From IMG/VR virus record IMGVR_UViG_3300018065_000012: a stretch of 64,000 nt of DNA. One strand, given 5' to 3'. Under the pieces are notes generated by a model. That model saw nothing but the letters and a program-made list of their open reading frames with translations. It did not search any database and was not told where the DNA came from. The position numbers were made by a program, and so were the translations under genes. Shown one piece after another: positions 1 to 64,000 of the stretch; the stretch's first letter is position 1; each line of letters starts with the position of its first letter. This DNA comes from a virus (taxonomy: Duplodnaviria; Heunggongvirae; Uroviricota; Caudoviricetes).

Positions 1-1
1 C

Positions 2-628
2 ACTAATGCAAATCCACAAGTTACAGATTTGGAAGAAGAAAAGTTCGGGGAACCAAAAAAGGATGCTATTACTGAAGCAAAAAAGATAGCAACAGGAATT
101 AAAAGCGCAGCGGAAAACAAAGCAGCTATCAAAAAAGCAAAAACGAAAGAAGAGGAAGAGAAATCTAAATCATTGGTTGACTATCCCTCAATTTTTATCG
201 ATCCTGAAGAAAGAATCAAAGTGGGTGTTGATATTCTTTTTGACCCTGAAAACGGGCGACCACTTTTGATGATTTCCAACAAGCTTGAAGACAAAGAAGC
301 TGATTTGACTTTTCTTCGACGCGTTCATGAACAAGCTGAATTTTCTCATCCAACTTATAATGATGTTGTGACATATAGAGAAGCATCGATGTCGTGGGAC
401 AAAGAGTCAAGACAATTTCTTGCTGATCCTGTAAAGATGCGAATTCAGTTCATCCGTTATCATTTGAAAAGTTTAACATTGAAAGACAAAACAGGAAAGC
501 AACTCGAATTGAAGTTTGATGAAAACGACGCTCTGACTGCGGATTGTATGAAAACAATCGGAAAGATTACACCTTCATTGATGGATTTGATTCTTTCAGA
601 ATTTGAAAGAGAAACCTTGCTGGGGTAA
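2..628 (+). CDS. Putative tail assembly chaperone-like protein. The frame is open to the window edge, so the 5' end may lie upstream; the first in-window start is TTG at 29.
   Basis: A 199-aa ORF immediately upstream of the tape measure gene, which is the usual position of tail assembly chaperones. No recognisable motif and no obvious slippery site for a G/G-T frameshift. Confidence 0.3.
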   Translation, partial: TNANPQVTDLEEEKFGEPKKDAITEAKKIATGIKSAAENKAAIKKAKTKEEEEKSKSLVDYPSIFIDPEERIKVGVDILFDPENGRPLLMISNKLEDKEADLTFLRRVHEQAEFSHPTYNDVVTYREASMSWDKESRQFLADPVKMRIQFIRYHLKSLTLKDKTGKQLELKFDENDALTADCMKTIGKITPSLMDLILSEFERETLLG

Positions 629-634
629 TGAACA

Positions 635-3600
635 ATGCCTTTTAACATTAAGTCTCTTGAACAGCAGTGGGAAAATCTCGACAGCAAAACTGTTGACAAA
701 CTTATCTCACATATTGATAAGTTATCTGGCGAAGTTGCAAAGGCGAAGGCCAAATACAAAGACCTCAATAATGTAATTAAAAACGAAACAGACCCTACAA
801 AAGTGAAGCAACTTGCTATTGAATTATCAGAAGTTGCGGATGCAATCAATGAAGGCAATAATGCGATTAAACAACACAAGGCAAATGAGCTTCTGAAATC
901 ATTTGAATCTTTGACGGATTCGGCATCTGACGCGGCAGGGGCGATTGGGAAAATTAAGAAAGAACTTGGAACCAAAGAATGGAACGAATATAGCCGTGCT
1001 GTTGGAATGAGCGGCAACCAATTAGAGAAAGAAAAAAAGCGGTACGACGCTCTTCATGGCGATCTTGAGAAGCTTCGCAAAAAATTATTGGGCCTTGTAG
1101 ATGCTACAAAGACAAAAGGAAAAAGCGACAAGAAAACGCTTGACAATCTTAACAAGGAAATAAAAGAGACTAAAAGAAGCGTTGATCAAAAAAAGAAAGA
1201 AATCAGCGTTTATGAGGATATTGCAAAAGCTTCGAAAGGAGCGAACAAGGAAAGGCGTTCCGCTGTTGAATTTATGCGCAGCATGGGGGCTGGGCCGAAG
1301 ACTGAAGATTGGGCACGCCTTGCAAAGATTGTTGATCAAACAAAAGTCATGAAGATGAAAGAGGAGTTTGAAGCAACAAGAAAAGAGTTGGAAGCAGGGG
1401 GAAAACAATTAATTGCTCTTGAATTTGAAATTGAGGGTGCCACTGATCCAAAAGAAGTAAAACGCCTCAATGACGAATTTGACGAACTCTTGGACAAAGT
1501 ACAAGCACTTGAAGAGACTCAATTGGGCCGTGGAACATTGGTCGCGGCTGCAAGTGATTTTGAAAAGGGTGCTGAAAAAGTTACGGTGCTTGGAAAAGCT
1601 TCAGAAGATGCGAAACGCGAAGTTGATGGACTTGGCGGAGGGTTAGGAGAGAATGCGACAGGGGCGATTGCGTTTGGGCTTGCAATTGCTTATGCAGGAA
1701 AACAACTTTCTGATTTTGGAACGAGATTGCTTGACGCTCAAAAGAAGTGGGCCAAATACAACGTGCAAACCGCTATTGCTGCGCGGACAATTCCAGATTT
1801 CAAAGGTGGCTCACAAGGGTTGGATGATTTGCGTTCGCGCTTGCGTTTAACATCTGATGAAGCAATTCGATTTCAAGATGTTTTGAAAAGCGGGTCTGTT
1901 ACGGGTGTCGTAAGTATAGAACAACTTGTTAGCGCTGCTACAAAGTTAGAAGAAGCTTTTGGCGAAGACCCAACTGACCGTTTGAGAACGTATGTTGAAT
2001 TGCTTCAACAAATTCCAACGCTTGAAACAGATTTGAACATTACTGCAAGCCTTGACGATCAAGCTGCTGCTTGGTTTGCGCTTGCTGAGCAAGGAAAGGT
2101 TCAGCAAGTCATTGAGATGCAAGCTGCTGGTTTGGCAGGCGCGGAAGAAGCAGAGATGCCAGAAGGAAGCGCGGCAGAAGTTGAGGCGCTGAAAACTCAG
2201 CGAGATATGGCAACCGCTTTGGAAAGTATTGAGAAAAGTCTTTCTGAATACATTCCAAACAGTTTATCATATTTTACAACTGCTTCTGGTGCGTTGTTAC
2301 AAACTGGAGCAACCATTTGGTCTTTGTTTGTAATGTCCAAAACGATCAAATTGCTTTTAGACAAAATTGGGATGACGGAGAAAATATCAGGAAATAAGTT
2401 AAAAGATATTGAACGGGACACGACAAAAATAGATGTGAACACGGATCAGGTTGAATCTAAACTTGATCAAATTAAAAATGCAAAAGTCTCTCCAGTGGGA
2501 GGCGCTGCCGCTCCCGGTGGGTTTGGTAGACAGATGCTCACAATGCAAAGGGGTACCCTTGGGGGCGCGGCTGGTGGTGCAGTTGGTGGCGCTGTCCTTG
2601 CGGCAATTGAAACAGGGTTTAATGACCAACTTACTGTTCACCAAAAAGCTATGACCGCAGTTACTGGCGCAGTTGGTGGTGGAATTGGCGCTGCGCTTGG
2701 TGGCCCAATGGGGGCAGCAATTGGAGCGCAAATTGGGACATCGATAGCAGGAAGTATTGATTGGGATGCAATATTTGGAACAGCGGCATTTGAAAGGAGT
2801 AAACAAGCTTTTGAAGAAGAAATTATTGCAATTGAAAAGCATACAAGCGCGATAATAGAAGCAACCAAAATGCAACGGTCAGCCCTTGAACTTCAACGAG
2901 TTCTTGGATTTTTGAAATCAGCTGTTGAATCGCCTATTGTAAACTTGGCGCGGTTAAACAAAACAGTTGCTGATTTGACTTTTGAAAATCTTGAAATGGG
3001 CCTTGGAGCTTCCGCTGATTTTTCTGCCGCTATGGAACAAGGAGAAACGGCAATTACAAGAGAATTCAGCCAGATGAAAAGACAATTCAGCTTAGCCCGA
3101 GATATGATTATGAACAATTCCAATCTGGAAGGAAAGCAAAGACAAGCAGCATTGGCTTCATTGCACAAAGTTGAATTGGAAGCAGCAAAGAAATATGCTC
3201 AGGGGCTCTTAAACCTTGTGGGGCGTTTTGAGGATATCCCAGCTGTACTGCGCTCCGAATTACAACTTGGAATTAAGCAAGCTATGCTTGACCTTAAAAT
3301 TGATATTGGCACTGATGTAATGGGCGACGCTACTGATGACTTCTCAGCAATGTTAGCCGATGTAACAAATGCATTAGCCGAATCTGTTCCAGAAGTGACG
3401 AAAAGTTTACGGCGAGGGGCAGAAATTATTGAAGCAACGACTGAAAAATTTACTGTTGGCGATTTTAACAAGGATATGAACGCAGTGGTTCGGGGTTTGA
3501 AGGGCAATCATAAAGATTTGGTTAATCAATTTAAGAAAACATTGAGCAAAGAAACTGGGTTCTATCAAGTCAGAGAGGAAAATGCCGAAGCATTAAAAAA

Positions 3601-6600
3601 TGTGATCGAGACCACTCAGGCGCGAATAAAAGGCTTGAAAGATATGCCGGAGTTTGATTTTGACGTGTCAATGCTTGAAGCGTCTGAGAAAGCGTTCAAT
3701 GAGTTTGAAAAAGCAAAAGAAAAAATGGCTGATTTAGCCAAAGCTGAAAAAGAAGCTGCTGATTTCAATGCAGAAATTGGGAGAAGTGTATTGGAAGAAT
3801 TTGGTCATCGTAATACAATGACAGAAAAGGAAAAAGCCGGTTATAAAGAATTGATGAAAGCGCAGGCAGAAGTAAGAAAGTTTGCAGAAGGTGGTTTTAA
3901 GATAGCAAAAGAAAGCTACGAACAGCAACAAAAAGCGCTCGTGGTTCGCGCTAAACAATTGGGTGATGCAAACGATATATTAGAGTGGGAATCCTCTTTG
4001 AATGGGGTTGAAGCAGAAGCAGCAAAATGGATGAAAAAACGCCTTGAGGAAATGAAAAAACAACAAGACATCGTCAGCGAAGAAGCGCAGGGACTTCAAC
4101 AACTTGTGAACCGGATGCAAAAGATCAAAGCGCTTCAGGAAGAAAGAAATATTGGATTAAAAGCGCAAGAAAAAACTTTAGAAGGGGTTCAAAAACGCTT
4201 GCGAAGGTTTGTTGGCGTTCTCAAACTTGGCGCGACGTTGATTGATGAGAGTGGCGTGGTACAATCGATGGAGCGTTCTATTGCTACTTTATCAAAAGAA
4301 AGAGAACTTGCAGGGTTGATGGGGGTCAATGCAGAGCTTTCAGGAAAAGAAATTTTGAAAACAGGGGAAAAATATTCTAAACAACTCACAATCGCTAAGG
4401 GAAATTTAGAGTCTTTGAAAAAATTGGCAGAAGGCGGTGCCAAAGCTGCTAACGTGATGAAAAAAGTCGGAGAACAGTTTGCGCTCATTGATGAAACGAT
4501 TTCAAAAAGATTCAACATAGAAGCAATGGCCCCAAGGTTAAAAAAGGCATTTGGAAAGGATAAGGCAAAAGGTTTTGAAAAATTGTTGCTTGATCAAGCG
4601 GAAGCAGTTAAAAAAGCGTTTGAAAAATTTGAAGAGAAGAGGCTTGCAAAAGTTGGGAGAGAAAAACTAAAGAAGTTTGGACAAAACGTTGTTGACGCAA
4701 AAAAGGAATTGGACAAAAGTCTTGCAGAAGTTTCAGCAGCTGCTCCTGAAGTGCCTATTGACGATATTAAAGGCGCATTTGATATTATGATTTTGACTAC
4801 GCAAGCTTTTTCTGGAGGCATTCAAGAGACGGCTAAAAAAATTAAAAAACGAATTGCTGAGTTAAACTTGGACATGGCTGTCCTTCCGCGAATGCTTGAG
4901 GCGCAGCGGCGTGCAATTGCTGATAGTATTCCTCAACAAGCGGCAAGGAATGTTTTGGACACGGCTGCTGCAATGGGCGATCTTGCTTCTGAAATGATGG
5001 ATTCTCGGACGGCAGCAATAGCGTATGCAAGATCACAAGAAGCGATCTCAAGAGGTCATGAAGATTTAGTAGATCAACTCAAGGAACAAGAAAAAGTTGT
5101 TAAAGCTGTTTTTGAAGGAATGGTATTAGCGGCGAAAGGAGACCCAGCAAAACTTTCACGAATACGTTTACAATATGAGAGTGAAATGGCTTCGCTTGCA
5201 AAAGAGCGTTTAGAAGCTGAAAGACATGTCCTAAGCGCTTCGATGGACGCTTTAGATCGTCGGCTGAAAGCAGACATGGCTGGATTGGAAATCAGAAAAG
5301 AAGAACTTGATATTCAACAAGACCTTGCGAATACGCTTGGTTGGAGCGTTGGCCAAATCTTTACAATCCAAATGGAACAACTGGGAGCTGCTAAACAACA
5401 ACGTGACATACTTTTGGAAGCGTGGAAAGACGCGGAAGCAGCGACAGGAGTTACAGAAAGAACAGAACAATTACGTTTGAAATATGTTAGAGCGGCAGCT
5501 GACGTTCAAAAGAAGGCGTTGGGCGCACAACGTGACGCCTATGATAAGTTGCTTGATAAAGCGTTTGGCGCAATCCGTTCTGCGCGTGGGGCGCGTCGGC
5601 AGTTGATGACCAAAGCGCAAATCTTTGGAACGGGGTTTGTTCAAAACGTAGCTTCGGGTTTAGTCACTGGCGGTGGGGCAATGACGGTTGCAGAGCGTCA
5701 AGCACGTCTTGCTGGAGTGGGCGGTGGCCCAAGAGGGGGTCGTGGCGGTGGCGCGGCCCCAACAAAACCAGAAGACAAACAAATCAAAGCGGCTGATACA
5801 AACGTTGACGCTTCAAAACGAATGCATGATGCAGCGGAAATAATGTGGGAAGCAACAAGTGGAAATCGCAACACAATGCGCGATTTTTCAGGGGTGATGA
5901 GGAATCAAACTTTCCGCGCGGGAGCAGGTCCAACGCGGCACCCGGTGAATGCAATGGTCGCAGGAGGGGCAACGGGGCGCGCAGCGGTCCCTATGGCGGG
6001 AAAACCACAAATGGTAATGCCAGTTTTGACTTCGGAGGAAAAACAGCATTTTGAGTCTGCAAAACGATTTTATCGTGATGCGGTTAAAGAAGGCAGAACT
6101 CAAAAAGACATTTTGGATTCAACAAGAGCAATTCTGAGTGGTGGTTCTGATGAAGACAAAAAATCGGCAGATAAAATTATTACTGCTCTTCAGGTTGAAG
6201 CGGGGAAAGGGCGCTTACCAAAAGCGCCAAAACTTAATCCAAAAGAAAAACAAGATTTTGAAAGTGCAAAACGGTTTTATACAGATGCGAAAAAAGAGGG
6301 GCGGACACAAAAAGACATTTTTGGAGCAATTAGAACTATTTTGTCAACTGGTGAAAAAGGCAATAAAGAATCTGCTGACAGAATTGTTACTCTCCTCAAG
6401 GAAGAAACAGGAGAGAAAAAAGCAGTTACAAAAGCAGTTGAAACAACCGTCGATTCGTCGGCAAAAAGAGGGCTTGGAAAAAGAGGAATCAGAGCGCCAA
6501 TCGCAGGCGTGGGCGCTGGCAAAATTCCACCTGCGCTTCAAAACTTTCTTGCGCCAATTACTTCCATGGCAGATGGTGCCGGAATGCCCGGTTTTGCAGG

Positions 6601-7075
6601 ATTAGATTTAGCAGGTGGTCTTTCTGGTGCTGTTGGCGGGGTACAAGGAATGCTTGGAGGGGCAGTTGCTGCTACTCAAGGAAATCTTGGCGGTTTGTTT
6701 GGAGGTATGCAAGCTGCATTGACTGGTGCATTGACTCCAAAAGTCGGATTAGGGGGCAGGCGCAGAGGTGGAGGCGCACGTCGGCCAGCTGCTGCAAGAA
6801 GACCTGCGCCGTTCCAAAAGGTTGTACCAGAAGCAACAGGGGCAACTGCTGCCACTGCTGCGACAGGTGGCGCAGGTGGCGCAGGGGGAGGAACCGCGAC
6901 AGCCCCGATGCAGAAAGTTCCGATTCAACTCAGCATTAGTTCTGATGGAAAAATTGATATTAGACCGTCTGTTGAAAAAATTGTTTTCGATATGGTTCCG
7001 AAGTTAGTGGCTTCAACAGAGTTTTCTCGTGCTATGAATTCAAACGGTTATCCAAATAAGTATCAACCAACTTAA
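635..7075 (+). CDS. Tail tape measure protein (2146 aa)
   Basis: Very long ORF with extensive coiled-coil (E/K/A/L-rich) segments, Gly/Ala-rich hydrophobic blocks (aa ~620-700 and ~1960-2090) and an internal tandem duplication. It follows a chaperone-like ORF and precedes the tail tip genes. Confidence 0.9.
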   Translation: MPFNIKSLEQQWENLDSKTVDKLISHIDKLSGEVAKAKAKYKDLNNVIKNETDPTKVKQLAIELSEVADAINEGNNAIKQHKANELLKSFESLTDSASDAAGAIGKIKKELGTKEWNEYSRAVGMSGNQLEKEKKRYDALHGDLEKLRKKLLGLVDATKTKGKSDKKTLDNLNKEIKETKRSVDQKKKEISVYEDIAKASKGANKERRSAVEFMRSMGAGPKTEDWARLAKIVDQTKVMKMKEEFEATRKELEAGGKQLIALEFEIEGATDPKEVKRLNDEFDELLDKVQALEETQLGRGTLVAAASDFEKGAEKVTVLGKASEDAKREVDGLGGGLGENATGAIAFGLAIAYAGKQLSDFGTRLLDAQKKWAKYNVQTAIAARTIPDFKGGSQGLDDLRSRLRLTSDEAIRFQDVLKSGSVTGVVSIEQLVSAATKLEEAFGEDPTDRLRTYVELLQQIPTLETDLNITASLDDQAAAWFALAEQGKVQQVIEMQAAGLAGAEEAEMPEGSAAEVEALKTQRDMATALESIEKSLSEYIPNSLSYFTTASGALLQTGATIWSLFVMSKTIKLLLDKIGMTEKISGNKLKDIERDTTKIDVNTDQVESKLDQIKNAKVSPVGGAAAPGGFGRQMLTMQRGTLGGAAGGAVGGAVLAAIETGFNDQLTVHQKAMTAVTGAVGGGIGAALGGPMGAAIGAQIGTSIAGSIDWDAIFGTAAFERSKQAFEEEIIAIEKHTSAIIEATKMQRSALELQRVLGFLKSAVESPIVNLARLNKTVADLTFENLEMGLGASADFSAAMEQGETAITREFSQMKRQFSLARDMIMNNSNLEGKQRQAALASLHKVELEAAKKYAQGLLNLVGRFEDIPAVLRSELQLGIKQAMLDLKIDIGTDVMGDATDDFSAMLADVTNALAESVPEVTKSLRRGAEIIEATTEKFTVGDFNKDMNAVVRGLKGNHKDLVNQFKKTLSKETGFYQVREENAEALKNVIETTQARIKGLKDMPEFDFDVSMLEASEKAFNEFEKAKEKMADLAKAEKEAADFNAEIGRSVLEEFGHRNTMTEKEKAGYKELMKAQAEVRKFAEGGFKIAKESYEQQQKALVVRAKQLGDANDILEWESSLNGVEAEAAKWMKKRLEEMKKQQDIVSEEAQGLQQLVNRMQKIKALQEERNIGLKAQEKTLEGVQKRLRRFVGVLKLGATLIDESGVVQSMERSIATLSKERELAGLMGVNAELSGKEILKTGEKYSKQLTIAKGNLESLKKLAEGGAKAANVMKKVGEQFALIDETISKRFNIEAMAPRLKKAFGKDKAKGFEKLLLDQAEAVKKAFEKFEEKRLAKVGREKLKKFGQNVVDAKKELDKSLAEVSAAAPEVPIDDIKGAFDIMILTTQAFSGGIQETAKKIKKRIAELNLDMAVLPRMLEAQRRAIADSIPQQAARNVLDTAAAMGDLASEMMDSRTAAIAYARSQEAISRGHEDLVDQLKEQEKVVKAVFEGMVLAAKGDPAKLSRIRLQYESEMASLAKERLEAERHVLSASMDALDRRLKADMAGLEIRKEELDIQQDLANTLGWSVGQIFTIQMEQLGAAKQQRDILLEAWKDAEAATGVTERTEQLRLKYVRAAADVQKKALGAQRDAYDKLLDKAFGAIRSARGARRQLMTKAQIFGTGFVQNVASGLVTGGGAMTVAERQARLAGVGGGPRGGRGGGAAPTKPEDKQIKAADTNVDASKRMHDAAEIMWEATSGNRNTMRDFSGVMRNQTFRAGAGPTRHPVNAMVAGGATGRAAVPMAGKPQMVMPVLTSEEKQHFESAKRFYRDAVKEGRTQKDILDSTRAILSGGSDEDKKSADKIITALQVEAGKGRLPKAPKLNPKEKQDFESAKRFYTDAKKEGRTQKDIFGAIRTILSTGEKGNKESADRIVTLLKEETGEKKAVTKAVETTVDSSAKRGLGKRGIRAPIAGVGAGKIPPALQNFLAPITSMADGAGMPGFAGLDLAGGLSGAVGGVQGMLGGAVAATQGNLGGLFGGMQAALTGALTPKVGLGGRRRGGGARRPAAARRPAPFQKVVPEATGATAATAATGGAGGAGGGTATAPMQKVPIQLSISSDGKIDIRPSVEKIVFDMVPKLVASTEFSRAMNSNGYPNKYQPT
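6038..6424 (+). repeat. In-frame tandem duplication (~69 aa x2) inside the tape measure gene
   Basis: Two peptide units, EKQHFESAKRFYRDAVKEGRTQKDILDSTRAIL... and EKQDFESAKRFYTDAKKEGRTQKDIFGAIRTIL..., with roughly 70% nucleotide identity by eye. Confidence 0.7.
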
Positions 7076-7085
7076 TGGATGAACA

Positions 7086-9602
7086 ATGTCTGACAATCCA
7101 ATAGTAGAACTTACTTTTGTAATCCCTGCGCCGGGACAACCGGAAATCATACGGGACAGTTTCACCCGTGTTGATTTTGGAAATGAAATTACAAAAGTGT
7201 ATCCTGATGATATTGACCCTTCTGGAGATTTGACAACTTTCACGCCAGAATATCCAAAGGCTTTTTACTTTTGGAATATGGGAGGTGCTTATGAAAGAGC
7301 AGGAATTGGAACAACTCCTGATTTTATTACAGCAGACAATTGGACTGACGTTGTAAGTTTGGCCCCTTCTGGGTTCATTACTTCAGTCAATTCAGTTATG
7401 CCCAAGTTGATGATCCCCTCTAAGCTTCTTGTCAAAAACGGATTCGGCAATCTTGGCGATGACAAAAAAGCAAAAGAACTTACCAATGGAACTTATAATC
7501 TTTTTGATTGGACCGTTGTTAAGCTTGCTGGTTCATCTACATTGACTGATGAAGACAAACGTTGTCTTACGGTAGCGCATGACGCAATTTCAATCAATCA
7601 AAAAGACGACACAGGAGATGGCGAAGGAGGAACATCCGCAGAATTACAGCTCGATGAGCCAACTGGAGCGCCAACGGGAGAGTGGGAGCCAACTGAACTC
7701 GTAGGAGAAGGTGCTTTTTGCTTACTCGTTAATGTTGTTCCAACAACTGCTGCAAAGCAGGCTGCTGATGACGAAACAAAACGCTGGAGTGTTGCGTTGT
7801 CAGCAAACGAGCTTGAAATCTTTCTTGATTCCAATGGAATGCGTATCAAAATTGGACAAGAGGAAGAACGCGCGCAGTTGGTTCAGGCGGCAGCAAAAGA
7901 AGCACCACCACAAGAAGCAGAATTTACTGAAGCAACAATGCTGTATATATTGATCGTCTACCCCGTATGGAATGGCGTCATCGTTGCAAATGGAATCCAA
8001 GACATTAGAAATGTCGTGAATGTTGCCAGTCAGTTTTGTGTGAAAGACCGCGAGCTAAGCATCAACGATCCAACATTGCAACAGCGTGGCGCAGGCGGCG
8101 TAACTGGAACGTTTGATCCAGAAAATCCGGCTGACGTCTTTATCAAAATGCCCGCTGGCGACAAGGCAAAGGTTTTGTTTGGAAACGAGATTAATGCCAT
8201 AACAAAAAATTGCCGTTTTGATATGGCTTATTTGCCAATCTATTTTTCTAACGCTGCTGTGATTGATAGCTTTTTCATTGGATCAAAAGATCAAGCTGCT
8301 GATCCAACAGCGGGCATTTTAGCTGTTACGTATGAATATGATGTCTATCCGATTTGGACCAACAATGATACAGACTATAATATTGCAGCCAGCGATGTTG
8401 AAACAGGAAAGTCGATTGATGTTGAAACGGAATGGAAATATGCTCGAATTGCTTTTGACAATGACAAACCAGCGAGGCGTGCCGGGGAGATGTTTGGTTA
8501 TATCTTGCGCACAAGGGAACAGCGCGGTGTAAATATCTTAACAGGAAATGGCTCTTTCAATTTGAGCGTTGGCGGCTCAACGCTTACAGGTTGGCCAAAT
8601 TATATCAAATCAGTTAATGTAACTGTCGGGTTAGACGGTTCCAGCGGTCAAATTGTCGTTGATAAATACGGTTTGACAAGTCAGACCGCAACTCCAGATC
8701 AAAGCATTGGAGCAATAACAATTGACGTTTCTAATGCGCCTGCGGGTTCTGTTGCAGGAAGAATTTTTGCCGGTTTGGGGATGGGCGTAACGGATACTCA
8801 AAGTTCAGATGGAGCAGACTTCACTATTCCATTGGTTGGCCTTGAAAAGAAAATGGAAGACATTGTATTGATCAACGTCCCGTTTTTTGATGGAAAGTTG
8901 TTCAGCGAGGTTTCACAATTCTTGACTCAATATAGTGGACTTATCCGCAACATGGCTTATGCTGCTGGGAGCCGAAAGCTTCCTTCTTCTGATGATATTG
9001 CGGCACCATTAGTTGATTTCAAAACAGGGACAACTGCGCTTGATGCAATGAATCAAGTGATGGAATTGACCGCGCATAATTATGTGATTCATAAGGACGG
9101 GCAAATATATTTCTATGCGCTTGCAACAGATGGTTTGCCGATTATTCTTGGACCAGACAGGTCAGGTGATTATCCAAACACAGAAGTGATCACGATTGAC
9201 CGAAGTCCTGATTTTCAAGATTTGCGCAATGAACGTCTGATTCTGGGATTGCAAAAAATTGAACCATCCAGCCGTCAAGTTGTTGAAGGCGCTGAGTTGC
9301 CTATTTTTCCATTGATTCTTTGGTCGCGTGAATATGGAACGGACCCATATATTCCTTGGTCTAAGCCAATTGTGTATGGTGTTCCCGGCTACGTGACAGA
9401 TGAAAAGCTTGAAGACATTGATACGCAAATTCAATCATTGACGAAGATTTACGAACTGACGGGACGCACTTCAATTCCCGGCGATTCTCGGATTATGCCC
9501 TATGATCGTTGGGGAAGTTACGTGATCGTTTCTGTATCGCACAATGTTGATTTGCAAGGAAAAACTTGGACAACTGATTTAGAATTCGCTTCAGGGAGAT
9601 AA
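7086..9602 (+). CDS. Tail tip or baseplate structural protein (838 aa)
   Basis: First gene after the tape measure, where distal tail, hub or tail-associated proteins normally sit. No catalytic motif recognised. Confidence 0.45.
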   Translation: MSDNPIVELTFVIPAPGQPEIIRDSFTRVDFGNEITKVYPDDIDPSGDLTTFTPEYPKAFYFWNMGGAYERAGIGTTPDFITADNWTDVVSLAPSGFITSVNSVMPKLMIPSKLLVKNGFGNLGDDKKAKELTNGTYNLFDWTVVKLAGSSTLTDEDKRCLTVAHDAISINQKDDTGDGEGGTSAELQLDEPTGAPTGEWEPTELVGEGAFCLLVNVVPTTAAKQAADDETKRWSVALSANELEIFLDSNGMRIKIGQEEERAQLVQAAAKEAPPQEAEFTEATMLYILIVYPVWNGVIVANGIQDIRNVVNVASQFCVKDRELSINDPTLQQRGAGGVTGTFDPENPADVFIKMPAGDKAKVLFGNEINAITKNCRFDMAYLPIYFSNAAVIDSFFIGSKDQAADPTAGILAVTYEYDVYPIWTNNDTDYNIAASDVETGKSIDVETEWKYARIAFDNDKPARRAGEMFGYILRTREQRGVNILTGNGSFNLSVGGSTLTGWPNYIKSVNVTVGLDGSSGQIVVDKYGLTSQTATPDQSIGAITIDVSNAPAGSVAGRIFAGLGMGVTDTQSSDGADFTIPLVGLEKKMEDIVLINVPFFDGKLFSEVSQFLTQYSGLIRNMAYAAGSRKLPSSDDIAAPLVDFKTGTTALDAMNQVMELTAHNYVIHKDGQIYFYALATDGLPIILGPDRSGDYPNTEVITIDRSPDFQDLRNERLILGLQKIEPSSRQVVEGAELPIFPLILWSREYGTDPYIPWSKPIVYGVPGYVTDEKLEDIDTQIQSLTKIYELTGRTSIPGDSRIMPYDRWGSYVIVSVSHNVDLQGKTWTTDLEFASGR

Positions 9603-9605
9603 ATT

Positions 9606-9815
9606 ATGCTTCATAGAGGGCGAAGTAGCGCGAACAATTATTTCATAAAGCGTGGTGTTCAAAAAACGCAAGCTCAGTCTTCCGTTTCAAACCTGTTGAG
9701 TAAGCTTGGCCCAAATACGATAAATAAAATCAAAGACCAATTACAAAAACGTAAAGGAAACTATTTCATTGCTGGAAAATCCGTTGTTGGCGATGGTTCC
9801 GTTGCAGGCCCATGA
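9606..9815 (+). CDS. Small hypothetical protein (69 aa)
   Basis: Short ORF between two tail genes. Coding status uncertain. Confidence 0.25.
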   Translation: MLHRGRSSANNYFIKRGVQKTQAQSSVSNLLSKLGPNTINKIKDQLQKRKGNYFIAGKSVVGDGSVAGP

Positions 9816-9823
9816 GGTGAATT

Positions 9824-10696
9824 ATGCCCTACAAACAAAAGACAGAATTCTTTGGAATCCCTTTTATCAGCAACGATGAAACGGTTTCTGAGGCTGAGGA
9901 AAAGAAAGCTGCCAATATAATAGAGAATCAACTTTTGGCGGCAACAAAAGGGGTGCGTTGCGCTGTTTTTGAAGATGGCCATTATCGTCTGGTAGATAAC
10001 GTTGACGGCACTTATACGGTAATGCTTGTAGGTACAGGAGAACGTATCGCATTTGAAGGAATTGTCAACGGTGGTTATTGCTATTCCAAAAACCCCGTGT
10101 TGTGGGAAAAGCTTATCAAGGGAAAAACCTATCATCTGTACGTCAAATTCACTTCTGATTTGTATGCGGACGAACACGCTTTCAAACCGATAACAAAAGA
10201 AAACTTCCCCTATGGCGATAATGTATTCAACGTCTTGTATCTTGCAAAAATTGATTTGTCTGTTGATAAACCGGCTGTTGACGCTCATCCTAATGGGAAG
10301 GTTTACGGCACAGACATTGCTCATCATGCGAATGATAAAACAAACCCTCATGGGCGTGATTTGGTCCAAGACAACTTGGATGTTCAAAAAAGCTTCAAGT
10401 TTCAAGGCGCTGAGTTGTATAATGGTAAAGATGGTATTTTGGATAAGGTTGAAAAATTGTCGACCTTTTCGACGGAAGACGGTTTGCCTTTTATAACATC
10501 TGGCGGGACAACTGGCGTCAACGTAGGCGTAACTGGAAAAATTGTGTCTGTTGATGTAGTTGAAGCAATTTGGGAAGGGCAACCGCCTTCGTTTGAATTG
10601 GGTGAAATTGCAATCAAGATTGAAGGGCAGAACGCGACTATTTACAACAGTGGGAAAGCTGGAATTCCCTTGCACGTATCCGTTTGGTACAGGTAG
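9824..10696 (+). CDS. Hypothetical virion or tail protein (290 aa)
   Basis: Protein-like composition within the tail module. An overlapping 319-aa minus-strand ORF has Cys/Phe-rich junk composition and was rejected. Confidence 0.4.
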   Translation: MPYKQKTEFFGIPFISNDETVSEAEEKKAANIIENQLLAATKGVRCAVFEDGHYRLVDNVDGTYTVMLVGTGERIAFEGIVNGGYCYSKNPVLWEKLIKGKTYHLYVKFTSDLYADEHAFKPITKENFPYGDNVFNVLYLAKIDLSVDKPAVDAHPNGKVYGTDIAHHANDKTNPHGRDLVQDNLDVQKSFKFQGAELYNGKDGILDKVEKLSTFSTEDGLPFITSGGTTGVNVGVTGKIVSVDVVEAIWEGQPPSFELGEIAIKIEGQNATIYNSGKAGIPLHVSVWYR

Positions 10697-10702
10697 AGAA
10701 AA

Positions 10703-11455
10703 ATGGGCGACTTTCCTCACGTATCAAGACAACCTGAATCAGTCATTTACCGCGACAGAGATATTGTTGCTTATATTCCTGACGTTTTGAAAGAAGACAT
10801 TGCTACCGCAATGGAAGTTTTCGACAAACAAAGTGGTACGAGTTTATACAAAGTAGCGGGTGGTAATAATCCCGAAGCGGGTCAACGAATCCTAATGTCA
10901 GGAAGAACGCTTACTAATGGGGTTCTTACGAATGGTTTGAGATGCGCTATTTATAAAACAGGAACTACCGCTACTGACGCAAAAGTTTTGCGGGAGATTA
11001 TCAGCCCAAGAGTTACTTACAATCGGGATGCTAATATCGTTGTGATGTGGTTCTGGACGAATTTTGAATCTGAGGTTACGGAATATGACGATACAGAAGG
11101 GACTCTGTATTGGATTGATGAAGACGATTTTGATTCCAGTAAGACTGTTTACAGAGCACTGTGTTGTACGATTGGCCGTATTGAAAAGCGTTACATCACA
11201 GGAGGGGCGATAGATGGTTCGGGCGCGGCTGATGGTTCTGATTTGTTAACTGTCTTTGAAAAGCCAACGATTTTACAATTGCGCCCAACATCTACGGGCG
11301 GTGGTGTTCCTATTATTGACTTTACTGCTGGTGGTGATTCTGGATTGCTTTACCGAGCAGTAGCAGACCAATCAGGAAATACTATCCAAGTCAAAACGGT
11401 TGATGCTGTTGGCGCGGTTACTGGCGATACAATCGTTTTGCAAGTGGTAACTTAA
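10703..11455 (+). CDS. Hypothetical tail protein (250 aa)
   Basis: Co-oriented and tightly packed within the tail module. Confidence 0.4.
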   Translation: MGDFPHVSRQPESVIYRDRDIVAYIPDVLKEDIATAMEVFDKQSGTSLYKVAGGNNPEAGQRILMSGRTLTNGVLTNGLRCAIYKTGTTATDAKVLREIISPRVTYNRDANIVVMWFWTNFESEVTEYDDTEGTLYWIDEDDFDSSKTVYRALCCTIGRIEKRYITGGAIDGSGAADGSDLLTVFEKPTILQLRPTSTGGGVPIIDFTAGGDSGLLYRAVADQSGNTIQVKTVDAVGAVTGDTIVLQVVT

Positions 11456-13413
11456 TGGCGCTCCCTATTGAAACTGACGCTTATATTCATGGTCTCGGTT
11501 TTGCAGCACCGGGACGGCTTTGGGGAGATATTGTTAGTGGTTCCAATGTAATTAACAATATCTCCCCTTTGAGTTGGATTCACACGGGCATGAAAGTATA
11601 TGTTAACTCTGGAACTACGCGAAATTCAGCTTTCACAAAAGGTTCTCCTATTGTAACGGTGGACACCACTGCGTATTTTATTACTGGAATGCTGATCATT
11701 ATTTCTGCTGTTCGGTTTAGATATACTGGTACAACAGTTATAGGTTCAAAGGAAGTTAATTTGGTTTCAAGTTTCAGAGCTATGACGAATATGGGTGTTG
11801 AAGGAACAGGGATACCGGCTGGCGCAGTTATGGAAACCTATGATGTGCCCGGTAAGAAATTTACAATGGATGTTGAAGCAACCGCAAGTGCTACTGGAGA
11901 CATTTGGTTGTCTACGACTCTTAATCAAGGAATTCCGGCAGGGACGACTATTCTAAGTATCGACAGCCCGACTCAAATAACATTAAGCGAAAACGCCGTA
12001 GAATCAAGTCCTAATTTTTCAATTGGTTATTCTGCTCCTTCTACTTCTTATATTGGAATTCCTGAAGGCACACTAACTACATTGGTGACTCTCCCGAACA
12101 CTGTTGAAATGAGTAAAAACGCAACAGAAACAGGAAGAGCCAACATTTCATTTGAAGGCGTTCCAAACATAGGCGCAATTGAAATGGTTGAACGCGTTAG
12201 TGACCTTCCGAAAATACATAGTGGAGATTTGGTTTACGAGATTCCAACTTTTGATGATGGTGGTTTTGGCTTTCGTGTTTTGCCGATGACGCTGAACGAT
12301 CAATATGGATGGAAGGCGAAAGTAAAACCGCCATATTTTGAAGTTGTTAGCGGAAGCGGTGGAGGCCAGATTGAAAATTTTCTACCAACTTTTGGCGGAA
12401 CTTATTGGCCTTATAACGTGTATACAAACGTCGTTCAGAATGGTGGCGGTGCTCTTCATATTGATTTTTATTCTGATATTGCAAGGACAAATCAATTAGG
12501 TCATACTGAAAGCTATCCTGCGTCGGGGATTGGTTCGCAAAATATAATAGCTGATTCTCAGGATATGGGAGGAAGCATTTCAGTAGATGCATTTGGCCCT
12601 GTTACTACTGATCTTGTTTTAAGGCCGCACAAAAAAGAAGCCGCAATTCGTGCGCCTAAACGATTTTCTGGAACTGCTAATTCTTCTTCATGGCACGCCG
12701 TTGGAAACGAAGCAAATTGTCAATATCAGTTTAATAGTTTAACTTGTTTTACTAAAATGTCAAAAGCTGCTATGATTCCGTTTTGTAATTGGACTACTCA
12801 AATACTTCCACAACTGTCTGCTGCGCCGTCTTTACTGAGAACCGCTCCCGGCGGCACGTTAACGATTAACGATGAAAATTGGGATTTCAAGTTAGCATAT
12901 GTGAATGACTTTTGCTTTAATGGGACAGGGGGGCTTTTGTGCTATCGATGGGTTTCGGAACAAGGGTCGCTTATGCAGGTTGGCGTCATAATGGGTAGTA
13001 TGCCATCAACTCGTTACGATGTTAAGGCGCAAATTGACGTTCAACCCATTGCAAGTTTTGGTGGTGGCCAATATGCTGTTGCTGGTGATGTGACTGTAGC
13101 AGATTTTACCGTTAAAGTAATGGAAGGATACAGCACAACAGGATATTGGTCGGGACCAGTAGCGGGCACTTTTTCGGCAGTATCTGGATTTACTGGAGAG
13201 ATGAGCGTGGCAAGTACAACGGCGGGTCTTACTTTTGAACTTGATACGACTCCTTATGGTTCTGATCCTCGCTTTCTTGGGCTACCAGCAACGAATTGCT
13301 GGTATTCTGCGCCCGGCACTTGGTGTAATGATTTTTTGCAATGTTGGGGAGGTTATCGTTGGGAGTGGGGGCAAACTATTGACGTTGATTTTGCTTACAA
13401 GTATACTGAGTGA
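11455..13413 (+). CDS. Tail fibre or receptor-binding-like protein (652 aa)
   Basis: Gly/Thr/Ser-rich, beta-rich composition typical of fibre or tip proteins. ATGA overlap with the upstream gene. Confidence 0.45.
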   Translation: MALPIETDAYIHGLGFAAPGRLWGDIVSGSNVINNISPLSWIHTGMKVYVNSGTTRNSAFTKGSPIVTVDTTAYFITGMLIIISAVRFRYTGTTVIGSKEVNLVSSFRAMTNMGVEGTGIPAGAVMETYDVPGKKFTMDVEATASATGDIWLSTTLNQGIPAGTTILSIDSPTQITLSENAVESSPNFSIGYSAPSTSYIGIPEGTLTTLVTLPNTVEMSKNATETGRANISFEGVPNIGAIEMVERVSDLPKIHSGDLVYEIPTFDDGGFGFRVLPMTLNDQYGWKAKVKPPYFEVVSGSGGGQIENFLPTFGGTYWPYNVYTNVVQNGGGALHIDFYSDIARTNQLGHTESYPASGIGSQNIIADSQDMGGSISVDAFGPVTTDLVLRPHKKEAAIRAPKRFSGTANSSSWHAVGNEANCQYQFNSLTCFTKMSKAAMIPFCNWTTQILPQLSAAPSLLRTAPGGTLTINDENWDFKLAYVNDFCFNGTGGLLCYRWVSEQGSLMQVGVIMGSMPSTRYDVKAQIDVQPIASFGGGQYAVAGDVTVADFTVKVMEGYSTTGYWSGPVAGTFSAVSGFTGEMSVASTTAGLTFELDTTPYGSDPRFLGLPATNCWYSAPGTWCNDFLQCWGGYRWEWGQTIDVDFAYKYTE

Positions 13414-14318
13414 AAATGCAGCACATAACGTTTGAATGTACTAATTCTCGTCCTGAAGACGCTATCGCTTTGACTGCGGTTATGCGTGATGTTAATTATA
13501 GGTGCAAAGATTATTTTCGTTTCTCGGTTCTTTCGGAAGGCAAGAATTTGTTTCCAGAGATATTTGAAGGCAACCCAAATATTGCAGAGAAAGAATCAGA
13601 GACAACTATTATTCCTTTTGACGGTATTAAAGCAACCGATGACCGGCATCATTTTGACCAATTATCTAAACTTTTCTTTAAGTATACAATGGTGTCTTTC
13701 AGTATAGGCTTTTTTCATGGTGAGCTGTTTCTTACAGATGAAGAAAAAAGTAAGAGTCCGGTTGAAGGAAAATACTACGTCTTTGCTGTTGACAAAAATC
13801 ATCAATGGAATCGTTGGAAAGACCTTCAAAACAAGAATGAAACAAGTCGTGTTGTTTTTATAGGGTTTGACAAAGTGAATATGGAAAACGTTTTGAATAA
13901 ATCGGGCGAACTAACGCTTCGAGAAATTATTCAGCACGCCTATCATGCCGACGCGATAGTGACTACTTGTACATTTGTTCAAAGTGTTGCTGGTGCTTTT
14001 CAGAAACCTTGCGTCTATTTTGCGAAAGAGAATGAATCGCTTACATGGCGTCAATTCGCTTGCTGTCGAATGATTGATGGTTCGTCTGATATTGAACTGG
14101 TTGATAATTGTTTTCATTCTTTTGACAAACCGCCATCAGAAGGGCAACGAGAAACTCCAAAACCGTGCAAACACGCAAAAATGTTGGATGAACTTTGGCA
14201 CGAGACGCGACCTTGCAAGGGGTGCAAAGTGAAGTGCGAAAACCCGAAATGTCCAACTGACACGTGGTATGCTTCTGGATGTAATCCAAAAAAATGTCGA
14301 TTCTTTGAGGAAAACTAA
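13410..14318 (+). CDS. Hypothetical tail-module protein with Cys-rich C-terminus (302 aa)
   Basis: C-terminus reads CKHAKMLDELWHETRPCKGCKVKCENPKCPTDTWYASGCNPKKC. A central segment weakly resembles a GT-B Rossmann fold, unconfirmed. Confidence 0.4.
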   Translation: MKMQHITFECTNSRPEDAIALTAVMRDVNYRCKDYFRFSVLSEGKNLFPEIFEGNPNIAEKESETTIIPFDGIKATDDRHHFDQLSKLFFKYTMVSFSIGFFHGELFLTDEEKSKSPVEGKYYVFAVDKNHQWNRWKDLQNKNETSRVVFIGFDKVNMENVLNKSGELTLREIIQHAYHADAIVTTCTFVQSVAGAFQKPCVYFAKENESLTWRQFACCRMIDGSSDIELVDNCFHSFDKPPSEGQRETPKPCKHAKMLDELWHETRPCKGCKVKCENPKCPTDTWYASGCNPKKCRFFEEN

Positions 14319-14319
14319 A

Positions 14320-14832
14320 ATGTCTGATCAAATATATGGCGACGGGCGTTACAGTGGTTCTTATCAATTGCGCAACGCTGCGCCTGATACAGAGTACGGA
14401 GTCCCCGAACAATTACTTTGTGACATGTATTGGCAAGACGAGATTGAATGCCTCATTGATCGTGTATGGGAGAAAAGCGCGATGGCTTACAAAAATCTTG
14501 ATTTATACAAAGGCAACAACAAACAGTACGTTTGCTATGTGAAAGATCGCACCTTGACCGCAATTGACATTAGCAATGCGGTCTGTACTTTGACGGTGAA
14601 GCGTGAGAAATCCGATGTATCCCCGACGTTTCAGAAAAGCACTAACGTTCCGGGCGAAGGGGAAATTGGAGCAGCGAATAAGGGCGAGTTCTATTTTTAC
14701 ATTGTTCCCGCTGACACGACGTCGCTGGAAACACGGCAGTATGTGTTTGATATCAAAATTGCAATGCCAACTGCAACTCTTTACACCGTTGCCGAAGGTG
14801 TGATCTACATGAGAGAGCCTGTTAATCCGTGA
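14320..14832 (+). CDS. Hypothetical tail-module protein (170 aa)
   Basis: ATG at 14320 (MSDQIYGDGRY...) overlaps the stop of the upstream gene. Last gene before the intergenic promoter region. Confidence 0.4.
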   Translation: MSDQIYGDGRYSGSYQLRNAAPDTEYGVPEQLLCDMYWQDEIECLIDRVWEKSAMAYKNLDLYKGNNKQYVCYVKDRTLTAIDISNAVCTLTVKREKSDVSPTFQKSTNVPGEGEIGAANKGEFYFYIVPADTTSLETRQYVFDIKIAMPTATLYTVAEGVIYMREPVNP

Positions 14833-14865
14833 ATTTTGACAAAAAGAAAAATTTTTCTTCCAACA

Positions 14866-14875
14866 GTTGTATAAT
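14866..14875 (+). promoter_or_regulatory. Promoter-like motif GTTGTATAAT (-10 element with adjacent TG), copy 1
   Basis: Sequence caacaGTTGTATAATatg in the 76-nt gap between the tail module and the SNF2 helicase gene. A 16-nt perfect palindrome aagaaaaatttttctt lies at 14844-14859, and TTGACA at 14836-14841 is 28 nt upstream, which is non-canonical spacing. Confidence 0.4.
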
Positions 14876-14908
14876 ATGAAAATGAACCGCAGCGGATGAG
14901 GTCAGTTC

Positions 14909-16702
14909 ATGAGCATGCTTTTGGCGCGAGATGGGATGCTGTGCGTCCTTGATTGCTATCATGAAAAAGACAAAGTAAAGAAAATCGGAGCAATTTGGCA
15001 TCGGGACTCCAAGCTTTGGGTCATGCCTTTGACGCTTTCCAACGTCGAAGCAGCACTGGACGTGCTTGACGATCCAGCAATTGAATCAACTCTTGAAGAA
15101 GCTCTTACGGCGCAACAAAAAAAAGAAGACCGCCTTTATCAGATTGCAAGGCTTTCTAAAACCGACGAGCCTGTTCGGTTACGAATTCCCGGTTTGAAAA
15201 TCCCTTTGTATAATTATCAAAAACTTGGCGTCATGTTTGCCATGACTAATGGTGATGGCGTTTTGATTGCTGACGAAATGGGGCTTGGAAAAACTCCTAC
15301 TTCTATTGCTGCAACACTTTTCAGGAAAAATCGCAACAATTGTAAACGTTGTCTGATAGTAGTTCCTGCTGCTGTGAAATGGAACTGGCCCATTGAGATT
15401 GAGAAATTTTCTGAGGAACCTTACGTTGTAATTGACGGGTTGCCCGATAGTCGCGTGAAACAATGGCTCGGAAAATTGATTTGTTTGCGGCAAAGTAGCG
15501 GCAATTACAAGTATCGTTCTGGCGAGCCATTTTTCTATGTTGTTAATTACGAATTGCTGACGCAGGATTTATTTGGCGGAAAGAACATCGAAGTCAAAGC
15601 AGACGATAGCGTAGCAACGGCGCAACGGAAAATAAAGCAAATCAATAAAGCGAAAGAGAGAGAAGGGAAGCTTTCCTCTGCTCGCGAACGGGTTTGGGGT
15701 TGTATGATTGTTGATGAAATTCACTATGCGAAAAATCATAACAGCAAGAGAACAAGAAACCTCAAAAAAATGAAGTCCGTTTTTCGTTTGGGGTTGACTG
15801 GTACGCCTTTGGATGGGAAGCTTGAAGAACTACACAGCGTCATGCAATTCATAAAACCCGGTTTGTTCACGGGCAAAACGAGATTTCTTCAAAGGCACGC
15901 CGATTTTGATTTTTGGGGACGCGTGACGCGGTATAAAAGGATAGATGAGGTCCGGGAAAAAATAAAGCCGTTTTTTATTCGCCGTTTGAAAAAAGATGTA
16001 ATGAAAGACCTCCCCGACAAGACTTATCAAAACCGCTATATTGAGTTCAATCCTCAAGAAAGAAAAATCTATGAATCCATTGCTGATCGCAAACATCCCG
16101 TAACGGAAGATTCTGAAGCGATGGTAAAGGTTATCCGTTGTAAGCAGTTTTGCGATCATCCTTCCTTGGTTGGTGAAATCTGCAAATCTTCAAAGATGGA
16201 CATGTTTATTGAAATCGTCTCTGAATTGATTCGCTACAATGGCGAAAAGGTAATCATATTTTCGCAATACAAGAAGATGCTTGACATTATCGACGAAGAG
16301 TTGAAAAAACAAAAGTTCACGTTTCTCCGTATCGACGGGGATACGAAACCGAAAATTCGAGCAAGTTATCAAGCGGAATTCAACAACAATCCAAAGATCG
16401 ACGCAATTATCGGTACTGAGGCAATGAGTACGGGTTTGAATTTGCAGGGCGCAACGTATGTTATCAACTATGATGATAATTGGGCACCAGCGATTATGCG
16501 TCAACGTGAAGACCGCGCCCATCGGGATGGACAAAAGAATGCAGTGACTGTGATTAACTTTATCTGTCGCGATACAATTGAAGAACGCATTCGTGACGTT
16601 CTGTTTAGTAAAGAATCCGTGTCTTCCGAGACATTGGGCGATGAAACAGATGAGATGGTATTGAAACGACTCGGCCCGCAAGACATGGCCAAGCTGGTCT
16701 AA
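14909..16702 (+). CDS. SNF2/Rad54-family helicase
   Basis: The SF2 helicase motifs are present: ADEMGLGKT (I), DEIHYAKN (II, DExH), LTGTPLDGKLEE (III) and QREDRAHRDGQ (VI). Confidence 0.85.
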   Translation: MSMLLARDGMLCVLDCYHEKDKVKKIGAIWHRDSKLWVMPLTLSNVEAALDVLDDPAIESTLEEALTAQQKKEDRLYQIARLSKTDEPVRLRIPGLKIPLYNYQKLGVMFAMTNGDGVLIADEMGLGKTPTSIAATLFRKNRNNCKRCLIVVPAAVKWNWPIEIEKFSEEPYVVIDGLPDSRVKQWLGKLICLRQSSGNYKYRSGEPFFYVVNYELLTQDLFGGKNIEVKADDSVATAQRKIKQINKAKEREGKLSSARERVWGCMIVDEIHYAKNHNSKRTRNLKKMKSVFRLGLTGTPLDGKLEELHSVMQFIKPGLFTGKTRFLQRHADFDFWGRVTRYKRIDEVREKIKPFFIRRLKKDVMKDLPDKTYQNRYIEFNPQERKIYESIADRKHPVTEDSEAMVKVIRCKQFCDHPSLVGEICKSSKMDMFIEIVSELIRYNGEKVIIFSQYKKMLDIIDEELKKQKFTFLRIDGDTKPKIRASYQAEFNNNPKIDAIIGTEAMSTGLNLQGATYVINYDDNWAPAIMRQREDRAHRDGQKNAVTVINFICRDTIEERIRDVLFSKESVSSETLGDETDEMVLKRLGPQDMAKLV

Positions 16703-16738
16703 ATCCCATCCCTATTTAACTCCTTCCTTGAGGTAATC

Positions 16739-18460
16739 ATGTCTTTTGAAACCATGTCTATTGAGCGTCATCTTCTGAAATTGTTGCTTACGGATATTAT
16801 GGTCACGCGGCCTTTTATCCTGAATGTAAAAGAGATTTGGTTTTTCGGTTACAGGAAAATCATCTTCAAAATGGCCTTGGAAATGTTCCGAGGCTCTGGA
16901 ACAATTCTTACGCAAGACTTGTTCGAAGCTGAAATTGATAAACTTTATCCCGGTACGACCAAAAAAGAAATGCGGGAAAAGCTTGTTACTGAATGGACGC
17001 TGATCAAACAATGCGACGTACAAGAAGAAGTCAAAGCATTGATTGAAAAGCTTGAAGAAAAGGAATGCATCGGTAGCGTCAGTTTGATTTGCGAAGAAAC
17101 ACTTGGAAGGATTCAAAAAGGCGACATCAAAGGTGCCGTCCATCTTTTGAAAAAAGAGTCGATTCAACTAAATATTGAAAGTCAAACGGACCAACCTATG
17201 GTTCAAGTGACTGAAGTTAAGGATATTGATCAACGGATTCATGATCAAAAAGCAAACCCCGCTAAATATGGCGGAATCAAAACTGGTTTTCAAACGTTTG
17301 ATAAACTCACGGGTGGTTTATTTCCTGCGGAAATGACTTTGATCGCAGCGTTATCAGGCGTCGGTAAGTCAACGATTTTGAAACAGATTGGGTACAATAT
17401 TGTCATTGGAAATCAGACAGCGAAAAACCCGTATGATCGGTATCCCGGTAAAAACGTCTTACACATAACAAACGAAGAGCACCGTGATCAGGTCCGTTTG
17501 AAGTATCATGCATTGTTTTCCAATATTGACTATTTCCGTTTCAAAAATGCAACCATTGACCCCGCTGGATTGAAGCAATGGAAAGCGATCATGAAAGAAT
17601 TGGAACGTGATTGCTACGGACGGTTGTTTATTAAAGATATTGGACAACATTCAACCGTTGCGGAAATTCATAGGGCTTACGCAGAGTTGGAGCAGATTGG
17701 TTTCAAAATTCACGTGATTATTCTTGACTACATGGATCACATGTCGCCAATGCAAAAAGCGTTTAGTGAAAATGATGAACAAGCAAAAGTGGCAAAAGAT
17801 TGCAAGGGGATGTGCGTTGAATTCAATCTTCCTTTGGTTACAGCTACTCAAGCTGCAACAAGTGTTGCTAAAAAAGAAGAAAAAGGGCACCGATTCGGGC
17901 GGCAAGACGTGTATGGTTCAAAGCGTCGAGTTCACGCAAGTAACACGTTTATTGGAATCATGCAAAAGCGTTTTGATGACACGCAGATTGCGAACAAAGA
18001 TGGAAGCGGTGGCGATAGAGAGGATATTGACGCTTGTGATAGGCTTTTGCTTGCGGAAGTTTGTAAGAACCGAGACAACAGGAATTTTGTCTTCAAAATT
18101 CGGCATTGCGTAAAAACAGGTCGCGTAGTACAAGAGGATTGGAAAGGCGACGATGATACTGGGAAAACTGGGCCTATCAGTGCCGACAAAGTTAAGCAAG
18201 AACTTGAGAAAGCGTACGAAGAAGGCAGTTTGAAAATAACGGATGAAGAAAAATCCGTCAAAAAACCCGATGAAGAAAAGCAATCGGAAGAAGTTCAAAA
18301 ACGGCCCAAAACGGTTGATCAACCACCACCTGAAGAGAAACCTTCAGAAAAGCCTGAAGAGTTAAACAAAACACCCTCAAACGGGAGCGAGACGACATCA
18401 AAAGGTCTCTTTAACCTTGTTAAATCCATCCGTGACAAACGTAAGAAAAAAGAAGAATGA
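16739..18460 (+). CDS. DnaB-like replicative helicase (RecA-fold ATPase) with K/E-rich C-terminal tail
   Basis: Walker A AALSGVGKST and Walker B-like IILDYMDH. The N-terminal region resembles the DnaB N-domain. The gene sits between the SNF2 helicase and the initiator or primase genes. Confidence 0.7.
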   Translation: MSFETMSIERHLLKLLLTDIMVTRPFILNVKEIWFFGYRKIIFKMALEMFRGSGTILTQDLFEAEIDKLYPGTTKKEMREKLVTEWTLIKQCDVQEEVKALIEKLEEKECIGSVSLICEETLGRIQKGDIKGAVHLLKKESIQLNIESQTDQPMVQVTEVKDIDQRIHDQKANPAKYGGIKTGFQTFDKLTGGLFPAEMTLIAALSGVGKSTILKQIGYNIVIGNQTAKNPYDRYPGKNVLHITNEEHRDQVRLKYHALFSNIDYFRFKNATIDPAGLKQWKAIMKELERDCYGRLFIKDIGQHSTVAEIHRAYAELEQIGFKIHVIILDYMDHMSPMQKAFSENDEQAKVAKDCKGMCVEFNLPLVTATQAATSVAKKEEKGHRFGRQDVYGSKRRVHASNTFIGIMQKRFDDTQIANKDGSGGDREDIDACDRLLLAEVCKNRDNRNFVFKIRHCVKTGRVVQEDWKGDDDTGKTGPISADKVKQELEKAYEEGSLKITDEEKSVKKPDEEKQSEEVQKRPKTVDQPPPEEKPSEKPEELNKTPSNGSETTSKGLFNLVKSIRDKRKKKEE

Positions 18461-19263
18461 TTCCTGAATACATCAGCATTGCTTTTCCGCACTTCAAAGG
18501 AAAAGAATTGCAAATCATTTACGCCATAAGCAAGCTTATGGAAAATGGTTGTTGCAGTCTTCCTGTGCCGGATATTGCTTACAAAGCTGGAGTGAGGCGA
18601 AAAACAGCAACAACATTGATCAAAAATCTTGAAATTTTGAAAGTCCTCGTTGTCGACAGGATTCCCGGAAAAGCTCCTGTGATTTGTTTCGGGGATGCGC
18701 AAAGTATTAAACAGCAATGCGATGGACATATCAACGACTTACTTGAAAAACGCCGCAATCAAACAAAAATCGCACGAGAAGTCAAGGTAGGGTCGTTCAA
18801 CAACCTGAGTCGTTCAACAACCGGGGTCGTTCAACGACCTGACCCTCCCTTAATTATAGATAAAGAGAATAAAGAAGTAGATAAGAAAGAAAAGAAAGAA
18901 GAAAAGAGAAGAAGAGGAAGAGTAAAAGAAAAGAATGGAAAACCTTCAAAACAACAAAAATCCTCCTCTTTTTCTGCTGCTTCTCAAACACCGTCAGTTT
19001 CAGAACAATCCATGTGCGAAGCAGTTTTTGAGATTTATTCGCAACAAGATTGGTCTGTTCAAAAAACATGGCATCCAAGGTTTAGCAAAAAGGAAAAAAT
19101 CCGTCGTCATTGTCAAATCCTTTACGAGCAGGATTGCGCCGACGAATATTTCAGTTGGATTCACTTCAAACTCGTACAGATTGAAGAAGAGACAGGAAAA
19201 AAATACAGTCGTTATTTCGCCACGACGTTGGCTGAGGCTTGGTTTAATGATTTTTTTGATTAA
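18457..19263 (+). CDS. Putative replication initiator with winged-helix region (268 aa). The gene body contains iterons and a purine-rich tract.
   Basis: HTH-like segment PVPDIAYKAGVRRKTATTLIKNLEIL. A K/E-rich linker is encoded by the purine tract. The arrangement is analogous to ori-within-O in lambda, which is inference. Confidence 0.45.
   Translation: MIPEYISIAFPHFKGKELQIIYAISKLMENGCCSLPVPDIAYKAGVRRKTATTLIKNLEILKVLVVDRIPGKAPVICFGDAQSIKQQCDGHINDLLEKRRNQTKIAREVKVGSFNNLSRSTTGVVQRPDPPLIIDKENKEVDKKEKKEEKRRRGRVKEKNGKPSKQQKSSSFSAASQTPSVSEQSMCEAVFEIYSQQDWSVQKTWHPRFSKKEKIRRHCQILYEQDCADEYFSWIHFKLVQIEEETGKKYSRYFATTLAEAWFNDFFD
18791..18844 (+). repeat. Three tandem 15-17-bp iterons (GGTCGTTCAAC(A/G)ACC) at 17-bp spacing
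   Basis: Copies: ggtcgttcaacaacctg, gtcgttcaacaaccgg and ggtcgttcaacgacctgacc. Each is a near-palindrome, and copy 3 is a perfect GGTCGTT.c.AACGACC dyad. Confidence 0.6.
18857..18940 (+). other. Roughly 85-nt purine-rich, A-rich tract immediately 3' of the iterons; candidate DNA unwinding element
   Basis: The + strand is about 90% A+G (agataaagagaataaagaagtagataagaaagaaaagaaagaagaaaagagaagaagaggaagagtaaaagaaaagaatgg). Confidence 0.5.
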
Positions 19264-19287
19264 GTTTTTGTAAAACCTTTCAAGCGA

Positions 19288-19297
19288 GTTGTACAAT
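19288..19297 (+). promoter_or_regulatory. Promoter-like motif variant GTTGTACAAT, copy 2
   Basis: Sequence caagcgaGTTGTACAATtataaaagg, followed by the GU-rich leader tcttgtgttttgtgtg and the SD aaggagg before the ATG at 19350. Confidence 0.35.
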
Positions 19298-19349
19298 TAT
19301 AAAAGGTCTTGTGTTTTGTGTGCCGCAATTTTTGCAAGGAGGGTTTGGG

Positions 19350-20372
19350 ATGAATTCAGCGCTTAAAAAAGCAATGAGGCAAAATAGCAATTCTTCTAAC
19401 AAGTCAAACAGTCACGTCTTGATACGCCACGTTAGCGTCGGAGACAGCTTTTCAGGAGTTTATTTCGTTCAAGACGCGTTTGAACGTGTTGCCCGGAACG
19501 GCAACATCTACAGCGATTGGACGTTGCGTGACCGTTCTGGAGAGTCGTTTGTGCGGCATTGGGGTCCGACAAATGGGATGAAACGCAATAATTGGATTGA
19601 AATTATCGCAACAGTTGAAGAGTATAGGGGAAAGCTTCAAATCATTGCGCAAGAAATTAAAGAAGCAGACGTTCCTTCTGAAGCGCAGATGAATGAGAAT
19701 TATCTAATTCAAAGCGAATCCAAAGAGCAAGATTCAGAAGCGTTTGCTTTGTACCGTGATCGTGTTGATAAAATTTGCGACGAAATTGACGATCAAACTT
19801 GTAGGTTGATTTTGGACTCTGTTTTTTCGGACGCGGTTGAAGCTCACTTCAAAAAAGCACCAGCAAGCGATAAGCCGTTTTACGGAATGGATGGTGGCTT
19901 GTTGAAGCATACGATAAAAACGGCTTACGCGGTTGCGGGGTTTTCCAAACAGTACGGATTTTCTTCGAAAGAAAGTTGTCTTGCTGTAACTGCTGCATTG
20001 CTTCATCGCGTTGGTGCGTTGGACGCTTTCAGAATCGAAGGTTGTCAACCAGCAATGACCGTTTTTGGAAAGCTTTATGGTATTGTGGAATTAAGCTTAC
20101 GGCACGTGATAAAAGCGGCTGAGTTGGTACAAAGCAAGGAAGGCTTCAAAAGCGAAACCGCACAACGTGTGATTCATGCGATAAAAGCTCAAGAAGGGCA
20201 AGCGATTCTTCCAATGACGAAAGAGGCGATTCTTTTATCAGAAGCCGTGAACATGGATATCAAGCTTGTCAATGCGATCGAGTTTATTGACAACGACTTG
20301 AATTCGGACGATGAATTCACGGCATTTGATCCAATCAGCAAGCGCCAATTCTTCAAAGGCAGCGACGCGTGA
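19350..20372 (+). CDS. OB-fold plus HD-domain putative nuclease or phosphohydrolase (YhaM-like)
   Basis: ATG at 19350 has a perfect SD aaggagg 7 nt upstream. The N-terminal OB-like segment reads VGDSFSGVYFVQDAFERVARNGNIYSDWTLRDRSGESFVRHWGP, and the central region contains conserved His and Asp residues (HTIKTAYAV...LLHRVGALDAF). Confidence 0.45.
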   Translation: MNSALKKAMRQNSNSSNKSNSHVLIRHVSVGDSFSGVYFVQDAFERVARNGNIYSDWTLRDRSGESFVRHWGPTNGMKRNNWIEIIATVEEYRGKLQIIAQEIKEADVPSEAQMNENYLIQSESKEQDSEAFALYRDRVDKICDEIDDQTCRLILDSVFSDAVEAHFKKAPASDKPFYGMDGGLLKHTIKTAYAVAGFSKQYGFSSKESCLAVTAALLHRVGALDAFRIEGCQPAMTVFGKLYGIVELSLRHVIKAAELVQSKEGFKSETAQRVIHAIKAQEGQAILPMTKEAILLSEAVNMDIKLVNAIEFIDNDLNSDDEFTAFDPISKRQFFKGSDA

Positions 20373-20470
20373 ATGCGTTGCGTGAAACGTGCGTATTTTT
20401 CTCAGAAAGTTCCAACAAAGTTCACGGCAAACGCTGCCGGTGCGGTTAAGGTTAATAAAGGTTCGGTGAT

Positions 20471-21538
20471 TTGGAAAGCATTCGCGACAAGCTTTCGTTT
20501 GGTGATATTTCTTGGCTCATGCCCAAGATAGACGTTCAGCTTGTTTTGGAGCGGCTCAACGTTCGGTTGCTTCCTAATCGCATGGGAAATCAAATCTACG
20601 GGTGGTGTCCTGATCATTATATCCACGTTAAAAGGAATCCGAGCCATCCGAAATGGACGATTAACGTCGAAACGGGCCAGACGATGTGTTTTACGGAGGG
20701 AAGAGGAAGTAATCTGGTTTGGATCGTTTCAAGGTTGAGAAAGTGCTCTCCCAAAGAAGCCGTCGATTGGATGCTGGGAGATAGCAAAGGGATTTCTAAC
20801 ATGGAAATTGCCAGCTTGAAAAAGCAATTCAAAAAGTTGCGGAGAAAGAAGGCGGCAAGCAAAGGGAAAGCTACCAACCAAGCGGTGGAGAGCGTCAAAC
20901 GGTGGTTGAGAACGGAGACGATGGTGCAAAGTGGATATGAGTATTTTATGCGACCTCCGGGGAAAAAGCCCACGTTGATCGAGAAAGAAACTGTTGACCG
21001 CTATCGTTGCGTGCAATTACGTTCTGGGTATTACGCCAACCGGGTTGTTATTCCGTTCTTCTCGAAGAAGACGCTAATCGGTTTTGAGGCCGTTGATGTT
21101 CTCGGAAAGAAAGAATGGCTTCGACGCCATCCGACGCTTGAAGAGAACCAATATAAGAAGGTTCTCTACTCAAAAGGGTTCAAACGTAGCGAGTATCTTT
21201 TTGGATTGGATGAAATTCAGAGTCAAGAAATAGTCGCCCTGACCGAAGGCGCACGTGAAGTCATGAAATTACGGCAATTGGGATATCCGGCGGTTGCAAT
21301 TTTAGGCGCAAGCGTCAGCCAGAAGCAAATTATGCTTTTGGCAGAAGCCAACCCCAAAAGCTTAATTTTGCTATTCGACGGTGATGATGCGGGTTACGAA
21401 ATTCAGCGCAAGGTTTTCAAGCAAATGAGTGAGTTTTTTGAAACGCATAAAGGGACGGTTCGGCGTGGTTACGACCCCAAAACGCTACCGCCCGAAGAGG
21501 TCAAAAAATTATTTGGAAAGTTTGGATTTTTCTCTTGA
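20471..21538 (+). CDS. dnaG: DnaG-type DNA primase (zinc-binding domain plus TOPRIM)
   Basis: Zn-ribbon CPDHY...HPKW...CFTEGRGSNL. TOPRIM residues in ALTEGAREVMKL...LLFDGDDAG. TTG start at 20471, with an alternative ATG at 20519. Confidence 0.75.
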   Translation: MESIRDKLSFGDISWLMPKIDVQLVLERLNVRLLPNRMGNQIYGWCPDHYIHVKRNPSHPKWTINVETGQTMCFTEGRGSNLVWIVSRLRKCSPKEAVDWMLGDSKGISNMEIASLKKQFKKLRRKKAASKGKATNQAVESVKRWLRTETMVQSGYEYFMRPPGKKPTLIEKETVDRYRCVQLRSGYYANRVVIPFFSKKTLIGFEAVDVLGKKEWLRRHPTLEENQYKKVLYSKGFKRSEYLFGLDEIQSQEIVALTEGAREVMKLRQLGYPAVAILGASVSQKQIMLLAEANPKSLILLFDGDDAGYEIQRKVFKQMSEFFETHKGTVRRGYDPKTLPPEEVKKLFGKFGFFS

Positions 21539-21562
21539 CTTCGAGAGAAAACACGCTATAAT
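21535..21562 (+). promoter_or_regulatory. Near-consensus sigma-70-type promoter (TTGACT, 16 nt spacer, TATAAT) upstream of the phage sigma factor gene
   Basis: TTGACT at 21535-21540 and TATAAT at 21557-21562. Followed by an ~80-nt GU-rich leader (gtgtgttctatgttttgtgttttgcgttgtgtgg). Confidence 0.55.
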
Positions 21563-21646
21563 TAAAGAGCTTAAAATTGTGTGTTCTATGTTTTGTGTTT
21601 TGCGTTGTGTGGCCGGTAATCGGTTCTTTTTACAAAGGGCGCTCCC

Positions 21647-22327
21647 ATGTCTGAAGTAATCACTTCTGAACGTAACTTCAAACAGGTTTTGAAAGAGGAC
21701 GAGATTTGTGATAGCCCATATACTCGTGAAGGGCTTGCCGTGCTCATTGCGGAAGGCGAAGCAAACGAGTTTGAGAAACAGCTTTTCCACGACTCCATTG
21801 TCCGCGCCATTTACACCATCGTTTTTCGCTACGGCGAATGCGATACGCGCGTGCCGGTGGAAGAGCTTGCGAACGACGCAGAATTGGCGTTGTGGAAGAA
21901 CCTGCCTTTCTTCAAAAAGGAAAAAGGCGTCAAGTTTATCACGTGGATGTGGCGTGTGGTTCGGAATCATGTGTTCAATCACCGCAAGCGGGTGACCCGT
22001 TATAGAACGAATCAGAAAATTACGACCAACATGTCTTCAGAGGAAAGCGAGTTTATCACGACTCGCGCTTGCGACGAAAGTCTTTCAAACGCAGACAAGT
22101 CGTGGCAGATGAAAAACGCCATGCAGTTGCTTTTTGATGCTTACCCGGAAAAGCAGAAAATGCTGCTCGCTCTTTTTGGCGATCCGTTTTCTGAAAACTT
22201 TTCAGGAAAGAAGCCGAACTTTGTCCGCGTGGCGAAAAAGTTGAAAACGAAAATGAACGATGTTCGGCGCTTTTGCAATCACGTTGCGTATCCGTTCTTG
22301 AAAAAGCACTTGGACGATCTGTTATAG
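21647..22327 (+). CDS. Phage-encoded RNA polymerase sigma factor (sigma-70 family, regions 2 and 4)
   Basis: KGVKFITWMWRVVRNHVFNHRKR matches sigma-70 region 2.3/2.4 (cf. YKFSTYATWWIRQAITR). The C-terminal region is HTH-like (region 4). Confidence 0.75.
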   Translation: MSEVITSERNFKQVLKEDEICDSPYTREGLAVLIAEGEANEFEKQLFHDSIVRAIYTIVFRYGECDTRVPVEELANDAELALWKNLPFFKKEKGVKFITWMWRVVRNHVFNHRKRVTRYRTNQKITTNMSSEESEFITTRACDESLSNADKSWQMKNAMQLLFDAYPEKQKMLLALFGDPFSENFSGKKPNFVRVAKKLKTKMNDVRRFCNHVAYPFLKKHLDDLL

Positions 22328-22386
22328 AGGGGCAAGCCGTGGCGAGTAAAAAATTTGGCAAGGAGATGAAGCATCTTGAGGACAAT

Positions 22387-22788
22387 ATGAAAATGGGTGC
22401 ATGCTATCGCCATTTTAGAAGCGATTCGGCAAACTGCAAAAACTGTCTCGCAAAATTGCTTTGCAGAAGCGCGACAGCGACGGCGGTTGGCGTTATGGAA
22501 GAGCAGAGTTTTGAAGAGATTTTGATTGAAGAATTGAAAGAGAAATTTCAATTCGCAAGGTCAAAACAAGGAGAAAGCTGCAACTGTTACTGGTTTGAGT
22601 TTGGCCCAATCCCCATTCAAATTTGGATCGCGAAGTCAGGTAATATGAAAATAAGGATTGGTTACGAAAACAACAACAAGGTTTATGAAACGAAGAAAGA
22701 CAGCGTTGAAGAAATAGATAGTTTCGTCAAACAATTGATGGATGATTCCAAAGAGTTTGGGACGGCTCATGCAAACAAGGGAATATGA
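22387..22788 (+). CDS. Hypothetical protein (133 aa). The start is ambiguous (22366, 22387 or 22393).
   Basis: The ORF overlaps the 3' end of the sigma gene in another frame. A Cys cluster CYRHFRSDSANCKNC is present. Confidence 0.35.
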   Translation: MKMGACYRHFRSDSANCKNCLAKLLCRSATATAVGVMEEQSFEEILIEELKEKFQFARSKQGESCNCYWFEFGPIPIQIWIAKSGNMKIRIGYENNNKVYETKKDSVEEIDSFVKQLMDDSKEFGTAHANKGI

Positions 22789-23686
22789 GTATTTCGAGTT
22801 TCCTTTTAACAACTTCAACAAAGCGCAAGCCGCTGCCATTCCGCACATCCCAACCGAAACAAACCTCGTGATTTCATTCCCTACCGCTACTGGCAAAACT
22901 GCGCTGGCCGAAGCAGCTTTCGGTTTTCATTTCAAAACATCCCCAAATTCAAAATGTGTCTATGTGTCGCCGTATCGTTCCTTGAGCATGCAGCAATACA
23001 ATGCATGGAAAGAGAACGCGCAGTTTTCCAAACATGGAATCGTTTTAAGCATAGGTGATCGTTTTGCGTGTAAAGAGGATTTCGATTCAAACCGTTTGAT
23101 TATCTTGACTACAGAATCATTTGACTCGAAGACGAGGAATCAAAGCCAACATAAATGGTTAAAAGAAATTACTTGTATAGTTTTTGACGAAGCGCATTTA
23201 TTGGGGACAAAAGGGCGTGGCGACAACGTAGAAGTTTCATTGGTGCGTTTTACAAAGCTGAACCCAAAAGCAAGAATTATTTTGCTGTCCGCGACAATGG
23301 AAAATGCAGGAGAATTATCGTCGTGGTTGAAAAGTTTGAACAAAAAGACGACGTTGAAAATCGTAAGCACGTGGCGTCCATCAAAAATCGTAACACGCTT
23401 TTACACGTTCGATGATGAAAAGACTTGGGAAAAGAAAATTGAGTTAGCAAAGCAGCTTGCAACAACTCCACGTGGTGAAAAAATAGTCGTTTTTGTTCAT
23501 AGTAAAAAGCTTGGGAAAGAAATTACGAAGGCAGTTAGAAAAAAGGGTTTCATTTGCGAATTTCATAATGCAAATTTATCGCACTCAAGGCGAAAAGCAA
23601 TTGAAGAAGCATTCGACAATGTCCGTTCGGGGTTGGACATCCTTGTGAGTACATCAACATTGTCAAGTGGAGTGAATTTAGGATGA
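22769..23686 (+). CDS. Ski2/Hel308-like SF2 DNA helicase, N-terminal fragment (motifs Q to V); the split gene's first part
   Basis: Q-motif FNKAQAAAI, motif I PTATGKT, II VFDEAHLL (DEAH), III LLSATMEN, V STSTLSSGVNLG. It terminates at a TGA overlapping the ATG of the following gene. An alternative start is at 22742. Confidence 0.8.
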   Translation: MQTREYEYFEFPFNNFNKAQAAAIPHIPTETNLVISFPTATGKTALAEAAFGFHFKTSPNSKCVYVSPYRSLSMQQYNAWKENAQFSKHGIVLSIGDRFACKEDFDSNRLIILTTESFDSKTRNQSQHKWLKEITCIVFDEAHLLGTKGRGDNVEVSLVRFTKLNPKARIILLSATMENAGELSSWLKSLNKKTTLKIVSTWRPSKIVTRFYTFDDEKTWEKKIELAKQLATTPRGEKIVVFVHSKKLGKEITKAVRKKGFICEFHNANLSHSRRKAIEEAFDNVRSGLDILVSTSTLSSGVNLG

Positions 23687-24264
23687 ACAAGGCGGAACGT
23701 CTCACAGAATTGCAACAGAAGTGCTATGCTTGTAAGAAGTGTGCCATTGGCGGGCAAGACGTTGATGGTCATTTGAGCAACGTGTGGTCTAATATGAGCA
23801 TGAAAGCTCAAATCATGGTAATAGGGCAGAATCCCGGTTACGTTGAAGTAGAACGTGGAAAACCTTTTGTCGGGCCGTCGGGTGAATTTTTTGATAAGGC
23901 AATTGAAGAAGTTTTAGGAATTGATAGAACGCATTTTTACATTACGAATACGTGCCACTGCTATACGGCAAAAAACCGCAAGCCAAGCAATGTCGAAATT
24001 GAAAATTGTTGCGAATTTTTAGACGCTGAAATCGAAGCCGTAAACCCAAAAATCATCGTGACCTTGGGAGCGCCATCGTTGGAGCAGGTGACTGGGCGAA
24101 AAGGAATAATGAAACTTCATGGTCAAAAGATAATTTCATTACGATACAAAAAGAACGTTTTGCCCCTATTGCATCCAAGCCCAAGAAATATGAACAAGCC
24201 TGAATTGAAAGTGAAATTTTATCAAGACTTAGAAGTCCTCAAAGAATATCTCAATGGCAGATAG
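23683..24264 (+). CDS. Uracil-DNA glycosylase superfamily protein (family 4-like, Fe-S Cys motifs), inserted between the helicase halves
   Basis: N-terminal CYACKKC Cys pair, motif A-like IGQNPG...GKPFVGPSG (cf. GEGPG...G.PFVG.aG), motif B HPSPRN (cf. HPSPLN), and further Cys at TNTCHCY and ENCCEF. Confidence 0.7.
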   Translation: MNKAERLTELQQKCYACKKCAIGGQDVDGHLSNVWSNMSMKAQIMVIGQNPGYVEVERGKPFVGPSGEFFDKAIEEVLGIDRTHFYITNTCHCYTAKNRKPSNVEIENCCEFLDAEIEAVNPKIIVTLGAPSLEQVTGRKGIMKLHGQKIISLRYKKNVLPLLHPSPRNMNKPELKVKFYQDLEVLKEYLNGR

Positions 24265-25252
24265 AATTGTTATTGTAGACATCTGGCGTGGCCGAGAGCG
24301 CGTTTCAACGGCAGAAATTTTGCAGATGGCAGGCCGGTGTGCCCGGCAACCAAACCAAATAGGTCATGTTGATATCATTATTAACGAAGATGACGTACAA
24401 ACGTTGAAAGATGAAATGCAGGACGCAGATCATCTTCGAGTTGATTCTGTTCTGTACGATGCAGAAACGCTTGCTTTTCATCTCGTTTCTGAAATTAGCA
24501 GCGGGGAGATAAGGACGCTTTCAGAGGCAAAAAGATGGTACGGAAAAAGTTTCGCGGCGTTTACGGGGTTTTCTTGTGAAGTGGAGCAAGCAGTTGACTT
24601 GCTTTCTGAAGAATGGGAGACAATAACGCGCCGGGGCGATTTTCTTTTTCCTACAGATTTGGCGCATATCGCGAGTCGTTTTTATTTTCATCCAGCAGAC
24701 ATTTACTATTGGCGGGAAAATTTTTTTGAGCTTTTTGAAAGTGAACTTCAAAAAAATGATCCAGCAATTGCTTGGGCGCTATCTAATGTCGCGAGAGAGC
24801 GAAAAAGGGGCAATCTGTACGGTTGTTGGGAGTTGATAGAAGAATACAAAGACCAAGTGTCTTCACTTGGCTTAGACTGTTCAAAAACGATTGCTGGTGG
24901 CTTGGTTTGGTGGAGTCTTTTAGGAGGGCCGTCAACAAGCAAACTGTCCAGTCAAAAGAAAGAAGCAAAAGAGGATTTCGGGCGCATTTATGGTGCGCTC
25001 TTAAAGATCAACGAATGCTCGGGATGGGACAAACGGAAGTTTTTTGAGGATTTGAGAGTACGGATAGCATACAAAATCCCTGATGAACTTGTAAACTTGT
25101 GTAAACTTGAAGGAATTGGAAAAAGTGTTGCGTTTGAGTTGTATAATTTAGGAGTGGAAAACGCGGAAGGAATTCGTGAAAACTGGGACGCAATTGAAAC
25201 GTTTGGAACTGACGAACTGATAGAAAAATTGAGACACTTGTCTTATGGCTAA
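24254..25252 (+). CDS. Ski2/Hel308-like helicase, C-terminal fragment (motif VI, winged helix/ratchet, HhH domain 5)
   Basis: It begins MADRIVIVD...ILQMAGRCAR (motif VI QMAGRAGR) and has a C-terminal HhH GIGKSVAFEL. It is in the same reading frame as the N-terminal fragment, and the ATG lies 8 nt inside the 3' end of the UDG ORF. Confidence 0.8.
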   Translation: MADRIVIVDIWRGRERVSTAEILQMAGRCARQPNQIGHVDIIINEDDVQTLKDEMQDADHLRVDSVLYDAETLAFHLVSEISSGEIRTLSEAKRWYGKSFAAFTGFSCEVEQAVDLLSEEWETITRRGDFLFPTDLAHIASRFYFHPADIYYWRENFFELFESELQKNDPAIAWALSNVARERKRGNLYGCWELIEEYKDQVSSLGLDCSKTIAGGLVWWSLLGGPSTSKLSSQKKEAKEDFGRIYGALLKINECSGWDKRKFFEDLRVRIAYKIPDELVNLCKLEGIGKSVAFELYNLGVENAEGIRENWDAIETFGTDELIEKLRHLSYG

Positions 25253-25715
25253 AGATTTTTGGTTTACAGAGCGGGCAGTCAAAGCTTTCACACAAGCGGC
25301 TGATAATGGAGAGCTATCTCCTCGTCACGTTCGTGATGTAATCCGTTACAAGACTCTCAATATTGATGAGACATTGTTCGAGCCTTACTTGAAGTCAAGC
25401 AATGATTGGGTACGCAGGTGTACTGCGCAAGTGCTTGGAGAAATTGGCAGTAATCTAAAGCCATTAATTGAAGCCGCAAAGATAGAGCAGAACAAAAGCA
25501 CGCTGATAGAAATATTAAAACAATTGATGAAAAGCCGCGAAGGACTTGAAGAGTTAGTTTATTTGCTTGAGTCGAAAGATACGGCAATCAAAGAGCAGGC
25601 AATTGGTATGTTCAGACGTGCTGGTCGTTCAGATTGTTTAATGACGTTGCTTTTTGATGACGATGATTCGATGGTAAGCCGTATCAAGCGGTATATGGAC
25701 GAAGCAAATAAATGA
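25245..25715 (+). CDS. HEAT/PBS-lyase-like repeat protein (156 aa)
   Basis: Repeated pattern as in DWVRRCTAQVLGEIGS...ELVYLLESKDTAIKEQAIGMFRRAG. Confidence 0.5.
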   Translation: MAKDFWFTERAVKAFTQAADNGELSPRHVRDVIRYKTLNIDETLFEPYLKSSNDWVRRCTAQVLGEIGSNLKPLIEAAKIEQNKSTLIEILKQLMKSREGLEELVYLLESKDTAIKEQAIGMFRRAGRSDCLMTLLFDDDDSMVSRIKRYMDEANK

Positions 25716-26392
25716 TTTCACGGCACGGTATTTCTTCGACACGAGAAGCAAGGTACAAGCGATTTCACTTGTGGCTCGTAGAAATGTCAACGCTGTATGG
25801 GGTTGTTGATGATCCAGAGTTGAGAGATGTTATACATATTTTGCTTGAAAAACTTGAGAACAGAATAAGCGCAAATAAAGAACAAGAAGAAGGAAAGCGC
25901 AAGAAAAAAGTACGCAGTTTCTTTGCAATCTTCAAACAAAAATATCTTCAATTAACAGATTTGGAATATTTTGGAGGATTCAAAGCAACAGAAGCAAAAA
26001 TCATTGAAGGTTTGATAGGAAAACTGGAGCAAAATGGCGCAACGATGGAAGAGTATCTCAAGTGGTTGTTTGACGAGTTTTATATCAACAAAGAACAACT
26101 GTCTCCAAACATTCCTTTGTCCGTAAGTAATAGTGTCTTGCAAGAGTTCATGTATAAAAACGCGGCAAAGCTCAAAAATAGGAAACAGGCAAAAGAAGCC
26201 ATAGAAGAGGAAGAATTGCTTTTGAGAAGGGCAGGCGTTCTCATACGGTCAAGCAAGGACGAAGGCTTTAAGCAAGAAGTGGTTACGCTATTGAAGCATT
26301 ATCAAAAATCCGAATGCAATTTGCCAGAGTTTCGGTTAGAGCTTAAAAAATTATCAGAAAAGTTTGAAAAACTTAAAAGCCAAAGTGTATAA
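25712..26392 (+). CDS. Hypothetical protein (226 aa)
   Basis: ATGA overlap with the upstream gene. Charged, helical composition. Confidence 0.4.
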   Translation: MISRHGISSTREARYKRFHLWLVEMSTLYGVVDDPELRDVIHILLEKLENRISANKEQEEGKRKKKVRSFFAIFKQKYLQLTDLEYFGGFKATEAKIIEGLIGKLEQNGATMEEYLKWLFDEFYINKEQLSPNIPLSVSNSVLQEFMYKNAAKLKNRKQAKEAIEEEELLLRRAGVLIRSSKDEGFKQEVVTLLKHYQKSECNLPEFRLELKKLSEKFEKLKSQSV

Positions 26393-26448
26393 TTGAAAAG
26401 CATGAGTTTTGTTGTTGGTCGTTTGTACTTTGTAATAAGGGTTGAGCG

Positions 26449-27060
26449 ATGAAAACAAATTTGAGCGAGACTGTAGAAAAGGTAGGAAATGCATGCGAGG
26501 AAGCAGGGAAAAGCACCATTCTTGGCATTTCTCTTGAAAACCCATCTCCACGCCTGTTAGACGTCCGCGACGGAAGTTTTGACGAGCACGTTGCAATGCA
26601 ACCAGCGGCAATTGCGTATTTCGGCGTGCTCAAAAAGGAAGCATTGAGGCAACATGACTCAATGAAACACGCTTACGAGCGTTGGCAGAAAAAGAAATTT
26701 CAAGAAGCAAGAAAAGCTTTGGAAGGCGCAAGTCAACCGGGTCAAAAAAAGGCCACTATATCTGATATTGAAGCATTCGTAATCATTAACAATGAGAGAA
26801 AAATTGAAGAGTGGGAAACCAATTTGTCCTATTTGCAGGAACAGGTGGATACGTTGGATTCATGGTACGAAGCGTGGCGGCAAAAATCATTTAGTCTTCG
26901 CGAACATGGCCAAACAGTTTCGGATGAACGCAAGACACAACCATATTTGTTCGGCAAGAAAGAAGAAACAGATGGAACTCCAGCTAAAAGAAAACATCAA
27001 TCTACTATTGATAGGGTTAGACAGATGAAGAAAAATAAAAATGGAAAGGGGGATAAGTAG
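26449..27060 (+). CDS. Hypothetical protein (203 aa). A recombination-mediator role is possible from position only.
   Basis: Sits upstream of the SSB-like and RecA genes. No motif recognised. Confidence 0.4.
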   Translation: MKTNLSETVEKVGNACEEAGKSTILGISLENPSPRLLDVRDGSFDEHVAMQPAAIAYFGVLKKEALRQHDSMKHAYERWQKKKFQEARKALEGASQPGQKKATISDIEAFVIINNERKIEEWETNLSYLQEQVDTLDSWYEAWRQKSFSLREHGQTVSDERKTQPYLFGKKEETDGTPAKRKHQSTIDRVRQMKKNKNGKGDK

Positions 27061-27104
27061 TTTGTCGTGTGTAGTTTGTTTATTCATTTTGAAAGGAGAT
27101 TGTC

Positions 27105-28211
27105 ATGGGCGATAGCGTTTTAGACAAGGTAAAGAAGTTTCGAGAAAGTCGGCCAAAGGGTCAGAATTTCAAAAAGCAAAGGGACATTTTCTTCAAGTTT
27201 GAAGATGGCGACAACATCATTCGTCTGGTGGGAGAATTCTTGGAAGTAAAGACGCATTTTATTTCTCCAAACCATCAACGGGGTGATCGTGGCCTTTGCA
27301 TTTCGGAAGCGTTCAAAGGAGAAGGCAGATTGCCAAAAATGATCAATTGCCCGAATTGGGACATTGAAAATGAAAAGGCAAAAGAGGAGAAAACGTGCCC
27401 TATTTGCAAGCTTTGGCGCGTTGCGAAAAACGCGCTCAAAGAAGCAGGACAAGAAATTGAACCGCAGGACAAGCAGTTTCTTGAAAACCTTGTAAGCGAC
27501 GCAAGCGTTACCACGGCGTTGAAGTGGAACGTTATTGATCGTCGAAGCCCCAACGTTACAGAAGTTGATGATGCTGGCGTTGAAAAACAGGTTTTGGGGT
27601 ACAAGGTTGCGAACATAGGAATGGAAGCGTGGAACGATGTTGACGGGATTTTCAAGCAGCTAAAAGTTGATATTAGTGACGCTAAAGAAGGCGTTGATAT
27701 CAATATTATCAAAGGACACAACGGCGCTCGTGTTTGCTATTCTGCTGTTGCCGTTACACAGGGAATGAGCGTGAAACAAACGCCATTGACTGATGAAGAA
27801 AAGAAAATGACGCTTCATGACTTGCGTCGCATCGCGGGTCGCATGGTTGAACCTCAAAAAATCGTTGACGGTTTACATGATGACTTGCGGGAAATTCTTG
27901 AAAGCGCAGAGGGAGAGACAACGCCTTCAAGCGAAGAAGCTCCCGCAAGTGAAAGCGCGGTTACGAGCGAACCAGAATCTCAGGAAGAAAGTACGCCGGA
28001 AGAAGAGAAAGAAAAGCCGGAGAAAAAGAGAATGCCGCCGCTGAGTGAAGGTTTTGGCGATGACTTTTCCGACGATAAAGAAAAGGACAAAGAAAAGCCG
28101 ACTTGGGATTGTTTTGGAACGGTTGATGATCCAAGCCACGACGAGTGCGCAAAGTGTGACAGCCTTGCGGATTGCATCATTGAAGCAAAGAAACGCGCAA
28201 GCAAGGAATAA
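27105..28211 (+). CDS. Putative ssDNA-binding protein (Zn-binding Cys motif, acidic C-terminal tail)
   Basis: Position directly upstream of recA. Cys/His cluster (LCIS...INCPNW...CPICKLW) and acidic C-terminus (EGFGDDFSDDKEKD) reminiscent of gp32/SSB tails. The OB fold could not be verified by eye. Confidence 0.4.
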   Translation: MGDSVLDKVKKFRESRPKGQNFKKQRDIFFKFEDGDNIIRLVGEFLEVKTHFISPNHQRGDRGLCISEAFKGEGRLPKMINCPNWDIENEKAKEEKTCPICKLWRVAKNALKEAGQEIEPQDKQFLENLVSDASVTTALKWNVIDRRSPNVTEVDDAGVEKQVLGYKVANIGMEAWNDVDGIFKQLKVDISDAKEGVDINIIKGHNGARVCYSAVAVTQGMSVKQTPLTDEEKKMTLHDLRRIAGRMVEPQKIVDGLHDDLREILESAEGETTPSSEEAPASESAVTSEPESQEESTPEEEKEKPEKKRMPPLSEGFGDDFSDDKEKDKEKPTWDCFGTVDDPSHDECAKCDSLADCIIEAKKRASKE

Positions 28212-28219
28212 GGAAAACT

Positions 28220-28254
28220 GGGAAGGCTCAGTTTCTGAGCCTTCCCTTTTATTT
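28220..28254 (+). terminator. Rho-independent terminator
   Basis: Perfect 12-bp stem gggaaggctcag/ctgagccttccc with a ttt loop, followed by ttttattt. Confidence 0.7.
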
Positions 28255-28267
28255 ATGGGAGGAAGGG

Positions 28268-29431
28268 ATGGCTAAGGACAAGGATAAAAAGCGTGATAAA
28301 AAGCGCAGAGAACGCATCAAAAAACTTAAAGGCATCTGTGATAGTATCAACGGTGGTGATTTTGGGGGTGATAACAAAGACGCTGTTTTGTTCTTTGGCG
28401 ACGAAGATATTGAATCTGGAATTGAGTGGCTCCCCACGGGCGCAAAGACGTTGGATTGGGCTTTGGGCGGTGGTTGGCCTATGGGCCGCGTTTGTGCAGT
28501 ATACGGACCCGAGAGCGGTGGGAAATCGACCCTGTGTCTTCATGCAATTGCGGAGTTTCAAAAGAAATATACAGAGGATGAAGTCGCGATTGTTGATACT
28601 GAGTTCAGCTTTGACGTGGACTATGCAAAGAACCTTGGCGTAGATGTCGAGTTGCTTATGATTCACCAACCAGAGTCGGGCAATCAGGCGATGAACGTAA
28701 TTGATGAATTGATCGATAAAGGCACACGTCTGATTATTGTCGATAGTGTTGCAGCAATGACAACCGAAGCCGAATTGGAAGGTGATTATGGGGCTGCTCA
28801 TGTCGCAACACAAGCACGGTTGATGTCGCAAAGTTTGAAACGATTGGTTGGAAAAGTAAACAGGTCAAAAAGTTTGATTTTATTTACAAATCAGGTGCGA
28901 GAAAAGATTGGAGTCAAATGGGGGAAGAAAACGACAGAACCGGGCGGTCGTGCTTTGAAGTTTTACTCTTCTTGCCGCGTTGAGATTGTCGCAATTGGGA
29001 AAGACAAAGAAGGCGAAGAAGTAGTTTCAAACCGCATCAAGGCGACAGTAACAAAAAACAAAGTTGCGCCACCATTCCGCGTTGCCCAATTTGTAATAAC
29101 GTTTGGACACGGGATTGATCAAATCGCTGCAATTCTTGACGATGCTATTAACAAGAAGATTGTTGTTAAAAAGGGAGCGTGGTTCAGCCTTGGAAAAGGC
29201 GGGAAACCGCTTGGTCAAGGGCGAGGCAAGGTGCTTGACTTGATGCGTGCAGATGAAAACATTTTGAAAGAAATAGTAGAAAAGGCCGCAGCTACAGAAG
29301 CCCCAAAAGAAAAGACAGAAGAAACTGATTCAGAGCAGCCAGAGAAAAAAGCCCGGAAGCTTCCTACAGTCCCTTTTGATGATGAAAGTAATGATGATGA
29401 AGGAGAAGTCACCGTGGAGCCAGTTGAATGA
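28268..29431 (+). CDS. recA: RecA recombinase (bacterial RecA-like)
   Basis: GPESGGKSTL (cf. GPESSGKTTL), IIVDSVAAM (cf. IVVDSVAAL), GGRALKFYSS (cf. GGNALKFYAS), and a Lys-rich N-terminal extension. Confidence 0.9.
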   Translation: MAKDKDKKRDKKRRERIKKLKGICDSINGGDFGGDNKDAVLFFGDEDIESGIEWLPTGAKTLDWALGGGWPMGRVCAVYGPESGGKSTLCLHAIAEFQKKYTEDEVAIVDTEFSFDVDYAKNLGVDVELLMIHQPESGNQAMNVIDELIDKGTRLIIVDSVAAMTTEAELEGDYGAAHVATQARLMSQSLKRLVGKVNRSKSLILFTNQVREKIGVKWGKKTTEPGGRALKFYSSCRVEIVAIGKDKEGEEVVSNRIKATVTKNKVAPPFRVAQFVITFGHGIDQIAAILDDAINKKIVVKKGAWFSLGKGGKPLGQGRGKVLDLMRADENILKEIVEKAAATEAPKEKTEETDSEQPEKKARKLPTVPFDDESNDDEGEVTVEPVE

Positions 29432-30318
29432 ATCTACTTTTGATTGATGGAAATAATCTTGCCTTTCGAGTTCATTGGACGCACAAAAAACTAACATCAA
29501 AAGGCGTCCCAGTTTCTTTGCTCTATGGATTTTTCAGAAGCTTGGTTGCTTTGCGGAAAAAGTTTCCAAACTATTTTCCTGTTGTAGCTTGGGATGGCGG
29601 ATATGATCGGCGGTTAGCTGAATCAAAAATAGCAGTTGAAGAAGGTTTGATCCCTTCCGAATACAAGGCCAATCGAAAACGGGAACCAGACGAAGCACTG
29701 CCGCCGGATATTCAATGTATGTTTGAACAGCTGCCCGTGCTGAAGGAAGGTTTGAAATTTGCACGAGTAATGCAGGTTACGAGGAAAGGCGTTGAAGCCG
29801 ATGATATTATTTATACGTACGCAAAATACAATGATGAAAACGGCGGACTGAATGTTATTGTGACTTCTGATCAAGATTACTATCAAGTGCTTTCTGAAAA
29901 CACTCACGTCTATGACGCAATGAAAACTAATTATTGGACGCGCAAGGTTTTCATTGAAAACTTTGGATTTGAACCAGCGCTTTGGGTTGACGTAGGGGCG
30001 CTTGCTGGCGACAGTTCTGATAACATTCACGGAGTGCCCGGCGTTGGGGAAAAGTGGGCTGTAAAGTTTGTGAAGGAATATGGAGATGTTGATTGCGTCT
30101 TAAGTGGTTTGAGTTGCAAAGAGAAGCGCAAGAAAAAAGAACAGGCCGTTTTGGACAACGAAAAACGGTTGCGCGTTGCTCGGTCGTTGAAGAAAATGGA
30201 TAAGATTGACGCGTTACCGGGTTTGAAATGTGCGCCACGGAAAGCTGAGCCGTTGCTTCAATGGTTTGATCAATTCAGGTTTGAAACGTTGAAGCCTGAT
30301 GCGTGGAGATTACTATGA
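29428..30318 (+). CDS. 5'-3' exonuclease / flap endonuclease (Pol I 5' nuclease family)
   Basis: LLIDGNNLAFRVHW, VAWDGG, EYKANR, EADDIIY, VTSDQDYYQV, and H3TH GVPGVGEKWAVKFVKEYG. Confidence 0.85.
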   Translation: MNLLLIDGNNLAFRVHWTHKKLTSKGVPVSLLYGFFRSLVALRKKFPNYFPVVAWDGGYDRRLAESKIAVEEGLIPSEYKANRKREPDEALPPDIQCMFEQLPVLKEGLKFARVMQVTRKGVEADDIIYTYAKYNDENGGLNVIVTSDQDYYQVLSENTHVYDAMKTNYWTRKVFIENFGFEPALWVDVGALAGDSSDNIHGVPGVGEKWAVKFVKEYGDVDCVLSGLSCKEKRKKKEQAVLDNEKRLRVARSLKKMDKIDALPGLKCAPRKAEPLLQWFDQFRFETLKPDAWRLL

Positions 30319-30866
30319 CGGATGTTCGTTTAGGTATCATCGGGTCAGCAGGAACGGGTAAGTCAGGGCTTGGTTTGAGCGTTGCAAAAAAGTTGGATAT
30401 TCAATTTCTTGCAGCAAAAGACATTACACGCCCTATTCTTGAGAAAAAAGGTTATGATTGGTCCAGTGAAATTTTTGTCGAAAAATTCTTAGCTTTGGAA
30501 GTATGTCAAAAGGAAATCCTTGCAAAGACAGTAGAGACACAAAGCGAGTATTCGTCGTTTGTTACAGATAGAACAAGTATCGACCTTGCAGCATACGCAA
30601 TTCTTGAATTGCAAAAAGAAGTCGAGATAGTAGACGAGATAATTAACGCATGTCGTTCTCACGCAAATACTTACACACATTTGATTTTTTGTCCGTGGGG
30701 GATTGTACCAATTGAAGACAATAAAGTAAGGACTATAAATCCGTGGTATCAGTTTGCAGTACATAGCGTTATGATGGGAATCTTGATGGAATGGGACGTC
30801 CCTTTCAAGATTGTAAGCGGGACAGGGACCAGCCGCATCGATGATGTTTTGAGTTACGTCTCTTAA
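30315..30866 (+). CDS. P-loop NTPase, (d)NMP kinase-like
   Basis: Walker A GIIGSAGTGKSG. SD ggag 7 nt upstream of the ATG at 30315. Confidence 0.5.
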   Translation: MTDVRLGIIGSAGTGKSGLGLSVAKKLDIQFLAAKDITRPILEKKGYDWSSEIFVEKFLALEVCQKEILAKTVETQSEYSSFVTDRTSIDLAAYAILELQKEVEIVDEIINACRSHANTYTHLIFCPWGIVPIEDNKVRTINPWYQFAVHSVMMGILMEWDVPFKIVSGTGTSRIDDVLSYVS

Positions 30867-30962
30867 CTTAATACAATAATTTTTTTATATTTGCCTTTTT
30901 ATAGAGACATTCTGTAAAAGGGTTTTTTTATGTATTCGACGAACGCTAAAGGAGATTGAGAA

Positions 30963-31418
30963 ATGGATCGTATAAAGCTGGCTCGCGAGCTTGTCAAAAT
31001 TGCAAAGCGACTTGTGTCTATTCCGATGGCCGTCGTTGATGCGAATCCATCTCAACTCAGAAGCATTCGTGACAAGATTCAAAGCGCGTTTCATTTGGGA
31101 TCAGCAAAAATAGTTGATGAGTGGTATGGAACCGTCGTGAGTGAAAGAAACGTTAAAGAGCAGCGTGGTGTTTTGAAAAAAGGACCAGACCATAACAAGT
31201 ACTATTACGTAGTTGTTTTTGACGATATGGAAAGAAGCGAGCACTACGTCACAGCCGCAAGTTGGGGGCGTATTGGAAAGAAATACATCTCCGGACAACA
31301 TCGTCAATCAATTCTGTATAAAGGCCCAGACAAACGTGACGCAATTGCTGCGGCAAATAAAAAGATTAACGCCAAGAGAAAATACAAAAAGACCAAGTTT
31401 ATGCCTTGGGGTTTTTAA
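30963..31418 (+). CDS. WGR-domain protein
   Basis: NKYYYVVVFDDMERSEHYVTAASWGRIGKKYISGQHRQSILYKGPDKRDAIAAANKKINAKRKYKKT matches the WGR domain consensus (W-G-R-I-G ... Q ... A ... K ... GY/YK). Confidence 0.7.
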   Translation: MDRIKLARELVKIAKRLVSIPMAVVDANPSQLRSIRDKIQSAFHLGSAKIVDEWYGTVVSERNVKEQRGVLKKGPDHNKYYYVVVFDDMERSEHYVTAASWGRIGKKYISGQHRQSILYKGPDKRDAIAAANKKINAKRKYKKTKFMPWGF

Positions 31419-31786
31419 TGCGGCGAAGATTATTACAACCATTGCGAATGCAACGCGATTATGGTCTGCCGGAAGACGCAGATGAAGATGATGTTTTGTG
31501 CAACACTTTGGATGCAGAAATTCATCAGAAAATTGCAGACCCAAAGCATGAAACGAGAATTGCGAAATCTGTTTTTGAATCCTTTTTCTCAGAACGGATT
31601 GTAAAGACAAAACGCGAGGTTAGGATTATAGCTGGAAAAGGAAAGAACATCAAGGAAGCTTTTTACAACGCTCTCGCAAACGACGAGGACGAATACGGAA
31701 TCGATGGCGGCTGGAACGCTATCCAAAGAGTCTTCCAAACTAAAAAGCGGATTGGCAAATGGATGTTCAAAGTAGAATTTGAATGA
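31418..31786 (+). CDS. Hypothetical protein (122 aa)
   Basis: ATG overlapping the TAA of the WGR gene (taATG). Confidence 0.4.
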   Translation: MRRRLLQPLRMQRDYGLPEDADEDDVLCNTLDAEIHQKIADPKHETRIAKSVFESFFSERIVKTKREVRIIAGKGKNIKEAFYNALANDEDEYGIDGGWNAIQRVFQTKKRIGKWMFKVEFE

Positions 31787-31795
31787 GGTATTACG

Positions 31796-32218
31796 ATGTC
31801 AAGAAGGATGAGAGCGCAGTGGGAAAAGAAGCCAGAGGGTTGGAATAAAGAAAGCATGAAAAAGTATTGGGAAACCCTTACGGGCGATGTAAAGCACAAA
31901 GTTACAAAGTGTATCAAGAAAATAGAAGAATCGGATTCAGGAATTACTGATGCCGGTGCATTTTGTGCTTCTCTTGCGGATAAGATTGAGGGAACGGCTT
32001 GGCGTCATGAACCCCGCAAAAAAAGGACGAAAAAAGCCATGGAAAAAACAGCCATGAAAATCGCATTCGAGAGGATTGTCGATGAGTGTCCTGATTGCAT
32101 GATGACAGCAAATGCAATGGAAGAAGTTTGCAAATCTTGTGCAGAGAAAATGCGCAAGAACAACATAAAAGCGATTAAAGCTTCTGCCGTTCTTGATGCA
32201 CTCAGAATTGCTGAATAA
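31796..32218 (+). CDS. Hypothetical protein with C-terminal Cys pairs (140 aa)
   Basis: CPDCMM...CKSCAEK. Immediately upstream of the tubulin-like gene. A TubR-like role is possible but unproven. Confidence 0.4.
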   Translation: MSRRMRAQWEKKPEGWNKESMKKYWETLTGDVKHKVTKCIKKIEESDSGITDAGAFCASLADKIEGTAWRHEPRKKRTKKAMEKTAMKIAFERIVDECPDCMMTANAMEEVCKSCAEKMRKNNIKAIKASAVLDALRIAE

Positions 32219-32247
32219 TCCACCGTCTTTTTTGGCGGAGAATATAA

Positions 32248-33663
32248 ATGGAAAAGAATCTTTGGGAACGTAAAGGTATCATCGGCGGTCATGAAATCAA
32301 GCCTGATGACAATATTGATTCTGCCAATAAGGAGAATATGAAAATGGCAAAGGACAAGAAAGACTTAAAGCTTGATCCGAATTTTGGAGACGAATCGCAG
32401 GAGCAAAATATGCCAAAGAGCGAAGAAAAACCAACGGAGGAAATTGTAGAAGCGCCAGCAGCAGGACTGTTTGTTCCAAATATTCCAATGCCTGTAACGG
32501 CAGAGGAAAGCAAGGAAATAATTAAGGACCAGTGCGAAGTAGCGTTCAAGATTGCTTTTGTTGGTGCAGGTCAAGCTGGCGCGAGGATGGTTGAAGCGTT
32601 CTACAAACTTGGTTATCGCCGCGTTTGTGCTGTAAACACAACCAGTCAAGACCTTGTTGCAATTGATATCCCAGATGAAAACAAGTTTGTTATGGACATT
32701 GGGGAAGGCGGCGCAGGCAAGGAACCAGAGAAGGGCGAACAGGCAGTCAAAAAGCATTATGAGAACGTTTATGATCTGATGCGTCGGAGTTTTGGAAAAG
32801 ACTTCGAACGGATTATTGTTTGTATCGGCGCTGGGGGAGGAACGGGTAGTGGATCAATTGAAACATTGATCGATATTGCTCACGACATTGCAGAGTCTTT
32901 CAAACTGGAAGGCGGACCGGAACAGGTACCGGCTGTTGGCGCGTTGGTTTCAATGCCGATGTCCAATGAGAGTCAGAAAGTAAACGCTAACGCTTCAAAA
33001 GTTCTTGAGGTTCTTTTTGGACGTGTTGGAAAAGACAAAGGTGGAAGATTGTCTCAAAGGACGATGTCGCCATTGATAGTTGTCGACAATGACAGAATCA
33101 GCAAACTATATCCGGGGTTGCCAGTTACGCAGTTTTGGAGCGTCGCAAATCAAAGCATCAGTGGGCTATTCCACTTGTTTAACAACATTGCGGCTGCGAA
33201 AGGCGAAAATACAATTGCGACGTTTGACCGTGCAGATTTCGCAGATGTCCTCAAGAGTGGCGTAATTACATTTGGAGCAACACCATTGATCAAATGGCAG
33301 AACGAAACGGATATCAGTTTTGCAATCAGAGAGAATTTGAAGCATAACATTCTTGTTGCTGATATTGATTTAGGCTCTGCGGCTGTTGCAGCAGGCGTTG
33401 TAATTGGCAAGGACAAAATTTTGAATTCTGTCCCGCAAGATTATTTGAACCATGGATTTGAAATGCTTGGACGGATCATGAAAACAAATAGCGTTGTCCA
33501 TCGTGGAATCTATAAGTTGGGAGAAGCGATGGATAACGTAAAAGAACAGCCGGATTTAGTCGTTTACACAGCATTTGGAGAACTCGGAAAGCCAGACGCA
33601 AGAATGGAAGAAATTCAACGTCTTGGCGCAGTCGATCAACAAAACAGAATGCGTTTGAGATGA
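32248..33663 (+). CDS. Tubulin/FtsZ-family GTPase (PhuZ/TubZ-like)
   Basis: Glycine-rich loop FVGAGQAGARM and the tubulin signature IGAGGGTGSGS (GGGTGSG). An alternative start with a strong SD is at 32344 (aaggagaatATGaaaATG). Confidence 0.75.
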   Translation: MEKNLWERKGIIGGHEIKPDDNIDSANKENMKMAKDKKDLKLDPNFGDESQEQNMPKSEEKPTEEIVEAPAAGLFVPNIPMPVTAEESKEIIKDQCEVAFKIAFVGAGQAGARMVEAFYKLGYRRVCAVNTTSQDLVAIDIPDENKFVMDIGEGGAGKEPEKGEQAVKKHYENVYDLMRRSFGKDFERIIVCIGAGGGTGSGSIETLIDIAHDIAESFKLEGGPEQVPAVGALVSMPMSNESQKVNANASKVLEVLFGRVGKDKGGRLSQRTMSPLIVVDNDRISKLYPGLPVTQFWSVANQSISGLFHLFNNIAAAKGENTIATFDRADFADVLKSGVITFGATPLIKWQNETDISFAIRENLKHNILVADIDLGSAAVAAGVVIGKDKILNSVPQDYLNHGFEMLGRIMKTNSVVHRGIYKLGEAMDNVKEQPDLVVYTAFGELGKPDARMEEIQRLGAVDQQNRMRLR

Positions 33664-34613
33664 GCAAACTTACAAAAGAACTTGTCCGCATTGCAAATGA
33701 AATACTTGGGCCAGAAATGCCCAAGCGCCCATTTGGGAAAACTGGATTTGATGTTGGGATTTTCTCATTGGGCGGTCAAGGTTCTTTGGAAACTCAAGGT
33801 GGCGAGAAAAATTGCCGCGATATTATTAGACGCGCGTTTGATTTGGGGATCAATTATTTCGACACAGCACCGGCTTACGGGCCGTCGCAAAAGTTTTATG
33901 GTGAGGTGATTCCTGATTTCAGAGACGAGATTTTTCTCGCGACAAAAACAAACGAGCGCACAAGAGATAAGTCGCTTGAGCAACTTGAAGATTCATTGAA
34001 GACGCTCAAAACAGATTACATTGATCTTTGGCAGATTCATAACATTGGAAACATCGACGAAGTAAATCAAGTCACTGCAAAAGACGGTTCATTAAAAGCT
34101 TTGATTGAGATGCGCGAACAAGGCGTTGTGAAGCATCTTGGAATTACTGGGCATTCGCATCCAGAGCCATTGCTTGAATTGATGAGTCGATTTGATTTTG
34201 ATTCGGTACTTTGCCCTTGTAATCCTGCGGATGCGGCAATGGGCGATTCTTTTGAAGAAATGCTTATTCCAAAAGCAGACAGTCGCGGGATGGGCATTGT
34301 TGGAATGAAAGTATTTGCCCAAGGACGTATTTTTCATCCTGAAAGCGTTACAACTCCGTGGGAGACCGTTTCGTTCGCTTTGTCTCAACCAGTCAGTACG
34401 ATCATCGTAGGGCACGACACGCCGGAACAACTTGAAGAAAATGTAGCTATTGCAAAAGCGTTTCACAAATTAAGCGATAAACAACAAAAGGAAATTATAG
34501 GCAGGGCGTCAGATCATAAAGAACGGGGAGCTTTTTTCCGTAAAGAGTTTGGTGGTTATGATTCAGGGAAGAAATTCAAACGGCTCATGGTTCAAAGGCG
34601 AGGGAGGCTATAA
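33660..34613 (+). CDS. Aldo/keto reductase family oxidoreductase
   Basis: INYFDTAPAYGPSQKFYGE, FLATKT, DYIDLWQIHN, HLGITGHS. These are canonical AKR motifs. Confidence 0.8.
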   Translation: MSKLTKELVRIANEILGPEMPKRPFGKTGFDVGIFSLGGQGSLETQGGEKNCRDIIRRAFDLGINYFDTAPAYGPSQKFYGEVIPDFRDEIFLATKTNERTRDKSLEQLEDSLKTLKTDYIDLWQIHNIGNIDEVNQVTAKDGSLKALIEMREQGVVKHLGITGHSHPEPLLELMSRFDFDSVLCPCNPADAAMGDSFEEMLIPKADSRGMGIVGMKVFAQGRIFHPESVTTPWETVSFALSQPVSTIIVGHDTPEQLEENVAIAKAFHKLSDKQQKEIIGRASDHKERGAFFRKEFGGYDSGKKFKRLMVQRRGRL

Positions 34614-35032
34614 TGGCTGCTAATACCAGACTTGAATTTGAATTTGATGACAAAGAATATTACTTGCAAGACGCACCAGCGCAAGCAAGTCGTGATTGGT
34701 ACACTCCCGGAAAAGCTGCGCCAGCGACAATCAATGAGTCACAGAAGTTGGAACAAAATTGGCCGCGTGAATTTCCCGTGAAGACAGGCGTTCCGGCAGT
34801 TGACAATGCAGGCTTGGGACATGGCTTGGAACACATCCGTGTTGAAAAGACAGATCGTCAGATCGTTTGTGATCAAACAATTCCATCGATGGTTCCATTT
34901 ACGCATGGAACGCAAGTGCGCAGTGAAACGGGTCCGGGTTATTCTGGAACATACGTCTACACAAAAACAGATACGCAAAACAACGACGGCGAACAAGAGC
35001 GCAAAACAGGCGCGGAGCGCATTTACATTTAA
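34613..35032 (+). CDS. Hypothetical protein (139 aa)
   Basis: ATGA-type overlap with the upstream gene. Confidence 0.4.
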   Translation: MAANTRLEFEFDDKEYYLQDAPAQASRDWYTPGKAAPATINESQKLEQNWPREFPVKTGVPAVDNAGLGHGLEHIRVEKTDRQIVCDQTIPSMVPFTHGTQVRSETGPGYSGTYVYTKTDTQNNDGEQERKTGAERIYI

Positions 35033-35041
35033 GGGTGATCT

Positions 35042-35281
35042 ATGGCTGAACAAATTCCAGAGCAAAAAGATCGACACGGTGTAATGCCAATAGGAGGTTT
35101 ATTCATTTTACTTGGTATTGTATTGGCTGTTTTTCTTCCCATCCTTGTTTTTGTCGCCTTTCTGATTTTGAAATTGACAAGCATAGTTTCTTGGAGTTGG
35201 CTTTGGACTTGTAGTCCGTTGTGGTTAGGTATTCCAGTTGAAGCCTTGATCCTTCTTGTCAAGGAAAAGTTGTTTGATTGA
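35042..35281 (+). CDS. Small membrane protein (2 predicted TM helices)
   Basis: MPIGGLFILLGIVLAVFLPILVFVAFLILKL and LWTCSPLWLGIPVEALILLV. Confidence 0.45.
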   Translation: MAEQIPEQKDRHGVMPIGGLFILLGIVLAVFLPILVFVAFLILKLTSIVSWSWLWTCSPLWLGIPVEALILLVKEKLFD

Positions 35282-35676
35282 TGAAAGAACAACAGATAGC
35301 AAATAGGATCGCGCGTTCATACTTTTCAAAGCAACGCCCGCCTGATATGTTCAAAGGCGTTTTCTTTGACATAAAAGAACGTGCGAAAGAATATATCAAA
35401 GAGCAATCAACTAAAGCCATTGCTCATTTGTCTAATACATTGAAAGCAGATTTAGCGAAACGAGGTTTGAAGGGAACGGCTGATATTAAGTTGGGCCGGT
35501 TCAAAGGACATCCGTTTGTCACTTCTTCAAAGATCATCACTCAACCCACGCCGCCTTTTTCGGGGCCAGACGACCCACGCGTGCAAGAATTGCTTGCTTA
35601 TTTGCAGCAGAAATATAGCCCCAAATTCAAATTGAAGAAAATAATTGAGGGCGCAGCCGTTTTTAACGTAAGATAA
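35278..35676 (+). CDS. Hypothetical protein (132 aa)
   Basis: Overlapping start and stop with neighbouring genes. Confidence 0.4.
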   Translation: MMKEQQIANRIARSYFSKQRPPDMFKGVFFDIKERAKEYIKEQSTKAIAHLSNTLKADLAKRGLKGTADIKLGRFKGHPFVTSSKIITQPTPPFSGPDDPRVQELLAYLQQKYSPKFKLKKIIEGAAVFNVR

Positions 35677-35694
35677 ACTTTTCTGCTGTGAACT

Positions 35695-36060
35695 ATGAAA
35701 GAATTTTCCGTAGAACAAATCATAGAGATTATGCGTCGTTCGCTTGCGTCTGACGAATTTGCGTATCATATTGCGCCCTCATGGTTTGTTAGTGATACAT
35801 TCTATTTGACAAAAATCGACCCGCGTTTTCCCGGTATCCACATCGCTTCAAAATCAGGATTTTCACGTACCCCAAATGCTCCAATTATTGTCGAGAGGCG
35901 ATTCAGCCGTTTCACTTCGAAGTACATCGTGTTAGACGGTCAAAATAGGGTGGAATACGCCAGAAAGCACGCCGTTTCGAGCATCCCAGCCTACGTTGGG
36001 AACAAAGCCCTTGATGTCATTGAAGAAGCGACTGAATGGGCTAAAAATCAGAAAAAGTGA
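35695..36060 (+). CDS. Small ParB/Srx-fold-like protein (121 aa)
   Basis: YIVLDGQNRVEYARKHAVSSIPAYVG resembles the ParB N-domain DGxxRxxA...IP motif. Confidence 0.35.
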   Translation: MKEFSVEQIIEIMRRSLASDEFAYHIAPSWFVSDTFYLTKIDPRFPGIHIASKSGFSRTPNAPIIVERRFSRFTSKYIVLDGQNRVEYARKHAVSSIPAYVGNKALDVIEEATEWAKNQKK

Positions 36061-36077
36061 AAATTTTCTCGCCGTCG

Positions 36078-36087
36078 GTTGTATAAT
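36078..36087 (+). promoter_or_regulatory. Promoter-like motif GTTGTATAAT, copy 3. The -10 ends 6 nt before the ATG of the Mre11-like gene, implying a leaderless or very short leader transcript.
   Basis: Sequence cgtcgGTTGTATAATatagcATG. Confidence 0.4.
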
Positions 36088-36092
36088 ATAGC

Positions 36093-37013
36093 ATGACCAA
36101 AATTATTGTCTACGCGGATTTCCACGTCACTGGAAAACGCCCCATCCACCGCATTGATAAATTTTCTAACAACCTGATAGCAAAGTTACTTGAGGTTTAT
36201 CAGATTGCGGATGACGCCGCAGTCGACTGCGCGCTTTTTCTGGGCGATTTTTTCAATAATCATCGCATTTTTAGTTACGAAATCCTCAATGACGTGATGG
36301 ATATTATTTGTGATGCGAGGGTGACGACTTACGCAATCATTGGGCAACACGATTTAGTTGGATACAACGAGGGCAGTTATGCTTCGTCAACGTTGAATTT
36401 TATGGAGAGACATTGCTGTCAACTTAAAACGATCCGCACTCCGACAGATGTTGGCGATGCGATTTTGTACCCTTGCCATTGCTATGATAATTTTTTGCAA
36501 GCATTCGAACGGCCTGTATCGAGAAAAAAGAAGGCAATTCTTGCCGCGCATCATCTTATCACGGATTCGAGCAAGCCTTTCAAAACGTACTTAATTCAGG
36601 ATTTTCTGCCCTGCAACTACAGCGCTGTTGTGTTTGGTGATTATCATTTAGGAATGAAACCCAGCGGTGACGACAAGACGTTAGTTTGGTCTCCCGGCGC
36701 ATTGGCGCGACTTGCGATCAACGAAAAAGGCCGTAAGGTTAAGGTAGGAATATTGACAGCAGTTCCGGGCAAGCCGGTTGAAGTTGAAGAAATCGAGTTG
36801 AAGTCTGCGCTGTCGGGAGAGGAAGTTTTCGGAACATCAATCTTAGAAGGCGTGCGAGAACAACCGGAGATGGTAGACGCATCAGGATTCGTCCAACGGA
36901 TTCGCGAACTCGAAGCCGAATCTACTGACGTCTTTGATATGATTGAAAAGGCAGCAAAGCAAAAGGGCATCCGGAAGGAAGTTATTGACTATATTTTGAA
37001 AAAAAGAGCATAA
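36093..37013 (+). CDS. Mre11/SbcD-like calcineurin-fold nuclease
   Basis: Phosphoesterase motifs YADFH (I), LGDFFNNH (II), IGQHD (III), AAHH (IV), VFGDYH (V). Confidence 0.75.
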   Translation: MTKIIVYADFHVTGKRPIHRIDKFSNNLIAKLLEVYQIADDAAVDCALFLGDFFNNHRIFSYEILNDVMDIICDARVTTYAIIGQHDLVGYNEGSYASSTLNFMERHCCQLKTIRTPTDVGDAILYPCHCYDNFLQAFERPVSRKKKAILAAHHLITDSSKPFKTYLIQDFLPCNYSAVVFGDYHLGMKPSGDDKTLVWSPGALARLAINEKGRKVKVGILTAVPGKPVEVEEIELKSALSGEEVFGTSILEGVREQPEMVDASGFVQRIRELEAESTDVFDMIEKAAKQKGIRKEVIDYILKKRA

Positions 37014-37026
37014 ATGCTTTCAGCGG

Positions 37027-37036
37027 GTTGTATAGT
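37027..37036 (+). promoter_or_regulatory. Promoter-like motif variant GTTGTATAGT, copy 4
   Basis: Sequence tttCAGCGgGTTGTATAGTtaaaag. It shares the CAGCG prefix with copy 8. Confidence 0.35.
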
Positions 37037-37074
37037 TAAAAGTTATCAAACGTCTTTCGTTCAGGAGGTACAAA

Positions 37075-38253
37075 ATGCCAGAAGATGAATTTGCTGAGAT
37101 TGCCGAAGAAGTAGTGCAGACAACGACAGCTCCGAGGAAAGCAAAGAAAGCAGAAAAAAAGGAGGAAAAATCCCGTAAGAAACCAAAAGGTTCAAAACCC
37201 CCGAAAGAACGCAAACCGAAGGCAACTAAGCGGGAAAAGCTTATCAAAAACGTCCTGAAGAACGCCAAGGTTCAAAGCATTCCGACTGTCGACGAGTTGT
37301 TCAGCAAGCGTTCGGGTGATAAAATGAAGATCAAGAAAATTGCCGTTTTCTTGAGCAACAAACCGGGCGATGAAATTCTCGACGAGTTGGCGGAACAGCT
37401 TTCCATTCCAAACACGGTCAATCTTTCAACAGAAGTTGATCTCAAGCAAGTAAAGAAAGTAGGCATCCAGATTCTTGAAGCGGGAAAAGTTTGGATGTCC
37501 ATTGAAGTTGCAAAGCTGAAGGACGGTTCGAAGAATCACGAATGCTGGTCTGGCCGTCATCGTCTTGCTTTTCTTGCTCTCCTTTATGGACCCGATGCGG
37601 AAATCCCGGTCGAAATTTGCTCTATGACAACTCAAGAAGCCAGAGACGCTGTCGTTTACGCAAACAGCAGTCGCAAGGTGCTTGGACTTGAACAGGCAGA
37701 ACATTGCGCAATGAAAGCAACAGAAGGTGCGCCAATGGAAGACATTGAGCGTGATGAGTTGTACGCGAAGATGGCAAGGGCGAAAAAGGGAGCCGTCGAT
37801 TTCGGATTGATCACATTGATGGATTTGAAAGTCAAGGGATTGAAACTGAAATTTGATATTTCAAAATCTGCAAGCCGTGCCGAAGGTAATTGTTTGACCA
37901 CGGTGAAAAACATTCGGGGATTTATCAACACTGCAATGGAAGAGTGGACGAAGACGACAACGCGGAAAGAGTATGATGAAACGCTTTCGGAAGCTGTGGC
38001 GTATCTTAATGCAATTGTTGAAGCGCTTAAGACGCTTGAAGGGTTTGATCCTACTCAGCAATTGGCGGCAAAGCCGCTTTCCGCGCTTGGAAAACTGTTC
38101 AACAAATTTGGCGCTTCCAGCGCAAAGCCGCACGAATATGGCGAGATGATTGCGGAAATCTTGATTGGTCTTGGCCAAATCGGGAGACACAAAGCAGGCG
38201 AAACGTTGAAGCAGTTGGTCCAAAAGCTCAAAGAGGCCACCACTAAAGAATAG
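37075..38253 (+). CDS. ParB-like nuclease-domain protein with Lys-rich N-terminus (paralog A)
   Basis: ECWSGRHRLAFLALLYGPDAEIPVE contains the ParB GxRRxxA-like motif. It is clearly paralogous to the 53122..54618 protein. Confidence 0.45.
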   Translation: MPEDEFAEIAEEVVQTTTAPRKAKKAEKKEEKSRKKPKGSKPPKERKPKATKREKLIKNVLKNAKVQSIPTVDELFSKRSGDKMKIKKIAVFLSNKPGDEILDELAEQLSIPNTVNLSTEVDLKQVKKVGIQILEAGKVWMSIEVAKLKDGSKNHECWSGRHRLAFLALLYGPDAEIPVEICSMTTQEARDAVVYANSSRKVLGLEQAEHCAMKATEGAPMEDIERDELYAKMARAKKGAVDFGLITLMDLKVKGLKLKFDISKSASRAEGNCLTTVKNIRGFINTAMEEWTKTTTRKEYDETLSEAVAYLNAIVEALKTLEGFDPTQQLAAKPLSALGKLFNKFGASSAKPHEYGEMIAEILIGLGQIGRHKAGETLKQLVQKLKEATTKE

Positions 38254-38267
38254 TAACTGAAGGGGAT

Positions 38268-38295
38268 GGCGGGGGAGCGTCAAAACTCCCCCGCC
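38268..38295 (+). other. GC-rich hairpin (10-bp perfect stem) without a U-tract; candidate RNA structure or factor-dependent terminator
   Basis: Arms ggcgggggag and ctcccccgcc around the loop cgtcaaaa, 15 nt before the start of the next gene. Confidence 0.4.
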
Positions 38296-38310
38296 ATTAG
38301 GTAGGTTAAG

Positions 38311-39276
38311 ATGATCCGTGGTTACGATGAGCGCACCGGACACACTTTTACATTCCGTGATAAAAAACCTGTTTATGAAGGGCGGCAAAAAAACCTTGAA
38401 GACAAACAGCCATGTCCTTGGTTTGAAGCAGAAATGCTTGCAACGCGGATGACGTGTACTTTTCCTTGTGAACCACTGTACGTTTTCCTTTCGGATGAGT
38501 GTTACAAAGTTTTTCATTGGTCTGGAAAATACGTTTACGAAAAGGCCACCCCACCAAAAAACTTGGAGTATGTTGCTTTTGTTAAAAAGCCAAAGCCTGA
38601 CGTTTTGGATCGCTATCCAAACGCAAAAGCTTATGCGTTGAACATCGGCGACGCTCATGATGCTCTTGGTTTTTTGTTCTACAAGGTTTTGCGCAAGCAT
38701 CCCACAACTGTTCCAAAACATTATTGGTTTCTCAAACCATTTGAACATCGAAATCCGTATGGTTTCGGATATGAACGTTTGTTGCAAGGAGATGCAGCCG
38801 GGAAAATTGCTCACTGTTGCGCTACCGGAACGCCAGCATTGAACCGGAGATATTCTGTTGTCAGGGACAATGGATTTGATGGGAATTTTTTACTTCCTGA
38901 ATATGCAGGGAAAGACACGATTTGTTTGGTTGAAGCGCAGAACGTTGAAACACTTTTACCACGGCTGTCTATTTCTTGGCGATATGCGGCTATGTGTAGC
39001 CCAATGAGAATTGATAATGAAGAACCTTTTGAGAAGGCAACAGGAATTGATTCAAAACGCATAACGCTTCGGGTCGTCAGCGCCAACGATAGCGAAGATA
39101 TAACGGCATTTATGCAGTTTTGGAACATAATCACAGGTGGGAAATTGGTTGCTTTTTCTCATAAACAATACCTTCCTAAATTGTATAATAGGATGGCGCT
39201 GTTTCACTATTTTGATTATTGCGTAATTGAGGGAAAAAATGCAATTGGCAATGTTATACGAGAAGCATGGTGTTGA
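38311..39276 (+). CDS. Hypothetical protein (321 aa)
   Basis: Protein-like composition. Its 3' end contains promoter copy 5 for dnaE. Confidence 0.45.
   Translation: MIRGYDERTGHTFTFRDKKPVYEGRQKNLEDKQPCPWFEAEMLATRMTCTFPCEPLYVFLSDECYKVFHWSGKYVYEKATPPKNLEYVAFVKKPKPDVLDRYPNAKAYALNIGDAHDALGFLFYKVLRKHPTTVPKHYWFLKPFEHRNPYGFGYERLLQGDAAGKIAHCCATGTPALNRRYSVVRDNGFDGNFLLPEYAGKDTICLVEAQNVETLLPRLSISWRYAAMCSPMRIDNEEPFEKATGIDSKRITLRVVSANDSEDITAFMQFWNIITGGKLVAFSHKQYLPKLYNRMALFHYFDYCVIEGKNAIGNVIREAWC
39180..39189 (+). promoter_or_regulatory. Promoter-like motif ATTGTATAAT, copy 5 (inside the 3' end of the upstream CDS, upstream of dnaE)
   Basis: Sequence cctaaATTGTATAATagg, 50 nt upstream of the dnaE ATG. 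SD gaggga at 39229-39234. Confidence 0.35.
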
Positions 39277-42200
39277 GGACAAGTTAAAAGGCGGGAAGAA
39301 AATCCTTTTAGTTTGTCCAGAAAAAGGCTATGATATTTCCAGCGCCATTGACGAATTTTTGTTCGATGAAACGCAATATGAAATTACTTGGCCCAAGTCA
39401 AAAGATTCAACGGTTGCCTATGATATTTTGATGGAAGAGTGTAAATTCAGCGGGGCTGAATTGATCCTTCAGTTGAATTGCAAGTTTACCAAGAAGCTTT
39501 CTTGGTGCAAAGCAGATGGAAGTTGTAGTCCGGGTTTGACGGAAAAGATCAATAGAGTCCGTGGGCAGCTGTTTGTGAACCTTCACCATCATGATGAATT
39601 TTCGATTCGAGACGGTCTTGGGAAAATTGAAGATTTGGTAAAGCTTCTTCAAAGCCGCGATCAGACTATTTGTGCTGTAACTAATCATGGCGCAATTGGT
39701 GGGTGGATTAAACAATATAATCAATGTCGAAAAGCAGGCATTAAACCGCTGTTCGGAATTGAGGCGTATATAAACAATTATCGCGGTGATGATCCAGAGG
39801 AAAGAAAACTCCACCGGAGCAACTTTCATTTGGTGATGTTGGCGCGGAATCTTGAAGGCTTTTACAACATCATCAAGATTCATAACGAAGCACAACTGAA
39901 TGGCTTTTATTATAGGCCACGGTGTAATCATAAAACAATAACTGAAAACGGCAAGGGGATTATAGGGACTTCTGCTTGCTTTTCTGGGGAGATTCCTCAA
40001 GCACTTTTGAAAGATGATTTCGCAAAGGCAAAAGAAATTTATGAGCTTTACAAGGAAGCATTTGATGAATTTTATATTGAATTGACGATGATTGAATGGG
40101 ATGATCAGGTTGAAATGAACCGTAAACTCATTCAATTTGCAAAGCAAGTCGGAGCGCCATTGATTGTAACCTTGGATAGTCATTACCTGTATCCAGAGTT
40201 TGCAGACACGCACGATATTCTTTTGTTAATCAGGGATGGCAAAACGGTTTTGGACAAGGTTGAAAAGCCAGAGGAGGTTTGGCAGTTTGACGTTCGCAAT
40301 TTGTATTACCGAGAAGAAAAAGACGTGTGGCAACTTTGGGAAGAGAAATACAAGGATGCGGTTTTTACGAAAGATATTTTGACTGATGCGATTGAAAACA
40401 CCCGTCGGATTGCAGTAAAGATTGATAACATCAAACTGGACTCGGCGTTCAAGTTGCCAAAGCTGTATAAAAACGCAGACGAGGAGTTAAAAGCGCATGC
40501 TCGTGAGGGCTTGAAACGCCTTGCGTTGAATTCTATTCCCAAATACAATGAGCGTTTGGAATATGAGTTGGAAGTTATTACCAAACTTGGTTTTGCTGGC
40601 TATTTTCTCGTCGTTGAAAAAATTGTCAAAGACACCAAAGAAAAGTTTGGAGAATGGTCTGTAGGTTACGGGCGTGGCTCTGCGGGAGGTAGCTTAGTTT
40701 CTTATGCTCTGAACGTTACAGACCTTGATCCAATCAAATATGGATTGTTGTTTGAACGCTTCCTTGATCCGGGAAGAAAAGATGATTGCCCGGATATTGA
40801 TTTGGATTTTCAGCGACACGCTCGTGAGTGGGTTAAGCAACACGTGATTGAGGAATTTGGCGAAGAGCATGTTTGCGCCATTGGAACATATCAAACATAC
40901 AAAACTGCATCTGTTATCATTGATTGCGCTCGTGCCTTGGGTTTGAACGTTTGGGAAGCGATGGAAGTTACAAAAAAGTTTCACGGTTTGACGACGTTTG
41001 AGCTTGATCAGAGTGGTGATGCTGAGGCTATGTCCGTTGACCAAATGGAATTTGAAGATTTGTTCCGGCACTATCCCGAACTGGAGCAATACTTTGAGCA
41101 ATACCCGGACGTTTATCAACACGCAATGGTTTTGCGGAATCAAGTCAAGAATATGGGAAAACACGCTGGTGGCGTTATTATCAGCGACTTGTCATTGCAA
41201 AATTACGTTCCAGTTTATCGAGACAAAGGTGGAGAAAGAGTTTCAACATGGACTGAGGGTTTGGCAACGCACGAATTATCAGCTGTAGGATTAATCAAGT
41301 TTGATTTGTTAGGGTTGAAGAATCTTGACATTATTCAAGACACAGTAAACTACATCGAAAAGACTCGTGGAAAACGGTTACGCAAACAGGATATTGATAT
41401 AAACGATAAGAAAGCTATCCGAACGAGTTCAAAGCAGGATTTGGTTGGGATTTTCCAATTTGAGAATCCGGCAACCAAGCCAATTTCGGACGCTGTTCGT
41501 ATGGAAAGCATTTTTGATATTGGTGCTGTAACGTCTTTGATTCGTCCCGGCCCACGCGACATGGGGATGGATAAACAATATTCAGAGCGCAAACATGGAA
41601 TCAAGAATTACAAATTGCTTGATTGTTTGAAATCTGTGTTGTCTGAAACTTACGGAATCATTGTTTATCAAGAACAAGTCATGAAAGTTTCGGAGCAGCT
41701 TTCTTATTTCGAGCCAGAAGAGGCAAATCGTTTCAGGAAAGTTTTGGTGAAGGAAAAGAACCCAGAAATTCTTGAAAAAATGCGCATAAAGTTTGTTCAG
41801 GGCGCACAAAAAAGAGTTCGCAACGGAGAAGTCAGCCAGCAAGAAATTGAAGATTGGTGGGAGTTGTGCAAGGCGTTTGCTGGATATGGGTTTTGCAAAG
41901 CCCACGCATTTGAATATGCTGCTGTAAGTGGTGCCGAGTTTTGGCTCAAATATTACTTCCCAACAGAGTTTTTGACGGCGCTGATGAATAACGCTTCAAC
42001 TACGGGAGGAAAAAACGCATTACCCGGTCATGTGAAGTATATCAACTATGCGCGGAAAATCGGCCTTAACGTTGAGGGGCCATCTGTAAACAAAAGCGGA
42101 AGTCAATTCCGTATCAATAGTGGAAACATCGTGTTTGCTTTAAGCCATATCAAACAAGTTGGAAAGTCTGCCGCATTGATTGAAGAAATGCAGCCGTTTT

Positions 42201-42751
42201 CAGGAGTAGATGATTTTTTCAGCCGCATTCCAAAGCGACAAGTAAACAAGCGCGTGTTTATGAGTTTGGTTGGCGCAGGAGCGTTTGATGAGTTCGGAAG
42301 CAGAAACGAAGTTCAAGAAAACTATTTCAGATTGAGGAAAGAAAAGACATATCCTGACCCGTTGACAGATGAACAGTGGCAGGAAAAAGAATCTGAAGTG
42401 CTCGGAATTTGCTTGACAAGAAAGCCAATTCTCTTACAATACAAGAGCAAGATAAAACAAAACCGTTGGAGTACTATTGGGGAAGCAAGTAATCGCGGAA
42501 CGTCTACGATGATTTTTGGGCGAATTACAAATATCATTCGGAAGACTTCCAAGAACGGAAATGAGATGCTCGTTGTTACGCTGAGCGACGATATTGATTC
42601 GATGAAGTTTTACGTCTGGAGCAGTGCTTTTATGATGTTTACGAGGCTTGTTAAAAAAGGATACATCATTGGAGCACCTTTGAAGAAATTTGAAGATGGC
42701 GATGCGCGTTATCTGGATATAGGGAAGGATATAATTGTTGTAAGCAAGTGA
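39239..42751 (+). CDS. dnaE: DNA polymerase III alpha subunit (DnaE family, N-terminal PHP domain)
   Basis: PHP motif LFVNLHHHDEFSIRDG. Polymerase core motifs GYGRGSAGGSLVSYALNVTDLDPIKYGLLFERFLDPGR and PDIDLDF. Confidence 0.9.
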   Translation: MQLAMLYEKHGVEDKLKGGKKILLVCPEKGYDISSAIDEFLFDETQYEITWPKSKDSTVAYDILMEECKFSGAELILQLNCKFTKKLSWCKADGSCSPGLTEKINRVRGQLFVNLHHHDEFSIRDGLGKIEDLVKLLQSRDQTICAVTNHGAIGGWIKQYNQCRKAGIKPLFGIEAYINNYRGDDPEERKLHRSNFHLVMLARNLEGFYNIIKIHNEAQLNGFYYRPRCNHKTITENGKGIIGTSACFSGEIPQALLKDDFAKAKEIYELYKEAFDEFYIELTMIEWDDQVEMNRKLIQFAKQVGAPLIVTLDSHYLYPEFADTHDILLLIRDGKTVLDKVEKPEEVWQFDVRNLYYREEKDVWQLWEEKYKDAVFTKDILTDAIENTRRIAVKIDNIKLDSAFKLPKLYKNADEELKAHAREGLKRLALNSIPKYNERLEYELEVITKLGFAGYFLVVEKIVKDTKEKFGEWSVGYGRGSAGGSLVSYALNVTDLDPIKYGLLFERFLDPGRKDDCPDIDLDFQRHAREWVKQHVIEEFGEEHVCAIGTYQTYKTASVIIDCARALGLNVWEAMEVTKKFHGLTTFELDQSGDAEAMSVDQMEFEDLFRHYPELEQYFEQYPDVYQHAMVLRNQVKNMGKHAGGVIISDLSLQNYVPVYRDKGGERVSTWTEGLATHELSAVGLIKFDLLGLKNLDIIQDTVNYIEKTRGKRLRKQDIDINDKKAIRTSSKQDLVGIFQFENPATKPISDAVRMESIFDIGAVTSLIRPGPRDMGMDKQYSERKHGIKNYKLLDCLKSVLSETYGIIVYQEQVMKVSEQLSYFEPEEANRFRKVLVKEKNPEILEKMRIKFVQGAQKRVRNGEVSQQEIEDWWELCKAFAGYGFCKAHAFEYAAVSGAEFWLKYYFPTEFLTALMNNASTTGGKNALPGHVKYINYARKIGLNVEGPSVNKSGSQFRINSGNIVFALSHIKQVGKSAALIEEMQPFSGVDDFFSRIPKRQVNKRVFMSLVGAGAFDEFGSRNEVQENYFRLRKEKTYPDPLTDEQWQEKESEVLGICLTRKPILLQYKSKIKQNRWSTIGEASNRGTSTMIFGRITNIIRKTSKNGNEMLVVTLSDDIDSMKFYVWSSAFMMFTRLVKKGYIIGAPLKKFEDGDARYLDIGKDIIVVSK

Positions 42752-42754
42752 TTT

Positions 42755-42916
42755 ATGGCAAAGAAAAAGAAATATTGGATTCGCTTCACTCATTACTACT
42801 GCCCTATCTGTTGCAGTATGAAAACGTATCGGGAAAGACGCTACACGCGCAAACCGAAAGGTTACTATAACAGACACGAAACGATTGAGAACTACGATTA
42901 TTGCGACGCTTGGTGA
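42755..42916 (+). CDS. Small zinc-ribbon protein (53 aa), not in the supplied ORF track
   Basis: MAKKKKYWIRFTHYYCPICCSMKTYRERRYTRKPKGYYNRHETIENYDYCDAW. Cys pair CPIC. Confidence 0.25.
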   Translation: MAKKKKYWIRFTHYYCPICCSMKTYRERRYTRKPKGYYNRHETIENYDYCDAW

Positions 42917-42950
42917 ATTATACATTCTTGAAAATCAAAGGAGCAAATAA

Positions 42951-43832
42951 ATGATTTGTTTCTATCACGGTGACTTAGATGGAAAGTGTTCTGCTGCTAT
43001 CGTTAGAAAATACAACTCAAAGACAAGATGTTTTGAGGTATCTTACGAAAAACCAATTCCATTTGATCAAATAAGGTCAGATGATGAAGTCGTTCTTGTC
43101 GACTTCACGCCTTCCGAATTAAAAGATTTCAAAAAGCTTGTCGATTCCAAACACTTGATTTGGATTGATCATCACAAAGTCAATATTGACAAGTTTCTCC
43201 CAGAGTTTGATTATGTTTCAGGAAGGCGAGGCGATACAAATCCATCAGCGGCAATGTTAACGTGGGAATATTTCTTTTCTGGTAAAGATGTCCCAATGGC
43301 AGTTCAGTACACTTCTGATTTTGACACATGGACGCATAAGTTTCCTGAAAGTAGAGTGTTTGAGGCAGGAATGTCTTCGGTAAATTCGCTTCCAAATTCA
43401 GATGTTTGGAAAAAGCTTTTGGACACAGAACGGCCTGACGCGATTGGTCAAGCGGTTGCTGGAGAAACAGAAACAGAGTTGGACGTAATTCTCAAACGGG
43501 GAAAAGTCGTTCAGGATTTCAAGAAGAACGTCAACGCAGAGTATCTTGAATCATATGGGTTTGAAGTAGAGTTTGAGGGTCATAAGGCAATTGCTTGTAA
43601 TGTTGCTCATTGCGGAAGTGATTTCTTCGAGAGCAAAGATGGCCCAAGCTATGACTTGATGATTCCATTCGTCTTCAACGGCAATGAATACATAATAAGT
43701 TTGTATTCAGAGAAGGATGACGTTGATTGCGCAGCCATTGCTAAAAAGAATGGCGGTGGCGGTCATAAGGGCGCATCAGGGTTTCAAATCAAGGAACTTC
43801 CATTCAAGAAAAAGGGAGGTATTGAAAAATGA
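42951..43832 (+). CDS. DHH-family phosphoesterase (NrnA/RecJ-like)
   Basis: DHH motifs FYHGDLDGKCSA (I), VLVDF (II), WIDHHK (III), GGGGHKGASGF (DHHA1 GGGH). Confidence 0.75.
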   Translation: MICFYHGDLDGKCSAAIVRKYNSKTRCFEVSYEKPIPFDQIRSDDEVVLVDFTPSELKDFKKLVDSKHLIWIDHHKVNIDKFLPEFDYVSGRRGDTNPSAAMLTWEYFFSGKDVPMAVQYTSDFDTWTHKFPESRVFEAGMSSVNSLPNSDVWKKLLDTERPDAIGQAVAGETETELDVILKRGKVVQDFKKNVNAEYLESYGFEVEFEGHKAIACNVAHCGSDFFESKDGPSYDLMIPFVFNGNEYIISLYSEKDDVDCAAIAKKNGGGGHKGASGFQIKELPFKKKGGIEK

Positions 43833-44179
43833 TTGAAGGATTAAACATCGGTACGTATATCAGAGTGAAGACAAAAACGTTGGAAGACAAATTTGGAACA
43901 TGTGTTTACAAAATTGAAGGCCCAGAAGAAGAAGCAGAATTAGGCGGGCAAAAAATAATCAAAGTGAAATGTGTCATGCTTGGCGGGAGCGGACCGGCTG
44001 CGCGTTCTGGTATTCCAGTTTGGGATACTTGGGAAATACTTGAACAGAATATCAAAAATGGTATTACGGAAATCATTTCAGAAGAGGAAGCAAAAAAAGC
44101 TGAAGCACATTATGCTTCTCAGAAAGACGCTTTTGATAAACAACACTCTGGAACAGGAGCGTTTGAAATCGATGTCTGA
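43829..44179 (+). CDS. Hypothetical protein (116 aa)
   Basis: ATGA overlap with the DHH gene. Confidence 0.4.
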   Translation: MIEGLNIGTYIRVKTKTLEDKFGTCVYKIEGPEEEAELGGQKIIKVKCVMLGGSGPAARSGIPVWDTWEILEQNIKNGITEIISEEEAKKAEAHYASQKDAFDKQHSGTGAFEIDV

Positions 44180-44678
44180 TGTTATCGTTGATTGCGAGAA
44201 GTGTGATAAACGTTTTCTTTGTTGTCGGCATACGTTACGGGTTCAATTGGAACCGGACGAAGTAGAGAAGTACAAATGCGAGCCAGCAATCAAAGAACGT
44301 AAAGACATTCACATTGTCGCGCATGAAAATGGATTGTGTTATTATTTCAACCCATTTACACGAAAGTGTAAGATTTGGGATCAGCGGCCAAAGACGTGTC
44401 GGGAGTATGATTGCAAAACCGATCCACGCGTCGAAGAGATTCTTGCAAAAAGTGATCTGCAACCACTTCCAACAACAGACCAAAAATATAGGGTTTGTAT
44501 TTCTGTAGCGATTCTTTTTGAAAAGGATGAACGTAAAGTTTCGCCCATGATGACTTATTCCAATCATGGTCCGACAGCAGCAGACGTAATTGAAATACGC
44601 GGCAACGGTGAACAACTTATCAAGAGTGCGAAGATGATGTTGGAACACAACCTTCGTGAACAGTTGATTATGGAGTGA
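44172..44678 (+). CDS. CxxCxxCC-type putative zinc/iron-chelating domain protein (YkgJ-like)
   Basis: DCEKCDKRFLCCRH and CYYFNPFTRKCKIWDQRPKTCREYDC match the CxxCxxCC...C-x-C family pattern. Confidence 0.55.
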   Translation: MSDVIVDCEKCDKRFLCCRHTLRVQLEPDEVEKYKCEPAIKERKDIHIVAHENGLCYYFNPFTRKCKIWDQRPKTCREYDCKTDPRVEEILAKSDLQPLPTTDQKYRVCISVAILFEKDERKVSPMMTYSNHGPTAADVIEIRGNGEQLIKSAKMMLEHNLREQLIME

Positions 44679-44681
44679 AGA

Positions 44682-45101
44682 ATGGTCGAAAAACTACCAA
44701 TGAGAACGATCAAATATGAGCGTACTTCTGAATTTGCTCAAGTTGTAGTACACAACCCGTTTACCGTTCGGGCCATTGCTGACATAATTTTGAAGCAGGG
44801 CCACGTTGAGGTAATTCCGACAGGCTTGAAGTTTTCATTGTCCGACGATTTGAGACTTCATGTCGAGAAATCGCTTGGCGATTTGACTGTTACTCTTCAT
44901 GCACTTCTTGAAAATGATGAATTGCTTCTTTTGGTTGTTGCTAAGCGTGATTGCATGATTTTGAAACAGAATAACCTCGCCATCTTGAAAATCACTCAAA
45001 CCAACCATCCCCGTTTGCGTTTCATTGAATTCAAAGAAGGGAAAAGGCAAATTTATGGTGGTTCTGAGTCGGTTTCGGATGCCTCGCCACCAAAGTCATA
45101 A
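44682..45101 (+). CDS. Hypothetical protein (139 aa)
   Basis: Co-oriented ORF upstream of the gyrB promoter region. Confidence 0.4.
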   Translation: MVEKLPMRTIKYERTSEFAQVVVHNPFTVRAIADIILKQGHVEVIPTGLKFSLSDDLRLHVEKSLGDLTVTLHALLENDELLLLVVAKRDCMILKQNNLAILKITQTNHPRLRFIEFKEGKRQIYGGSESVSDASPPKS

Positions 45102-45166
45102 CACCCTACTCAAACCGCAATAAAACTACCCTTTTTTCACTTTTCCAAGCAAAAAAACCTTCCCCG

Positions 45167-45176
45167 GTTGTATAAT
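45167..45176 (+). promoter_or_regulatory. Promoter-like motif GTTGTATAAT, copy 6 (upstream of gyrB)
   Basis: Sequence ccccgGTTGTATAATatattg. The gyrB ATG at 45213 has the SD ggagag. Confidence 0.4.
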
Positions 45177-45212
45177 ATATTGTGAAACAAGGCTGATTTG
45201 ACGGAGAGAAAA

Positions 45213-47111
45213 ATGGCTGATTATGATGCTTCAAGTATTCGAGTTTTGAAAGGGTTGGCGGGCGTTCGCAAGCGTCCTGCTATGTATATTGGCGATACAG
45301 GCAAGTCCGGTTATCATCATTTGGTCTGGGAAATCCTTGATAATTCCATCGATGAAGCGGTAGCGGGATTTTGCAAGAACATTGCGATCAAATTCGCAGA
45401 TGATGGTCGTGTTCAGATTAACGATGATGGACGCGGAATTCCTGTTGAAAAACACCCCACTGAAAAAATTCCCACCGTCGATGTTGTGCTTACAATGCTT
45501 CATGCTGGTGGAAAATTTGGCGGGACCGACACAAAATACCGAACGTCGGGTGGCCTTCATGGTGTAGGTGCCGCAGTAGTCAATGCGCTTTCAGAACGCA
45601 TGACCGTCACAATTAAGCGTGATGGGAAAATTTACCTGCGAGAATATGAGCAAGCGAAGCCCACGAAGAAAGAAGTTGATGTAGTTGGTAAGTGCGGAAA
45701 ACGCGAAACAGGGACAGAAATCATTTTCAAGCCAGATAAGTCGATTTTCAAGCGGTGCGAATTTGATAAAGAAATCATTCAGCGAAGGCTGAGAGAATTG
45801 GCTTTTTTGAATGCCGGTTTGAGGATCAAGCTGTTCTGGGCGCTTGATGGAACAGAGGAAGAATTTTGCTCCAGCGACGGTCTCGTGGGCTACGTGAATT
45901 ATCTTACAAAAAGTAAAGAGTTGATTCATGGCCCAGTGAGAATGCATTCTGGCGATATTGAAGGAAGCGAACTCGATATTGCTTTCGTCTATGACAAAAA
46001 ATATGACTCGCAGATTCACTCCTTTGCGAACAACATAGCGACACACGAAGGTGGAGTTCATTACAATGCTTCGTTAGATGCGCTTTGCAAAGCGGTTGAA
46101 GATTACGCTGCCCCGCAAATCAAGAAGTTGCGGCTTCGTATTAACAAAAGCGACGTGATGGAAGGTTTGACGATGATCGTCAGCGTGCGTATTGAAGACC
46201 CGCAATTTGGCGGTCAGACAAAGACGAAGCTTGGGAATGATGATTTGCGCCGTCCGTTGGGAGAATGGATTCAGGGTAAAGTTCTCAAATTGCTCAAAAA
46301 GCACCGTCAGCACGGCGATGCGATTGTTTCAAAAATCATCGATGCGGTCAAGGTCAGGGACGCTGCCAGAAAAGCAAAAGAAGTTCAGAGAAAAAAGAGC
46401 GTCATGGAGATGTCCGCATTGACTGGAAAGCTCAAGGATTGCACGAGCAAAGACCCTGAGCTGTGTGAACTGTTTTTGGTTGAAGGAGATAGCGCCGAAG
46501 GCCCAACGGTTCAAGCGCGAGACCGGCAATTTCAAGCTGTCCTGCCGCTACGCGGAAAGCCGTTGAATATTCACGGCAAACCATTGGGTCGATGCTTAGG
46601 AAACAAGGAAATTGCTTCGATTGTTTCTGCGTTGGGCGTTACAATTACAAAACGGGAAGTTTTGATTGATGACTTGCGTTATCATAAAATCATTCTTCTT
46701 GCGGACGCCGATCCTGATGGTGGTCACATCACTTGTCTTTTGATGACGATGTTTCACGAATTCATGCGCAAGCTTATCGAAGCAGGACACCTGTATGTTT
46801 GTGAAATGCCCTTGTACCGAGTACGATATAAGGGCAAAGGTAGTTACATCAAAGATGCCGCTGCGTTGGATGAGTTCAAATCAGAACATCCCGGTGAAAA
46901 AATTGAAGTCAGCCGTTTCAAAGGTTTAGGAGAAATGAGAGTTGAAGACCTTGAAGAAACGGCAACAAACCCAAACACGCGTGTTTTGCGCCAAGTGAAA
47001 ATCGAAGATCAAGTTCAGGCGCATGAAATTGTAGATTGTTTGATGGGTAGCGACGTTCAGGCAAGGAAATTATTTCTTAAGAAGTCGCTTCGCTTTGAGG
47101 ATGATGAATAA
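45213..47111 (+). CDS. gyrB: Type IIA topoisomerase subunit B (GyrB/ParE-like)
   Basis: GHKL ATPase [30 protein letters not shown] and PLRGKPLN. An alternative TTG start is at 45198. Confidence 0.9.
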
Positions 47112-49543
47112 TGACGCAAACGCAACAGCAACCGCAAATGCCCAACGTTAAGATCACAGACCTTGTGGATGAAATGAAGAATAACTATTTGACGTATGCA
47201 GAATACGTCATTCGGGAACGGGCTATCCCTGACGTGCGTGATGGTTTGAAGCCTGTTCACCGCCGAATTCTCTGGGCTATGTGGGAAGGCGGTTACAAAA
47301 GCACTTCGCCTTACCGAAAAAGCGCGAGAGTTGTTGGCGATTGCATGGGTAAGTATCATCCGCACGGAGATAGTTCAATTTACAGCGCAATGGCGCGGTT
47401 GGCGCAGCCGTTTTCGTTAAACCAAATTCTTGTTGACGGGCAGGGCAATTTTGGCAGCGTAGATAATCCGACTCCTGCTGCTTACAGGTATACCGAAGCC
47501 CGTCTTTCAAAGTTTTCTGAAGCCGTCTATTTCGCGGACATTGAAGAAAGTACCATAGATTTTATTGACAACTATGACGGTCTTGAAAAAGAACCGTCAG
47601 TTCTCCCAACGCGAATTCCGATGATCCTTTTGACTGCGCCAAGCGGAATTGCAGTTGGAATGGCTACAGATATTCCACCGCACAATTTGAATGAAGTTTG
47701 CGATGCGACGCTGGCATATTTGTCCGATCCAAACATTGATGTCAAAAGTCTCCTCGCTTTCATTCAAAGCCCTGACGTTCCGCTGGGCGGTTTGATCAGG
47801 ATTGACGGTTGCAAAGACGCTTATGAAACGGGCCACGGTTCGTTTCCTTACCGCGTAGTTGCAGAGTTTGAATCTGAGGGTAATCAAAAGAGTATCGTCA
47901 TAAAATCCATTCCTTATTCGTCTTGCAAAGACGACATCGTGCGTGAAATTGCGATGGCCGTGAATGAGGACAAGATTTCTGGGATCAAAGAAGTTCGCGA
48001 TGAATCGACAAAACATGGGATCAGGATTTGTGTTGAAGTTGCGGCACGGTCTGATTCCAATGCGGTTTTGAATAGCATTTTCAAGCACACAAGATTGCAG
48101 TCAAATATCAAAGCCAATATGGTCGCTATTTGTGGGAAACAGCCAAGGGTTGTTGGGTTGAAAAACATCTTGGACGCTTTTGTGACTTTCCGGCGAGATG
48201 TAGTCCGGAGGCGTACGATTTTCCGCAAGCAGAAGGCAGAGCAGCGCAAGGAAATCATTGATGGAATCTTGATTTTCCTTTCCAAAGCAGATCAACTGAT
48301 CAAGATTGTTCGTGCTGGTACAGATACGGAAAAAACGCTTGTAGAATTGATGAAACACAGTCTCAGTAGGCGACAAGCGGAGCATGTTTACAATATGCCG
48401 TTACGCCGGTTGTCTGCGCAGGACGAAAAGAAGCTGAAAGATGAGTTGGCGGAAATTACGCCTTATATTCAAGAGCAGCAAGACATCTTGAAAGACAAGT
48501 CAAAACTTGATGGCGTAATCCGCAAAGAGATCAAAGAAATTCAGGACAAGTTCGGGGTGACGAGAAGGACGCAAGTCACTTCTGACTTTTCCTCTATTGA
48601 AGCAAAGGATACGATCAAGGAACAACGGGTTTCCTTGATTTTCCTGTCGGATGGAACGGTGAAATCGACGCCCATTGACGATTATCGCCTTCAAAAGCGT
48701 CGGGGTCAGGGAGTCAGTGGCGTGAAGGTTCCTGACGGCGTAGTGCCAGATTATGTCGGTCAGGCAAGTACCCACGATAATGTGATGGTCTTCACAGATC
48801 AGGGTCACCGCTATCGCTTGGGCGTTCATTTAATTCCGGCGCTGGGTCGTGGGAAAAAGCCGCAACCGCTTCAGAATTACATTCCTTTGTTTCAACCGGG
48901 GGAACGTGTGGTTTCCGTTACAAAGGAAAAGCTGAACGACGATGAGTGCTTGGTAATGCTTGGCTCTCAAGGCAAGCTTCGCAAACTGAAAGCAAAAGTA
49001 GTTAATAAAACGCAAGACAAAACAACGGAATTCTATCCAGTGAGCGCTGGTGGGCGCGTAGTGTCTGCCATTGTAGCGAAAAGCGATGACGAGATTATCA
49101 TGCTTTCAAAGATTGGAATGGTTCTTAGAACGTCATTGACTAACATTCGAGAAGTTGCTTCGAGAAAATCAGTCGGTTCAAGAGGAATCAAACTTAAAAG
49201 CGGTGATGAGGCTTTGTCAGTTTCAGTAGTGCCAAAGGAAGGGCATCTTCTCACTGTCAGCAAAAGCGGTTTTGGAAAACGTACCGACTTGAAACATTAT
49301 ATCGCGAAAGGTAGGGGAAGAAAAGGTTCAAAAGGAATCAAATTGACAGATGGCGATGAGTTGTTGTTCGGACAGGCAATAATGGCAACGGAAACCGAAG
49401 CAAGCTTGTTCATCATTACAAACAAGAATGTTGCTATTCGTTTGAGATTCAATAGCGTTCCAAGTCAAGGTCGGACGGCAAGAGGAACTGCCGTAAAAAA
49501 GCTTGAGGATGATGAAGTTATTGCTTCTGTAGCAGTGGAATGA
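47111..49543 (+). CDS. gyrA: Type IIA topoisomerase subunit A (GyrA/ParC-like)
   Basis: [20 protein letters not shown] and [15 protein letters not shown] (active-site region). ATGA overlap with gyrB. Confidence 0.9.
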
Positions 49544-49551
49544 GGTGAAGA

Positions 49552-50079
49552 ATGAAAAAAGGAAGATGTAGTGCTAAGGTGCGGTGTAAGGGAATGAAAT
49601 TTCATCGTACGCGTTCTTGCAAAAACAAAGGCTCAGTTCAGGTTGCATCAATGTGGTTTTGCAGACACCACATTCCCAAAGTCCTTTTGTCCAAAGAAGC
49701 GGAGAAGTTGAAGAAATGCATTCAGGAGCATGAAGACGCAGCAAAGCATTACCGTGATAAATTGGGCCTCATCAATGGATTGAGAGACATAAAACAAAGA
49801 CGACGGGAACCTTGTGTCATTTCGTCAGACTTCTGTGACGCGCCAGCCAACTTGGAGTTTGCGTCTGCAAGATACGATTGTTACACGTGCGGATTGCCGG
49901 TTTGTGCAAAATGTTCTTTCGTCCTTCCAGACGAATACGCAAAGCGAAAAACACGTGTGTGTTTGGATTGCGCTGAAGAAGACCCAGCAAGATGGGGTTT
50001 TGAAGATGCCGATGGCGTAGTTGATTGGTGGAACACAAAGAACGGCGCATTTGATCACAGGCTCAAGGAGAAAGCATAA
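49552..50079 (+). CDS. Cys-rich zinc-finger protein (175 aa)
   Basis: CYTCGLPVCAKCS and CLDCAEE. FYVE/B-box-like spacing. Function unknown. Confidence 0.45.
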   Translation: MKKGRCSAKVRCKGMKFHRTRSCKNKGSVQVASMWFCRHHIPKVLLSKEAEKLKKCIQEHEDAAKHYRDKLGLINGLRDIKQRRREPCVISSDFCDAPANLEFASARYDCYTCGLPVCAKCSFVLPDEYAKRKTRVCLDCAEEDPARWGFEDADGVVDWWNTKNGAFDHRLKEKA

Positions 50080-52058
50080 TGAGTAGTTCAGAACGGCTGA
50101 AAGAGTTGGTTGAGCAAATCGTTCATCATAACGATTTGTACTTCAACAAGAACAAACCGGAAATCAGCGATACAGAATACGACGAGCTTATTCAAGAAGC
50201 ACAAAACTTGGCGTTGGGAATTGATCCTGATGATCCAGTTATAGCGGCAGCATTTGAAGTGTTTGATAGCGTTGGAGCAATCGCAGCTTACGGAAGCAAA
50301 GTGGAACATCCTTCCTTGATGGGCAGTCTTGCGAAGGAAAACACTATTGAAGCAATGCTCAATTGGAGAACGAAGTTGAGCAAGTCATCAATGGTAGTTG
50401 CGATGCCCAAGATGGACGGTTGTGCTATCCGATTGATGTATGATAAAGGTCGACTTTGGCAAGCCGCAACACGCGGAAACGGAACAGTAGGCCAAGACGT
50501 GACGGCCAACGTGCGGGCATTGAAGTCAATTCCAAATATCATTCCCTACAAAAAGTCGGTTGAATTGCGCGGCGAGATTTACATGAAAAAGTCCGTATTT
50601 GAACAATTGACTGAGAGCGGTACGTTTGATTTTGCTAATCCAAGAAACGCATCAGCGGGATCATTGATGCAAAAGGATGCGAAGAAAACAGCCAAGCGGA
50701 AACTTTCATTCCGTTGTTACAACGCCATTCGAGAGGAAAAAGACTTTGACAGAATTTCTGAGATGTCCACATTTGTAGAAGCAGAATGCAAGGGCATTGA
50801 GTTTGTTGAACCGTTGATTCTTCGCGCTTTCAATACCTATGAAGAATTTTCCGAAGCAATCGAGCAATGGGAAAGCGACCGTGCGGGGCTCGATTATGAA
50901 ATTGACGGGATTGTTTTTGCATCAAACAGTGTAGATGAAATTGCTTCGCTGGGAATTGTCGGTAAGCGTCCGGTTGCGATGATGGCATTCAAGTTCAAGG
51001 CCGAACAAAAGAATTCCGTTGTCAAAGGCATTCATTGGCAAGCTGGGCGTTCGGGTAGAATCACGCCTGTTGCTGATATCATTCCGACACGTCTTGCGGG
51101 AAGCACTATTCGCAATATCACTTTGCACAACTATGGAAATATCCAATCGCTCAAACTTCAGATTGGCGATGAGATTCTGTTTGAAAAAGCTGGTGACGTT
51201 ATCCCTCAAGTAGTTCGGGTAACTGATCGGCACGGACGGCGAGAAAATAAGCACATTGAAGATGATGACATCAATTTCCCAAAACATTGCCCTTCATGTG
51301 GAAAAGAAACGACGCTTGATGCTCGTTCGATTTTCCTTCTTTGTATGAATATAACGTGCCCAGCGAAAATTGAACGTGAAATCATTCATTACATCAATAC
51401 TCTTGAAATTAAGGGTATTGGGCCGGAGATCGTGCGTACGCTTTTGAAGGCAGGACTAATCAAAGACATTCCCGGCTTGTATTATCTGCGCTATGAGGAT
51501 TTGGTTCAGCTTCCAAATTGGGGCGATAAATCAGCTCAGCAGACTATTCAATGTATTTTGGAGAAGGGTGAAGTACCGCTTTGGCAGTTCGTTGCAAGTC
51601 TTGGAATTCAGAATATCGGAAAAACAATGGGGAAAGCTTTGGCAAAAGAATTCAAAACACTCGATGCAATTCGTAAGGCAAATACTTCTCAAGTGAGCAA
51701 AATTGAAGGGTTGGGTTCTAAAACAGCGAAAGATTTTGTAATTGGCATTGATAACTGTGCAAAGATGATTGATGAACTTTTGAATTGTGTTGATGTGAAG
51801 GAGGTAGAAATGTCTACAGGTCCATTGGTTGGAAAAAGCTTTTGCATGACGGGTGCGCTTCCCAGCGGGAAGAAACGCAACGAAATGGCCGCTGAAATTG
51901 AAGCGGCAGGTGGCGAGGTCAAGAGCGGCGTTGGAAAGGGTCTGGATTTCTTGGTCATGGCCGATCCAACAAGCACTTCGGGCAAAGCAAAGAAAGCACG
52001 CAAGCTTGGAACGGAGTGTATCAGCGAAGAGCAGCTTGACGAAATGATGAAAGGATAG
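50079..52058 (+). CDS. ligA: NAD+-dependent DNA ligase
   Basis: Adenylation KMDG (AMPKMDGCAIRL), RGNGTVGQDVT, OB-domain GRSGRITPVA, Zn-finger CPSCG...C, HhH repeats and C-terminal BRCT. Confidence 0.9.
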   Translation: MSSSERLKELVEQIVHHNDLYFNKNKPEISDTEYDELIQEAQNLALGIDPDDPVIAAAFEVFDSVGAIAAYGSKVEHPSLMGSLAKENTIEAMLNWRTKLSKSSMVVAMPKMDGCAIRLMYDKGRLWQAATRGNGTVGQDVTANVRALKSIPNIIPYKKSVELRGEIYMKKSVFEQLTESGTFDFANPRNASAGSLMQKDAKKTAKRKLSFRCYNAIREEKDFDRISEMSTFVEAECKGIEFVEPLILRAFNTYEEFSEAIEQWESDRAGLDYEIDGIVFASNSVDEIASLGIVGKRPVAMMAFKFKAEQKNSVVKGIHWQAGRSGRITPVADIIPTRLAGSTIRNITLHNYGNIQSLKLQIGDEILFEKAGDVIPQVVRVTDRHGRRENKHIEDDDINFPKHCPSCGKETTLDARSIFLLCMNITCPAKIEREIIHYINTLEIKGIGPEIVRTLLKAGLIKDIPGLYYLRYEDLVQLPNWGDKSAQQTIQCILEKGEVPLWQFVASLGIQNIGKTMGKALAKEFKTLDAIRKANTSQVSKIEGLGSKTAKDFVIGIDNCAKMIDELLNCVDVKEVEMSTGPLVGKSFCMTGALPSGKKRNEMAAEIEAAGGEVKSGVGKGLDFLVMADPTSTSGKAKKARKLGTECISEEQLDEMMKG

Positions 52059-52061
52059 TTC

Positions 52062-52514
52062 ATGTCTGACGCTGACTCTTTTGAATTCGATGTTCCCGAA
52101 GAACTCAAGGCATGGATTGAATTTCAAGAAAGTCATGTCAACGGGTTCAATACACCGGAAATCTTCCACTACATCCTTGAAAAAGGGAAGATCAAAAGGG
52201 CTGGCCTTATTGAAATGGCGAAGTGGTTTGAGCAAAACCCCGCAGCCAGAAGCGTCGACAAGACGACGATAAATGACGAAGTGTGGGTCAGTACCACCTT
52301 CCTTTGCATTGATCACAACTTCTTGTGTTTTGCAGAGCCGTGGGAAGGCGTAAAAGCAGAAGACAAGCGCCCGATACTTTTTGAGACGATGATCTTTGGC
52401 GGTGAATACGATAAATATCAAGTCAGGTATCACACGCTTGTTGAAGCCAAAAAAGGGCATTGGGAAGCAGTCGACATTGCAAAAGGACATAAGGCTGCCC
52501 CGGAGGGATGGTAA
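52062..52514 (+). CDS. Hypothetical protein (150 aa)
   Basis: Co-oriented ORF immediately after ligA. Confidence 0.4.
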   Translation: MSDADSFEFDVPEELKAWIEFQESHVNGFNTPEIFHYILEKGKIKRAGLIEMAKWFEQNPAARSVDKTTINDEVWVSTTFLCIDHNFLCFAEPWEGVKAEDKRPILFETMIFGGEYDKYQVRYHTLVEAKKGHWEAVDIAKGHKAAPEGW

Positions 52515-52759
52515 TGGATTTGCGCAGGTTTGGTCCAAAGCGAGAAGAGGATTGTGACATCGAGAACGTGTGCCCGGCTTGTGCCAAGCCATTCAAACCG
52601 GGAGACTACACGACATTGATTGCGCTTGGGCCGGGAGACGATCCCGAGGCCCAAAAAAGGTGTCGCGAGGGTAGGCCATATAACGCCATTGCGAAGGAAG
52701 TTCACTGGGCTTGTGCTACGGGGAAAACCGATGGAGAAAGAACAGAAAAAGACGGATAG
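52508..52759 (+). CDS. Small hypothetical Cys-containing protein (83 aa)
   Basis: CPACAKPF...HWACATG. Its 3' end overlaps the ClpS start. Confidence 0.3.
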   Translation: MVMDLRRFGPKREEDCDIENVCPACAKPFKPGDYTTLIALGPGDDPEAQKRCREGRPYNAIAKEVHWACATGKTDGERTEKDG

Positions 52760-53015
52760 TGAAAGCAAAACACGCCTTGCGCCAATGTGGAAGGTATTGC
52801 TTCACAACGACGACAACAACTCAATGGAACATGTTGTTCGTGCGTTGCAAGAGACATTCAAATTTGACGCTATGAAGGCAGTGAGGATTATGTATGAAGC
52901 GCACAACAGCGGGGTTGCGCTTTGCAAGGTTGAGTATCTTGAACATGCTGAATGGCATCGAGATGCGCTCAGGTCGTTCAGTTTGGGAGCCACGATTGAG
53001 CCAGAAAATGATTAA
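52728..53015 (+). CDS. clpS: ClpS-like ATP-dependent Clp protease adaptor
   Basis: MWKVLLHNDDNNSMEHVVRALQETFKFDAMKAVRIMYEAHNSGVALCKVEYLEHAE aligns with E. coli ClpS [56 protein letters not shown]. The ORF is open from 52620. Confidence 0.75.
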   Translation, partial: PMEKEQKKTDSESKTRLAPMWKVLLHNDDNNSMEHVVRALQETFKFDAMKAVRIMYEAHNSGVALCKVEYLEHAEWHRDALRSFSLGATIEPEND

Positions 53016-53048
53016 AAATGAAGATTTTTACCAAATGAATTTTTGTGC

Positions 53049-53058
53049 TTTGTATAAT
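53049..53058 (+). promoter_or_regulatory. Promoter-like motif TTTGTATAAT, copy 7
   Basis: Sequence gcTTTGTATAATtagaagtgtgtgATGggttg. Followed by a GU-rich leader and a GTG/ATG at 53068-53073. The stronger SD (ggggg) is before the ATG at 53122. Confidence 0.4.
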
Positions 53059-53121
53059 TAGAAGTGTGTGATGGGTTGTAAACGCTTTTGTCTTCAGCTG
53101 TTAGGTTTTGTGGGGGTTTTT

Positions 53122-54618
53122 ATGAAAACTGAAACGAGAGAAAAAACAAAAAGTTTTCGGGAAAAACTTGAGAAATATTCTGCCTTAGCAAAACTACATG
53201 ATTCAGCTTATGAGTCATGCGGCTTAACCCCAAAGCAACTTGAAAAATTGCTTTTGGGCCATCATTTCTCAAACGGCGCAACTAAAGTAAAGCTATCCAA
53301 ACTCGGCGTCTTCAATTCAACTTTTTTCGATGATATTGATTTTGACGAAAATACAAAACAACTGTTGGCTGCTGTAGGGGAAATAGGCGGCAAGATGGCA
53401 AGAGGAAAGGCGCATCCCAATGCGCCTTTGAAATTTTCAGGGGTAAGGGATCTTTTGAATACTATTTTGAGGGACAAAAAATTACTAATGAAGATAGGGG
53501 TTGCAAGAGTTGGGAAAAGCAAATCCGATGAAGTTTGGACAGGACGGAATCGTTGTATGGCGTTATTTATCTTATTTGGTCCAGACGTTATCGTTCCGAG
53601 TGACGTTAGCAAGGAAGCCGTTTCGCAATCTGAATTTGATAATATGGTTTTGAAGGCAAACAAAGGAAGAAGGGTTTCAAAAGCGGAAAGTTCAACCGTT
53701 TTTGTGAACGAACTCGATGAAAGAATGAAAGGCTCTTCAGACATAGAACGGAATTTTGAATTGCTTTCATCTTCAAGAGGCAAAAAATGTTTTTTCCGTG
53801 CGCGTGGTGGCGTGGATGGAGAAGAGATCGGCTTCGAACGAAACGCTTGGAAACACTTACAAATCTGGGATGATTTTACTGGGGAACGCCCAAGACAAAT
53901 TGATAAGAGAAAGACAAACATTAGCATCAGTTTTTTTGAGGATTTTTTCCATTGTTTATCTGGCTCTTGTCATGATCGGTCTTGGACAAAAAACATAAAA
54001 AGCAACGAGAGGAAGAAGGAAAAGATTGATCTTTTTAAGGAACGTGCTTATCGTTGTGAAGCATTTGCGGAAAATTTTGCGGAAATTCTGAATTCTTTGT
54101 TTGAGAATTTTAAGACAAAACTTCAAGGTGAGCTTAAAGGGAAGTATACAGAAGAGGAATTCAGAAACGTGATGGCTGGAATGACTATCGGAAAAATGGG
54201 GAGAAATTGGGGGAAGTTTTTGGGCAGTTCAGGAAGAGCAATAGCATTTTTTCTTTTGGGGCTTCGCCTTACGTCAAATTGTAGCGAGGCGCTTGAAGAA
54301 AAATTCGGTTGGGAACTTTTTTCGGAACATCATAACGTCCTTGTTGAAGCTGCGGAAACATTAGCGCGTTCCTATTTTGATATGTGTTTTGAAGACCAAT
54401 TGGTGAAGGACAAGAAAAACAGATCAAAGCTTATGAGCCGGTTGTTTTATGAGGTGCTGTCAATTAAAGGTTCTGGAGCAAAAGATAAGAAGAAAAGATT
54501 AAGGCATTTGTATGAAGATGTTTTGGTGGACGATCCAGAGTTAAACGGGTGGCTTGGCGAAGCTATTAAAGAAGAAAACAGGGGAATAGCGTTGAGAAAA
54601 TTCGTGACAGAATTATAG
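53122..54618 (+). CDS. ParB-like nuclease-domain protein (paralog B). An alternative GTG start is at 53068.
   Basis: EVWTGRNRCMALFILFGPDVIVPSD parallels ECWSGRHRLAFLALLYGPDAEIPVE in the 37075 gene. Confidence 0.4.
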   Translation: MKTETREKTKSFREKLEKYSALAKLHDSAYESCGLTPKQLEKLLLGHHFSNGATKVKLSKLGVFNSTFFDDIDFDENTKQLLAAVGEIGGKMARGKAHPNAPLKFSGVRDLLNTILRDKKLLMKIGVARVGKSKSDEVWTGRNRCMALFILFGPDVIVPSDVSKEAVSQSEFDNMVLKANKGRRVSKAESSTVFVNELDERMKGSSDIERNFELLSSSRGKKCFFRARGGVDGEEIGFERNAWKHLQIWDDFTGERPRQIDKRKTNISISFFEDFFHCLSGSCHDRSWTKNIKSNERKKEKIDLFKERAYRCEAFAENFAEILNSLFENFKTKLQGELKGKYTEEEFRNVMAGMTIGKMGRNWGKFLGSSGRAIAFFLLGLRLTSNCSEALEEKFGWELFSEHHNVLVEAAETLARSYFDMCFEDQLVKDKKNRSKLMSRLFYEVLSIKGSGAKDKKKRLRHLYEDVLVDDPELNGWLGEAIKEENRGIALRKFVTEL

Positions 54619-54627
54619 GAGAGAAAA

Positions 54628-55452
54628 ATGGCAACGACGACGAAAACAATTAACCCGCTTCAGAAAAAGCTGACGGCCCTCCGGAAAAGGCTTAAAAACT
54701 CGAAGAAGAGTAGTGCTTCAGACTTTCATCGTGTCGTAGAATTTTATCGGGAGGTTATCGAAAGCGATCGTTGTTCTGACAAAACAAGAGCATTGGTGAG
54801 GTTCAAAACTACAGCAATAGATTTTCCAGAATATTATGATGCAGCAATGATGGTTGTAGATGGCGAGTATTCAGAATCAGATATTTTCAGATGTATTTCG
54901 ATTGTTCCTGCGCTCAACAGGCTTTATCGTTTAGCAAAGCAGCCTTTCCCAAAAGAAATTGACGCTGTAATTAGGGCCAGCATAGGAAGGCGCAATCAAG
55001 GAAAACTTTATAACGGCATGAAGGATGATCTTTTTGCTTGTTGTATAAGCAGCCTGCGAATTCCGATTAGGAAAAAGTCCATTCCAAGAGGCGCAACCAT
55101 TTCTACTATTTCCAGAAGCTGCGATTTTTTGACTTTTGACAGTTACCGTAAAATTACGCAAAGGCAACGCAATGAATTTTTGACCACAATAGAACGGGGT
55201 GTCTTTCCCCGGTCAAATTTATCCAATTCAAGAGGGTGCTTTTATATGTATCCAAAGAAAAAAGCATTAGCACTAATATCTTCGCCCACTCCTTTGAAAA
55301 TTAAAGTTGATGTATTTTATGCGGTGATGTTCAAGAGTTGGGGGTTGGATGGGTCTACGACAAACGGGGCAAAAGTACATGCATATTCGCACAACCATCA
55401 AGTGATATTGAGGATTCCCGGAGTTGGCGACAGAGTGTATTCGCCTATATAA
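54628..55452 (+). CDS. Hypothetical protein (274 aa)
   Basis: SD-like gagaga upstream. Confidence 0.4.
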   Translation: MATTTKTINPLQKKLTALRKRLKNSKKSSASDFHRVVEFYREVIESDRCSDKTRALVRFKTTAIDFPEYYDAAMMVVDGEYSESDIFRCISIVPALNRLYRLAKQPFPKEIDAVIRASIGRRNQGKLYNGMKDDLFACCISSLRIPIRKKSIPRGATISTISRSCDFLTFDSYRKITQRQRNEFLTTIERGVFPRSNLSNSRGCFYMYPKKKALALISSPTPLKIKVDVFYAVMFKSWGLDGSTTNGAKVHAYSHNHQVILRIPGVGDRVYSPI

Positions 55453-55468
55453 ATCGGAGGAATTAGAA

Positions 55469-55903
55469 ATGGGCACAAGAAGCTTCATTGGAATCGTGGA
55501 AGGCAAAAAGGTACGCGCAATTTACACGCATTGGGACGGTTATCCAACTCACAACGGGAAGATTCTGCTCGAAGCTTTCAACACGCCAGAAAAGATTCAT
55601 GAACTGCTTGATCTTGGTGATCTGTCTTGTTTGGGAAGTGAACTCGGAGAGAAGCACGGCTTCAACGATCACAATGATAACAAGAAAGCAAAGAATTGGT
55701 GTTTAGCTTACGGACGTGATCGTGGCGAGGAAGAAACTGATTCCAAGTTGTTCAGCTCAGAAGACGAATTTTTGAGCAAGTGTGATGAAGATTACACGTA
55801 CTTGTTCAAGGATGGAAAATGGTTTTTCAGGAATTGGCAAAAATCATTGAAGCCGTTGACCAAAGCAGCAATCAAAAAAGACAACGAGGATGATGAAGAA
55901 TGA
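55469..55903 (+). CDS. Hypothetical acidic protein (144 aa)
   Basis: ATG at 55469 with the SD ggagg 8 nt upstream. Confidence 0.4.
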   Translation: MGTRSFIGIVEGKKVRAIYTHWDGYPTHNGKILLEAFNTPEKIHELLDLGDLSCLGSELGEKHGFNDHNDNKKAKNWCLAYGRDRGEEETDSKLFSSEDEFLSKCDEDYTYLFKDGKWFFRNWQKSLKPLTKAAIKKDNEDDEE

Positions 55904-56232
55904 GCTTGATTCTTTCCAAGACACAGCCAGAAGGGACAGAAGCAAAATCGCTTGGAAAAATGTTTCCTGATTTTCCTGATTTGAAAATCAGCGTTCCTAT
56001 CCGAAAGAAAGACGTTGAATCTGCTACGCATCAAAATGGGAAAAAGAACGAATGGATTTCAGTTGAAATGCCCTTTGAAGACTTTTGCGAACTGACCAAA
56101 TACATTATGACGAATACGGAATTGACAAAAGATGACCCGCGCATGCGGTTGGTTTCTTGGTTTCACCAGCTTCAAACTGTCGAAGGTTTCAACGGGAAAG
56201 GGACTTGGCGGTTGGAGACGAAGGATGCCTGA
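55900..56232 (+). CDS. Hypothetical protein (110 aa)
   Basis: ATGA overlap. Confidence 0.35.
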   Translation: MSLILSKTQPEGTEAKSLGKMFPDFPDLKISVPIRKKDVESATHQNGKKNEWISVEMPFEDFCELTKYIMTNTELTKDDPRMRLVSWFHQLQTVEGFNGKGTWRLETKDA

Positions 56233-56494
56233 ATATATTTGTCCAATTTGCAAGCGCGATCTTGCTCCTGCTTGGAGTTTGATAGGGTTGTCCCCAAAAG
56301 AAGGCGCGGCGATGCACATGGACGCGCATATCAAGGAGAGTAGTGGCGAGTTGATCGAGGCTTTGCGGGAACATAAAGACAAACTGCCGGGAGAAGTAAA
56401 AAAGAGATTTGACAACTACACGTCTATACTTGAAAGCGCTGGAACGTTTGAAATGTCAGCGGGTGTTGAGCATGGGAATTACGATCCACTTTGA
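56225..56494 (+). CDS. Small zinc-ribbon protein (89 aa)
   Basis: MPEYICPICKRDL. Confidence 0.3.
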   Translation: MPEYICPICKRDLAPAWSLIGLSPKEGAAMHMDAHIKESSGELIEALREHKDKLPGEVKKRFDNYTSILESAGTFEMSAGVEHGNYDPL

Positions 56495-57176
56495 TCTTGA
56501 ATACAGAAGCACAAAACAAAAAGCCATTGAGTGCTTGAAGTACATTGGCAAGATTGCAGAAGGGATGGGTTTTCAAGTTGCCAAAAAGCCGTGGTACGTG
56601 AGCTATGCAACTGATCTGAAAACTATTGATGATTCAGACATTCCAGAAGATATGCGTGAAGCATATGCTTGGGCTAAGATTCAATATCAACAAAGAGCAC
56701 CTGTGATGTTTTCTTCCAGCGATACGCCAAGCCAAAGAGTCAGGAAAGAACACAAAATTGAAAAATGGGAAGCTGGGGCGAAGAATTTCGAAGGTTACGT
56801 TCTTCACACGTGGTGGGGCGAAGGTTGTGAGCCGACGAATATTGGCCTCGTCCATCGTGGAAGAAATGGAAAAGTTTGGCGCGGAAGTTCATTTACAAAA
56901 ACGCAGTGGGCTGTAGATTTTGTCAAGGCGCACGTTGCCGTTTGCGCTCTTTTGAAATTTATTCAACAGACAGGTTTACTCAAAAGCGTTTATGATGAGG
57001 GTCATTATTGGGAAGACGAAGATTTCACAAAACTGTTGGACAATTTTGAACTCAACAACAAAGGGATTGCAGCAATTTGTACGATGCTACAAAAAGCCGC
57101 AAAGGACACAGATGCTACCATTGAAGGACATGGTTTGAAATCTGTAAAGACATTGAAAGAGTTCCCGCGTATATAG
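56472..57176 (+). CDS. Hypothetical protein (234 aa)
   Basis: ATG at 56472 (MGITIHFDLEYRS...). Confidence 0.35.
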   Translation: MGITIHFDLEYRSTKQKAIECLKYIGKIAEGMGFQVAKKPWYVSYATDLKTIDDSDIPEDMREAYAWAKIQYQQRAPVMFSSSDTPSQRVRKEHKIEKWEAGAKNFEGYVLHTWWGEGCEPTNIGLVHRGRNGKVWRGSSFTKTQWAVDFVKAHVAVCALLKFIQQTGLLKSVYDEGHYWEDEDFTKLLDNFELNNKGIAAICTMLQKAAKDTDATIEGHGLKSVKTLKEFPRI

Positions 57177-57253
57177 CATATCTCAAATCATCTCAATAAG
57201 TTAGATCAATCGCGCAAGCACACCAGCGGCAAGAAAATTCATAAAGTTCAACA

Positions 57254-57274
57254 GAAATCTGAAAAACAGATTTC
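57254..57274 (+). promoter_or_regulatory. Perfect 8-bp inverted repeat gaaatctg-aaaaa-cagatttc directly upstream of promoter copy 8; candidate operator
   Basis: Seen directly in the 130-nt intergenic region. No U-tract follows, so an operator reading is more likely than a terminator. Confidence 0.4.
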
Positions 57275-57277
57275 AGC

Positions 57278-57287
57278 GTTGTATAAT
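57278..57287 (+). promoter_or_regulatory. Promoter-like motif GTTGTATAAT, copy 8 (upstream of the Rad50-like gene)
   Basis: Sequence tttCAGCGTTGTATAATtatagAAGGAGGatagttgATG. Strong SD, with the ATG at 57307. Confidence 0.45.
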
Positions 57288-57306
57288 TATAGAAGGAGGA
57301 TAGTTG

Positions 57307-58611
57307 ATGTTATTGGGCTTGGAGATGATCAATTTTGAAAATCACAAACATACGCGTCTTGAATTTGGAGAAGGCTTCAATGTTCTGTTCGGCCCGAGTA
57401 ATACAGGAAAAACGTCAGCCGTCCGCGCTTTGCGATTGGTAGCTTATAACGAATGGGACCCTGAGTGTTTGCGGTTAGGAACTAAAAAGAGCACGGTGAT
57501 TGCAAGAACAGACAAGGGAACCGTCAAGGTAGAGCGTGGAAAGAATATCAACAATTGGGAAATCACGCCGTTGAACGGGAAGACAATCTGTTTCTCTCGT
57601 CCCGGAAAAAACGTCATTCCAGAAGCTGCTGAAGTGATGGGTCTCAACGCCATTGAGTTGGGATCGTATTCGATTCAGCCAAATATCATGGATCAGCTGG
57701 AAGGGCATTTCTTTTTGGCTGAAGTTGATGGGGAGAAAGTTTCAGGTTCGAGTCGTGCTCAGATAATTGATGAAATTAGTGGCTTAGCTGGAATGGAAGA
57801 GCTTGTCCGGCAAGTTGGTCTTGACAACATCAGGAATTCGCGTTCGGTAAAACAGCTTGAGACGTCAGTTAAAGACCTCGAAAAACAGAAGAATGATGAA
57901 GCGCAGTTAGAAAAAGAGAAAACGCTTTTGAATTCGATAGAGCAAAAGTTGATAACGGCAAAAAAGAAAACGGAGTCAGCGTCTAAAGCATATGAGATGA
58001 GTTCTGAAGCAGTAAAAGTAAGTGAAAATTTGAGCAAGTGTTTGAAGCAGATCGAGCATTATGAAGGGCTGGACGTTGCAGCGGATAAACTGGAGCAGGC
58101 TGAAGAGAAGCGTGAAAAAACGGCTAAGCAAAATGGGTTCATACGGGATTGGAAAACTGCGGATACAGAATTGAGTCAAAGCATTCTCAGACTTCAAAAA
58201 CTACCCAATTTGAGCGTTGCAGACGAAAAGCTTATCAAAGCCTCAGAAAAGCGCGAGAAGCGTATAGAAGCGCTCAAAATCGTTGAATTACACACGGAAA
58301 AGAGTCGAGGTTTGGAGGAAATGCAGACTCGTCAATCCGCCATTGGGGAAGTCTCTGAATCTGAGGAATCCATTTCATTAGCTCGCAAAGCTTTACAAGC
58401 TGTTATAGAGACAAGTAGCTTTATTCAACGGCGTGAAACCTTGTTGGTTTCTTTGAACGGAAATATAGAAGCTCAAGAGGCAATTCAAGAAAAACTTTCA
58501 GGAGCAGAAAGACAAAAGAATGAAGCAATGAAGGAAATTGATTTGTGTCCCATTTGTTTGAAACCAGTACACGAAGGGTGCGACGCATACTGCTCTGGAG
58601 AACAAGAATGA
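57307..58611 (+). CDS. Rad50/SbcC-like protein, N-terminal half only (Walker A head, coiled coil, CxxC zinc hook); no C-terminal ABC half present
   Basis: N-terminus LEMINFENHKHTRLEFGEGFNVLFGPSNTGKTSAVRALRLV (Rad50 N-terminal Walker A). About 330 aa of coiled coil (E/K/L/Q-rich). C-terminus DLCPICLKPVHEGCDAYCSGEQE ends at the hook. No signature LSGG or Walker B anywhere in the window. Confidence 0.65.
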   Translation: MLLGLEMINFENHKHTRLEFGEGFNVLFGPSNTGKTSAVRALRLVAYNEWDPECLRLGTKKSTVIARTDKGTVKVERGKNINNWEITPLNGKTICFSRPGKNVIPEAAEVMGLNAIELGSYSIQPNIMDQLEGHFFLAEVDGEKVSGSSRAQIIDEISGLAGMEELVRQVGLDNIRNSRSVKQLETSVKDLEKQKNDEAQLEKEKTLLNSIEQKLITAKKKTESASKAYEMSSEAVKVSENLSKCLKQIEHYEGLDVAADKLEQAEEKREKTAKQNGFIRDWKTADTELSQSILRLQKLPNLSVADEKLIKASEKREKRIEALKIVELHTEKSRGLEEMQTRQSAIGEVSESEESISLARKALQAVIETSSFIQRRETLLVSLNGNIEAQEAIQEKLSGAERQKNEAMKEIDLCPICLKPVHEGCDAYCSGEQE

Positions 58612-59018
58612 AGGATCATATCGGGAAAAACGTTTTAATCCGCGTTCAAGGAGACTCAGTTCAAGGGAAGTTGATTGCAGATCAACGCGATAGAATAATT
58701 GTTCAAGAAGATGAAAACATAATCACGATAGCTAAAAAGCACATTGGATTTTTCATGGTACGCGGACGTTCTTGCGTCGTGTCCAAATCAGGGTTGGACG
58801 TTTTGTCAGTCGTTGATGGATTTGGAAAAGAAATGGAAGTATATTATGTGACAGATGGAACGTCGTTGAAAAAGAATATTGAGCTTTTCCGCAAAGCCGT
58901 AGGGCTTGGGCCAGCAAACAAGATTGAAAACTTGGGTGATCTATTTTCTGTCGAACAGTCAAAGTTGAAGAAAATTCTTGGCGGAATGATCTTTGGAGAA
59001 CTTGAAAATGGCGAGTGA
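58608..59018 (+). CDS. Hypothetical protein (136 aa)
   Basis: ATGA overlap with the Rad50-like gene. MKDHIGKNVLIRVQGDSVQGKLIADQ... has a small beta-barrel (Sm-like?) flavour, unverified. Confidence 0.4.
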   Translation: MKDHIGKNVLIRVQGDSVQGKLIADQRDRIIVQEDENIITIAKKHIGFFMVRGRSCVVSKSGLDVLSVVDGFGKEMEVYYVTDGTSLKKNIELFRKAVGLGPANKIENLGDLFSVEQSKLKKILGGMIFGELENGE

Positions 59019-59253
59019 AGACAAACTTGAACGCATTAATGAGTTGCGAGAAAAAGTATCTGAATTGACTGCGGAAAAAGACCGCTTAGAAGGTAGTATT
59101 GAAATTCAAGAAAAAGCGTTGGCCGAGATGGAAAAGGAATGTCGTGAAAAGTTTGATTGTGAAATTTCTGAATTGCCAGCGTTGACTGCAAAACTTGAAG
59201 CAGAAGCAGATGCTTTGATTTCTGAAGTTGAGGAATCATTGAAAGGGGAGTAA
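59008..59253 (+). CDS. Small coiled-coil protein (81 aa). An alternative start is at 58993.
   Basis: Heptad-like E/L/K composition. Immediately upstream of ruvC. Confidence 0.3.
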   Translation: MASEDKLERINELREKVSELTAEKDRLEGSIEIQEKALAEMEKECREKFDCEISELPALTAKLEAEADALISEVEESLKGE

Positions 59254-59855
59254 TGGGAGCTGAAATTCAAAGAGAACCGATACGTTTTCATACCATTGGA
59301 TTGGATATGTCTTTGAGCGGGACTGGATTTTGCAAGTTGACTGGTCCATTGATCACTTTGGAAACGATAAAAACAAAGCCAAGGGAATATGCTTCAGACC
59401 TTGATCGGCTGATGTATATTACAGATAAAGTGTTGACGATGATTCCTCCAGAAACGAAATTGATTTGCATTGAGGATTTTTATGTCCCGGCGTCAAGGCA
59501 ACAGTTTGGAGCGGCAATCAATTTGGTCGGGTTGGGAACGTTGATGCGAATCAAACTTTATGAGTCTGGTTTGCCGTTCGCGGTAGTAGCGCCAAGCCAA
59601 TTGAAGAAGTTTGTTGTTGGGAAAGGAAACGCAAACAAAAATTTGGTTCTCAGAGAAGTTTTCAAACGGTGGAGCGTTGACGCAAAGGATGATAATCAAG
59701 CTGACGCTTGTACGTTAGCGAAACTGTCCTTAGCTATTATTGAAAAATTGACCAGCGATAAAGCCTTCCCAAAGTTTCAAGAAGAAGTTATTTCAAAAGT
59801 CATAAACGACCGCCCAAAATACAATTGTGACAGCCTCCTTCAATCAGGTGCATAA
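59253..59855 (+). CDS. ruvC: RuvC-like Holliday junction resolvase
   Basis: TIGLDMSLSGTGF (cf. ILGIDPGSRVTGY), ICIEDFYV (cf. FAIEQVFM), KKFVVGKGNANKNLV (cf. KQTVVGIGSAEKSQV), DNQADACTLAKLS (cf. NPQADAADALAIA). Confidence 0.8.
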   Translation: MGAEIQREPIRFHTIGLDMSLSGTGFCKLTGPLITLETIKTKPREYASDLDRLMYITDKVLTMIPPETKLICIEDFYVPASRQQFGAAINLVGLGTLMRIKLYESGLPFAVVAPSQLKKFVVGKGNANKNLVLREVFKRWSVDAKDDNQADACTLAKLSLAIIEKLTSDKAFPKFQEEVISKVINDRPKYNCDSLLQSGA

Positions 59856-59904
59856 TTCTTTTATATTCACTATTAAGTAACAGACTTTTGCAGGAGGAGC
59901 TGCA

Positions 59905-60111
59905 ATGAGACGTGGACAAAGAATCGCAGAAGAGCTATATGTTCCGGGAGACCCGGACGAAGACGAAGTTGTTTTAGGCGAAGAAGAGTGCGTAGCTTTG
60001 GGACCAATGACGACCCCTGATCCAGTACATCTTTACAATCCAAGCGAAGAGATGGAATTGAATCAGATGGTAGCGAAAGAATTGTTGAGTATCGTGCAGA
60101 TGTTAAAATGA
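59905..60111 (+). CDS. Small acidic hypothetical protein (68 aa)
   Basis: SD ggagg upstream. Confidence 0.3.
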   Translation: MRRGQRIAEELYVPGDPDEDEVVLGEEECVALGPMTTPDPVHLYNPSEEMELNQMVAKELLSIVQMLK

Positions 60112-60494
60112 ATTTGGCCAAGCGAGCATATCTAAACGTTTTCAAACTTGTCCCTGAGACATGTAAGATTGCTTATGTAAAAAGAAAAGGCTCCGAGAAG
60201 AACGAAGCAAAGGACAAAGTTTACAAGTTTGACGCGATCATCGAAGCGCCTACTGATTTGCCGGATACAGGATTGGACAAAGTTACTTGCAAGGAATTGC
60301 GCAAAGAAGTTTTGAAGAACGATCTGGGTGGACCAGATATAGGGAAAGAAGTTAAGCTTAAAAACAAAGGGAAGAAAAGCAGGAAAAGAAAGTTTGTATT
60401 TACGGCGCATTTATCGCCGGAGAACGTTGATAGTTTTCAAATCATAAATGGTTTGTATCGTATTAAAATGACTTGTTATGGAGTATTCTATTGA
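60108..60494 (+). CDS. Hypothetical protein (128 aa)
   Basis: ATGA overlap. Confidence 0.35.
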   Translation: MNLAKRAYLNVFKLVPETCKIAYVKRKGSEKNEAKDKVYKFDAIIEAPTDLPDTGLDKVTCKELRKEVLKNDLGGPDIGKEVKLKNKGKKSRKRKFVFTAHLSPENVDSFQIINGLYRIKMTCYGVFY

Positions 60495-60829
60495 GAACGA
60501 ATGAGCTGATTAGAAGGATTGCTTTTTCTGAAGTGGAGCGGAAGGCCATTGCGCTTGAGCTTTTGAGAATTGCAAAGCTGCTTTCTGGAATTTTGTGTTC
60601 TGGTTCAAACGTTTCAGACTCGGAAATCAGTCGCGTAGTTAAACAGTTGAAAAGGAATCCACTCCCCGTGCCGCAACGTGCGGTCCTTTATAACCAAATT
60701 GGAGAAATTGCTTATCGTGGGAAAGATTCAGTCGGCCTTTCTCAAGCGGGGCAATTCAGAGGATGGGGACGTGGCGACTTTATCAAGCTGGACAAAAGAT
60801 TGCGCAGGCGAAAAGCAATAACTTCGTAG
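60473..60829 (+). CDS. Hypothetical protein (118 aa)
   Basis: Overlaps the upstream gene by 22 nt. Confidence 0.3.
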   Translation: MLWSILLRTNELIRRIAFSEVERKAIALELLRIAKLLSGILCSGSNVSDSEISRVVKQLKRNPLPVPQRAVLYNQIGEIAYRGKDSVGLSQAGQFRGWGRGDFIKLDKRLRRRKAITS

Positions 60830-60859
60830 CAGCTTATTCAATTTTGGAAAGCTGAAATT

Positions 60860-62017
60860 ATGATTGAACGATTTGGCGATGTTACATATCTTTCAGGCGA
60901 ACTCATAAAAGGCAAAATCGTCCAGCAACCATTTTTGGCAAAGGGCGATTTTTTGCATGCCGTTTCTGTTGAGTTTGCAACGTTTCAACGCCGCAATGCT
61001 TGTTTGATGAAAATTGAGATTTGGAGAGACGATAAAAACATTAAAACCCACTCTGTGAAAGCAGATTATTTTGAAGACAATGTTTACAAAAAATTCGTCG
61101 TTGACTTAGAACTGGAAAAAGGGCAGCTCTATGAGATTAAAATTTATTCGCCAGATGGAGCAAATGGAAATGCGCTTACTGTAAAACATGGCGCACCGCT
61201 TCACAGAGACCTTCAATTAAAATTCAATGGCGCTCTTCAATCTGGCGAGTTGGCTTGTTTGTTGCATTACGGGAAAGACAAAGACAATGAAATTGAAATT
61301 TTACCTGCCGTTAAAACAACTCCAGAATTTGCTTCAAAGGAAAAGCCGGAACTCAGTATTATTATTCCAACGGCAAAACGTCTTGATCATCTCAAGAATT
61401 GTCTTGACAGCTTGCGGGCGCACACAAAAAATTATGAATTGATAGTGATAGTCAACACGCCTGAAACAGCTTTTACAATCAGCGTTGTAAAGTTACTCAA
61501 TCTTTATCCTAATCACACCATGATCGAAATTCCAAATTATGCAGGGTATGTTGTTCCTTGTAATATGGGTGCTGCTATTTCAAAAGGAAAGTATCTTTGT
61601 ATCTTGAACGACGACGTTATCGTTCAAAAGGATTGGTTGATACATATGATGGCAGCGTTGAAGGCCGATCCAAAATTGGCACAAGTCGGTCCTTCAATGG
61701 GTCATCTGAAATCAGATTTCAGTTTTGTAAACCGTAAAACAAGTCGCCCTTATATTGAGGGTTGGTGTTTCGTTGTCCCAAGGTGTATTTATGAAAAGTT
61801 GGGGTTGTTTGATCCAGAAATTGATTTTGCCTATTGCGAAGATTCAGATTTTTCAACAAACTTGATTCATCATGGTTACAAGATTCGTGAAGTGAAAGCA
61901 AACATCGTCCATATTCGGCATCAAACAAGCAAATCATCAGGAAATGAAATGAAGGAATTCACCGATAGGTGCGAAATTCGCAACAAGAATTTTCTCAGAA
62001 AGAAATGGGCCAAATGA
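60860..62017 (+). CDS. Family 2 glycosyltransferase (GT-A) with N-terminal extra domain
   Basis: LSIIIPTAKRLDHLKNCLDSLRAHT...YELIVIVN, the DXD-type ILNDDVIV, and GWCFVVPRCIYEKLGLFDPEIDFAYCEDSDF. Confidence 0.8.
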   Translation: MIERFGDVTYLSGELIKGKIVQQPFLAKGDFLHAVSVEFATFQRRNACLMKIEIWRDDKNIKTHSVKADYFEDNVYKKFVVDLELEKGQLYEIKIYSPDGANGNALTVKHGAPLHRDLQLKFNGALQSGELACLLHYGKDKDNEIEILPAVKTTPEFASKEKPELSIIIPTAKRLDHLKNCLDSLRAHTKNYELIVIVNTPETAFTISVVKLLNLYPNHTMIEIPNYAGYVVPCNMGAAISKGKYLCILNDDVIVQKDWLIHMMAALKADPKLAQVGPSMGHLKSDFSFVNRKTSRPYIEGWCFVVPRCIYEKLGLFDPEIDFAYCEDSDFSTNLIHHGYKIREVKANIVHIRHQTSKSSGNEMKEFTDRCEIRNKNFLRKKWAK

Positions 62018-62505
62018 ACGAGACAACAAAGATACGACCATTGGCAATAAAGTATTGTGAGGGTTGCGGAATCGATCTTGGTTGCGGCGACGAAAAGATT
62101 CGCCCAGAGGCGATTGGAATTGACGCTGGGATGGATGTGATTCATAGCGGGATAAAAGAATGGCGTGATTTGTCTGTTGTAAATATCAAACACAAAATTG
62201 TTAACCTAAACCTGTTTGAATCAAACAGTTTTAGCTATGTTTACAGTAGTCACTTTTTAGAACATCTTGCTGATCCAGAATTGATGTTAAAAGAAATGAC
62301 GCGTGTGACCTGTCCCGGTGGTCATGTAGTTGTTTATTTGCCCGATCGTTTATTGTACACACAACCAAATTCAGAGCACAAACACATGTGGACATTAGAT
62401 GAGTTTTTGAATTTGCTTCCCGATTGCTTGGAAGTGGTCGAGAACATAGCAAAACATGAAGATTACAGTTTTTTCATTGCGGCTAAAAAGAGAACAAGCG
62501 AATGA
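62014..62505 (+). CDS. Class I SAM-dependent methyltransferase
   Basis: Motif I IDLGCGDEKI, post-I FSYVYSSHFLEHL, and LKEMTRVTCPGGHVVVY. ATGA overlap with the GT2 gene; alternative starts at 61969 and 62005. Confidence 0.65.
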   Translation: MNETTKIRPLAIKYCEGCGIDLGCGDEKIRPEAIGIDAGMDVIHSGIKEWRDLSVVNIKHKIVNLNLFESNSFSYVYSSHFLEHLADPELMLKEMTRVTCPGGHVVVYLPDRLLYTQPNSEHKHMWTLDEFLNLLPDCLEVVENIAKHEDYSFFIAAKKRTSE

Positions 62506-63290
62506 TTTATGATTGCTTCCCGTTTTTCAACGAGCTTGAAATCCTTGATATTCGTTTGAACACGTTGAACAACGTTGTCGATAAGTTCGTAATCAGCGAG
62601 AGTACGCGAACGCACAGCAATGAGTCAAAACCCTTATACTTTCATGAAAATAGAAATCGTTGGGAGAAGTTTGAGCACAAAATTATTCACGTTGTAATTG
62701 ATGATATGCCACAAGGCGAAGACCATTGGGAAAGAGAACGTTATCAACGCAACGAAATGATCCGTGGGCTTGACAATATCAAGGACGGCGACTCTGTTCA
62801 TGTTTCTGATGCGGATGAAATTTCTTCTCCGGTGGCCATTTTAAGAGCGTTGAAGAAAAGGTCTCGCGTGCGAATAAGTCATGTTTGCTATTACTATTAT
62901 TTCAACCTTGTTGCAAATTGGGATTGGACGCATGCGTACGTAATGCCGTGGAGAGAATTCAAAGCGCATCACAATCCTACGCTTACTCATTTCCGACATC
63001 TTGGTTGCAATCGCAAAGTGAAAGGAGGCTGGCACTTTTCTTATTTGGGGGGTACCGAGCAGGTATGTAAGAAGATTAAAGCTTTTGCTCATCAGGAATT
63101 TAACACTCCCGAAACGCTTGCTACTATCAAAACTGCAATTGCTAAGAAACGTTCCTTTTGTGATTTGAATACGGAGTTTACAAGTGTAGTGAATATAGAT
63201 GGTAGCTATCCTGCATACGTACGAGATAATATTGAAAAGTACCGTAAAATGGGTTATGTTTGGGAAGGGGAGAAAGTTGTGCCGCTATGA
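62502..63290 (+). CDS. Glycosyltransferase family 17-like (beta-1,4-GlcNAc-transferase-like)
   Basis: MIYDCFPFFNELEILDIRLNTLNNVVDKFVISESTRTHSNESKPLYF matches the conserved GT17 N-terminal block. DXD-like HVSDADEI. Confidence 0.7.
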   Translation: MIYDCFPFFNELEILDIRLNTLNNVVDKFVISESTRTHSNESKPLYFHENRNRWEKFEHKIIHVVIDDMPQGEDHWERERYQRNEMIRGLDNIKDGDSVHVSDADEISSPVAILRALKKRSRVRISHVCYYYYFNLVANWDWTHAYVMPWREFKAHHNPTLTHFRHLGCNRKVKGGWHFSYLGGTEQVCKKIKAFAHQEFNTPETLATIKTAIAKKRSFCDLNTEFTSVVNIDGSYPAYVRDNIEKYRKMGYVWEGEKVVPL

Positions 63291-64000
63291 ACTATGTGCT
63301 TGTACTTTCAGACGAATTGACGCTTGTTGTTGATAAGATGATTCATTCGGTTTTGCAACATTGTGATTGTAAGATTTTGTTTCATGCAATTTCTTTTTCT
63401 GATAAAGACAAGGCAACTGTTGAAAAATGGAATAACAGGATTGAATTTTATGACGTGATTCAAAGCAAGTGGGATGATAGAAGGATGCTTTGTAGAATAG
63501 AATGTTTAGCTGGAACAAAGTTTTCGGCTGGCGATAAAGTATTTGTATTGGATACTGATATGCTTGTTCAAGCAGATATTTTTGAAGACCTTCCAAAAGG
63601 AGATGTGTACATAACAAGCAGACATTATCCTTATTGGTACCCGATCAACGGAGGAACGGTTGGATTCAATTACAATAAGCGATCAAAACAATTCATTGAT
63701 TTCCGATTTGAACAAGGCTTGAATCCAACATGGACTCCTTATGTTAAATTTCGCAAAAAATTTGATCGTGGGAGAGGTTTCGATTGGTGGTGTGATCAGG
63801 ATATGCTTTGCACTGTTCATGAAAATTTGCTCCCGTTTGAATGTCACGTAACTGATCTTGGCCCAAAATATAATTTTTGTCCAAGCGTAGAGTTTAATAT
63901 CCCTGACTCATTTGATAAAGCACGTAAAGAAATTCTTGAAGCTATTGGAAGGCCCGAATACAAAATACTTCATTTCAAAGGGAAGTTAAAAGAAGTGTTG
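63287..64000 (+). CDS. Putative nucleotide-sugar glycosyltransferase (GT-A, DXD), 3'-partial at the window end
   Basis: VFVLDTDMLV (DXD) and WWCDQDML. The ORF runs off the end of the window and is not in the ORF track. Confidence 0.45.
   Translation, partial: MNYVLVLSDELTLVVDKMIHSVLQHCDCKILFHAISFSDKDKATVEKWNNRIEFYDVIQSKWDDRRMLCRIECLAGTKFSAGDKVFVLDTDMLVQADIFEDLPKGDVYITSRHYPYWYPINGGTVGFNYNKRSKQFIDFRFEQGLNPTWTPYVKFRKKFDRGRGFDWWCDQDMLCTVHENLLPFECHVTDLGPKYNFCPSVEFNIPDSFDKARKEILEAIGRPEYKILHFKGKLKEVL

What the first reader, a model, noticed from the sequence alone, without database searches (positions are those of the whole stretch)
22769..25252. Hel308/Ski2-like helicase split between motifs V and VI by a UDG family 4-like gene
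Two ORFs encode the N-terminal part (Q motif and motifs I to V, ending STSTLSSGVNLG*) and the C-terminal part (MADRIVIVD...QMAGRCAR, motif VI onward, HhH) of a single Hel308-type helicase. They are separated by exactly 570 nt. This segment encodes, in another frame, a complete uracil-DNA glycosylase family 4-like protein (Fe-S Cys motifs, GQNPG, HPSPRN). The two helicase pieces lie in the same reading frame, so the insertion is a multiple of 3. The junctions are tightly coupled: ATGA at the 5' side, and the C-fragment ATG sits 8 nt inside the UDG 3' end. The insertion bisects the second RecA-like domain, so a functional helicase would need either two-piece assembly, RNA splicing (a group I intron carrying an unusual ORF), or translational recoding. 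None of these is documented for this gene combination.
Basis: partly seen in the sequence, partly recalled or inferred. Interest (0 to 1): 0.85.

Follow-up and report, generated by a model that had tools for sequence, protein, structure and literature searches.

The report
Two-piece phage helicase with lodged UDG gene
A jumbo phage encodes its Hel308-type DNA helicase as two separate genes with a uracil-DNA glycosylase gene between them; at least 50 related environmental phages share this old gene fission, so it is a new example of a known "fractured gene" layout, not an intron or recoding event.

Summary
ORFs 22769-23686 and 24254-25252 are the exact N- and C-terminal parts of one Hel308/Ski2-like helicase, cut in the loop just after motif V. 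ORF 23683-24264 is a complete family-4-like UDG in another frame.

The arrangement is not peculiar to this window. I found 51 distinct metagenomic phage loci split at the identical residue. 44 of them carry the UDG gene between the halves and 7 do not.

The gap ranges from 555 to 2241 nt. It also collects Vsr-like homing endonucleases, TnpB, thymidylate-synthase-like genes and small ORFs. The halves are in frame in only 18 of 44 loci, which is about chance. All three stop codons end the N gene. No intron RNA or intein residues are present. All three genes are under strong purifying selection (dN/dS 0.04-0.13).

Best explanation: an ancient intein-less gene fission of the "fractured gene" type (Dassa et al. 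2009). The two translationally coupled polypeptides rebuild the second RecA-like domain non-covalently. UDG is a separate, dispensable resident gene.

Splicing and recoding are rejected. Assembly and activity are inferred, not shown. This is a new variant of a known kind and of moderate interest.

The parts
22769..23686 (+). hel308-N gene. It encodes the Q motif, motifs I-V, the RecA1 domain and the first half of RecA2 (305 aa from ATG 22769; the ORF is open from 22742). It ends GVNLG-TGA.
   Evidence: Pfam DEAD 8.6e-30 and Helicase_C positions 2-81 of 110. NCBIfam best hits are Hel308-type helicases. The end point is identical in 51 distinct loci. dN/dS is 0.04-0.07 in relatives.
23683..24264 (+). 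Family-4-like uracil-DNA glycosylase gene (193 aa), in a different frame from the helicase. Its ATG overlaps the hel308-N stop (ATGA). Its last 8 coding nt plus stop overlap the hel308-C start.
   Evidence: Pfam UDG 1.4e-33. Full-length match to the S. tokodaii family-4 UDG 4zbx, E 3e-25. CxxCxxC, GQ[NS]PG, PFVGxSG, N..xC, NC and H[PT]SP are invariant in 11 orthologues. dN/dS is 0.07. TIGR00758 scores 118.3, under its 125.3 cutoff.
24254..25252 (+). hel308-C gene (332 aa). It encodes the next RecA2 strand (RIVIV), a small hairpin, motif VI (QMAGRCAR), the rest of RecA2, the winged-helix and ratchet domains, and the C-terminal HhH domain.
   Evidence: It aligns to positions 363-504 and 627-694 of Hel308 models and to 2p6r when joined to N. 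Orthologues all start M[AS][DE], aligned to PARRVI of uninterrupted relatives. About 57 of the best 150 representative hits are stand-alone proteins of about 330 aa aligned from residue 1. dN/dS is 0.06-0.13.
23672..23690 (+). 5' junction, AATTTAGGATGAACAAGG. The hel308-N stop TGA overlaps the UDG ATG, and a GGAG lies 10 nt upstream, consistent with translational coupling.
   Evidence: Read directly from the sequence. The same overlap type occurs in L017, L029, L037, L047 and L051.
24240..24266 (+). 3' junction. The hel308-C ATG (24254) sits inside the UDG 3' end (stop 24262-24264). The resident gene supplies the start context of the downstream half.
   Evidence: Read directly from the sequence. 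The same overlap of 8-16 nt occurs in L011, L013 and L019. Where another ORF precedes hel308-C, that ORF's stop abuts or overlaps the start instead (L004, L015, L017, L018).

Best explanation
The Hel308-like helicase of this jumbo-phage lineage underwent an ancient gene fission of the intein-less "fractured gene" type. The cut lies in the surface loop immediately after motif V.

The locus is three independent, co-oriented, translationally coupled cistrons in one operon: hel308-N, udg and hel308-C.

Proposed mechanism:
- The N polypeptide carries RecA1 plus the first half of RecA2.
- The C polypeptide carries one central strand, the motif VI arginine-finger helix and the remaining RecA2 elements, then the winged-helix, ratchet and HhH domains.
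- The two associate non-covalently, by fragment complementation of the RecA2 sheet, to give an active two-subunit helicase.

No RNA splicing, protein splicing or recoding is involved.

The UDG is a separate enzyme whose gene lodges in the inter-cistronic gap. That gap behaves as an insertion hot spot, visited by Vsr-like homing endonucleases, TnpB, thymidylate-synthase-like genes and small ORFs. The UDG is usually retained but is dispensable for the split helicase.

Shown here: the anatomy, conservation of the split point, variability of the gap, purifying selection, and absence of intron, intein and recoding signals.

Inferred: physical assembly and activity of the two halves, operon transcription, and the historical cause of the fission.
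For: 1. The cut is exact. Joined N+C aligns without loss or gain to Hel308 2p6r across GVNLG|MADRIVIV = GVNLP-ARRVIV. Helicase_C becomes complete, positions 2-108 of 110.
2. The AlphaFold2 model of the joined protein has pLDDT 88 and pTM 0.83. It puts the break in a coil (residues 296-308) between strands 291-295 and 309-313. The model matches Hel308/Hjm over its full length at TM about 0.7.
3. The identical split point occurs in 51 distinct loci spanning 27-61% identity. At least about 57 clusters at 50% identity are stand-alone C fragments. More distant relatives of about 670 aa are uninterrupted.
4. The gap is not a fixed element. It is 555-2241 nt long, and the halves are in frame in 18 of 44 loci. 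TGA, TAA and TAG all terminate the N gene. Extra genes sit in the gap, including TnpB on the opposite strand.
5. Seven loci keep the split with no UDG. In L006 the sequence reads ...KGD-TAG-GCA-ATG with an SD-like AAAGGGGA. L090 lacks UDG while its sister L019 has it (bootstrap 100).
6. Both halves are kept by selection. dN/dS is 0.04-0.07 for N and 0.06-0.13 for C. Motif VI residues Q, G, R and R are invariant in C fragments, which have no P-loop of their own. Bona fide inteins sit in both halves in relatives.
7. No promoter-like or terminator-like site stands out between the three genes.
8. There is precedent. Phage genes fractured by free-standing genes can give functional two-piece enzymes, and the invading element supplies the stop and an overlapping downstream start (PMC2677866).
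Against: - No experiment or complex prediction here shows that the two polypeptides bind each other or unwind DNA. The AlphaFold model was of an artificial fusion, not of two chains.
- One locus (L077) has an N fragment with no C fragment within 6 kb downstream. Co-location is therefore not absolute, or that copy is decaying.
- 44 of 51 loci keep UDG exactly between the halves. That is more persistent than expected for a neutral passenger and could mean a functional link.
- Deep nodes of my NJ tree are weak (bootstrap 45-68). The order of events, fission first or UDG insertion first, is unresolved.
Confidence: 0.8

Rival explanations
1. Functional three-part module. The UDG sits between the halves because the three proteins work together, for example as a uracil-excision and unwinding complex, and coupled translation sets their stoichiometry or co-translational assembly.
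For: UDG lies between the halves in 44 of 51 distinct loci over deep divergence. In the minimal form both junctions overlap. UDG is under purifying selection with intact Fe-S cysteines and motifs.
Against: Seven loci keep the split helicase under purifying selection without UDG, including L090, whose close sister L019 has it. Other genes are freely inserted on either side of UDG, which breaks the coupling. None of the 35 closest UDG homologues is fused to a helicase part; all are stand-alone proteins of 184-285 aa. Uninterrupted relatives have no UDG nearby.
Confidence: 0.12
2. The 570-nt insert is a self-splicing intron (group I or II) carrying UDG as its ORF. RNA splicing restores one helicase mRNA.
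For: The halves are in the same frame and the exon junction would be seamless. Related phages are rich in mobile elements.
Against: No intron family matched in Rfam even at E <= 10. The whole 570 nt is occupied by the UDG ORF, leaving no room for a ribozyme core. In relatives the gap is 555-2241 nt, holds opposite-strand genes, and is out of frame in 26 of 44. Each C fragment has its own start codon, and the N genes end in TGA, TAA or TAG. L006 has a 6-nt gap only.
Confidence: 0.01
3. Protein-level or translational joining. A split intein trans-splices the halves, or ribosomes bypass or read through the insert.
For: Relatives carry true inteins in this helicase. One insertion site is only 3 residues from the split point in uninterrupted homologues (P0111, P0142, P0163...HN|CNLPARR).
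Against: The N fragment ends 0-3 residues after GVNL and the C fragment starts at the residue homologous to P of PARRVI. There are therefore no Int-N or Int-C segments. More than 20 stops of all kinds lie in the helicase frame. The gap is variable and mostly out of frame.
Confidence: 0.01
4. Decay or neofunctionalisation. The helicase was inactivated by the insertion, and the fragments are pseudogene remnants or now act separately.
For: L077 shows an N fragment without a nearby C fragment.
Against: dN/dS is 0.04-0.13 for both halves. All helicase motifs are retained in both halves across 51 loci. Motif VI is conserved in a protein that lacks a nucleotide-binding loop, which only makes sense in a complex with the N fragment (inference). 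Inteins persist in both halves.
Confidence: 0.06

Closest known systems
Intein-less "fractured genes" of phages: Aeromonas phage Aeh1 nrdA split by mobE, Aeromonas phage 25 gp43 DNA polymerase split by a GIY-YIG gene, and an SbcD-like gene split by a Vsr-like gene (Dassa et al. 2009, PMC2677866)
   Same: - Two adjacent co-oriented ORFs are consecutive parts of one DNA-metabolism enzyme, with a free-standing gene between them.
- The upstream stop and downstream start lie at the insert's ends, and the downstream start overlaps the insert's 3' end.
- The setting is a phage genome.
- Vsr-like (DUF559 plus zinc-ribbon) putative homing endonucleases occupy the same gap in relatives L083, L004, L039, L045, L061 and L068.
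   Different: - The host gene, a Hel308-like SF2 helicase, is not among the described cases.
- The constant resident is a UDG, not an endonuclease, and the window has no endonuclease at all.
- The fission is old and clade-wide (51 distinct loci) rather than sporadic.
- The gap has become a multi-gene insertion site.
Split-intein fractured genes (gp41 helicase, DnaE, NrdA/J and others in ocean metagenomes; Dassa et al. 2009)
   Same: A gene in two pieces around a free-standing gene. Helicases and replication proteins of environmental phages are the hosts.
   Different: No split-intein halves flank the break here, so the pieces cannot be ligated. They must act as a non-covalent heterodimer.
Archaeal Hel308/Hjm and the helicase domain of Pol theta/HELQ (PDB 2p6r, 2zj8, 5a9j)
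   Same: The same five-domain architecture and motifs I-VI. Sequence match E 3e-47 and fold TM about 0.7.
   Different: Those enzymes are single polypeptides. This one is about 24% identical to them, is shorter around the hairpin after motif V, and is encoded in two genes. It scores far below the NCBIfam Hel308 equivalog cutoffs.
Family 4 (Fe-S) uracil-DNA glycosylases, and the UDG-like N-terminal domain of SPO1-type phage DNA polymerases
   Same: Full-length similarity to S. tokodaii, T. maritima and T. thermophilus family-4 UDGs. Conserved cysteines and motif B are present. The best GenBank phage matches are the UDG-like domains of SPO1-like PolA.
   Different: Motif A is GQNPG rather than GE(A/G)PG. 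The score is just under the TIGR00758 cutoff. The protein is stand-alone, in a phage whose polymerase is DnaE-type.

Membership tests
Hel308/Ski2-like SF2 helicase | Q motif and helicase motifs I-VI in two RecA-like domains | tested here: met
   DEAD 3.2e-29 and Helicase_C positions 2-108 of 110 on the joined protein. GKT, DEAH, SAT, motif V STSTLSSGVN and motif VI QMAGRCAR are conserved. The motifs are met only by the two ORFs together.
Hel308/Ski2-like SF2 helicase | Winged-helix, ratchet and C-terminal HhH domains after RecA2 | tested here: met
   phmmer domain 3 aligns residues 571-617 to Hel308 618-664. The Foldseek full-length match to 9b15, 2p6r and 2zj8 has TM 0.65-0.73.
Hel308/Ski2-like SF2 helicase | Curated equivalog score (NCBIfam NF040935 helicase_Hel308, cutoff 1200 bits) | tested here: not met
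   98 bits for N and 23 bits for C. It is a distant phage relative, not an orthologue of archaeal Hel308.
Hel308/Ski2-like SF2 helicase | 3'-5' DNA unwinding activity | not testable with these tools
   This needs biochemistry on co-expressed fragments.
Family 4 uracil-DNA glycosylase | UDG superfamily fold and sequence | tested here: met
   Pfam PF03167 1.4e-33. 4zbx E 3e-25 over residues 7-188.
Family 4 uracil-DNA glycosylase | Four cysteines for the 4Fe-4S cluster | tested here: met
   CxxCxxC near the N terminus, the N..xC cysteine and the NC cysteine are invariant in 11 orthologues. The assignment of these residues to the cluster is from my recollection of family-4 structures.
Family 4 uracil-DNA glycosylase | Motif A GE(A/G)PG and the curated subfamily score (TIGR00758 cutoff 125.3) | tested here: not met
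   Motif A is GQNPG here and GQ[NS]PG in the whole clade. The score is 118.3 against a cutoff of 125.3. Hence "family-4-like"; activity is untested.
Fractured gene (free-standing gene inserted in a coding gene; Dassa et al. 2009) | Adjacent co-oriented ORFs that are consecutive parts of one protein, with nothing lost at the break | tested here: met
Fractured gene (free-standing gene inserted in a coding gene; Dassa et al. 2009) | A free-standing homing endonuclease gene between the parts | tested here: not met
   The window holds only UDG. Vsr-like DUF559 genes occupy the gap in relatives, including the closest one, L083.
Fractured gene (free-standing gene inserted in a coding gene; Dassa et al. 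2009) | Split-intein halves flanking the break (present in most but not all described cases) | tested here: not met
   Only 0-3 extra residues occur at the break in all 51 loci.
Group I/II intron with ORF | Conserved ribozyme core detectable by covariance model, plus non-coding flanks | tested here: not met
   No intron family matched at E <= 10 in 22000-26000. The insert is fully coding.
Intein | In-frame insertion with Hint-domain blocks and a nucleophile at +1 | tested here: not met
   The insert is in another frame and is a UDG. True inteins occur elsewhere in relatives' copies.

The most novel reading that the evidence does not exclude
The placement is adaptive rather than accidental. UDG and the two helicase halves would be made from coupled cistrons so that they assemble into one three-subunit repair machine. 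In that machine a Hel308-type translocase delivers or exposes uracil-containing DNA to a variant (GQNPG) Fe-S glycosylase. The split would exist because it allows UDG to be built into the complex.
Probability: 0.1. Interest if true: 0.75.

Novelty: new variant of a known kind. Interest (0 to 1): 0.45.

Why it matters
- **A natural split helicase.** The enzyme is cut inside the RecA2 core, between motif V and motif VI, and the cut has been kept by selection in dozens of phage lineages. It is a ready-made test of how far the helicase motor tolerates fragment complementation. The break point may be useful for engineering split helicases.
- **Extension of the fractured-gene concept.** It adds a new host gene and shows that a fission can be long-lived. 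The gap then serves as a landing pad for cargo genes (UDG, thymidylate-synthase-like genes, methyltransferases, homing endonucleases, TnpB).
- **Annotation.** The roughly 330-aa C fragments have no Pfam hit on their own. In these jumbo phages they can now be named helicase subunits.
- **What it is not.** It is not a new mechanism of gene expression.

Tried and rejected
- **Readthrough or recoding.** Translation of the helicase frame shows more than 20 stops of all three kinds.
- **Intron.** An Rfam scan of 22000-26000 at E <= 10 gave only three chance hits, none an intron.
- **Close DNA relatives among GenBank phages.** None found. By protein there was only one uninterrupted 29% match, in a 595-kb uncultured phage.
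- **First IMG/VR scan with the single C fragment.** It found nothing. An alignment of C fragments was needed.
- **UDG fused to a helicase part (Rosetta-stone evidence).** The 428-505-aa hits turned out to be truncated or intein-bearing uninterrupted helicases. All close UDG homologues are stand-alone.
- **Split-intein remnants.** None at the break.
- **Internal promoters or terminators between the three genes.** Nothing above shuffled expectation.
- **Order of events from the tree.** Basal UDG-less forms L099 and L088 suggest fission first. Bootstrap support of 45-68 is too weak to decide.
- **A C fragment in L077, L053 and L055.** A profile search found none.
- **Literature on a Hel308-UDG split.** Searches found nothing. 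The crAss-like phage paper mentions UDG and helicases only as separate genes.
Full report
**1. What is in the window**

All genes in the region lie on the + strand. ORF 22742..23686 probably starts at ATG 22769, where homologues begin. It encodes 305-314 aa ending STSTLSSGVNLG. ORF 23683..24264 encodes 193 aa. ORF 24254..25252 encodes 332 aa starting MADRIVIVD...QMAGRCAR.

The first and third ORFs share a reading frame. From the last sense codon of the first to the ATG of the third is 570 nt. The 5' junction is ATGA. The third ORF's ATG lies 8 nt inside the coding end of the middle ORF.

Read in the helicase frame, the 570 nt contain more than 20 stops of all three kinds. G+C content is uniform: 0.41, 0.41 and 0.43, against 0.43 for the window.

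**2. Identity of the parts**

- The N ORF has Pfam DEAD (8.6e-30) and Helicase_C positions 2-81 of 110.
- The C ORF has no Pfam hit on its own.
- Joined, the two give Helicase_C positions 2-108 of 110. They align to A. fulgidus Hel308 (2p6r, E 3e-47) straight through the junction: GVNLG|MADRIVIV against GVNLP-ARRVIV. The C-terminal HhH region also aligns.
- NCBIfam's best hits for both halves are Hel308-type helicases, far below the equivalog cutoffs.
- An AlphaFold2 model of the joined sequence, built with 22 uninterrupted homologues, is confident (pLDDT 88, pTM 0.83). It places the break in a coil (residues 296-308) between strand 291-295 and strand 309-313 of the second RecA-like domain.
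- The model matches Hel308/Hjm over its full length at TM about 0.7.
- The C fragment therefore supplies a central strand, a small hairpin, the motif VI helix and a further strand to RecA2. It also supplies the winged-helix, ratchet and HhH domains.

The middle ORF is a UDG-superfamily protein (PF03167, 1.4e-33). It aligns over its full length with family-4 UDGs of S. tokodaii, T. maritima and T. thermophilus. It scores just under the family-4 cutoff (118.3 against 125.3), and its motif A is GQNPG rather than GE(A/G)PG.

**3. Relatives**

A search with the joined protein found about 30 uninterrupted helicases of about 670 aa at 30-34% identity. It also found three closer relatives (43-52% identity) that all stop at exactly the same residue as the window's N fragment, and these carry inteins.

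Their contigs show the same neighbourhood as the window: SNF2, DnaB, Toprim primase, a sigma-70-like gene, a small ORF, hel308-N..., hel308-C, then a HEAT-repeat gene. Between the halves they hold the following:

| Locus | Content between hel308-N and hel308-C |
|---|---|
| L001 | TnpB on the minus strand, then UDG |
| L004 | a DUF559 endonuclease, UDG and two small ORFs |
| L006 | nothing: ...KGD TAG GCA ATG GCT GAT, with an SD-like AAAGGGGA |

The L006 C fragment also has a LAGLIDADG intein inside motif VI.

Scans of IMG/VR and of JGI metagenomes, using alignments of C and N fragments, added about 90 loci. After removing duplicates, 51 distinct loci contain both the N end and the C start. 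All are split at the same point: GVN[LIMV], then 0-3 residues, then a stop, followed by M[AS][DE]... aligned to PARRVI of the uninterrupted forms.

- 44 of the 51 have the UDG between the halves and 7 do not.
- A further 18 or so show N followed by UDG before the contig ends.
- A phmmer pass over 1.84 billion cluster representatives gave 484 hits. About 57 of the best 150 are stand-alone proteins of about 330 aa aligned from residue 1.

One caveat applies. One of the two IMG/VR search patterns included the start Met, which biases that survey toward split forms. It does not bias toward the presence of UDG.

**4. Tests of the proposed mechanisms**

*In-frame continuity.* Among the 44 UDG-bearing loci the halves are in frame in 18 and out of frame in 26, against an expectation of one third. 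The gap ranges from 555 to 2241 nt. The N genes end in TGA (26), TAA (17) or TAG (8). Recoding, bypassing and readthrough are therefore excluded.

*Intron.* Rfam finds no intron family even at E <= 10. The 570 nt are filled by the UDG ORF. In relatives the gap content varies and includes an opposite-strand gene.

*Intein or split intein.* The insert is in another frame, and no extra residues flank the break.

*Decay.* NG86 dN/dS on close pairs:

| Gene | dN/dS |
|---|---|
| hel308-N | 0.04-0.07 |
| UDG | 0.07 |
| hel308-C | 0.06-0.13 |

This includes the UDG-less pairs. Synonymous-site divergence is high in these pairs (dS 0.62-2.1), approaching saturation in the L015/L018 comparison, so the ratios are approximate. 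Motif VI residues Q, G, R and R are invariant in C fragments.

*Expression signals.* No promoter-like or terminator-like site stands out among the three genes. The C start is nearly always abutted or overlapped by the stop of whatever ORF precedes it.

**5. The gap as an insertion site**

Besides UDG, the gap holds the following:

- Vsr-like DUF559 plus zinc-ribbon proteins between N and UDG in L083 (the window's closest relative), L004, L039, L045, L061 and L068; a similar zinc-ribbon ORF follows the N fragment in L055, where no UDG was detected before the contig ended
- thymidylate-synthase-like genes in L024, L087, L053 and L077
- TnpB in L001
- a SLOG-domain gene in L019
- recurrent unknown ORFs of about 90 and about 140 aa between UDG and C

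In some uninterrupted relatives a true intein sits three residues upstream of the split point (...HN|CNLPARR). This stretch of the gene is therefore a repeated target of mobile elements.

**6. History**

In a neighbour-joining tree of N+C with 100 bootstraps, the split forms plus one uninterrupted form (L097) make a clade with support 68. Two basal split forms (L099, L088) lack UDG. The UDG-bearing crown has support 65.

UDG-less loci are also nested among UDG-bearing ones. L090 is sister to L019 (bootstrap 100), and L043/L054 group with L028 (65). UDG has thus been lost more than once. Whether the fission preceded the arrival of UDG cannot be settled with this support.

**7. Comparison with what is known**

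Dassa et al. 2009 (PMC2677866) described "fractured genes" in phage-rich metagenomes. These are halves of DNA-metabolism genes separated by a free-standing GIY-YIG or Vsr-like endonuclease gene, usually with split inteins.

That paper also lists intein-less cases: Aeh1 nrdA/mobE, Aeromonas phage 25 gp43, and an SbcD-like gene. According to that paper, for Aeh1 nrdA the two parts were shown to form a functional ribonucleotide reductase. In their model the invading element supplies the upstream stop and an overlapping downstream start, which is exactly the junction anatomy seen here.

The present case differs in four ways:

- The host gene is a Hel308-like helicase.
- The constant resident is a UDG, not an endonuclease.
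- The fission is ancient and clade-wide.
- The gap has become a multi-gene landing site.

I found no paper describing it.

**8. Verdict**

Splicing and recoding are refuted.

It is a new variant of a known kind and of moderate interest. The open question is whether the persistence of UDG in 44 of 51 loci reflects a functional partnership (my estimate is about 0.1) or genetic hitch-hiking. Under hitch-hiking, its 3' end provides the translation start context of hel308-C, so only precise deletions are tolerated.

**Context**

The window belongs to a jumbo phage. The identical UDG occurs on a 338-kb contig. The phage has a bacterial-type replication set: DnaE, GyrA/B, LigA, RecA, FEN, DnaB, primase, SNF2, a tubulin homologue and a sigma factor.

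Noticed in passing
L001 6001-8214; L004 6001-8001; L006 6001-8442 and 8446-10344; proteins P0014, P0111, P0142, P0163: The helicase is an intein hot spot in relatives. There are LAGLIDADG inteins in the P-loop (GK|T; P0005, P0029), after DE of motif II (P0013, P0014), and inside motif VI of the C fragment (L006). In uninterrupted forms one sits 3 residues before the split point (...HN|CNLPARR). The window copy is intein-free. SNF2 and RecA of relatives also carry inteins.
   Followed up: partly
L083 6942-7814; L004 8054-8881; L039 1478-2389; L045 6962-7762; L061 6952-7905; L068 6949-7743: A family of Vsr-like (DUF559) proteins with N-terminal zinc ribbons sits immediately after hel308-N and before UDG. 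Its distribution is sporadic: it is present in the window's closest relative L083 and absent from the window. This is typical of free-standing homing endonucleases. The window's N/UDG junction may be an empty homing site.
   Followed up: partly
L024 6930-7781; L087 6934-7956; L053 1341-2360; L077 7726-8652: Divergent thymidylate-synthase-like genes (PF00303, E about 1e-10) lie in the same gap. In L077 they are flanked by two DNA methyltransferase-like ORFs. They could be dUMP/dCMP-modifying enzymes, which hints at base modification in some of these phages.
   Followed up: no
L077 (Ga0208904_1001037), downstream of 6846: This locus has an N fragment with no UDG and no C fragment within about 6 kb downstream, even by profile search. 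The C half is either displaced or lost.
   Followed up: partly
L006 8428-8450: The halves are separated only by TAG plus one codon, in frame, with an SD-like AAAGGGGA inside the N 3' end. This is a split with no resident gene. I did not check whether TAG is ever read through in that phage.
   Followed up: no
window 32248-33663, 39227-42751, 45198-49543, 50079-52058, 21647-22327: The window has jumbo-phage hallmarks: a tubulin/FtsZ-like gene, a DnaE-type Pol III alpha (1174 aa), GyrB and GyrA, an NAD-dependent ligase with BRCT, and a sigma-70 region-2 protein. The identical UDG is found on a 338-kb contig.
   Followed up: partly
window 635-7075 and 7086-9602: Two very large ORFs (2146 and 838 aa) have no Pfam match at E <= 0.001. 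Several following ORFs (9824-14832) also have no match.
   Followed up: no
window 22273-22788 and 25245-25715: The split helicase is flanked by conserved genes. Upstream is a Cys-rich small protein, also present before hel308-N in L004, L011, L016 and L017. Downstream is a HEAT-repeat protein whose start overlaps the hel308-C stop. Both are syntenic in all long relatives, and their functions are unknown.
   Followed up: no
L015 6368-6646, L018 6723-7001, L023 7498-7785, L045 8548-8826; L004 9451-9879, L017 6573-7001, L015 6613-7008: Two recurrent families of unknown small proteins, about 90 aa and about 140 aa (the latter Trp/Arg-rich), are lodged between UDG and hel308-C in many loci. Each ends exactly at the hel308-C start.
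   Followed up: no
L001 8262-9380 (-): A TnpB (OrfB_IS605/Cas12f-like) gene is inserted on the opposite strand between hel308-N and UDG. The same insertion is seen in two other assemblies (L002, L003).
   Followed up: no

What the first reader, a model, noticed from the sequence alone, without database searches (positions are those of the whole stretch)
32248..33663. Phage-encoded tubulin/FtsZ-family GTPase (PhuZ/TubZ-like) in a genome that also carries a sigma factor
The ORF contains the tubulin signature GGGTGSG (IGAGGGTGSGS) and the upstream glycine-rich nucleotide-binding loop (FVGAGQAGARM). Phage tubulins are known from jumbo phages, where PhuZ centres a phage nucleus, and from Clostridium and Bacillus elements that use the TubZRC partition system. 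Here the gene sits between a WGR-domain gene and an aldo/keto reductase, with a small Cys-pair protein just upstream as a possible TubR-like partner. The C-terminus is not acidic, unlike PhuZ. The start is ambiguous, with a 68-100-aa N-terminal extension before the GTPase core that is longer than in PhuZ.
Basis: partly seen in the sequence, partly recalled or inferred. Interest (0 to 1): 0.7.

Follow-up and report, generated by a model that had tools for sequence, protein, structure and literature searches.

The report
New tubulin family in uncultured jumbo phages
The gene is a real, apparently functional tubulin/FtsZ-type filament GTPase of an uncultivated giant phage; it belongs to a large, so far uncharacterised phage-only family that resembles plasmid TubZ in fold but has none of TubZ's or PhuZ's known partner systems.

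Summary
ORF 32248..33663 (+) encodes a tubulin/FtsZ-superfamily GTPase: Pfam Tubulin is above threshold and all nucleotide loops and both T7 catalytic aspartates are present. An AlphaFold model with a confident core matches TubZ best, then archaeal FtsZ and CetZ.

It is not a PhuZ (BLASTP E 0.07 to phiKZ PhuZ, no acidic tail). It is not an FtsZ orthologue (62 bits against a cut-off of 295).

It belongs to a large family seen only in metagenomes: 544 IMG/VR loci and at least 306 clusters at 50% identity. There are 3 hits in 185,579 species genomes, all MAGs. No cultured phage has it and it matches no PHROG.

The source phage is at least 338 kb and encodes a sigma factor, DnaE, gyrase and RecA.

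In this lineage the gene sits at a fixed place in the replication module (RecA-FEN-kinase-TUBULIN-Mre11-like-DnaE). In other lineages it follows the large terminase gene.

No neighbour is conserved across contexts, and there are no iterons. The upstream Cys protein is not TubR-like. WGR and AKR are lineage-specific cargo.

Best reading: a stand-alone cytomotive filament that organises phage DNA or capsids, not a TubZRC partition system. This is inferred, not shown.

Some relatives carry inteins in the GTP-binding loops.

The parts
32248..33663 (+). Tubulin/FtsZ-superfamily GTPase gene (longest ORF, 471 aa). Alternative starts at 32344 (M33) and 32410 (M55).
32248..32460 (+). Variable, K/E-rich, predicted-disordered N-terminal extension (residues 1-71). 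Its length differs widely among relatives.
   Evidence: AF2 pLDDT <50. N-terminal lengths and alternative starts in relatives.
32476..32493 (+). Conserved proline motif PNIPMP (family consensus [VI]PDIP[ML]P), about 28 residues before the T1 loop.
   Evidence: P82 is invariant; P77, I79 and P80 are at least 90% conserved in A1. Found in 105 of 190 wider relatives at a fixed spacing of 26-28.
32563..32586 (+). T1 nucleotide-binding loop, GAGQAGAR.
   Evidence: G106, G108, Q109, G111 and R113 are invariant.
32701..32727 (+). T3 loop, GEGGAGKEP (gamma-phosphate sensing region).
   Evidence: G155, A156, G157 and K158 are invariant. Aligned to the FtsZ GAG loop.
32833..32853 (+). T4 / tubulin signature, GGGTGSG.
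   Evidence: G196, G197, G198, G200 and G202 are invariant.
33220..33249 (+). T7 loop, TFDRADFADV. D327 and D330 align with the catalytic Asp pair of the FtsZ N-x-D-F-A-D motif.
   Evidence: F326, D327 and D330 are invariant. Residue-by-residue alignment to M. jannaschii FtsZ.
33628..33660 (+). Short, slightly basic C-terminal tail (AVDQQNRMRLR) after the last helix.
   Evidence: In the family the last 12 aa have a mean net charge of +1.1, positive in 66% of members.
31796..32218 (+). 140-aa protein with a conserved about 65-aa helical domain plus a CxxC-x9-CxxC module. It is a neighbour, not a demonstrated partner.
28268..30866 (+). Conserved upstream block of the lineage: RecA (28268..29431), 5'-3' exonuclease/FEN (29428..30318) and AAA_28 P-loop kinase-like gene (30303..30866).
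   Evidence: Synteny with L001-L009 and L067. Pfam.
36093..42751 (+). Conserved downstream block: Mre11/SbcD-like metallophosphoesterase (36093..37013), two unknown genes, and DnaE-type Pol III alpha (39227..42751).
30963..31786 (+). Lineage-specific insertions upstream of the tubulin: a WGR-domain gene and a 126-aa gene. Neither has a homologue in the 84 related loci.
   Evidence: Present in independent assemblies of the same phage.
33660..34613 (+). Lineage-specific aldo/keto reductase, with no homologue in the 84 related loci.
21647..22327 (+). Phage sigma-70-family factor (context). It points to use of the host RNA polymerase core.
   Evidence: Sigma70_r2, 1.7e-9. A homologous position in L003. 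Type B relatives also encode a sigma factor.

Best explanation
The gene encodes a stand-alone, polymerising tubulin/FtsZ-superfamily GTPase with a TubZ-like fold. It is a long-standing, vertically kept gene of a lineage of uncultivated jumbo phages that depend on a sigma factor. Most likely it assembles GTP-dependent cytomotive filaments in the infected cell, and these position or move phage material: replicating DNA, the replication factory, or procapsids. In function this would resemble PhuZ, but without a chimallin nucleus and without a TubR/tubC centromere system.

Shown:
- superfamily membership
- intact GTP-binding loops and T7 catalytic residues
- a TubZ-like predicted fold
- restriction to phage and metagenome sequence
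- a fixed position in the replication module
- no conserved adjacent partner

Inferred:
- that it polymerises
- what its cargo is
- when it is expressed
- that the conserved N-terminal [VI]PDIP[ML]P peptide and the short basic C-tail are the interaction elements
For: Superfamily and catalytic competence:
- Pfam Tubulin is above its gathering score.
- T1, T3, T4 and T7 residues are invariant in 26 homologues of 43-65% identity, and D327/D330 align to the FtsZ catalytic Asp pair.

Fold:
- The AF2 core has pLDDT above 90.
- Top Foldseek hits are TubZ 4ei7 and 2xka over about 400 columns, then FtsZ and CetZ.
- Profile against PDB: RepX 1e-20, MjFtsZ 7e-15, TubZ-Bt 3e-12 over the full length.

Phage-only, large family:
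- 544 IMG/VR loci.
- 306 clusters at 50% identity with E <= 1e-30.
- Only 3 MAG contigs among 185,579 species genomes.
- Contigs reach 100-338 kb.

Genomic position:
- In the window's lineage the order is RecA-FEN-AAA_28-[0-1 gene]-TUB-...-Mre11-like-DnaE.
- In 53 of 84 loci the gene follows TerL and a 657-aa gene, upstream of further unannotated genes.
- No neighbour family is shared by all contexts.

Other support:
- Inteins are inserted in T1 and T4 of some relatives, as is typical for conserved phage genes.
- There are no iterons near the gene and no DNA-binding domain in the adjacent conserved families.
Against: - There is no experimental or expression evidence. Polymerisation is inferred from conserved residues and fold only.
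- The closest solved relatives are plasmid-partition TubZ proteins, and the tail is basic as in TubZ, so a partition role cannot be excluded.
- Only 64 kb of a genome of at least 338 kb was examined. A chimallin, a TubR-like adaptor or a centromere could lie elsewhere.
- The portal and capsid identities of the type B neighbours are guesses from size and position. PHROG and PDB searches found nothing.
- The AF2 model is low-confidence for the N-terminal motif (pLDDT about 52).
Confidence: 0.6

Rival explanations
1. It is the motor of a type III (TubZRC-like) partition system that segregates the phage genome as an extrachromosomal prophage or pseudolysogen, as in Clostridium botulinum phage c-st or the Bacillus pXO1 and pBtoxis plasmids.
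For: - TubZ proteins are the best sequence and structure matches.
- The C-terminal tail is short but net basic, as in TubZ tails.
- Most of the genome of at least 338 kb is unseen.
Against: - No winged-helix or other DNA-binding gene sits next to the tubulin in any context type.
- The upstream Cys protein has no TubR-like fold and occurs elsewhere without a tubulin.
- No tandem or iterated repeats flank the gene.
- The gene is embedded co-directionally among lytic replication and recombination genes, or beside the terminase in other lineages.
- No integrase or ParA/ParB was found among the window ORFs that were scanned.
- Identity to TubZ is only about 20%.
Confidence: 0.2
2. It is an FtsZ mimic that co-assembles with or poisons the host Z-ring, or captures FtsZ-binding proteins, to block or redirect host cell division during infection.
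For: - Archaeal and bacterial FtsZ proteins are significant hits, and NCBIfam ftsZ gives E 4.6e-17.
- The conserved N-terminal D-I-P motif loosely recalls the start of the FtsZ C-terminal peptide D-I-P-x-F-L-R. This is my own recollection and was not tested.
Against: - The ftsZ equivalog score is 62 bits against a cut-off of 295.
- TubZ outranks FtsZ in both sequence and fold.
- There is no FtsZ-type C-terminal linker or peptide.
- The family is conserved across phages from very different environments and is about equally distant from all cellular FtsZ proteins, which does not fit host-specific mimicry.
Confidence: 0.1
3. It is a divergent PhuZ that centres a chimallin-type phage nucleus encoded elsewhere in the genome.
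For: - It is a jumbo phage (at least 338 kb).
- PhuZ is the known jumbo-phage tubulin (PMC10299810).
- 274 kb or more of the genome was not seen.
Against: - phiKZ PhuZ gives BLASTP E 0.071 and hhalign probability 72%.
- PhuZ is absent from the top 60 PDB sequence hits and the top 50 fold hits.
- There is no acidic C-terminal tail.
- The phage encodes a sigma factor and DnaE rather than the multisubunit RNA polymerase gene set with which jumbo-phage tubulin co-occurs.
- No chimallin-like hit was found among the window ORFs scanned.
Confidence: 0.07

Closest known systems
TubZ / RepX (Bacillus pXO1, pBtoxis; type III plasmid partition; PDB 4ei7, 2xka, 3m89)
   Same: - Best sequence match: profile E 1e-20 for RepX, and 3e-12 over the full length for TubZ-Bt.
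- Best fold match: E 5.8e-25, TM 0.78, about 400 aligned columns that include the C-terminal helices.
- The tail is basic rather than acidic.
- It is carried by a mobile element.
   Different: - Identity is only about 20%.
- There is no adjacent TubR and there are no tubC iterons.
- The C-terminal tail is much shorter.
- The family has its own conserved N-terminal [VI]PDIP[ML]P motif and a variable disordered N-extension.
- The gene sits inside lytic replication or head-gene modules of very large phages, not in a plasmid or prophage maintenance locus.
PhuZ (Chimalliviridae: phiKZ gp39, 201phi2-1 gp59)
   Same: It is a tubulin-superfamily gene in a jumbo phage. The proposed role is analogous: positioning phage DNA or trafficking capsids.
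   Different: - There is no significant pairwise similarity (BLASTP E 0.071).
- It is about 140 aa longer.
- It lacks the acidic C-terminal 'knuckle'.
- The host phage has a sigma factor and DnaE rather than the msRNAP gene set with which jumbo-phage tubulin co-occurs.
- No chimallin was seen in the 64 kb.
Archaeal FtsZ / CetZ
   Same: These are the second tier of sequence hits (7e-15 and 3e-11) and fold hits. The N-terminal H0 region, T3 and T7 align well with M. jannaschii FtsZ.
   Different: It falls far below the FtsZ equivalog cut-off, is encoded by a phage, and has no FtsZ C-terminal peptide.
TubZ of Clostridium botulinum phage c-st (PDB 3v3t, 4xcq) and the FtsZ/tubulin-like GTPase of Bacillus phage G
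   Same: Both are phage-encoded tubulin homologues outside the Chimalliviridae.
   Different: Both are more distant than plasmid TubZ. c-st TubZ gives profile E 6e-10 over the N-domain only. Phage G gives tblastn E 0.04. c-st has a TubR/tubC/TubY operon according to published work (PMC3356609, cited). That paper was not read here.
UniProt A0A6J5RW92 'FtsZ cell division GTPase [uncultured Caudovirales phage]'
   Same: It is the best viral structural match (Foldseek E 9e-36, 26% identity), so relatives already sit in public databases under automatic FtsZ names.
   Different: It is uncharacterised and shares only 26% identity. No publication on the family was found in the searches made.

Membership tests
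Tubulin/FtsZ superfamily | Tubulin signature [SAG]GGTG[SA]G (T4 loop) | tested here: met
   GGGTGSG at residues 196-202, with the glycines invariant in 26 homologues. Pfam PF00091 scores 44.3 bits against a gathering score of 33.
Tubulin/FtsZ superfamily | T1 glycine-rich loop and T3 loop | tested here: met
   GAGQAGAR at residues 106-113 and GGAGK at residues 154-158, all invariant.
Tubulin/FtsZ superfamily | T7 loop acidic residues that activate GTP hydrolysis in the neighbouring subunit | tested here: met
   D327 and D330 are invariant and align with the D-x-x-D of M. jannaschii FtsZ N-V-D-F-A-D.
Tubulin/FtsZ superfamily | Two-domain fold: Rossmann-like GTPase domain, helix H7, and C-terminal domain | tested here: met
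   The AF2 core has pLDDT above 90. Foldseek probability is 1.00 to TubZ, FtsZ and CetZ, with TM up to 0.82 normalised to the target.
Tubulin/FtsZ superfamily | GTP-dependent polymerisation | not testable with these tools
   Needs purified protein.
TubZ (TubZRC type III partition) | Closest sequence and structure relationship to TubZ proteins | tested here: met
   RepX is the top hit by phmmer, by profile and by Foldseek, but at about 20% identity. Pfam TubZ-like_C (PF22453) is recorded only weakly, and only for some homologues.
TubZ (TubZRC type III partition) | Adjacent TubR (winged-helix centromere-binding adaptor) | tested here: not met
   - The upstream 140-aa protein has no HTH Pfam hit, and its AF2 model has no PDB match with E < 3.
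- A homologue is adjacent to the tubulin in only 4 of 84 loci.
- No neighbour family is conserved across contexts.
TubZ (TubZRC type III partition) | tubC centromere: iterated repeats next to the operon | tested here: not met
   No repeat family or tandem array lies near the gene. The only tandem repeat within about 2 kb is 2 copies of a 15-nt unit inside the upstream ORF.
TubZ (TubZRC type III partition) | Long flexible C-terminal tail that binds TubR-DNA | tested here: inconclusive
   The tail is net basic but only about 10 residues long after the last helix.
PhuZ (Chimalliviridae tubulin) | Significant sequence similarity to PhuZ | tested here: not met
   BLASTP E 0.071. hhalign probability 72% and E 3.4e-5, over the N-domain only. 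No tblastn hit to any PhuZ phage at E <= 10.
PhuZ (Chimalliviridae tubulin) | Acidic C-terminal tail ('knuckle') needed for filament assembly | tested here: not met
   The C-terminus ends ...AVDQQNRMRLR. The family's tails carry a net positive charge in 66% of members.
PhuZ (Chimalliviridae tubulin) | Genome context with chimallin and multisubunit RNA polymerases | tested here: inconclusive
   None was found among the window ORFs scanned, and a sigma factor and DnaE are present instead. However, only 64 kb of at least 338 kb was seen.
FtsZ (cell division) | Score above the curated equivalog cut-off | tested here: not met
   TIGR00065 scores 62.4 bits against a cut-off of 295.2.
FtsZ (cell division) | C-terminal linker plus conserved C-terminal peptide | tested here: not met
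   No such C-terminal element appears in the family alignment. The consensus of the FtsZ peptide is taken from my own knowledge.

The most novel reading that the evidence does not exclude
This family is a third, independent phage cytoskeleton beside PhuZ and TubZRC. It would be a stand-alone TubZ-derived tubulin that non-nucleus-forming jumbo phages, which depend on host RNA polymerase, use to organise replication factories and/or deliver capsids. Its adaptor or lattice contacts would be made by a conserved N-terminal proline peptide ([VI]PDIP[ML]P on a disordered linker) instead of the C-terminal tails used by FtsZ, TubZ and PhuZ.
Probability: 0.35. Interest if true: 0.75.

Novelty: new variant of a known kind. 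Interest (0 to 1): 0.6.

Why it matters
Phage tubulins are known from two settings. PhuZ centres and rotates the chimallin nucleus. TubZ, together with TubR and tubC, segregates plasmids and an episomal prophage.

Comparative work on cultured jumbo phages reported that tubulin co-occurs with multisubunit RNA polymerases and the nucleus (PMC7824862). The family described here breaks that pattern:
- It is large and purely metagenomic.
- It occurs in very large phages that carry a sigma factor, DnaE, gyrase and RecA.
- It has no recognisable partner genes.
- It occupies fixed places in replication modules or next to the large terminase gene.

If it forms filaments, intracellular cytoskeletal organisation would be far more widespread among large phages than the Chimalliviridae. 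The family would also be a tractable test case: a single gene that can be expressed heterologously. It could show how a tubulin finds its cargo without TubR or a nuclear shell, and what an N-terminal interaction peptide does in a superfamily that otherwise uses C-terminal tails.

The inteins in its GTP-binding loops are further evidence that the gene matters to these phages.

Tried and rejected
1. TubR-like role for the upstream Cys protein: rejected. It has no HTH domain and no fold match. Its conserved domain occurs without a tubulin nearby, and a homologue is adjacent to the tubulin in only 4 of 84 loci.

2. tubC-like iterons or tandem repeats around the gene: none found. The promoter and terminator scans were no better than shuffles.

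3. PhuZ membership: rejected.

4. FtsZ orthology: rejected.

5. 'Double tubulins' of 750-1200 aa among relatives. I first read them as tandem fusions, but they are intein-containing single tubulins.

6. ParB-like adaptor. The 121-aa ORF 35695..36060 looks ParB-N-like by eye, and the 392-aa ORF 37075..38253 had a 16-bit PRTRC-ParB hit. Pfam, PDB and homologue searches gave no support, and the 121-aa ORF is an ORFan.

7. Portal and major-capsid identity of the type B neighbours F1 and F11: no PHROG, Pfam or PDB sequence support. I therefore state only that the gene follows TerL.

8. Cultured relatives: none. tblastn against 50,697 phage records gave only Bacillus phage G at E 0.04, and one Alicyclobacillus plasmid at 3e-6.

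9. A second tubulin paralogue in the window: none.

10. Choosing a start codon from homologues: unresolved. N-terminal length varies from about 10 to about 75 aa before the proline motif. A W[KR][KR][VL]..HG peptide is shared by only 7-11 of 239 relatives.

11. Literature: no paper describing this family was found in three of the four full-text searches and six of the seven papers opened. The fourth search and the seventh paper addressed inteins and are covered in the full report. Absence from the held library is not proof that no such paper exists.
Full report
**1. The observation**

The ORF 32248..33663 (+) is open for 471 codons.
- FVGAGQAGARM, residues 104-114, nt 32557-32589
- IGAGGGTGSGS, residues 193-203, with GGGTGSG at nt 32833-32853

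The match is far beyond chance:
- Pfam PF00091 (Tubulin/FtsZ GTPase domain) scores 44.3 bits, E 3.3e-11, above its gathering score of 33. PF13809 (Tubulin_2) stays below threshold.
- phmmer against all PDB chains gives RepX, the pXO1 TubZ (4ei7), at 2.7e-13. Archaeal FtsZ follows at about 1e-8 and TubZ-Bt at 0.013. No PhuZ appears at E <= 1.

The neighbours are as described:
- a WGR-domain gene at 30963..31418
- an aldo/keto reductase at 33660..34613
- a 140-aa protein with CPDC-x9-CKSC at 31796..32218
- a sigma-70-family gene at 21647..22327

The C-terminus is not acidic. About 100 residues precede strand S1.

**2. The protein**

I aligned the protein with 25 homologues of 43-65% identity (A1). 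The following are invariant:
- T1 loop: G106, G108, Q109, G111, R113
- T3 loop: G155-K158
- T4 signature: G194-G202
- T5 region: P237, E241, and N248
- T7 loop: F326, D327, D330

In the HMMER alignment to M. jannaschii FtsZ, D327 and D330 fall on the two aspartates of N-V-D-F-A-D. These are the residues that complete the active site of the neighbouring subunit in a protofilament. That role is established knowledge of the family.

AlphaFold2 run on A1 gives a confident core: pLDDT 90-98 for residues 91-460 apart from two loops, mean 81, pTM 0.77. Residues 1-71 are disordered.

Foldseek against the PDB ranks the families as follows:
- TubZ first. 4ei7 gives E 5.8e-25, TM 0.78 normalised to the target, over about 400 columns. 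2xka, 2xkb and 3m89 follow.
- Then M. jannaschii FtsZ, CetZ and bacterial FtsZ.
- No PhuZ entry is in the top 50.

The A1 profile against PDB sequences gives the same order:

| Target | Profile E-value |
|---|---|
| RepX | 1e-20 |
| Archaeal FtsZ | 4e-15 to 7e-15 |
| TubZ-Bt (full length) | 3e-12 |
| CetZ | 3e-11 |
| Phage c-st TubZ | 6e-10 |

Other direct comparisons:
- phiKZ PhuZ: BLASTP E 0.071; hhalign probability 72%.
- NCBIfam ftsZ equivalog: 62 bits against a cut-off of 295.

So the protein is a catalytically complete member of the superfamily with a TubZ-like fold. It lies outside the TubZ, PhuZ and FtsZ families as these are currently delimited.

Two features are specific to the family:
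- A proline motif, [VI]PDIP[ML]P (PNIPMP here, residues 77-82), sits 26-28 residues before the T1 loop. It is nearly invariant in the closer homologues and present in 105 of 190 wider relatives. A K/E-rich disordered stretch precedes it, and its length varies from about 10 to about 75 residues.
- The protein ends soon after the last helix in a short tail that is net positive in 66% of members.

The start codon cannot be fixed. ATG 32248, 32344 and 32410 each have a Shine-Dalgarno-like sequence at a workable distance. Independent assemblies or 417 aa. Many homologues begin at the equivalent of M33 ('MAKK...'). A small subset shares an N-terminal W[KR][KR][VL]..HG peptide with the long form. All three starts keep the proline motif and the GTPase.

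**3. The family and where it lives**

- The 5.8-billion-protein search found 531 relatives. The best are 100% and 67% identical, and almost all come from metagenomes with no name or an automatic 'cell division GTPase FtsZ'.
- The exhaustive search of 50%-identity representatives found 306 clusters at E <= 1e-30 and 1031 at E <= 1e-10.
- IMG/VR holds 544 loci.
- One genome from each of 185,579 prokaryotic species yielded only three hits. All three are MAG contigs.
- None of 50,697 GenBank phage records has a member. The best is the Bacillus phage G tubulin-like gene at E 0.04.
- No PHROG matches.
- In BFVD the best viral structure is an uncharacterised 'FtsZ' of an uncultured Caudovirales phage (E 9e-36, 26% identity).
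- Contigs carrying family members reach 186, 230 and 298 kb.
- The window's own phage is at least 338 kb. The neighbouring 140-aa protein is found, 100% identical, on a 338,319-bp contig.

**4. Genomic context**

The window is a co-directional stretch of a very large phage genome. In order it encodes:
- a tape-measure-like 2146-aa protein and other unannotated large proteins
- an SNF2 helicase, a DnaB-like helicase and a Toprim primase
- the sigma factor, a DEAD helicase and UDG
- RecA, a 5'-3' exonuclease and an AAA_28 kinase-like protein
- the tubulin
- an Mre11-like phosphoesterase, DnaE and a DHH phosphoesterase
- GyrB, GyrA and an NAD-dependent ligase
- an AAA_23 ATPase and a glycosyltransferase

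DnaE is only about 30% identical to any cultured phage's.

In relatives at 58-67% tubulin identity (L001-L007, L009, L067) the order is preserved: RecA-FEN-AAA_28-[0-1 gene]-tubulin-[small genes]-Mre11-like-x-x-DnaE. The WGR gene, the 126-aa gene, the aldo/keto reductase, the 79-aa membrane protein and the 121-aa ORF have no homologue in any of the 84 loci held. They do recur in independent assemblies of the same phage. They are therefore lineage-specific cargo inserted around a fixed tubulin position.

I clustered the neighbours in all 84 loci. The contexts fall into these groups:

| Context | Loci | Arrangement |
|---|---|---|
| A (the window's type) | 12 | Replication module, as above |
| B | 53 | sigma factor - unknown - ERCC4 nuclease - large terminase - 657-aa gene - tubulin - small membrane proteins - further unannotated genes |
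| C | 12 | GTP cyclohydrolase I - 178-aa gene - tubulin, then an oppositely oriented block |
| Other | 7 | Various |

The only annotated genes in type B are the sigma factor, ERCC4 and TerL. No neighbour family is common to the three main contexts. The families directly adjacent to the tubulin (F1, F5, F18, F60) have no Pfam or PHROG DNA-binding domain.

**5. The proposed TubR**

The 140-aa protein consists of two parts:
- a highly conserved helical domain of about 65 aa: W..KLPKGW..S..KFW..LTGDVKHKVTKCIK.M...D.GAFCASLAD.VEG..WR
- a CxxC-containing module that lies N- or C-terminal to that domain in different homologues

A homologue lies directly upstream of the tubulin only in L001, L002, L006 and L009. 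Other homologues sit in unrelated neighbourhoods without a tubulin (L092, L093). Its AlphaFold model is confident (pLDDT 85) and all-helical, and it has no PDB match better than E 3.5.

No direct-repeat family or tandem array that could serve as a centromere lies near the gene. The TubZRC hypothesis therefore fails two of its defining features where they could be tested. An unlinked adaptor cannot be excluded.

**6. Mechanism**

The following are shown:
- a complete set of GTP-binding and T7 residues under strong purifying selection across lineages
- a TubZ-like fold
- a distribution restricted to phages
- fixed positions among replication and recombination genes, or after the terminase gene
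- no conserved partner

From this I infer that the protein forms GTP-driven filaments that act on phage material. Co-location with replication genes in one lineage suggests a role in positioning phage DNA. Co-location with the terminase in another suggests capsid traffic. These are the two roles documented for PhuZ (PMC10299810). I consider a PhuZ-like function without a nucleus the most likely reading (about 0.6).

The presence of a sigma factor argues that host RNA polymerase has access to the phage DNA. That fits poorly with a chimallin shell, but this is an inference.

The conserved N-terminal peptide on a flexible linker and the short basic tail are the obvious candidates for lattice or cargo contacts. 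This is speculation, and the model is not confident there.

Rivals:
- TubZRC-type partition of an episomal prophage: about 0.2
- Interference with the host Z-ring: about 0.1
- A divergent PhuZ with a nucleus encoded elsewhere: about 0.07

**7. Comparison with what is known, and novelty**

The literature held here describes PhuZ in Chimalliviridae, TubZ in plasmids and in phage c-st, and a tubulin-like gene in phage G. It mentions only in general terms that 'tubulin homologues (PhuZ)' occur in huge metagenomic phages (PMC7162821). A survey of cultured jumbo phages found tubulin correlated with multisubunit RNA polymerase (PMC7824862). A recent phylogeny of the superfamily does not mention phages or viruses in its main text (PMC9871819). 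I found no description of this family.

I rate it a new variant of a known kind. It is a distinct, large tubulin family of uncultivated phages, with its own terminal motifs and no known partner system. It is not a new principle.

**8. Seen in passing**

Several 750-1200-aa relatives are single tubulins interrupted by inteins. The inteins carry LAGLIDADG-type blocks and sit exactly in the T1 loop (GxGQGG^C...HN^S) or in the T4 signature (GAGGG^C...HN^TGSG). The DnaE of L003 also carries an intein. A full-text search for intein, tubulin and phage returned 64 papers. None of the 12 top-ranked titles concerns an intein in a tubulin gene, and the one paper I opened describes an intein in DNA polymerase B.

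Noticed in passing
Relatives P0171, P0183, P0064, P0121, P0122, P0194, P0200 and P0205 (not in the window): Relatives of the tubulin that are 750-1200 aa long are single tubulins interrupted by inteins, with Cys at +1, an ...HN|S/T/C junction and LAGLIDADG-like blocks. The inteins are inserted exactly in the T1 loop (GxGQGG^) or in the T4 tubulin signature (GAGGG^TGSG). I know of no reported intein in a tubulin/FtsZ-family gene.
   Followed up: partly
L003:15133-20004 (DnaE of a related phage), compared with window 39227..42751: The related phage's DnaE is 1623 aa against 1174 aa here. The extra roughly 390 aa begin GC|LTPGQ... and end ...VAVHN|CE, which is an intein between residues corresponding to about 177 and 179 of the window protein.
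   Followed up: partly
window 31796..32218, plus homologues P0124-P0170: A very well conserved domain of about 65 aa (W..KLPKGW..S..KFW..LTGDVKHKVTKCIK.M...D.GAFCASLAD.VEG..WR) is spread over many uncultivated phages. It has no Pfam family above threshold (only a weak sub-threshold DUF5760 match) and no fold match. It is combined with a CxxC/basic-helix module that appears either before or after it, in permuted order.
   Followed up: partly
window 35695..36060: This 121-aa ORF has a stretch that looks like a ParB/Srx N-terminal domain by eye (PIIVERR...YIVLDGQNRVEYARKH..SSIPAYV). There is no Pfam or PDB support, and it is an ORFan in 5.8 billion proteins apart from its own copy.
   Followed up: yes
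window 30963..31418 and 33660..34613: A WGR-domain protein and an aldo/keto reductase flank the tubulin region. Both are absent from all 84 related loci but present in independent assemblies of the same phage. A stand-alone WGR protein is unusual cargo for a phage.
   Followed up: partly
window 45198..52058: The phage encodes its own GyrB, GyrA (with the C-terminal beta-propeller repeats) and a full-length NAD-dependent DNA ligase with a BRCT domain. It also encodes DnaE, a DnaB-like helicase, a primase, RecA and UDG. This is an unusually cell-like replication set.
   Followed up: no
window 18792..18935 and 21577..21611: There are three copies of a 17-nt tandem repeat (18792-18842), followed by an A/G-rich degenerate repeat (18857-18935) inside ORF 18457..19263. 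A TGTGTTT x4.6 repeat lies in the intergenic region just upstream of the sigma-factor gene.
   Followed up: no
L093 (JGI 3300033143, a phage contig carrying a homologue of the 140-aa protein): This unrelated phage contig encodes a protein with the Pfam 'Volactin' family and a 2949-aa laminin-G-repeat protein.
   Followed up: no
window 32219..32247: The 29-nt spacer before ATG 32248 contains an imperfect hairpin (CCACCG-TCTTTTTT-GGCGG) that overlaps the GGAG Shine-Dalgarno sequence of the longest start. This might affect which start is used.
   Followed up: no

What the first reader, a model, noticed from the sequence alone, without database searches (positions are those of the whole stretch)
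52728..53015. Phage-encoded ClpS (N-degron adaptor for ClpAP)
The product aligns with bacterial ClpS across the whole adaptor core (WKVLLHNDDNNSMEHVV...AVRIMYEAHNSGVALC...AE). A phage-borne ClpS could retarget host ClpAP proteolysis, for example to degrade host or defence proteins, or to protect phage proteins from N-end rule degradation. A small Cys-containing ORF (52508..52759) overlaps its start. Such a gene is uncommon in phage genomes.
Basis: partly seen in the sequence, partly recalled or inferred. Interest (0 to 1): 0.6.

Follow-up and report, generated by a model that had tools for sequence, protein, structure and literature searches.

The report
ClpS protease adaptor in huge phage
A very large uncultivated phage carries an intact, well-conserved copy of the bacterial ClpS adaptor, which probably redirects the host's Clp protease during infection; ClpS genes are already known in giant phages, so this is a new example, not a new kind of thing.

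Summary
Window 52731..53015 (+) encodes a 94-aa ClpS.

- **Family evidence:** Pfam PF02617 scores 68 bits against a cutoff of 23. The AlphaFold model superposes on solved ClpS structures at 0.7-0.9 Å.
- **Key residues:** The N-degron contacts N26, D27/D28 and H58 are kept. So are the gatekeeper Met32, the pocket residues and the two acidic docking residues E71/E74. A disordered tail of about 17 residues is also present.
- **Setting:** The gene lies in the replication module of a one-strand element on contigs up to 338 kb. A tape-measure-like gene and a weak tail-tube match support a phage, but no capsid or terminase was seen.
- **Conservation:** ClpS is the best-conserved shared protein (67% and 61%) in two collinear relatives, with saturated synonymous change.
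- **Origin and partner:** Its closest cellular relatives are Nitrospirota ClpS (56-65%). It is the short-loop ClpS1-like type that works with ClpC in cyanobacteria, actinobacteria and plastids.
- **Novelty:** Phage ClpS is rare overall but already described and annotated in about 30 GenBank jumbo phages. No experimental study turned up in my searches.

Verdict: a genuine, probably functional gene and a new member of a known kind. Interest is moderate to low.

The parts
52731..53015 (+). clpS gene, 94 codons plus TAA stop. It encodes a ClpS-family N-degron adaptor.
   Evidence: Pfam PF02617 68.2 bits, E 5e-19. The same 94-aa product is called on 14 contigs. AF2 model pLDDT 85 with the ClpS fold.
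52720..52724 (+). Shine-Dalgarno-like GGGGA, 6 nt upstream of the ATG.
   Evidence: Read from the sequence. Other window genes use GAGG/GGAG/AGGA at the same distance. This is a weak consensus match only.
52731..52781 (+). N-terminal extension, residues 1-17 (MEKEQKKTDSESKTRLA). It is disordered and ends at the junction Pro18.
   Evidence: pLDDT is below 50 for residues 1-13. SKTRLAP is shared with the syntenic relative L011. P18 is nearly invariant in alignment A1.
52800..52835 (+). Strand beta1 to helix alpha1 segment L24-H25-N26-D27-D28-N29-N30-S31-M32-E33-H34-V35. It carries the N-degron alpha-amino contacts (N26, D27, D28), the gatekeeper Met32 and pocket residues L24 and V35.
   Evidence: Alignment to E. 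coli ClpS L32..V43. The residue list comes from PMC12493166. L24, H25, N26, D27, N30 and V35 are invariant in A1, and D28 and M32 are at least 90% conserved.
52890..52904 (+). M54..H58 of helix alpha2. M54 and A57 line the pocket, and H58 contacts the N-degron amino group (E. coli M62, V65, H66).
   Evidence: Alignment. H58 is invariant, and M54 and A57 are at least 90% conserved in A1.
52941..52958 (+). Helix alpha3 docking segment E71-H72-A73-E74-W75-H76. It corresponds to E. coli E79..K84, which binds the ClpA N-domain.
   Evidence: E71, A73 and E74 are invariant in A1. The two acidic residues are those reported as conserved in ClpC-partnered ClpS. E. coli K84 is replaced by H76.
52514..52759 (+). 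Neighbouring 81-aa ORF with a CxxC...HxxC motif. It abuts the upstream gene (TAATG) and overlaps clpS by 29 nt. It is probably co-translated with clpS but is not shown to be functionally linked.
   Evidence: 530 cluster representatives at E<=1e-3. C20, C23, H64 and C67 are invariant. It is absent from the ClpS neighbourhood of relatives L011 and L127. No Pfam, PHROG or NCBIfam match.

Best explanation
The gene encodes a working ClpS-family N-recognin made by a huge tailed phage and expressed with its DNA replication and recombination genes. Its folded core would dock on the N-terminal domain of the host's double-ring Clp unfoldase, using helix alpha3 (E71, E74). That unfoldase is ClpA or, given the ClpS type, possibly ClpC. 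Its disordered tail of about 17 residues would enter the unfoldase pore. Its pocket (N26, D27/D28, H58, with Met32 as gate) would hold proteins that begin with Phe, Leu, Trp or Tyr. Extra phage-made ClpS would then act as a specificity switch on the host Clp protease, as E. coli ClpS does. It would give faster removal of N-degron proteins, and slower degradation of substrates the unfoldase recognises directly, such as ssrA-tagged proteins. Shown here: family identity, fold, conservation of the functional residues, purifying selection, and fixed position in a phage clade. Inferred: the partner, the substrates and the benefit to the phage.
For: Family and fold: Pfam 68 bits. The top 38 Foldseek PDB hits are all ClpS, with AtClpS1 at rmsd 0.8 Å and TM 0.95, M. 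smegmatis ClpS at 0.7 Å and E. coli ClpS at 0.9 Å. The secondary structure is beta-alpha-alpha-beta-alpha-beta with a disordered N-terminus. Functional residues: of the pocket and contact residues listed for C. crescentus and E. coli ClpS, the window keeps L24, N26, D27, D28, M32, V35, M54, H58 and L85. V65 becomes Ala. The two non-conservative changes, V33 to His and T38 to Asn, are the same as in peptide-binding AtClpS1. The docking glutamates are invariant. Selection: against the syntenic relative L011, pN is 0.29 and pS is 0.98, which is saturated. ClpS is the most conserved shared protein in the collinear loci L011 and L127, at 67% and 61%, compared with gyrA at 53% and 48% and ligase at 46%. 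Base composition has drifted towards each genome. Mechanistic template: the ClpS specificity switch and tail-in-pore delivery (PMC9663308), and ClpS with ClpC in other phyla. Context: tight one-strand gene packing and no plus-strand terminator-like site in 49.5-55.5 kb.
Against: There is no biochemical evidence of any kind. The partner unfoldase is unidentified. No clpA, clpC or clpP was seen in the window or the roughly 10-kb flanks. The host is unknown. E. coli K84, the salt-bridge residue to ClpA, is His here. All NCBIfam ClpS equivalog models score below their cutoffs, the best being 82.4 against 107. Phage identity rests on weak structural-gene matches (phrog_167 at E 6e-7, Phage_tube_2 'weak'). 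The large proteins tested have no match in GenBank phages.
Confidence: 0.6

Rival explanations
1. The protein has the same biochemistry, but the benefit to the phage is inhibition. Phage ClpS would saturate the host unfoldase and block degradation of directly recognised substrates, for example phage proteins, or antitoxins whose loss would trigger abortive infection. N-degron delivery would be incidental.
For: ClpS inhibits ssrA-type and related substrates and lowers ClpA ATPase activity (PMC9663308). Phage-clade ClpS differ from cellular Nitrospirota ClpS inside the docking helix, with H72 in place of Q. That difference could reflect tuned binding.
Against: The N-degron pocket and gatekeeper Met are fully conserved under purifying selection. 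A pure blocker would not need them.
Confidence: 0.2
2. The adaptor serves a phage-encoded Clp unfoldase or ClpP located elsewhere in the genome of at least 338 kb, rather than the host enzyme. Agrobacterium phage Atu_ph07 is annotated with its own ClpA, ClpX, ClpP and ClpS.
For: Atu_ph07 precedent (PMC6102473). ClpP occurs in some jumbo phages (PMC7824862). I could inspect only about 85 kb of a contig of at least 338 kb.
Against: None of the roughly 90 genes seen in the window and flanks is a Clp ATPase or ClpP. Iyer et al. describe phage ClpS as occurring 'instead' of ClpP.
Confidence: 0.1
3. The element is not a phage but a megaplasmid or a piece of a cellular genome, and this is ordinary housekeeping ClpS.
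For: No capsid, portal or terminase gene was seen. The replication genes are bacterial-type (Pol III alpha, gyrase, NAD ligase, DnaB). The 838-aa and tubulin-like proteins have no match in GenBank phages.
Against: There is a 2146-aa coiled-coil, Gly-rich tape-measure-like protein (phrog_167; sequence). It is preceded by a tail-tube-like gene and small ORFs. Other hits include UvsX-like recombinase phrog_97 at E 6e-77, phrog_1987, 8735, 4771 and 159, and a primase. All genes lie on one strand, most have no Pfam match, and the window holds no rRNA, tRNA or metabolic genes. Cellular relatives sit in quite different contexts.
Confidence: 0.05
4. The ClpS fold is used for something other than Clp delivery, for example as a stand-alone binder of N-termini or of a phage protein.
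For: clpS is not adjacent to clpA or clpC, here or in the closest cellular relatives. The ClpS-like fold also occurs in non-Clp proteins such as UBR1 and L7/L12 (ranks 40-49).
Against: The docking glutamates, the tail and the junction proline, all specific to unfoldase engagement, are conserved.
Confidence: 0.05

Closest known systems
Arabidopsis chloroplast ClpS1 (PDB 7d34), and cyanobacterial and actinobacterial ClpS that partner with ClpC
   Same: It is the best solved-structure match by sequence (E 5e-9 over residues 16-92) and by fold (rmsd 0.8 Å). Both have the short alpha3-beta3 loop, a 6-residue gap relative to E. coli, and the H-N-D-x-x-N motif. The C-terminal ...L..[ST][IV]EP[DE] is also shared.
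   Different: The window protein keeps D28 where AtClpS1 has Asn. It keeps the Met gatekeeper where AtClpS1 has Arg. Its predicted specificity is therefore the classical F/L/W/Y. Identity is only 38%. It is encoded by a phage-like element.
Nitrospirota cellular ClpS (for example MDH4162177.1, and MAG loci L012-L021)
   Same: Identity is 56-65%, up to 72% for some metagenome sequences. Length is the same, about 95 aa, and all invariant columns are shared. In the NJ tree the window protein lies just outside this clade.
   Different: The cellular genes sit beside a YkgJ-type CxxCxxCC gene in bacterial neighbourhoods at 55-64% GC. The phage-group proteins have H72 instead of Q, and mostly Ala instead of Cys at position 50.
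E. coli and Caulobacter ClpS, the ClpAP N-end-rule adaptor (PDB 1mbu, 2w9r, 3o2b, 3dnj)
   Same: The fold is the same (rmsd about 0.9 Å). N34, D35, D36, M40, V43, M62, H66, E79, E82 and L99 are conserved, and there is a disordered N-terminal extension.
   Different: Identity is about 33%. T38 becomes N, V33 becomes H and K84 becomes H. The alpha3-beta3 loop is 6 residues shorter and the tail is shorter (17 against 25 residues). The gene is not in a clpS-clpA operon.
ClpS genes of cultured jumbo phages (Pseudomonas PA5oct group, Agrobacterium Atu_ph07 gp708, Sinorhizobium Phosso, Cronobacter GAP32, Yersinia fHe-Yen9, and others), and the AMM43882.1 example of Iyer et al. 2021
   Same: This is the same phenomenon: a small stand-alone ClpS gene in phages of 280-490 kb, proposed to bring targets to host ClpAP. 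PHROG 27368 already groups such proteins.
   Different: Those are proteobacterial-type ClpS, and the window protein does not detect them by tblastn. The window gene represents an independent acquisition from a different bacterial lineage, in an uncultivated phage clade absent from GenBank phages and apparently from IMG/VR, where the best match is 43% identical.

Membership tests
ClpS (Pfam PF02617) | Score above the Pfam gathering threshold across the adaptor core | tested here: met
   68.2 bits against 23, covering residues 17-82 and profile positions 3-68 of 80.
ClpS (NCBIfam equivalog models NF000668-672, NF009561-565) | Score above the curated equivalog cutoff | tested here: not met
   The best is NF000671 at 82.4 bits against a cutoff of 107, and all nine models fall below their cutoffs. 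These are narrow lineage-specific models, so this argues for a divergent lineage rather than against the family.
ClpS | Alpha/beta ClpS fold (beta1-alpha1-alpha2-beta2-alpha3-beta3) | tested here: met
   AF2 core pLDDT above 90. The top 38 Foldseek PDB hits are all ClpS, at rmsd 0.7-0.9 Å. This is a predicted structure, not a solved one.
ClpS | N-degron alpha-amino contacts (E. coli N34, D35/D36, H66) | tested here: met
   N26, D27, D28 and H58 are present. N26, D27 and H58 are invariant in the 35-sequence alignment, and D28 is at least 90% conserved.
ClpS | Hydrophobic specificity pocket and Met40 gatekeeper | tested here: met
   L24, M32 (gatekeeper), V35, M54, A57 and L85 are present. V33 to H and T38 to N match AtClpS1, which binds N-degron peptides.
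ClpS | Unfoldase N-domain docking residues on helix alpha3 (E. coli E79, E82, K84) | tested here: inconclusive
   E71 and E74 are conserved and invariant. K84 is replaced by H76. This surface is reported to vary between clades.
ClpS | Disordered N-terminal extension with a proline junction, needed for hand-off | tested here: met
   There are 17 residues before P18, and pLDDT is below 50 for residues 1-13. P18 is nearly invariant. It has one proline rather than the 'few tandem prolines' typical of orthologues.
ClpS | Binds ClpA or ClpC and delivers F/L/W/Y N-degron substrates | not testable with these tools
   This needs biochemistry. No partner gene was found in the sequence I could reach.
ClpS (proteobacterial clpS-clpA operon type) | Gene adjacent to clpA | tested here: not met
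   The neighbours are an NAD ligase, a 150-aa ORF, the 81-aa C2HC ORF and a 515-aa ORF. The closest cellular relatives also lack an adjacent clpA or clpC.
Tailed (huge) phage genome | Virion hallmark genes (major capsid, portal, terminase, tail) | tested here: inconclusive
   There is a tape-measure-like 2146-aa protein (phrog_167 E 6e-7) and a Phage_tube_2 'weak' gene upstream of the window. PHROG scans of the upstream tail-region ORFs found nothing. Capsid, portal and terminase genes were not within reach.

The most novel reading that the evidence does not exclude
A clade of huge phages has kept a ClpS captured from a Nitrospirota-like lineage as a core gene, more conserved than its gyrase or ligase. 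It uses this ClpS as a counter-defence device. By flooding the host ClpA or ClpC unfoldase it would both stop Clp-dependent turnover of antitoxins or phage proteins and send host proteins clipped during infection, which expose new F/L/W/Y ends, to destruction. The phage-specific change in the docking helix (H72) would let it out-compete the host's own ClpS. That would be the first viral takeover of a bacterial N-degron pathway.
Probability: 0.12. Interest if true: 0.7.

Novelty: new member of a known kind. Interest (0 to 1): 0.3.

Why it matters
Phages are known to disarm or borrow host proteases, but in my literature searches I found no experimental study of a phage-encoded ClpS. This example shows three things. 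ClpS has been acquired independently by very different giant phages. It can become a conserved core gene of a phage clade. It keeps every residue needed to read N-degrons. That makes it a reasonable candidate for testing whether viruses reprogram the bacterial N-end-rule pathway. As a genomic observation it adds to a catalogue rather than opening a new category.

Tried and rejected
1. A Zn-ribbon plus ClpS two-gene cassette captured from bacteria. One bacterial locus, L009, has a Zn_ribbon_8 gene upstream of ClpS. However, the window's 81-aa ORF, the 79-aa ORF of L011 and the L009 protein are unrelated in sequence, and the 81-aa ORF is not shared by L011 or L127.
2. Co-capture of ClpS with its Nitrospirota neighbour, the YkgJ-type CxxCxxCC gene. 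The window's CxxCxxCC protein (44172-44678) is not a close homologue: BLASTP gives E 0.018 over 15 residues.
3. Near-identical or related DNA in GenBank phages. None was found by megablast over 15 kb, and tblastn with the 838-aa and tubulin-like proteins found nothing.
4. Walking out of the window to find capsid, terminase or Clp genes. The 2146-aa protein is not on record. Look-ups reach only 10 kb beyond window genes, and proteins outside the window cannot be queried. The walk yielded only a weak tail-tube match upstream and a glycosyl/methyl-transferase and radical-SAM cluster downstream.
5. Own promoter or terminator for clpS. The scans gave nothing above the shuffled expectation.
6. Deciding ClpA against ClpC from the literature on Nitrospirota. 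One comparative study of acidophiles found clpC only in Bacillota and Actinomycetota. This does not settle it for the unknown host.
7. Recent transfer or assembly chimera. This is rejected because the same protein occurs on 14 contigs from several samples, and ClpS composition tracks each relative's genome.

Full report
**What is there.** The ORF frame containing the finding opens at 52620. The ORF ends with TAA at 53013-53015. The 94-aa product is MEKEQKKTDSESKTRLAPMWKVLLHNDDNNSMEHVVRALQETFKFDAMKAVRIMYEAHNSGVALCKVEYLEHAEWHRDALRSFSLGATIEPEND. Gene callers on 14 independent metagenome contigs call exactly this product. A GGGGA Shine-Dalgarno-like element lies 6 nt upstream, at the distance other window genes use. 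The gene overlaps the preceding 81-aa ORF by 29 nt. That ORF in turn abuts the 150-aa ORF before it (TAATG). No plus-strand terminator-like site occurs between 49.5 and 55.5 kb, and promoter-like matches do not exceed the shuffled expectation. I therefore infer that clpS is read as part of a long transcript together with the ligase region.

**Is it ClpS?** Yes.
- Pfam PF02617 scores 68.2 bits against a cutoff of 23, E 5e-19. PHROG 27368 matches at E 4e-11.
- All 72 database homologues carry PF02617.
- The AlphaFold2 model, built on a 35-sequence alignment, has mean pLDDT 85 and above 90 in the core. It shows beta1(19-25)-alpha1(32-43)-alpha2(47-60)-beta2(62-69)-alpha3(70-82)-beta3(86-91), with a disordered N-terminus.
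- Its top 38 Foldseek matches in the PDB are all ClpS. These include Arabidopsis ClpS1 (rmsd 0.8 Å, TM 0.95), M. smegmatis ClpS (0.7 Å) and E. coli ClpS (0.9 Å).
- The only negative is that all NCBIfam ClpS equivalog models fall below their strict cutoffs, the best being 82.4 against 107. I read this as lineage divergence.

**Functional residues.** I used the residue lists for C. crescentus and E. coli ClpS quoted in PMC12493166, the description in the M. smegmatis study, and the alignments. E. coli numbering is window numbering plus 8.

| Role | E. coli residue | Window residue |
|---|---|---|
| N-degron amino-group contact | N34 | N26 |
| N-degron amino-group contact | D35 | D27 |
| N-degron amino-group contact | D36 | D28 |
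| N-degron amino-group contact | H66 | H58 |
| Gatekeeper | M40 | M32 |
| Pocket | L32 | L24 |
| Pocket | V43 | V35 |
| Pocket | M62 | M54 |
| Pocket | V65 | A57 |
| Pocket | L99 | L85 |
| Pocket, non-conservative | V33 | H25 |
| Pocket, non-conservative | T38 | N30 |
| Unfoldase docking | E79 | E71 |
| Unfoldase docking | E82 | E74 |
| Unfoldase docking | K84 | H76 |

- The two non-conservative pocket changes are subfamily-wide. They are identical to Arabidopsis ClpS1 (LHNDNFN), which was crystallised with an N-degron peptide.
- E71 and E74 are invariant across the 35-sequence alignment. They are the two acidic residues reported as conserved even in ClpC-partnered ClpS.
- The N-terminal extension is 17 residues and ends at a nearly invariant proline. 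In E. coli this tail enters the ClpA pore and is needed for hand-off.
The residues are kept.

**What kind of ClpS, and from where.**
- In one-genome-per-species bacterial and archaeal genomes, the best matches are all Nitrospirota MAGs (56-65% identity). Phycisphaerae, Chloroflexota, Actinomycetota and many cyanobacteria follow at 39-55%.
- The protein has the short alpha3-beta3 loop, a 6-residue gap relative to E. coli. This loop characterises the cyanobacterial, actinobacterial and plant ClpS1 type.
- In those lineages the partner is ClpC, not ClpA.
- Whether the Nitrospirota-type ClpS uses ClpA or ClpC could not be settled.
- In a neighbour-joining tree the window protein groups with P0002, P0006, P0004 and P0017 just outside the cellular Nitrospirota clade.
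- These phage-group proteins share His at position 72, inside the docking helix, where the cellular Nitrospirota proteins mostly have Gln.

**Context: is it a phage?**
- The exact protein lies on contigs up to 338,319 bp.
- Nearly all long ORFs of the 64-kb window are on the plus strand.
- The window encodes a 2146-aa coiled-coil and Gly-rich protein with a weak tape-measure match (phrog_167, E 6e-7). Just upstream of the window this is preceded by a gene with a weak Phage_tube_2 hit and four small ORFs.
- A large replication and recombination module follows. It includes SNF2 helicase, DnaB, primase, UvsX-like recombinase (phrog_97, E 6e-77), exonuclease, a tubulin-like protein, SbcD-like nuclease, Pol III alpha, DHH phosphoesterase, gyrase B and A, NAD ligase, then ClpS, an AAA_23 ATPase and RuvC.
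- Glycosyl- and methyl-transferase and radical-SAM genes lie downstream. There are no tRNAs.
- No capsid, portal or terminase gene was within reach. There is no DNA or protein match to GenBank phages for the regions tested.
- I rate a huge tailed phage as very likely but not proven.

**Conservation in relatives.**
- Two metagenome contigs, L011 and L127, are collinear with the window.

| Shared protein | Identity to window, L011 | Identity to window, L127 |
|---|---|---|
| gyrA | 53% | 48% |
| NAD ligase | 46% | not shared |
| ClpS | 67% | 61% |
| AAA_23 ATPase | 36% | 54% |
| RuvC | 52% | 50% |
| Glycosyltransferase | 52% | not shared |
| Methyltransferase | 58% | not shared |

- ClpS is the most conserved shared protein. 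The genes around it (the 150-aa, 81-aa, 515-aa and 274-aa ORFs) are not shared.
- Between the window and L011, synonymous sites are saturated (pS 0.98) while pN is 0.29. This indicates strong purifying selection.
- ClpS GC content follows each genome. It is 45.6% in a 43% window, 40% in a 36% locus and 52% in a 55% locus. Cellular Nitrospirota genes are 56-58% GC.
- The gene is therefore an old, maintained resident of this phage clade. It is not a recent pick-up or an assembly artefact.

**How it probably works.** By analogy with E. coli ClpS and ClpC-partnered ClpS, the core docks on the unfoldase N-domain, the tail enters the pore and the pocket holds F/L/W/Y N-termini. Extra adaptor made by the phage would shift the host Clp protease towards N-degron substrates and away from directly recognised ones. 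Which of the two effects benefits the phage cannot be decided from sequence. Full conservation of the pocket argues that N-degron binding matters. It also remains possible that a phage-encoded Clp partner lies elsewhere in the genome, as annotated for Atu_ph07.

**Comparison with what is known.**
- Phage-encoded ClpS is already in the literature. Iyer et al. 2021 state that several jumbo phages encode their own ClpS, likely bringing targets to host ClpAP (PMC7824862). Atu_ph07 gp708 is annotated as ClpS (PMC6102473).
- tblastn with E. coli ClpS finds 27 GenBank phage records, and a viral-type ClpS query finds 22. Nearly all are jumbo phages of 284-490 kb, and many are annotated clpS.
- IMG/VR yields at least 29 further viral contigs, including an abundant lineage of about 101 aa with Phe in place of the gatekeeper Met.
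- The window's protein does not detect the proteobacterial-type phage ClpS. Its phage clade is absent from GenBank phages and apparently from IMG/VR, where the best match is 43% identical. It therefore represents an independent acquisition.
- I found no experimental study of any phage ClpS.

**The small upstream ORF.** The Cys-containing ORF is a real gene. It has 530 cluster representatives at E<=1e-3 and 233 at E<=1e-10. The invariant residues are C20, C23, H64 and C67, a CxxC...HxxC motif. It has no Pfam, PHROG or NCBIfam family. It is not next to ClpS in the relatives, so nothing links it functionally to ClpS beyond the overlap.

**Verdict.** The ClpA partner and the rarity-as-novelty argument need tempering. 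This is a new member, from an independent lineage, of a known kind. Interest is 0.3.

Noticed in passing
window 52514-52759 (+): The 81-aa ORF belongs to a large uncharacterised small-protein family, with 530 cluster representatives at E<=1e-3. It has an invariant CxxC...HxxC motif and conserved FGPK, GDYTTL..LGPG and GRPYNAVA.EVHW.CATG blocks. It has no Pfam, PHROG or NCBIfam model.
   Followed up: partly
window 32248-33663 (+): A tubulin/FtsZ-family protein (Pfam Tubulin E 3e-11, Tubulin_2 E 2e-5) sits in the replication module. It has no PHROG match and no tblastn match in GenBank phages. It may be a divergent PhuZ/TubZ-like filament protein.
   Followed up: partly
window 635-7075 (+) and locus L126 1-3543: A 2146-aa coiled-coil protein with Gly-rich hydrophobic stretches matches tape-measure phrog_167 weakly. 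Upstream of the window it is preceded by a weak Phage_tube_2 gene and four small ORFs. If it is a tape measure, it implies a very long tail.
   Followed up: partly
loci L007, L008, L009, L012, L019, L020, L021; window 44172-44678: In Nitrospirota and related bacterial loci, clpS is repeatedly followed by a YkgJ-type CxxCxxCC (PF03692) gene and is not next to clpA or clpC. The window also encodes a CxxCxxCC protein 8 kb upstream, but it is not a close homologue (BLASTP E 0.018).
   Followed up: yes
locus L011 746-3715 against window 47111-49543: The gyrase A gene of the syntenic relative carries an intein (989 aa, Intein_splicing). The window's gyrA (810 aa) does not.
   Followed up: no
window 52941-52958 (ClpS residues 71-76) and alignment: ClpS from phage-like contexts (window, P0002, P0006, P0017, P0030) have His between the two docking glutamates (E-H-A-E). 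Cellular Nitrospirota ClpS mostly have Gln there. Cyanobacterial ClpS1 also have His.
   Followed up: no
loci L097, L099-L121 (IMG/VR contigs): An abundant viral ClpS lineage of about 101 aa (YKVLLHNDDxTTFDFV...) has Phe in place of the gatekeeper Met. It occurs on contigs from 5 kb to 385 kb. This suggests altered N-degron specificity.
   Followed up: no
window 52062-53015: The three genes ending with clpS form a slightly GC-richer islet (46%, 53% and 46% GC; GC3 about 50-52%). Window genes as a whole are 43% GC (GC3 40%), and the next gene is 39.6%.
   Followed up: partly
window 60860-64000 and locus L122 10001-20789: A long run of glycosyltransferase, methyltransferase, PIG-L deacetylase and radical-SAM/SPASM genes lies downstream of the replication module. 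It could serve DNA or virion glycan modification.
   Followed up: no
window 36093-37013 and 57304-58611: An SbcD-like nuclease (phrog_100) and an AAA_23/AAA_15 SMC-type ATPase are encoded 20 kb apart. The ATPase keeps its place downstream of ClpS in both relatives.
   Followed up: no
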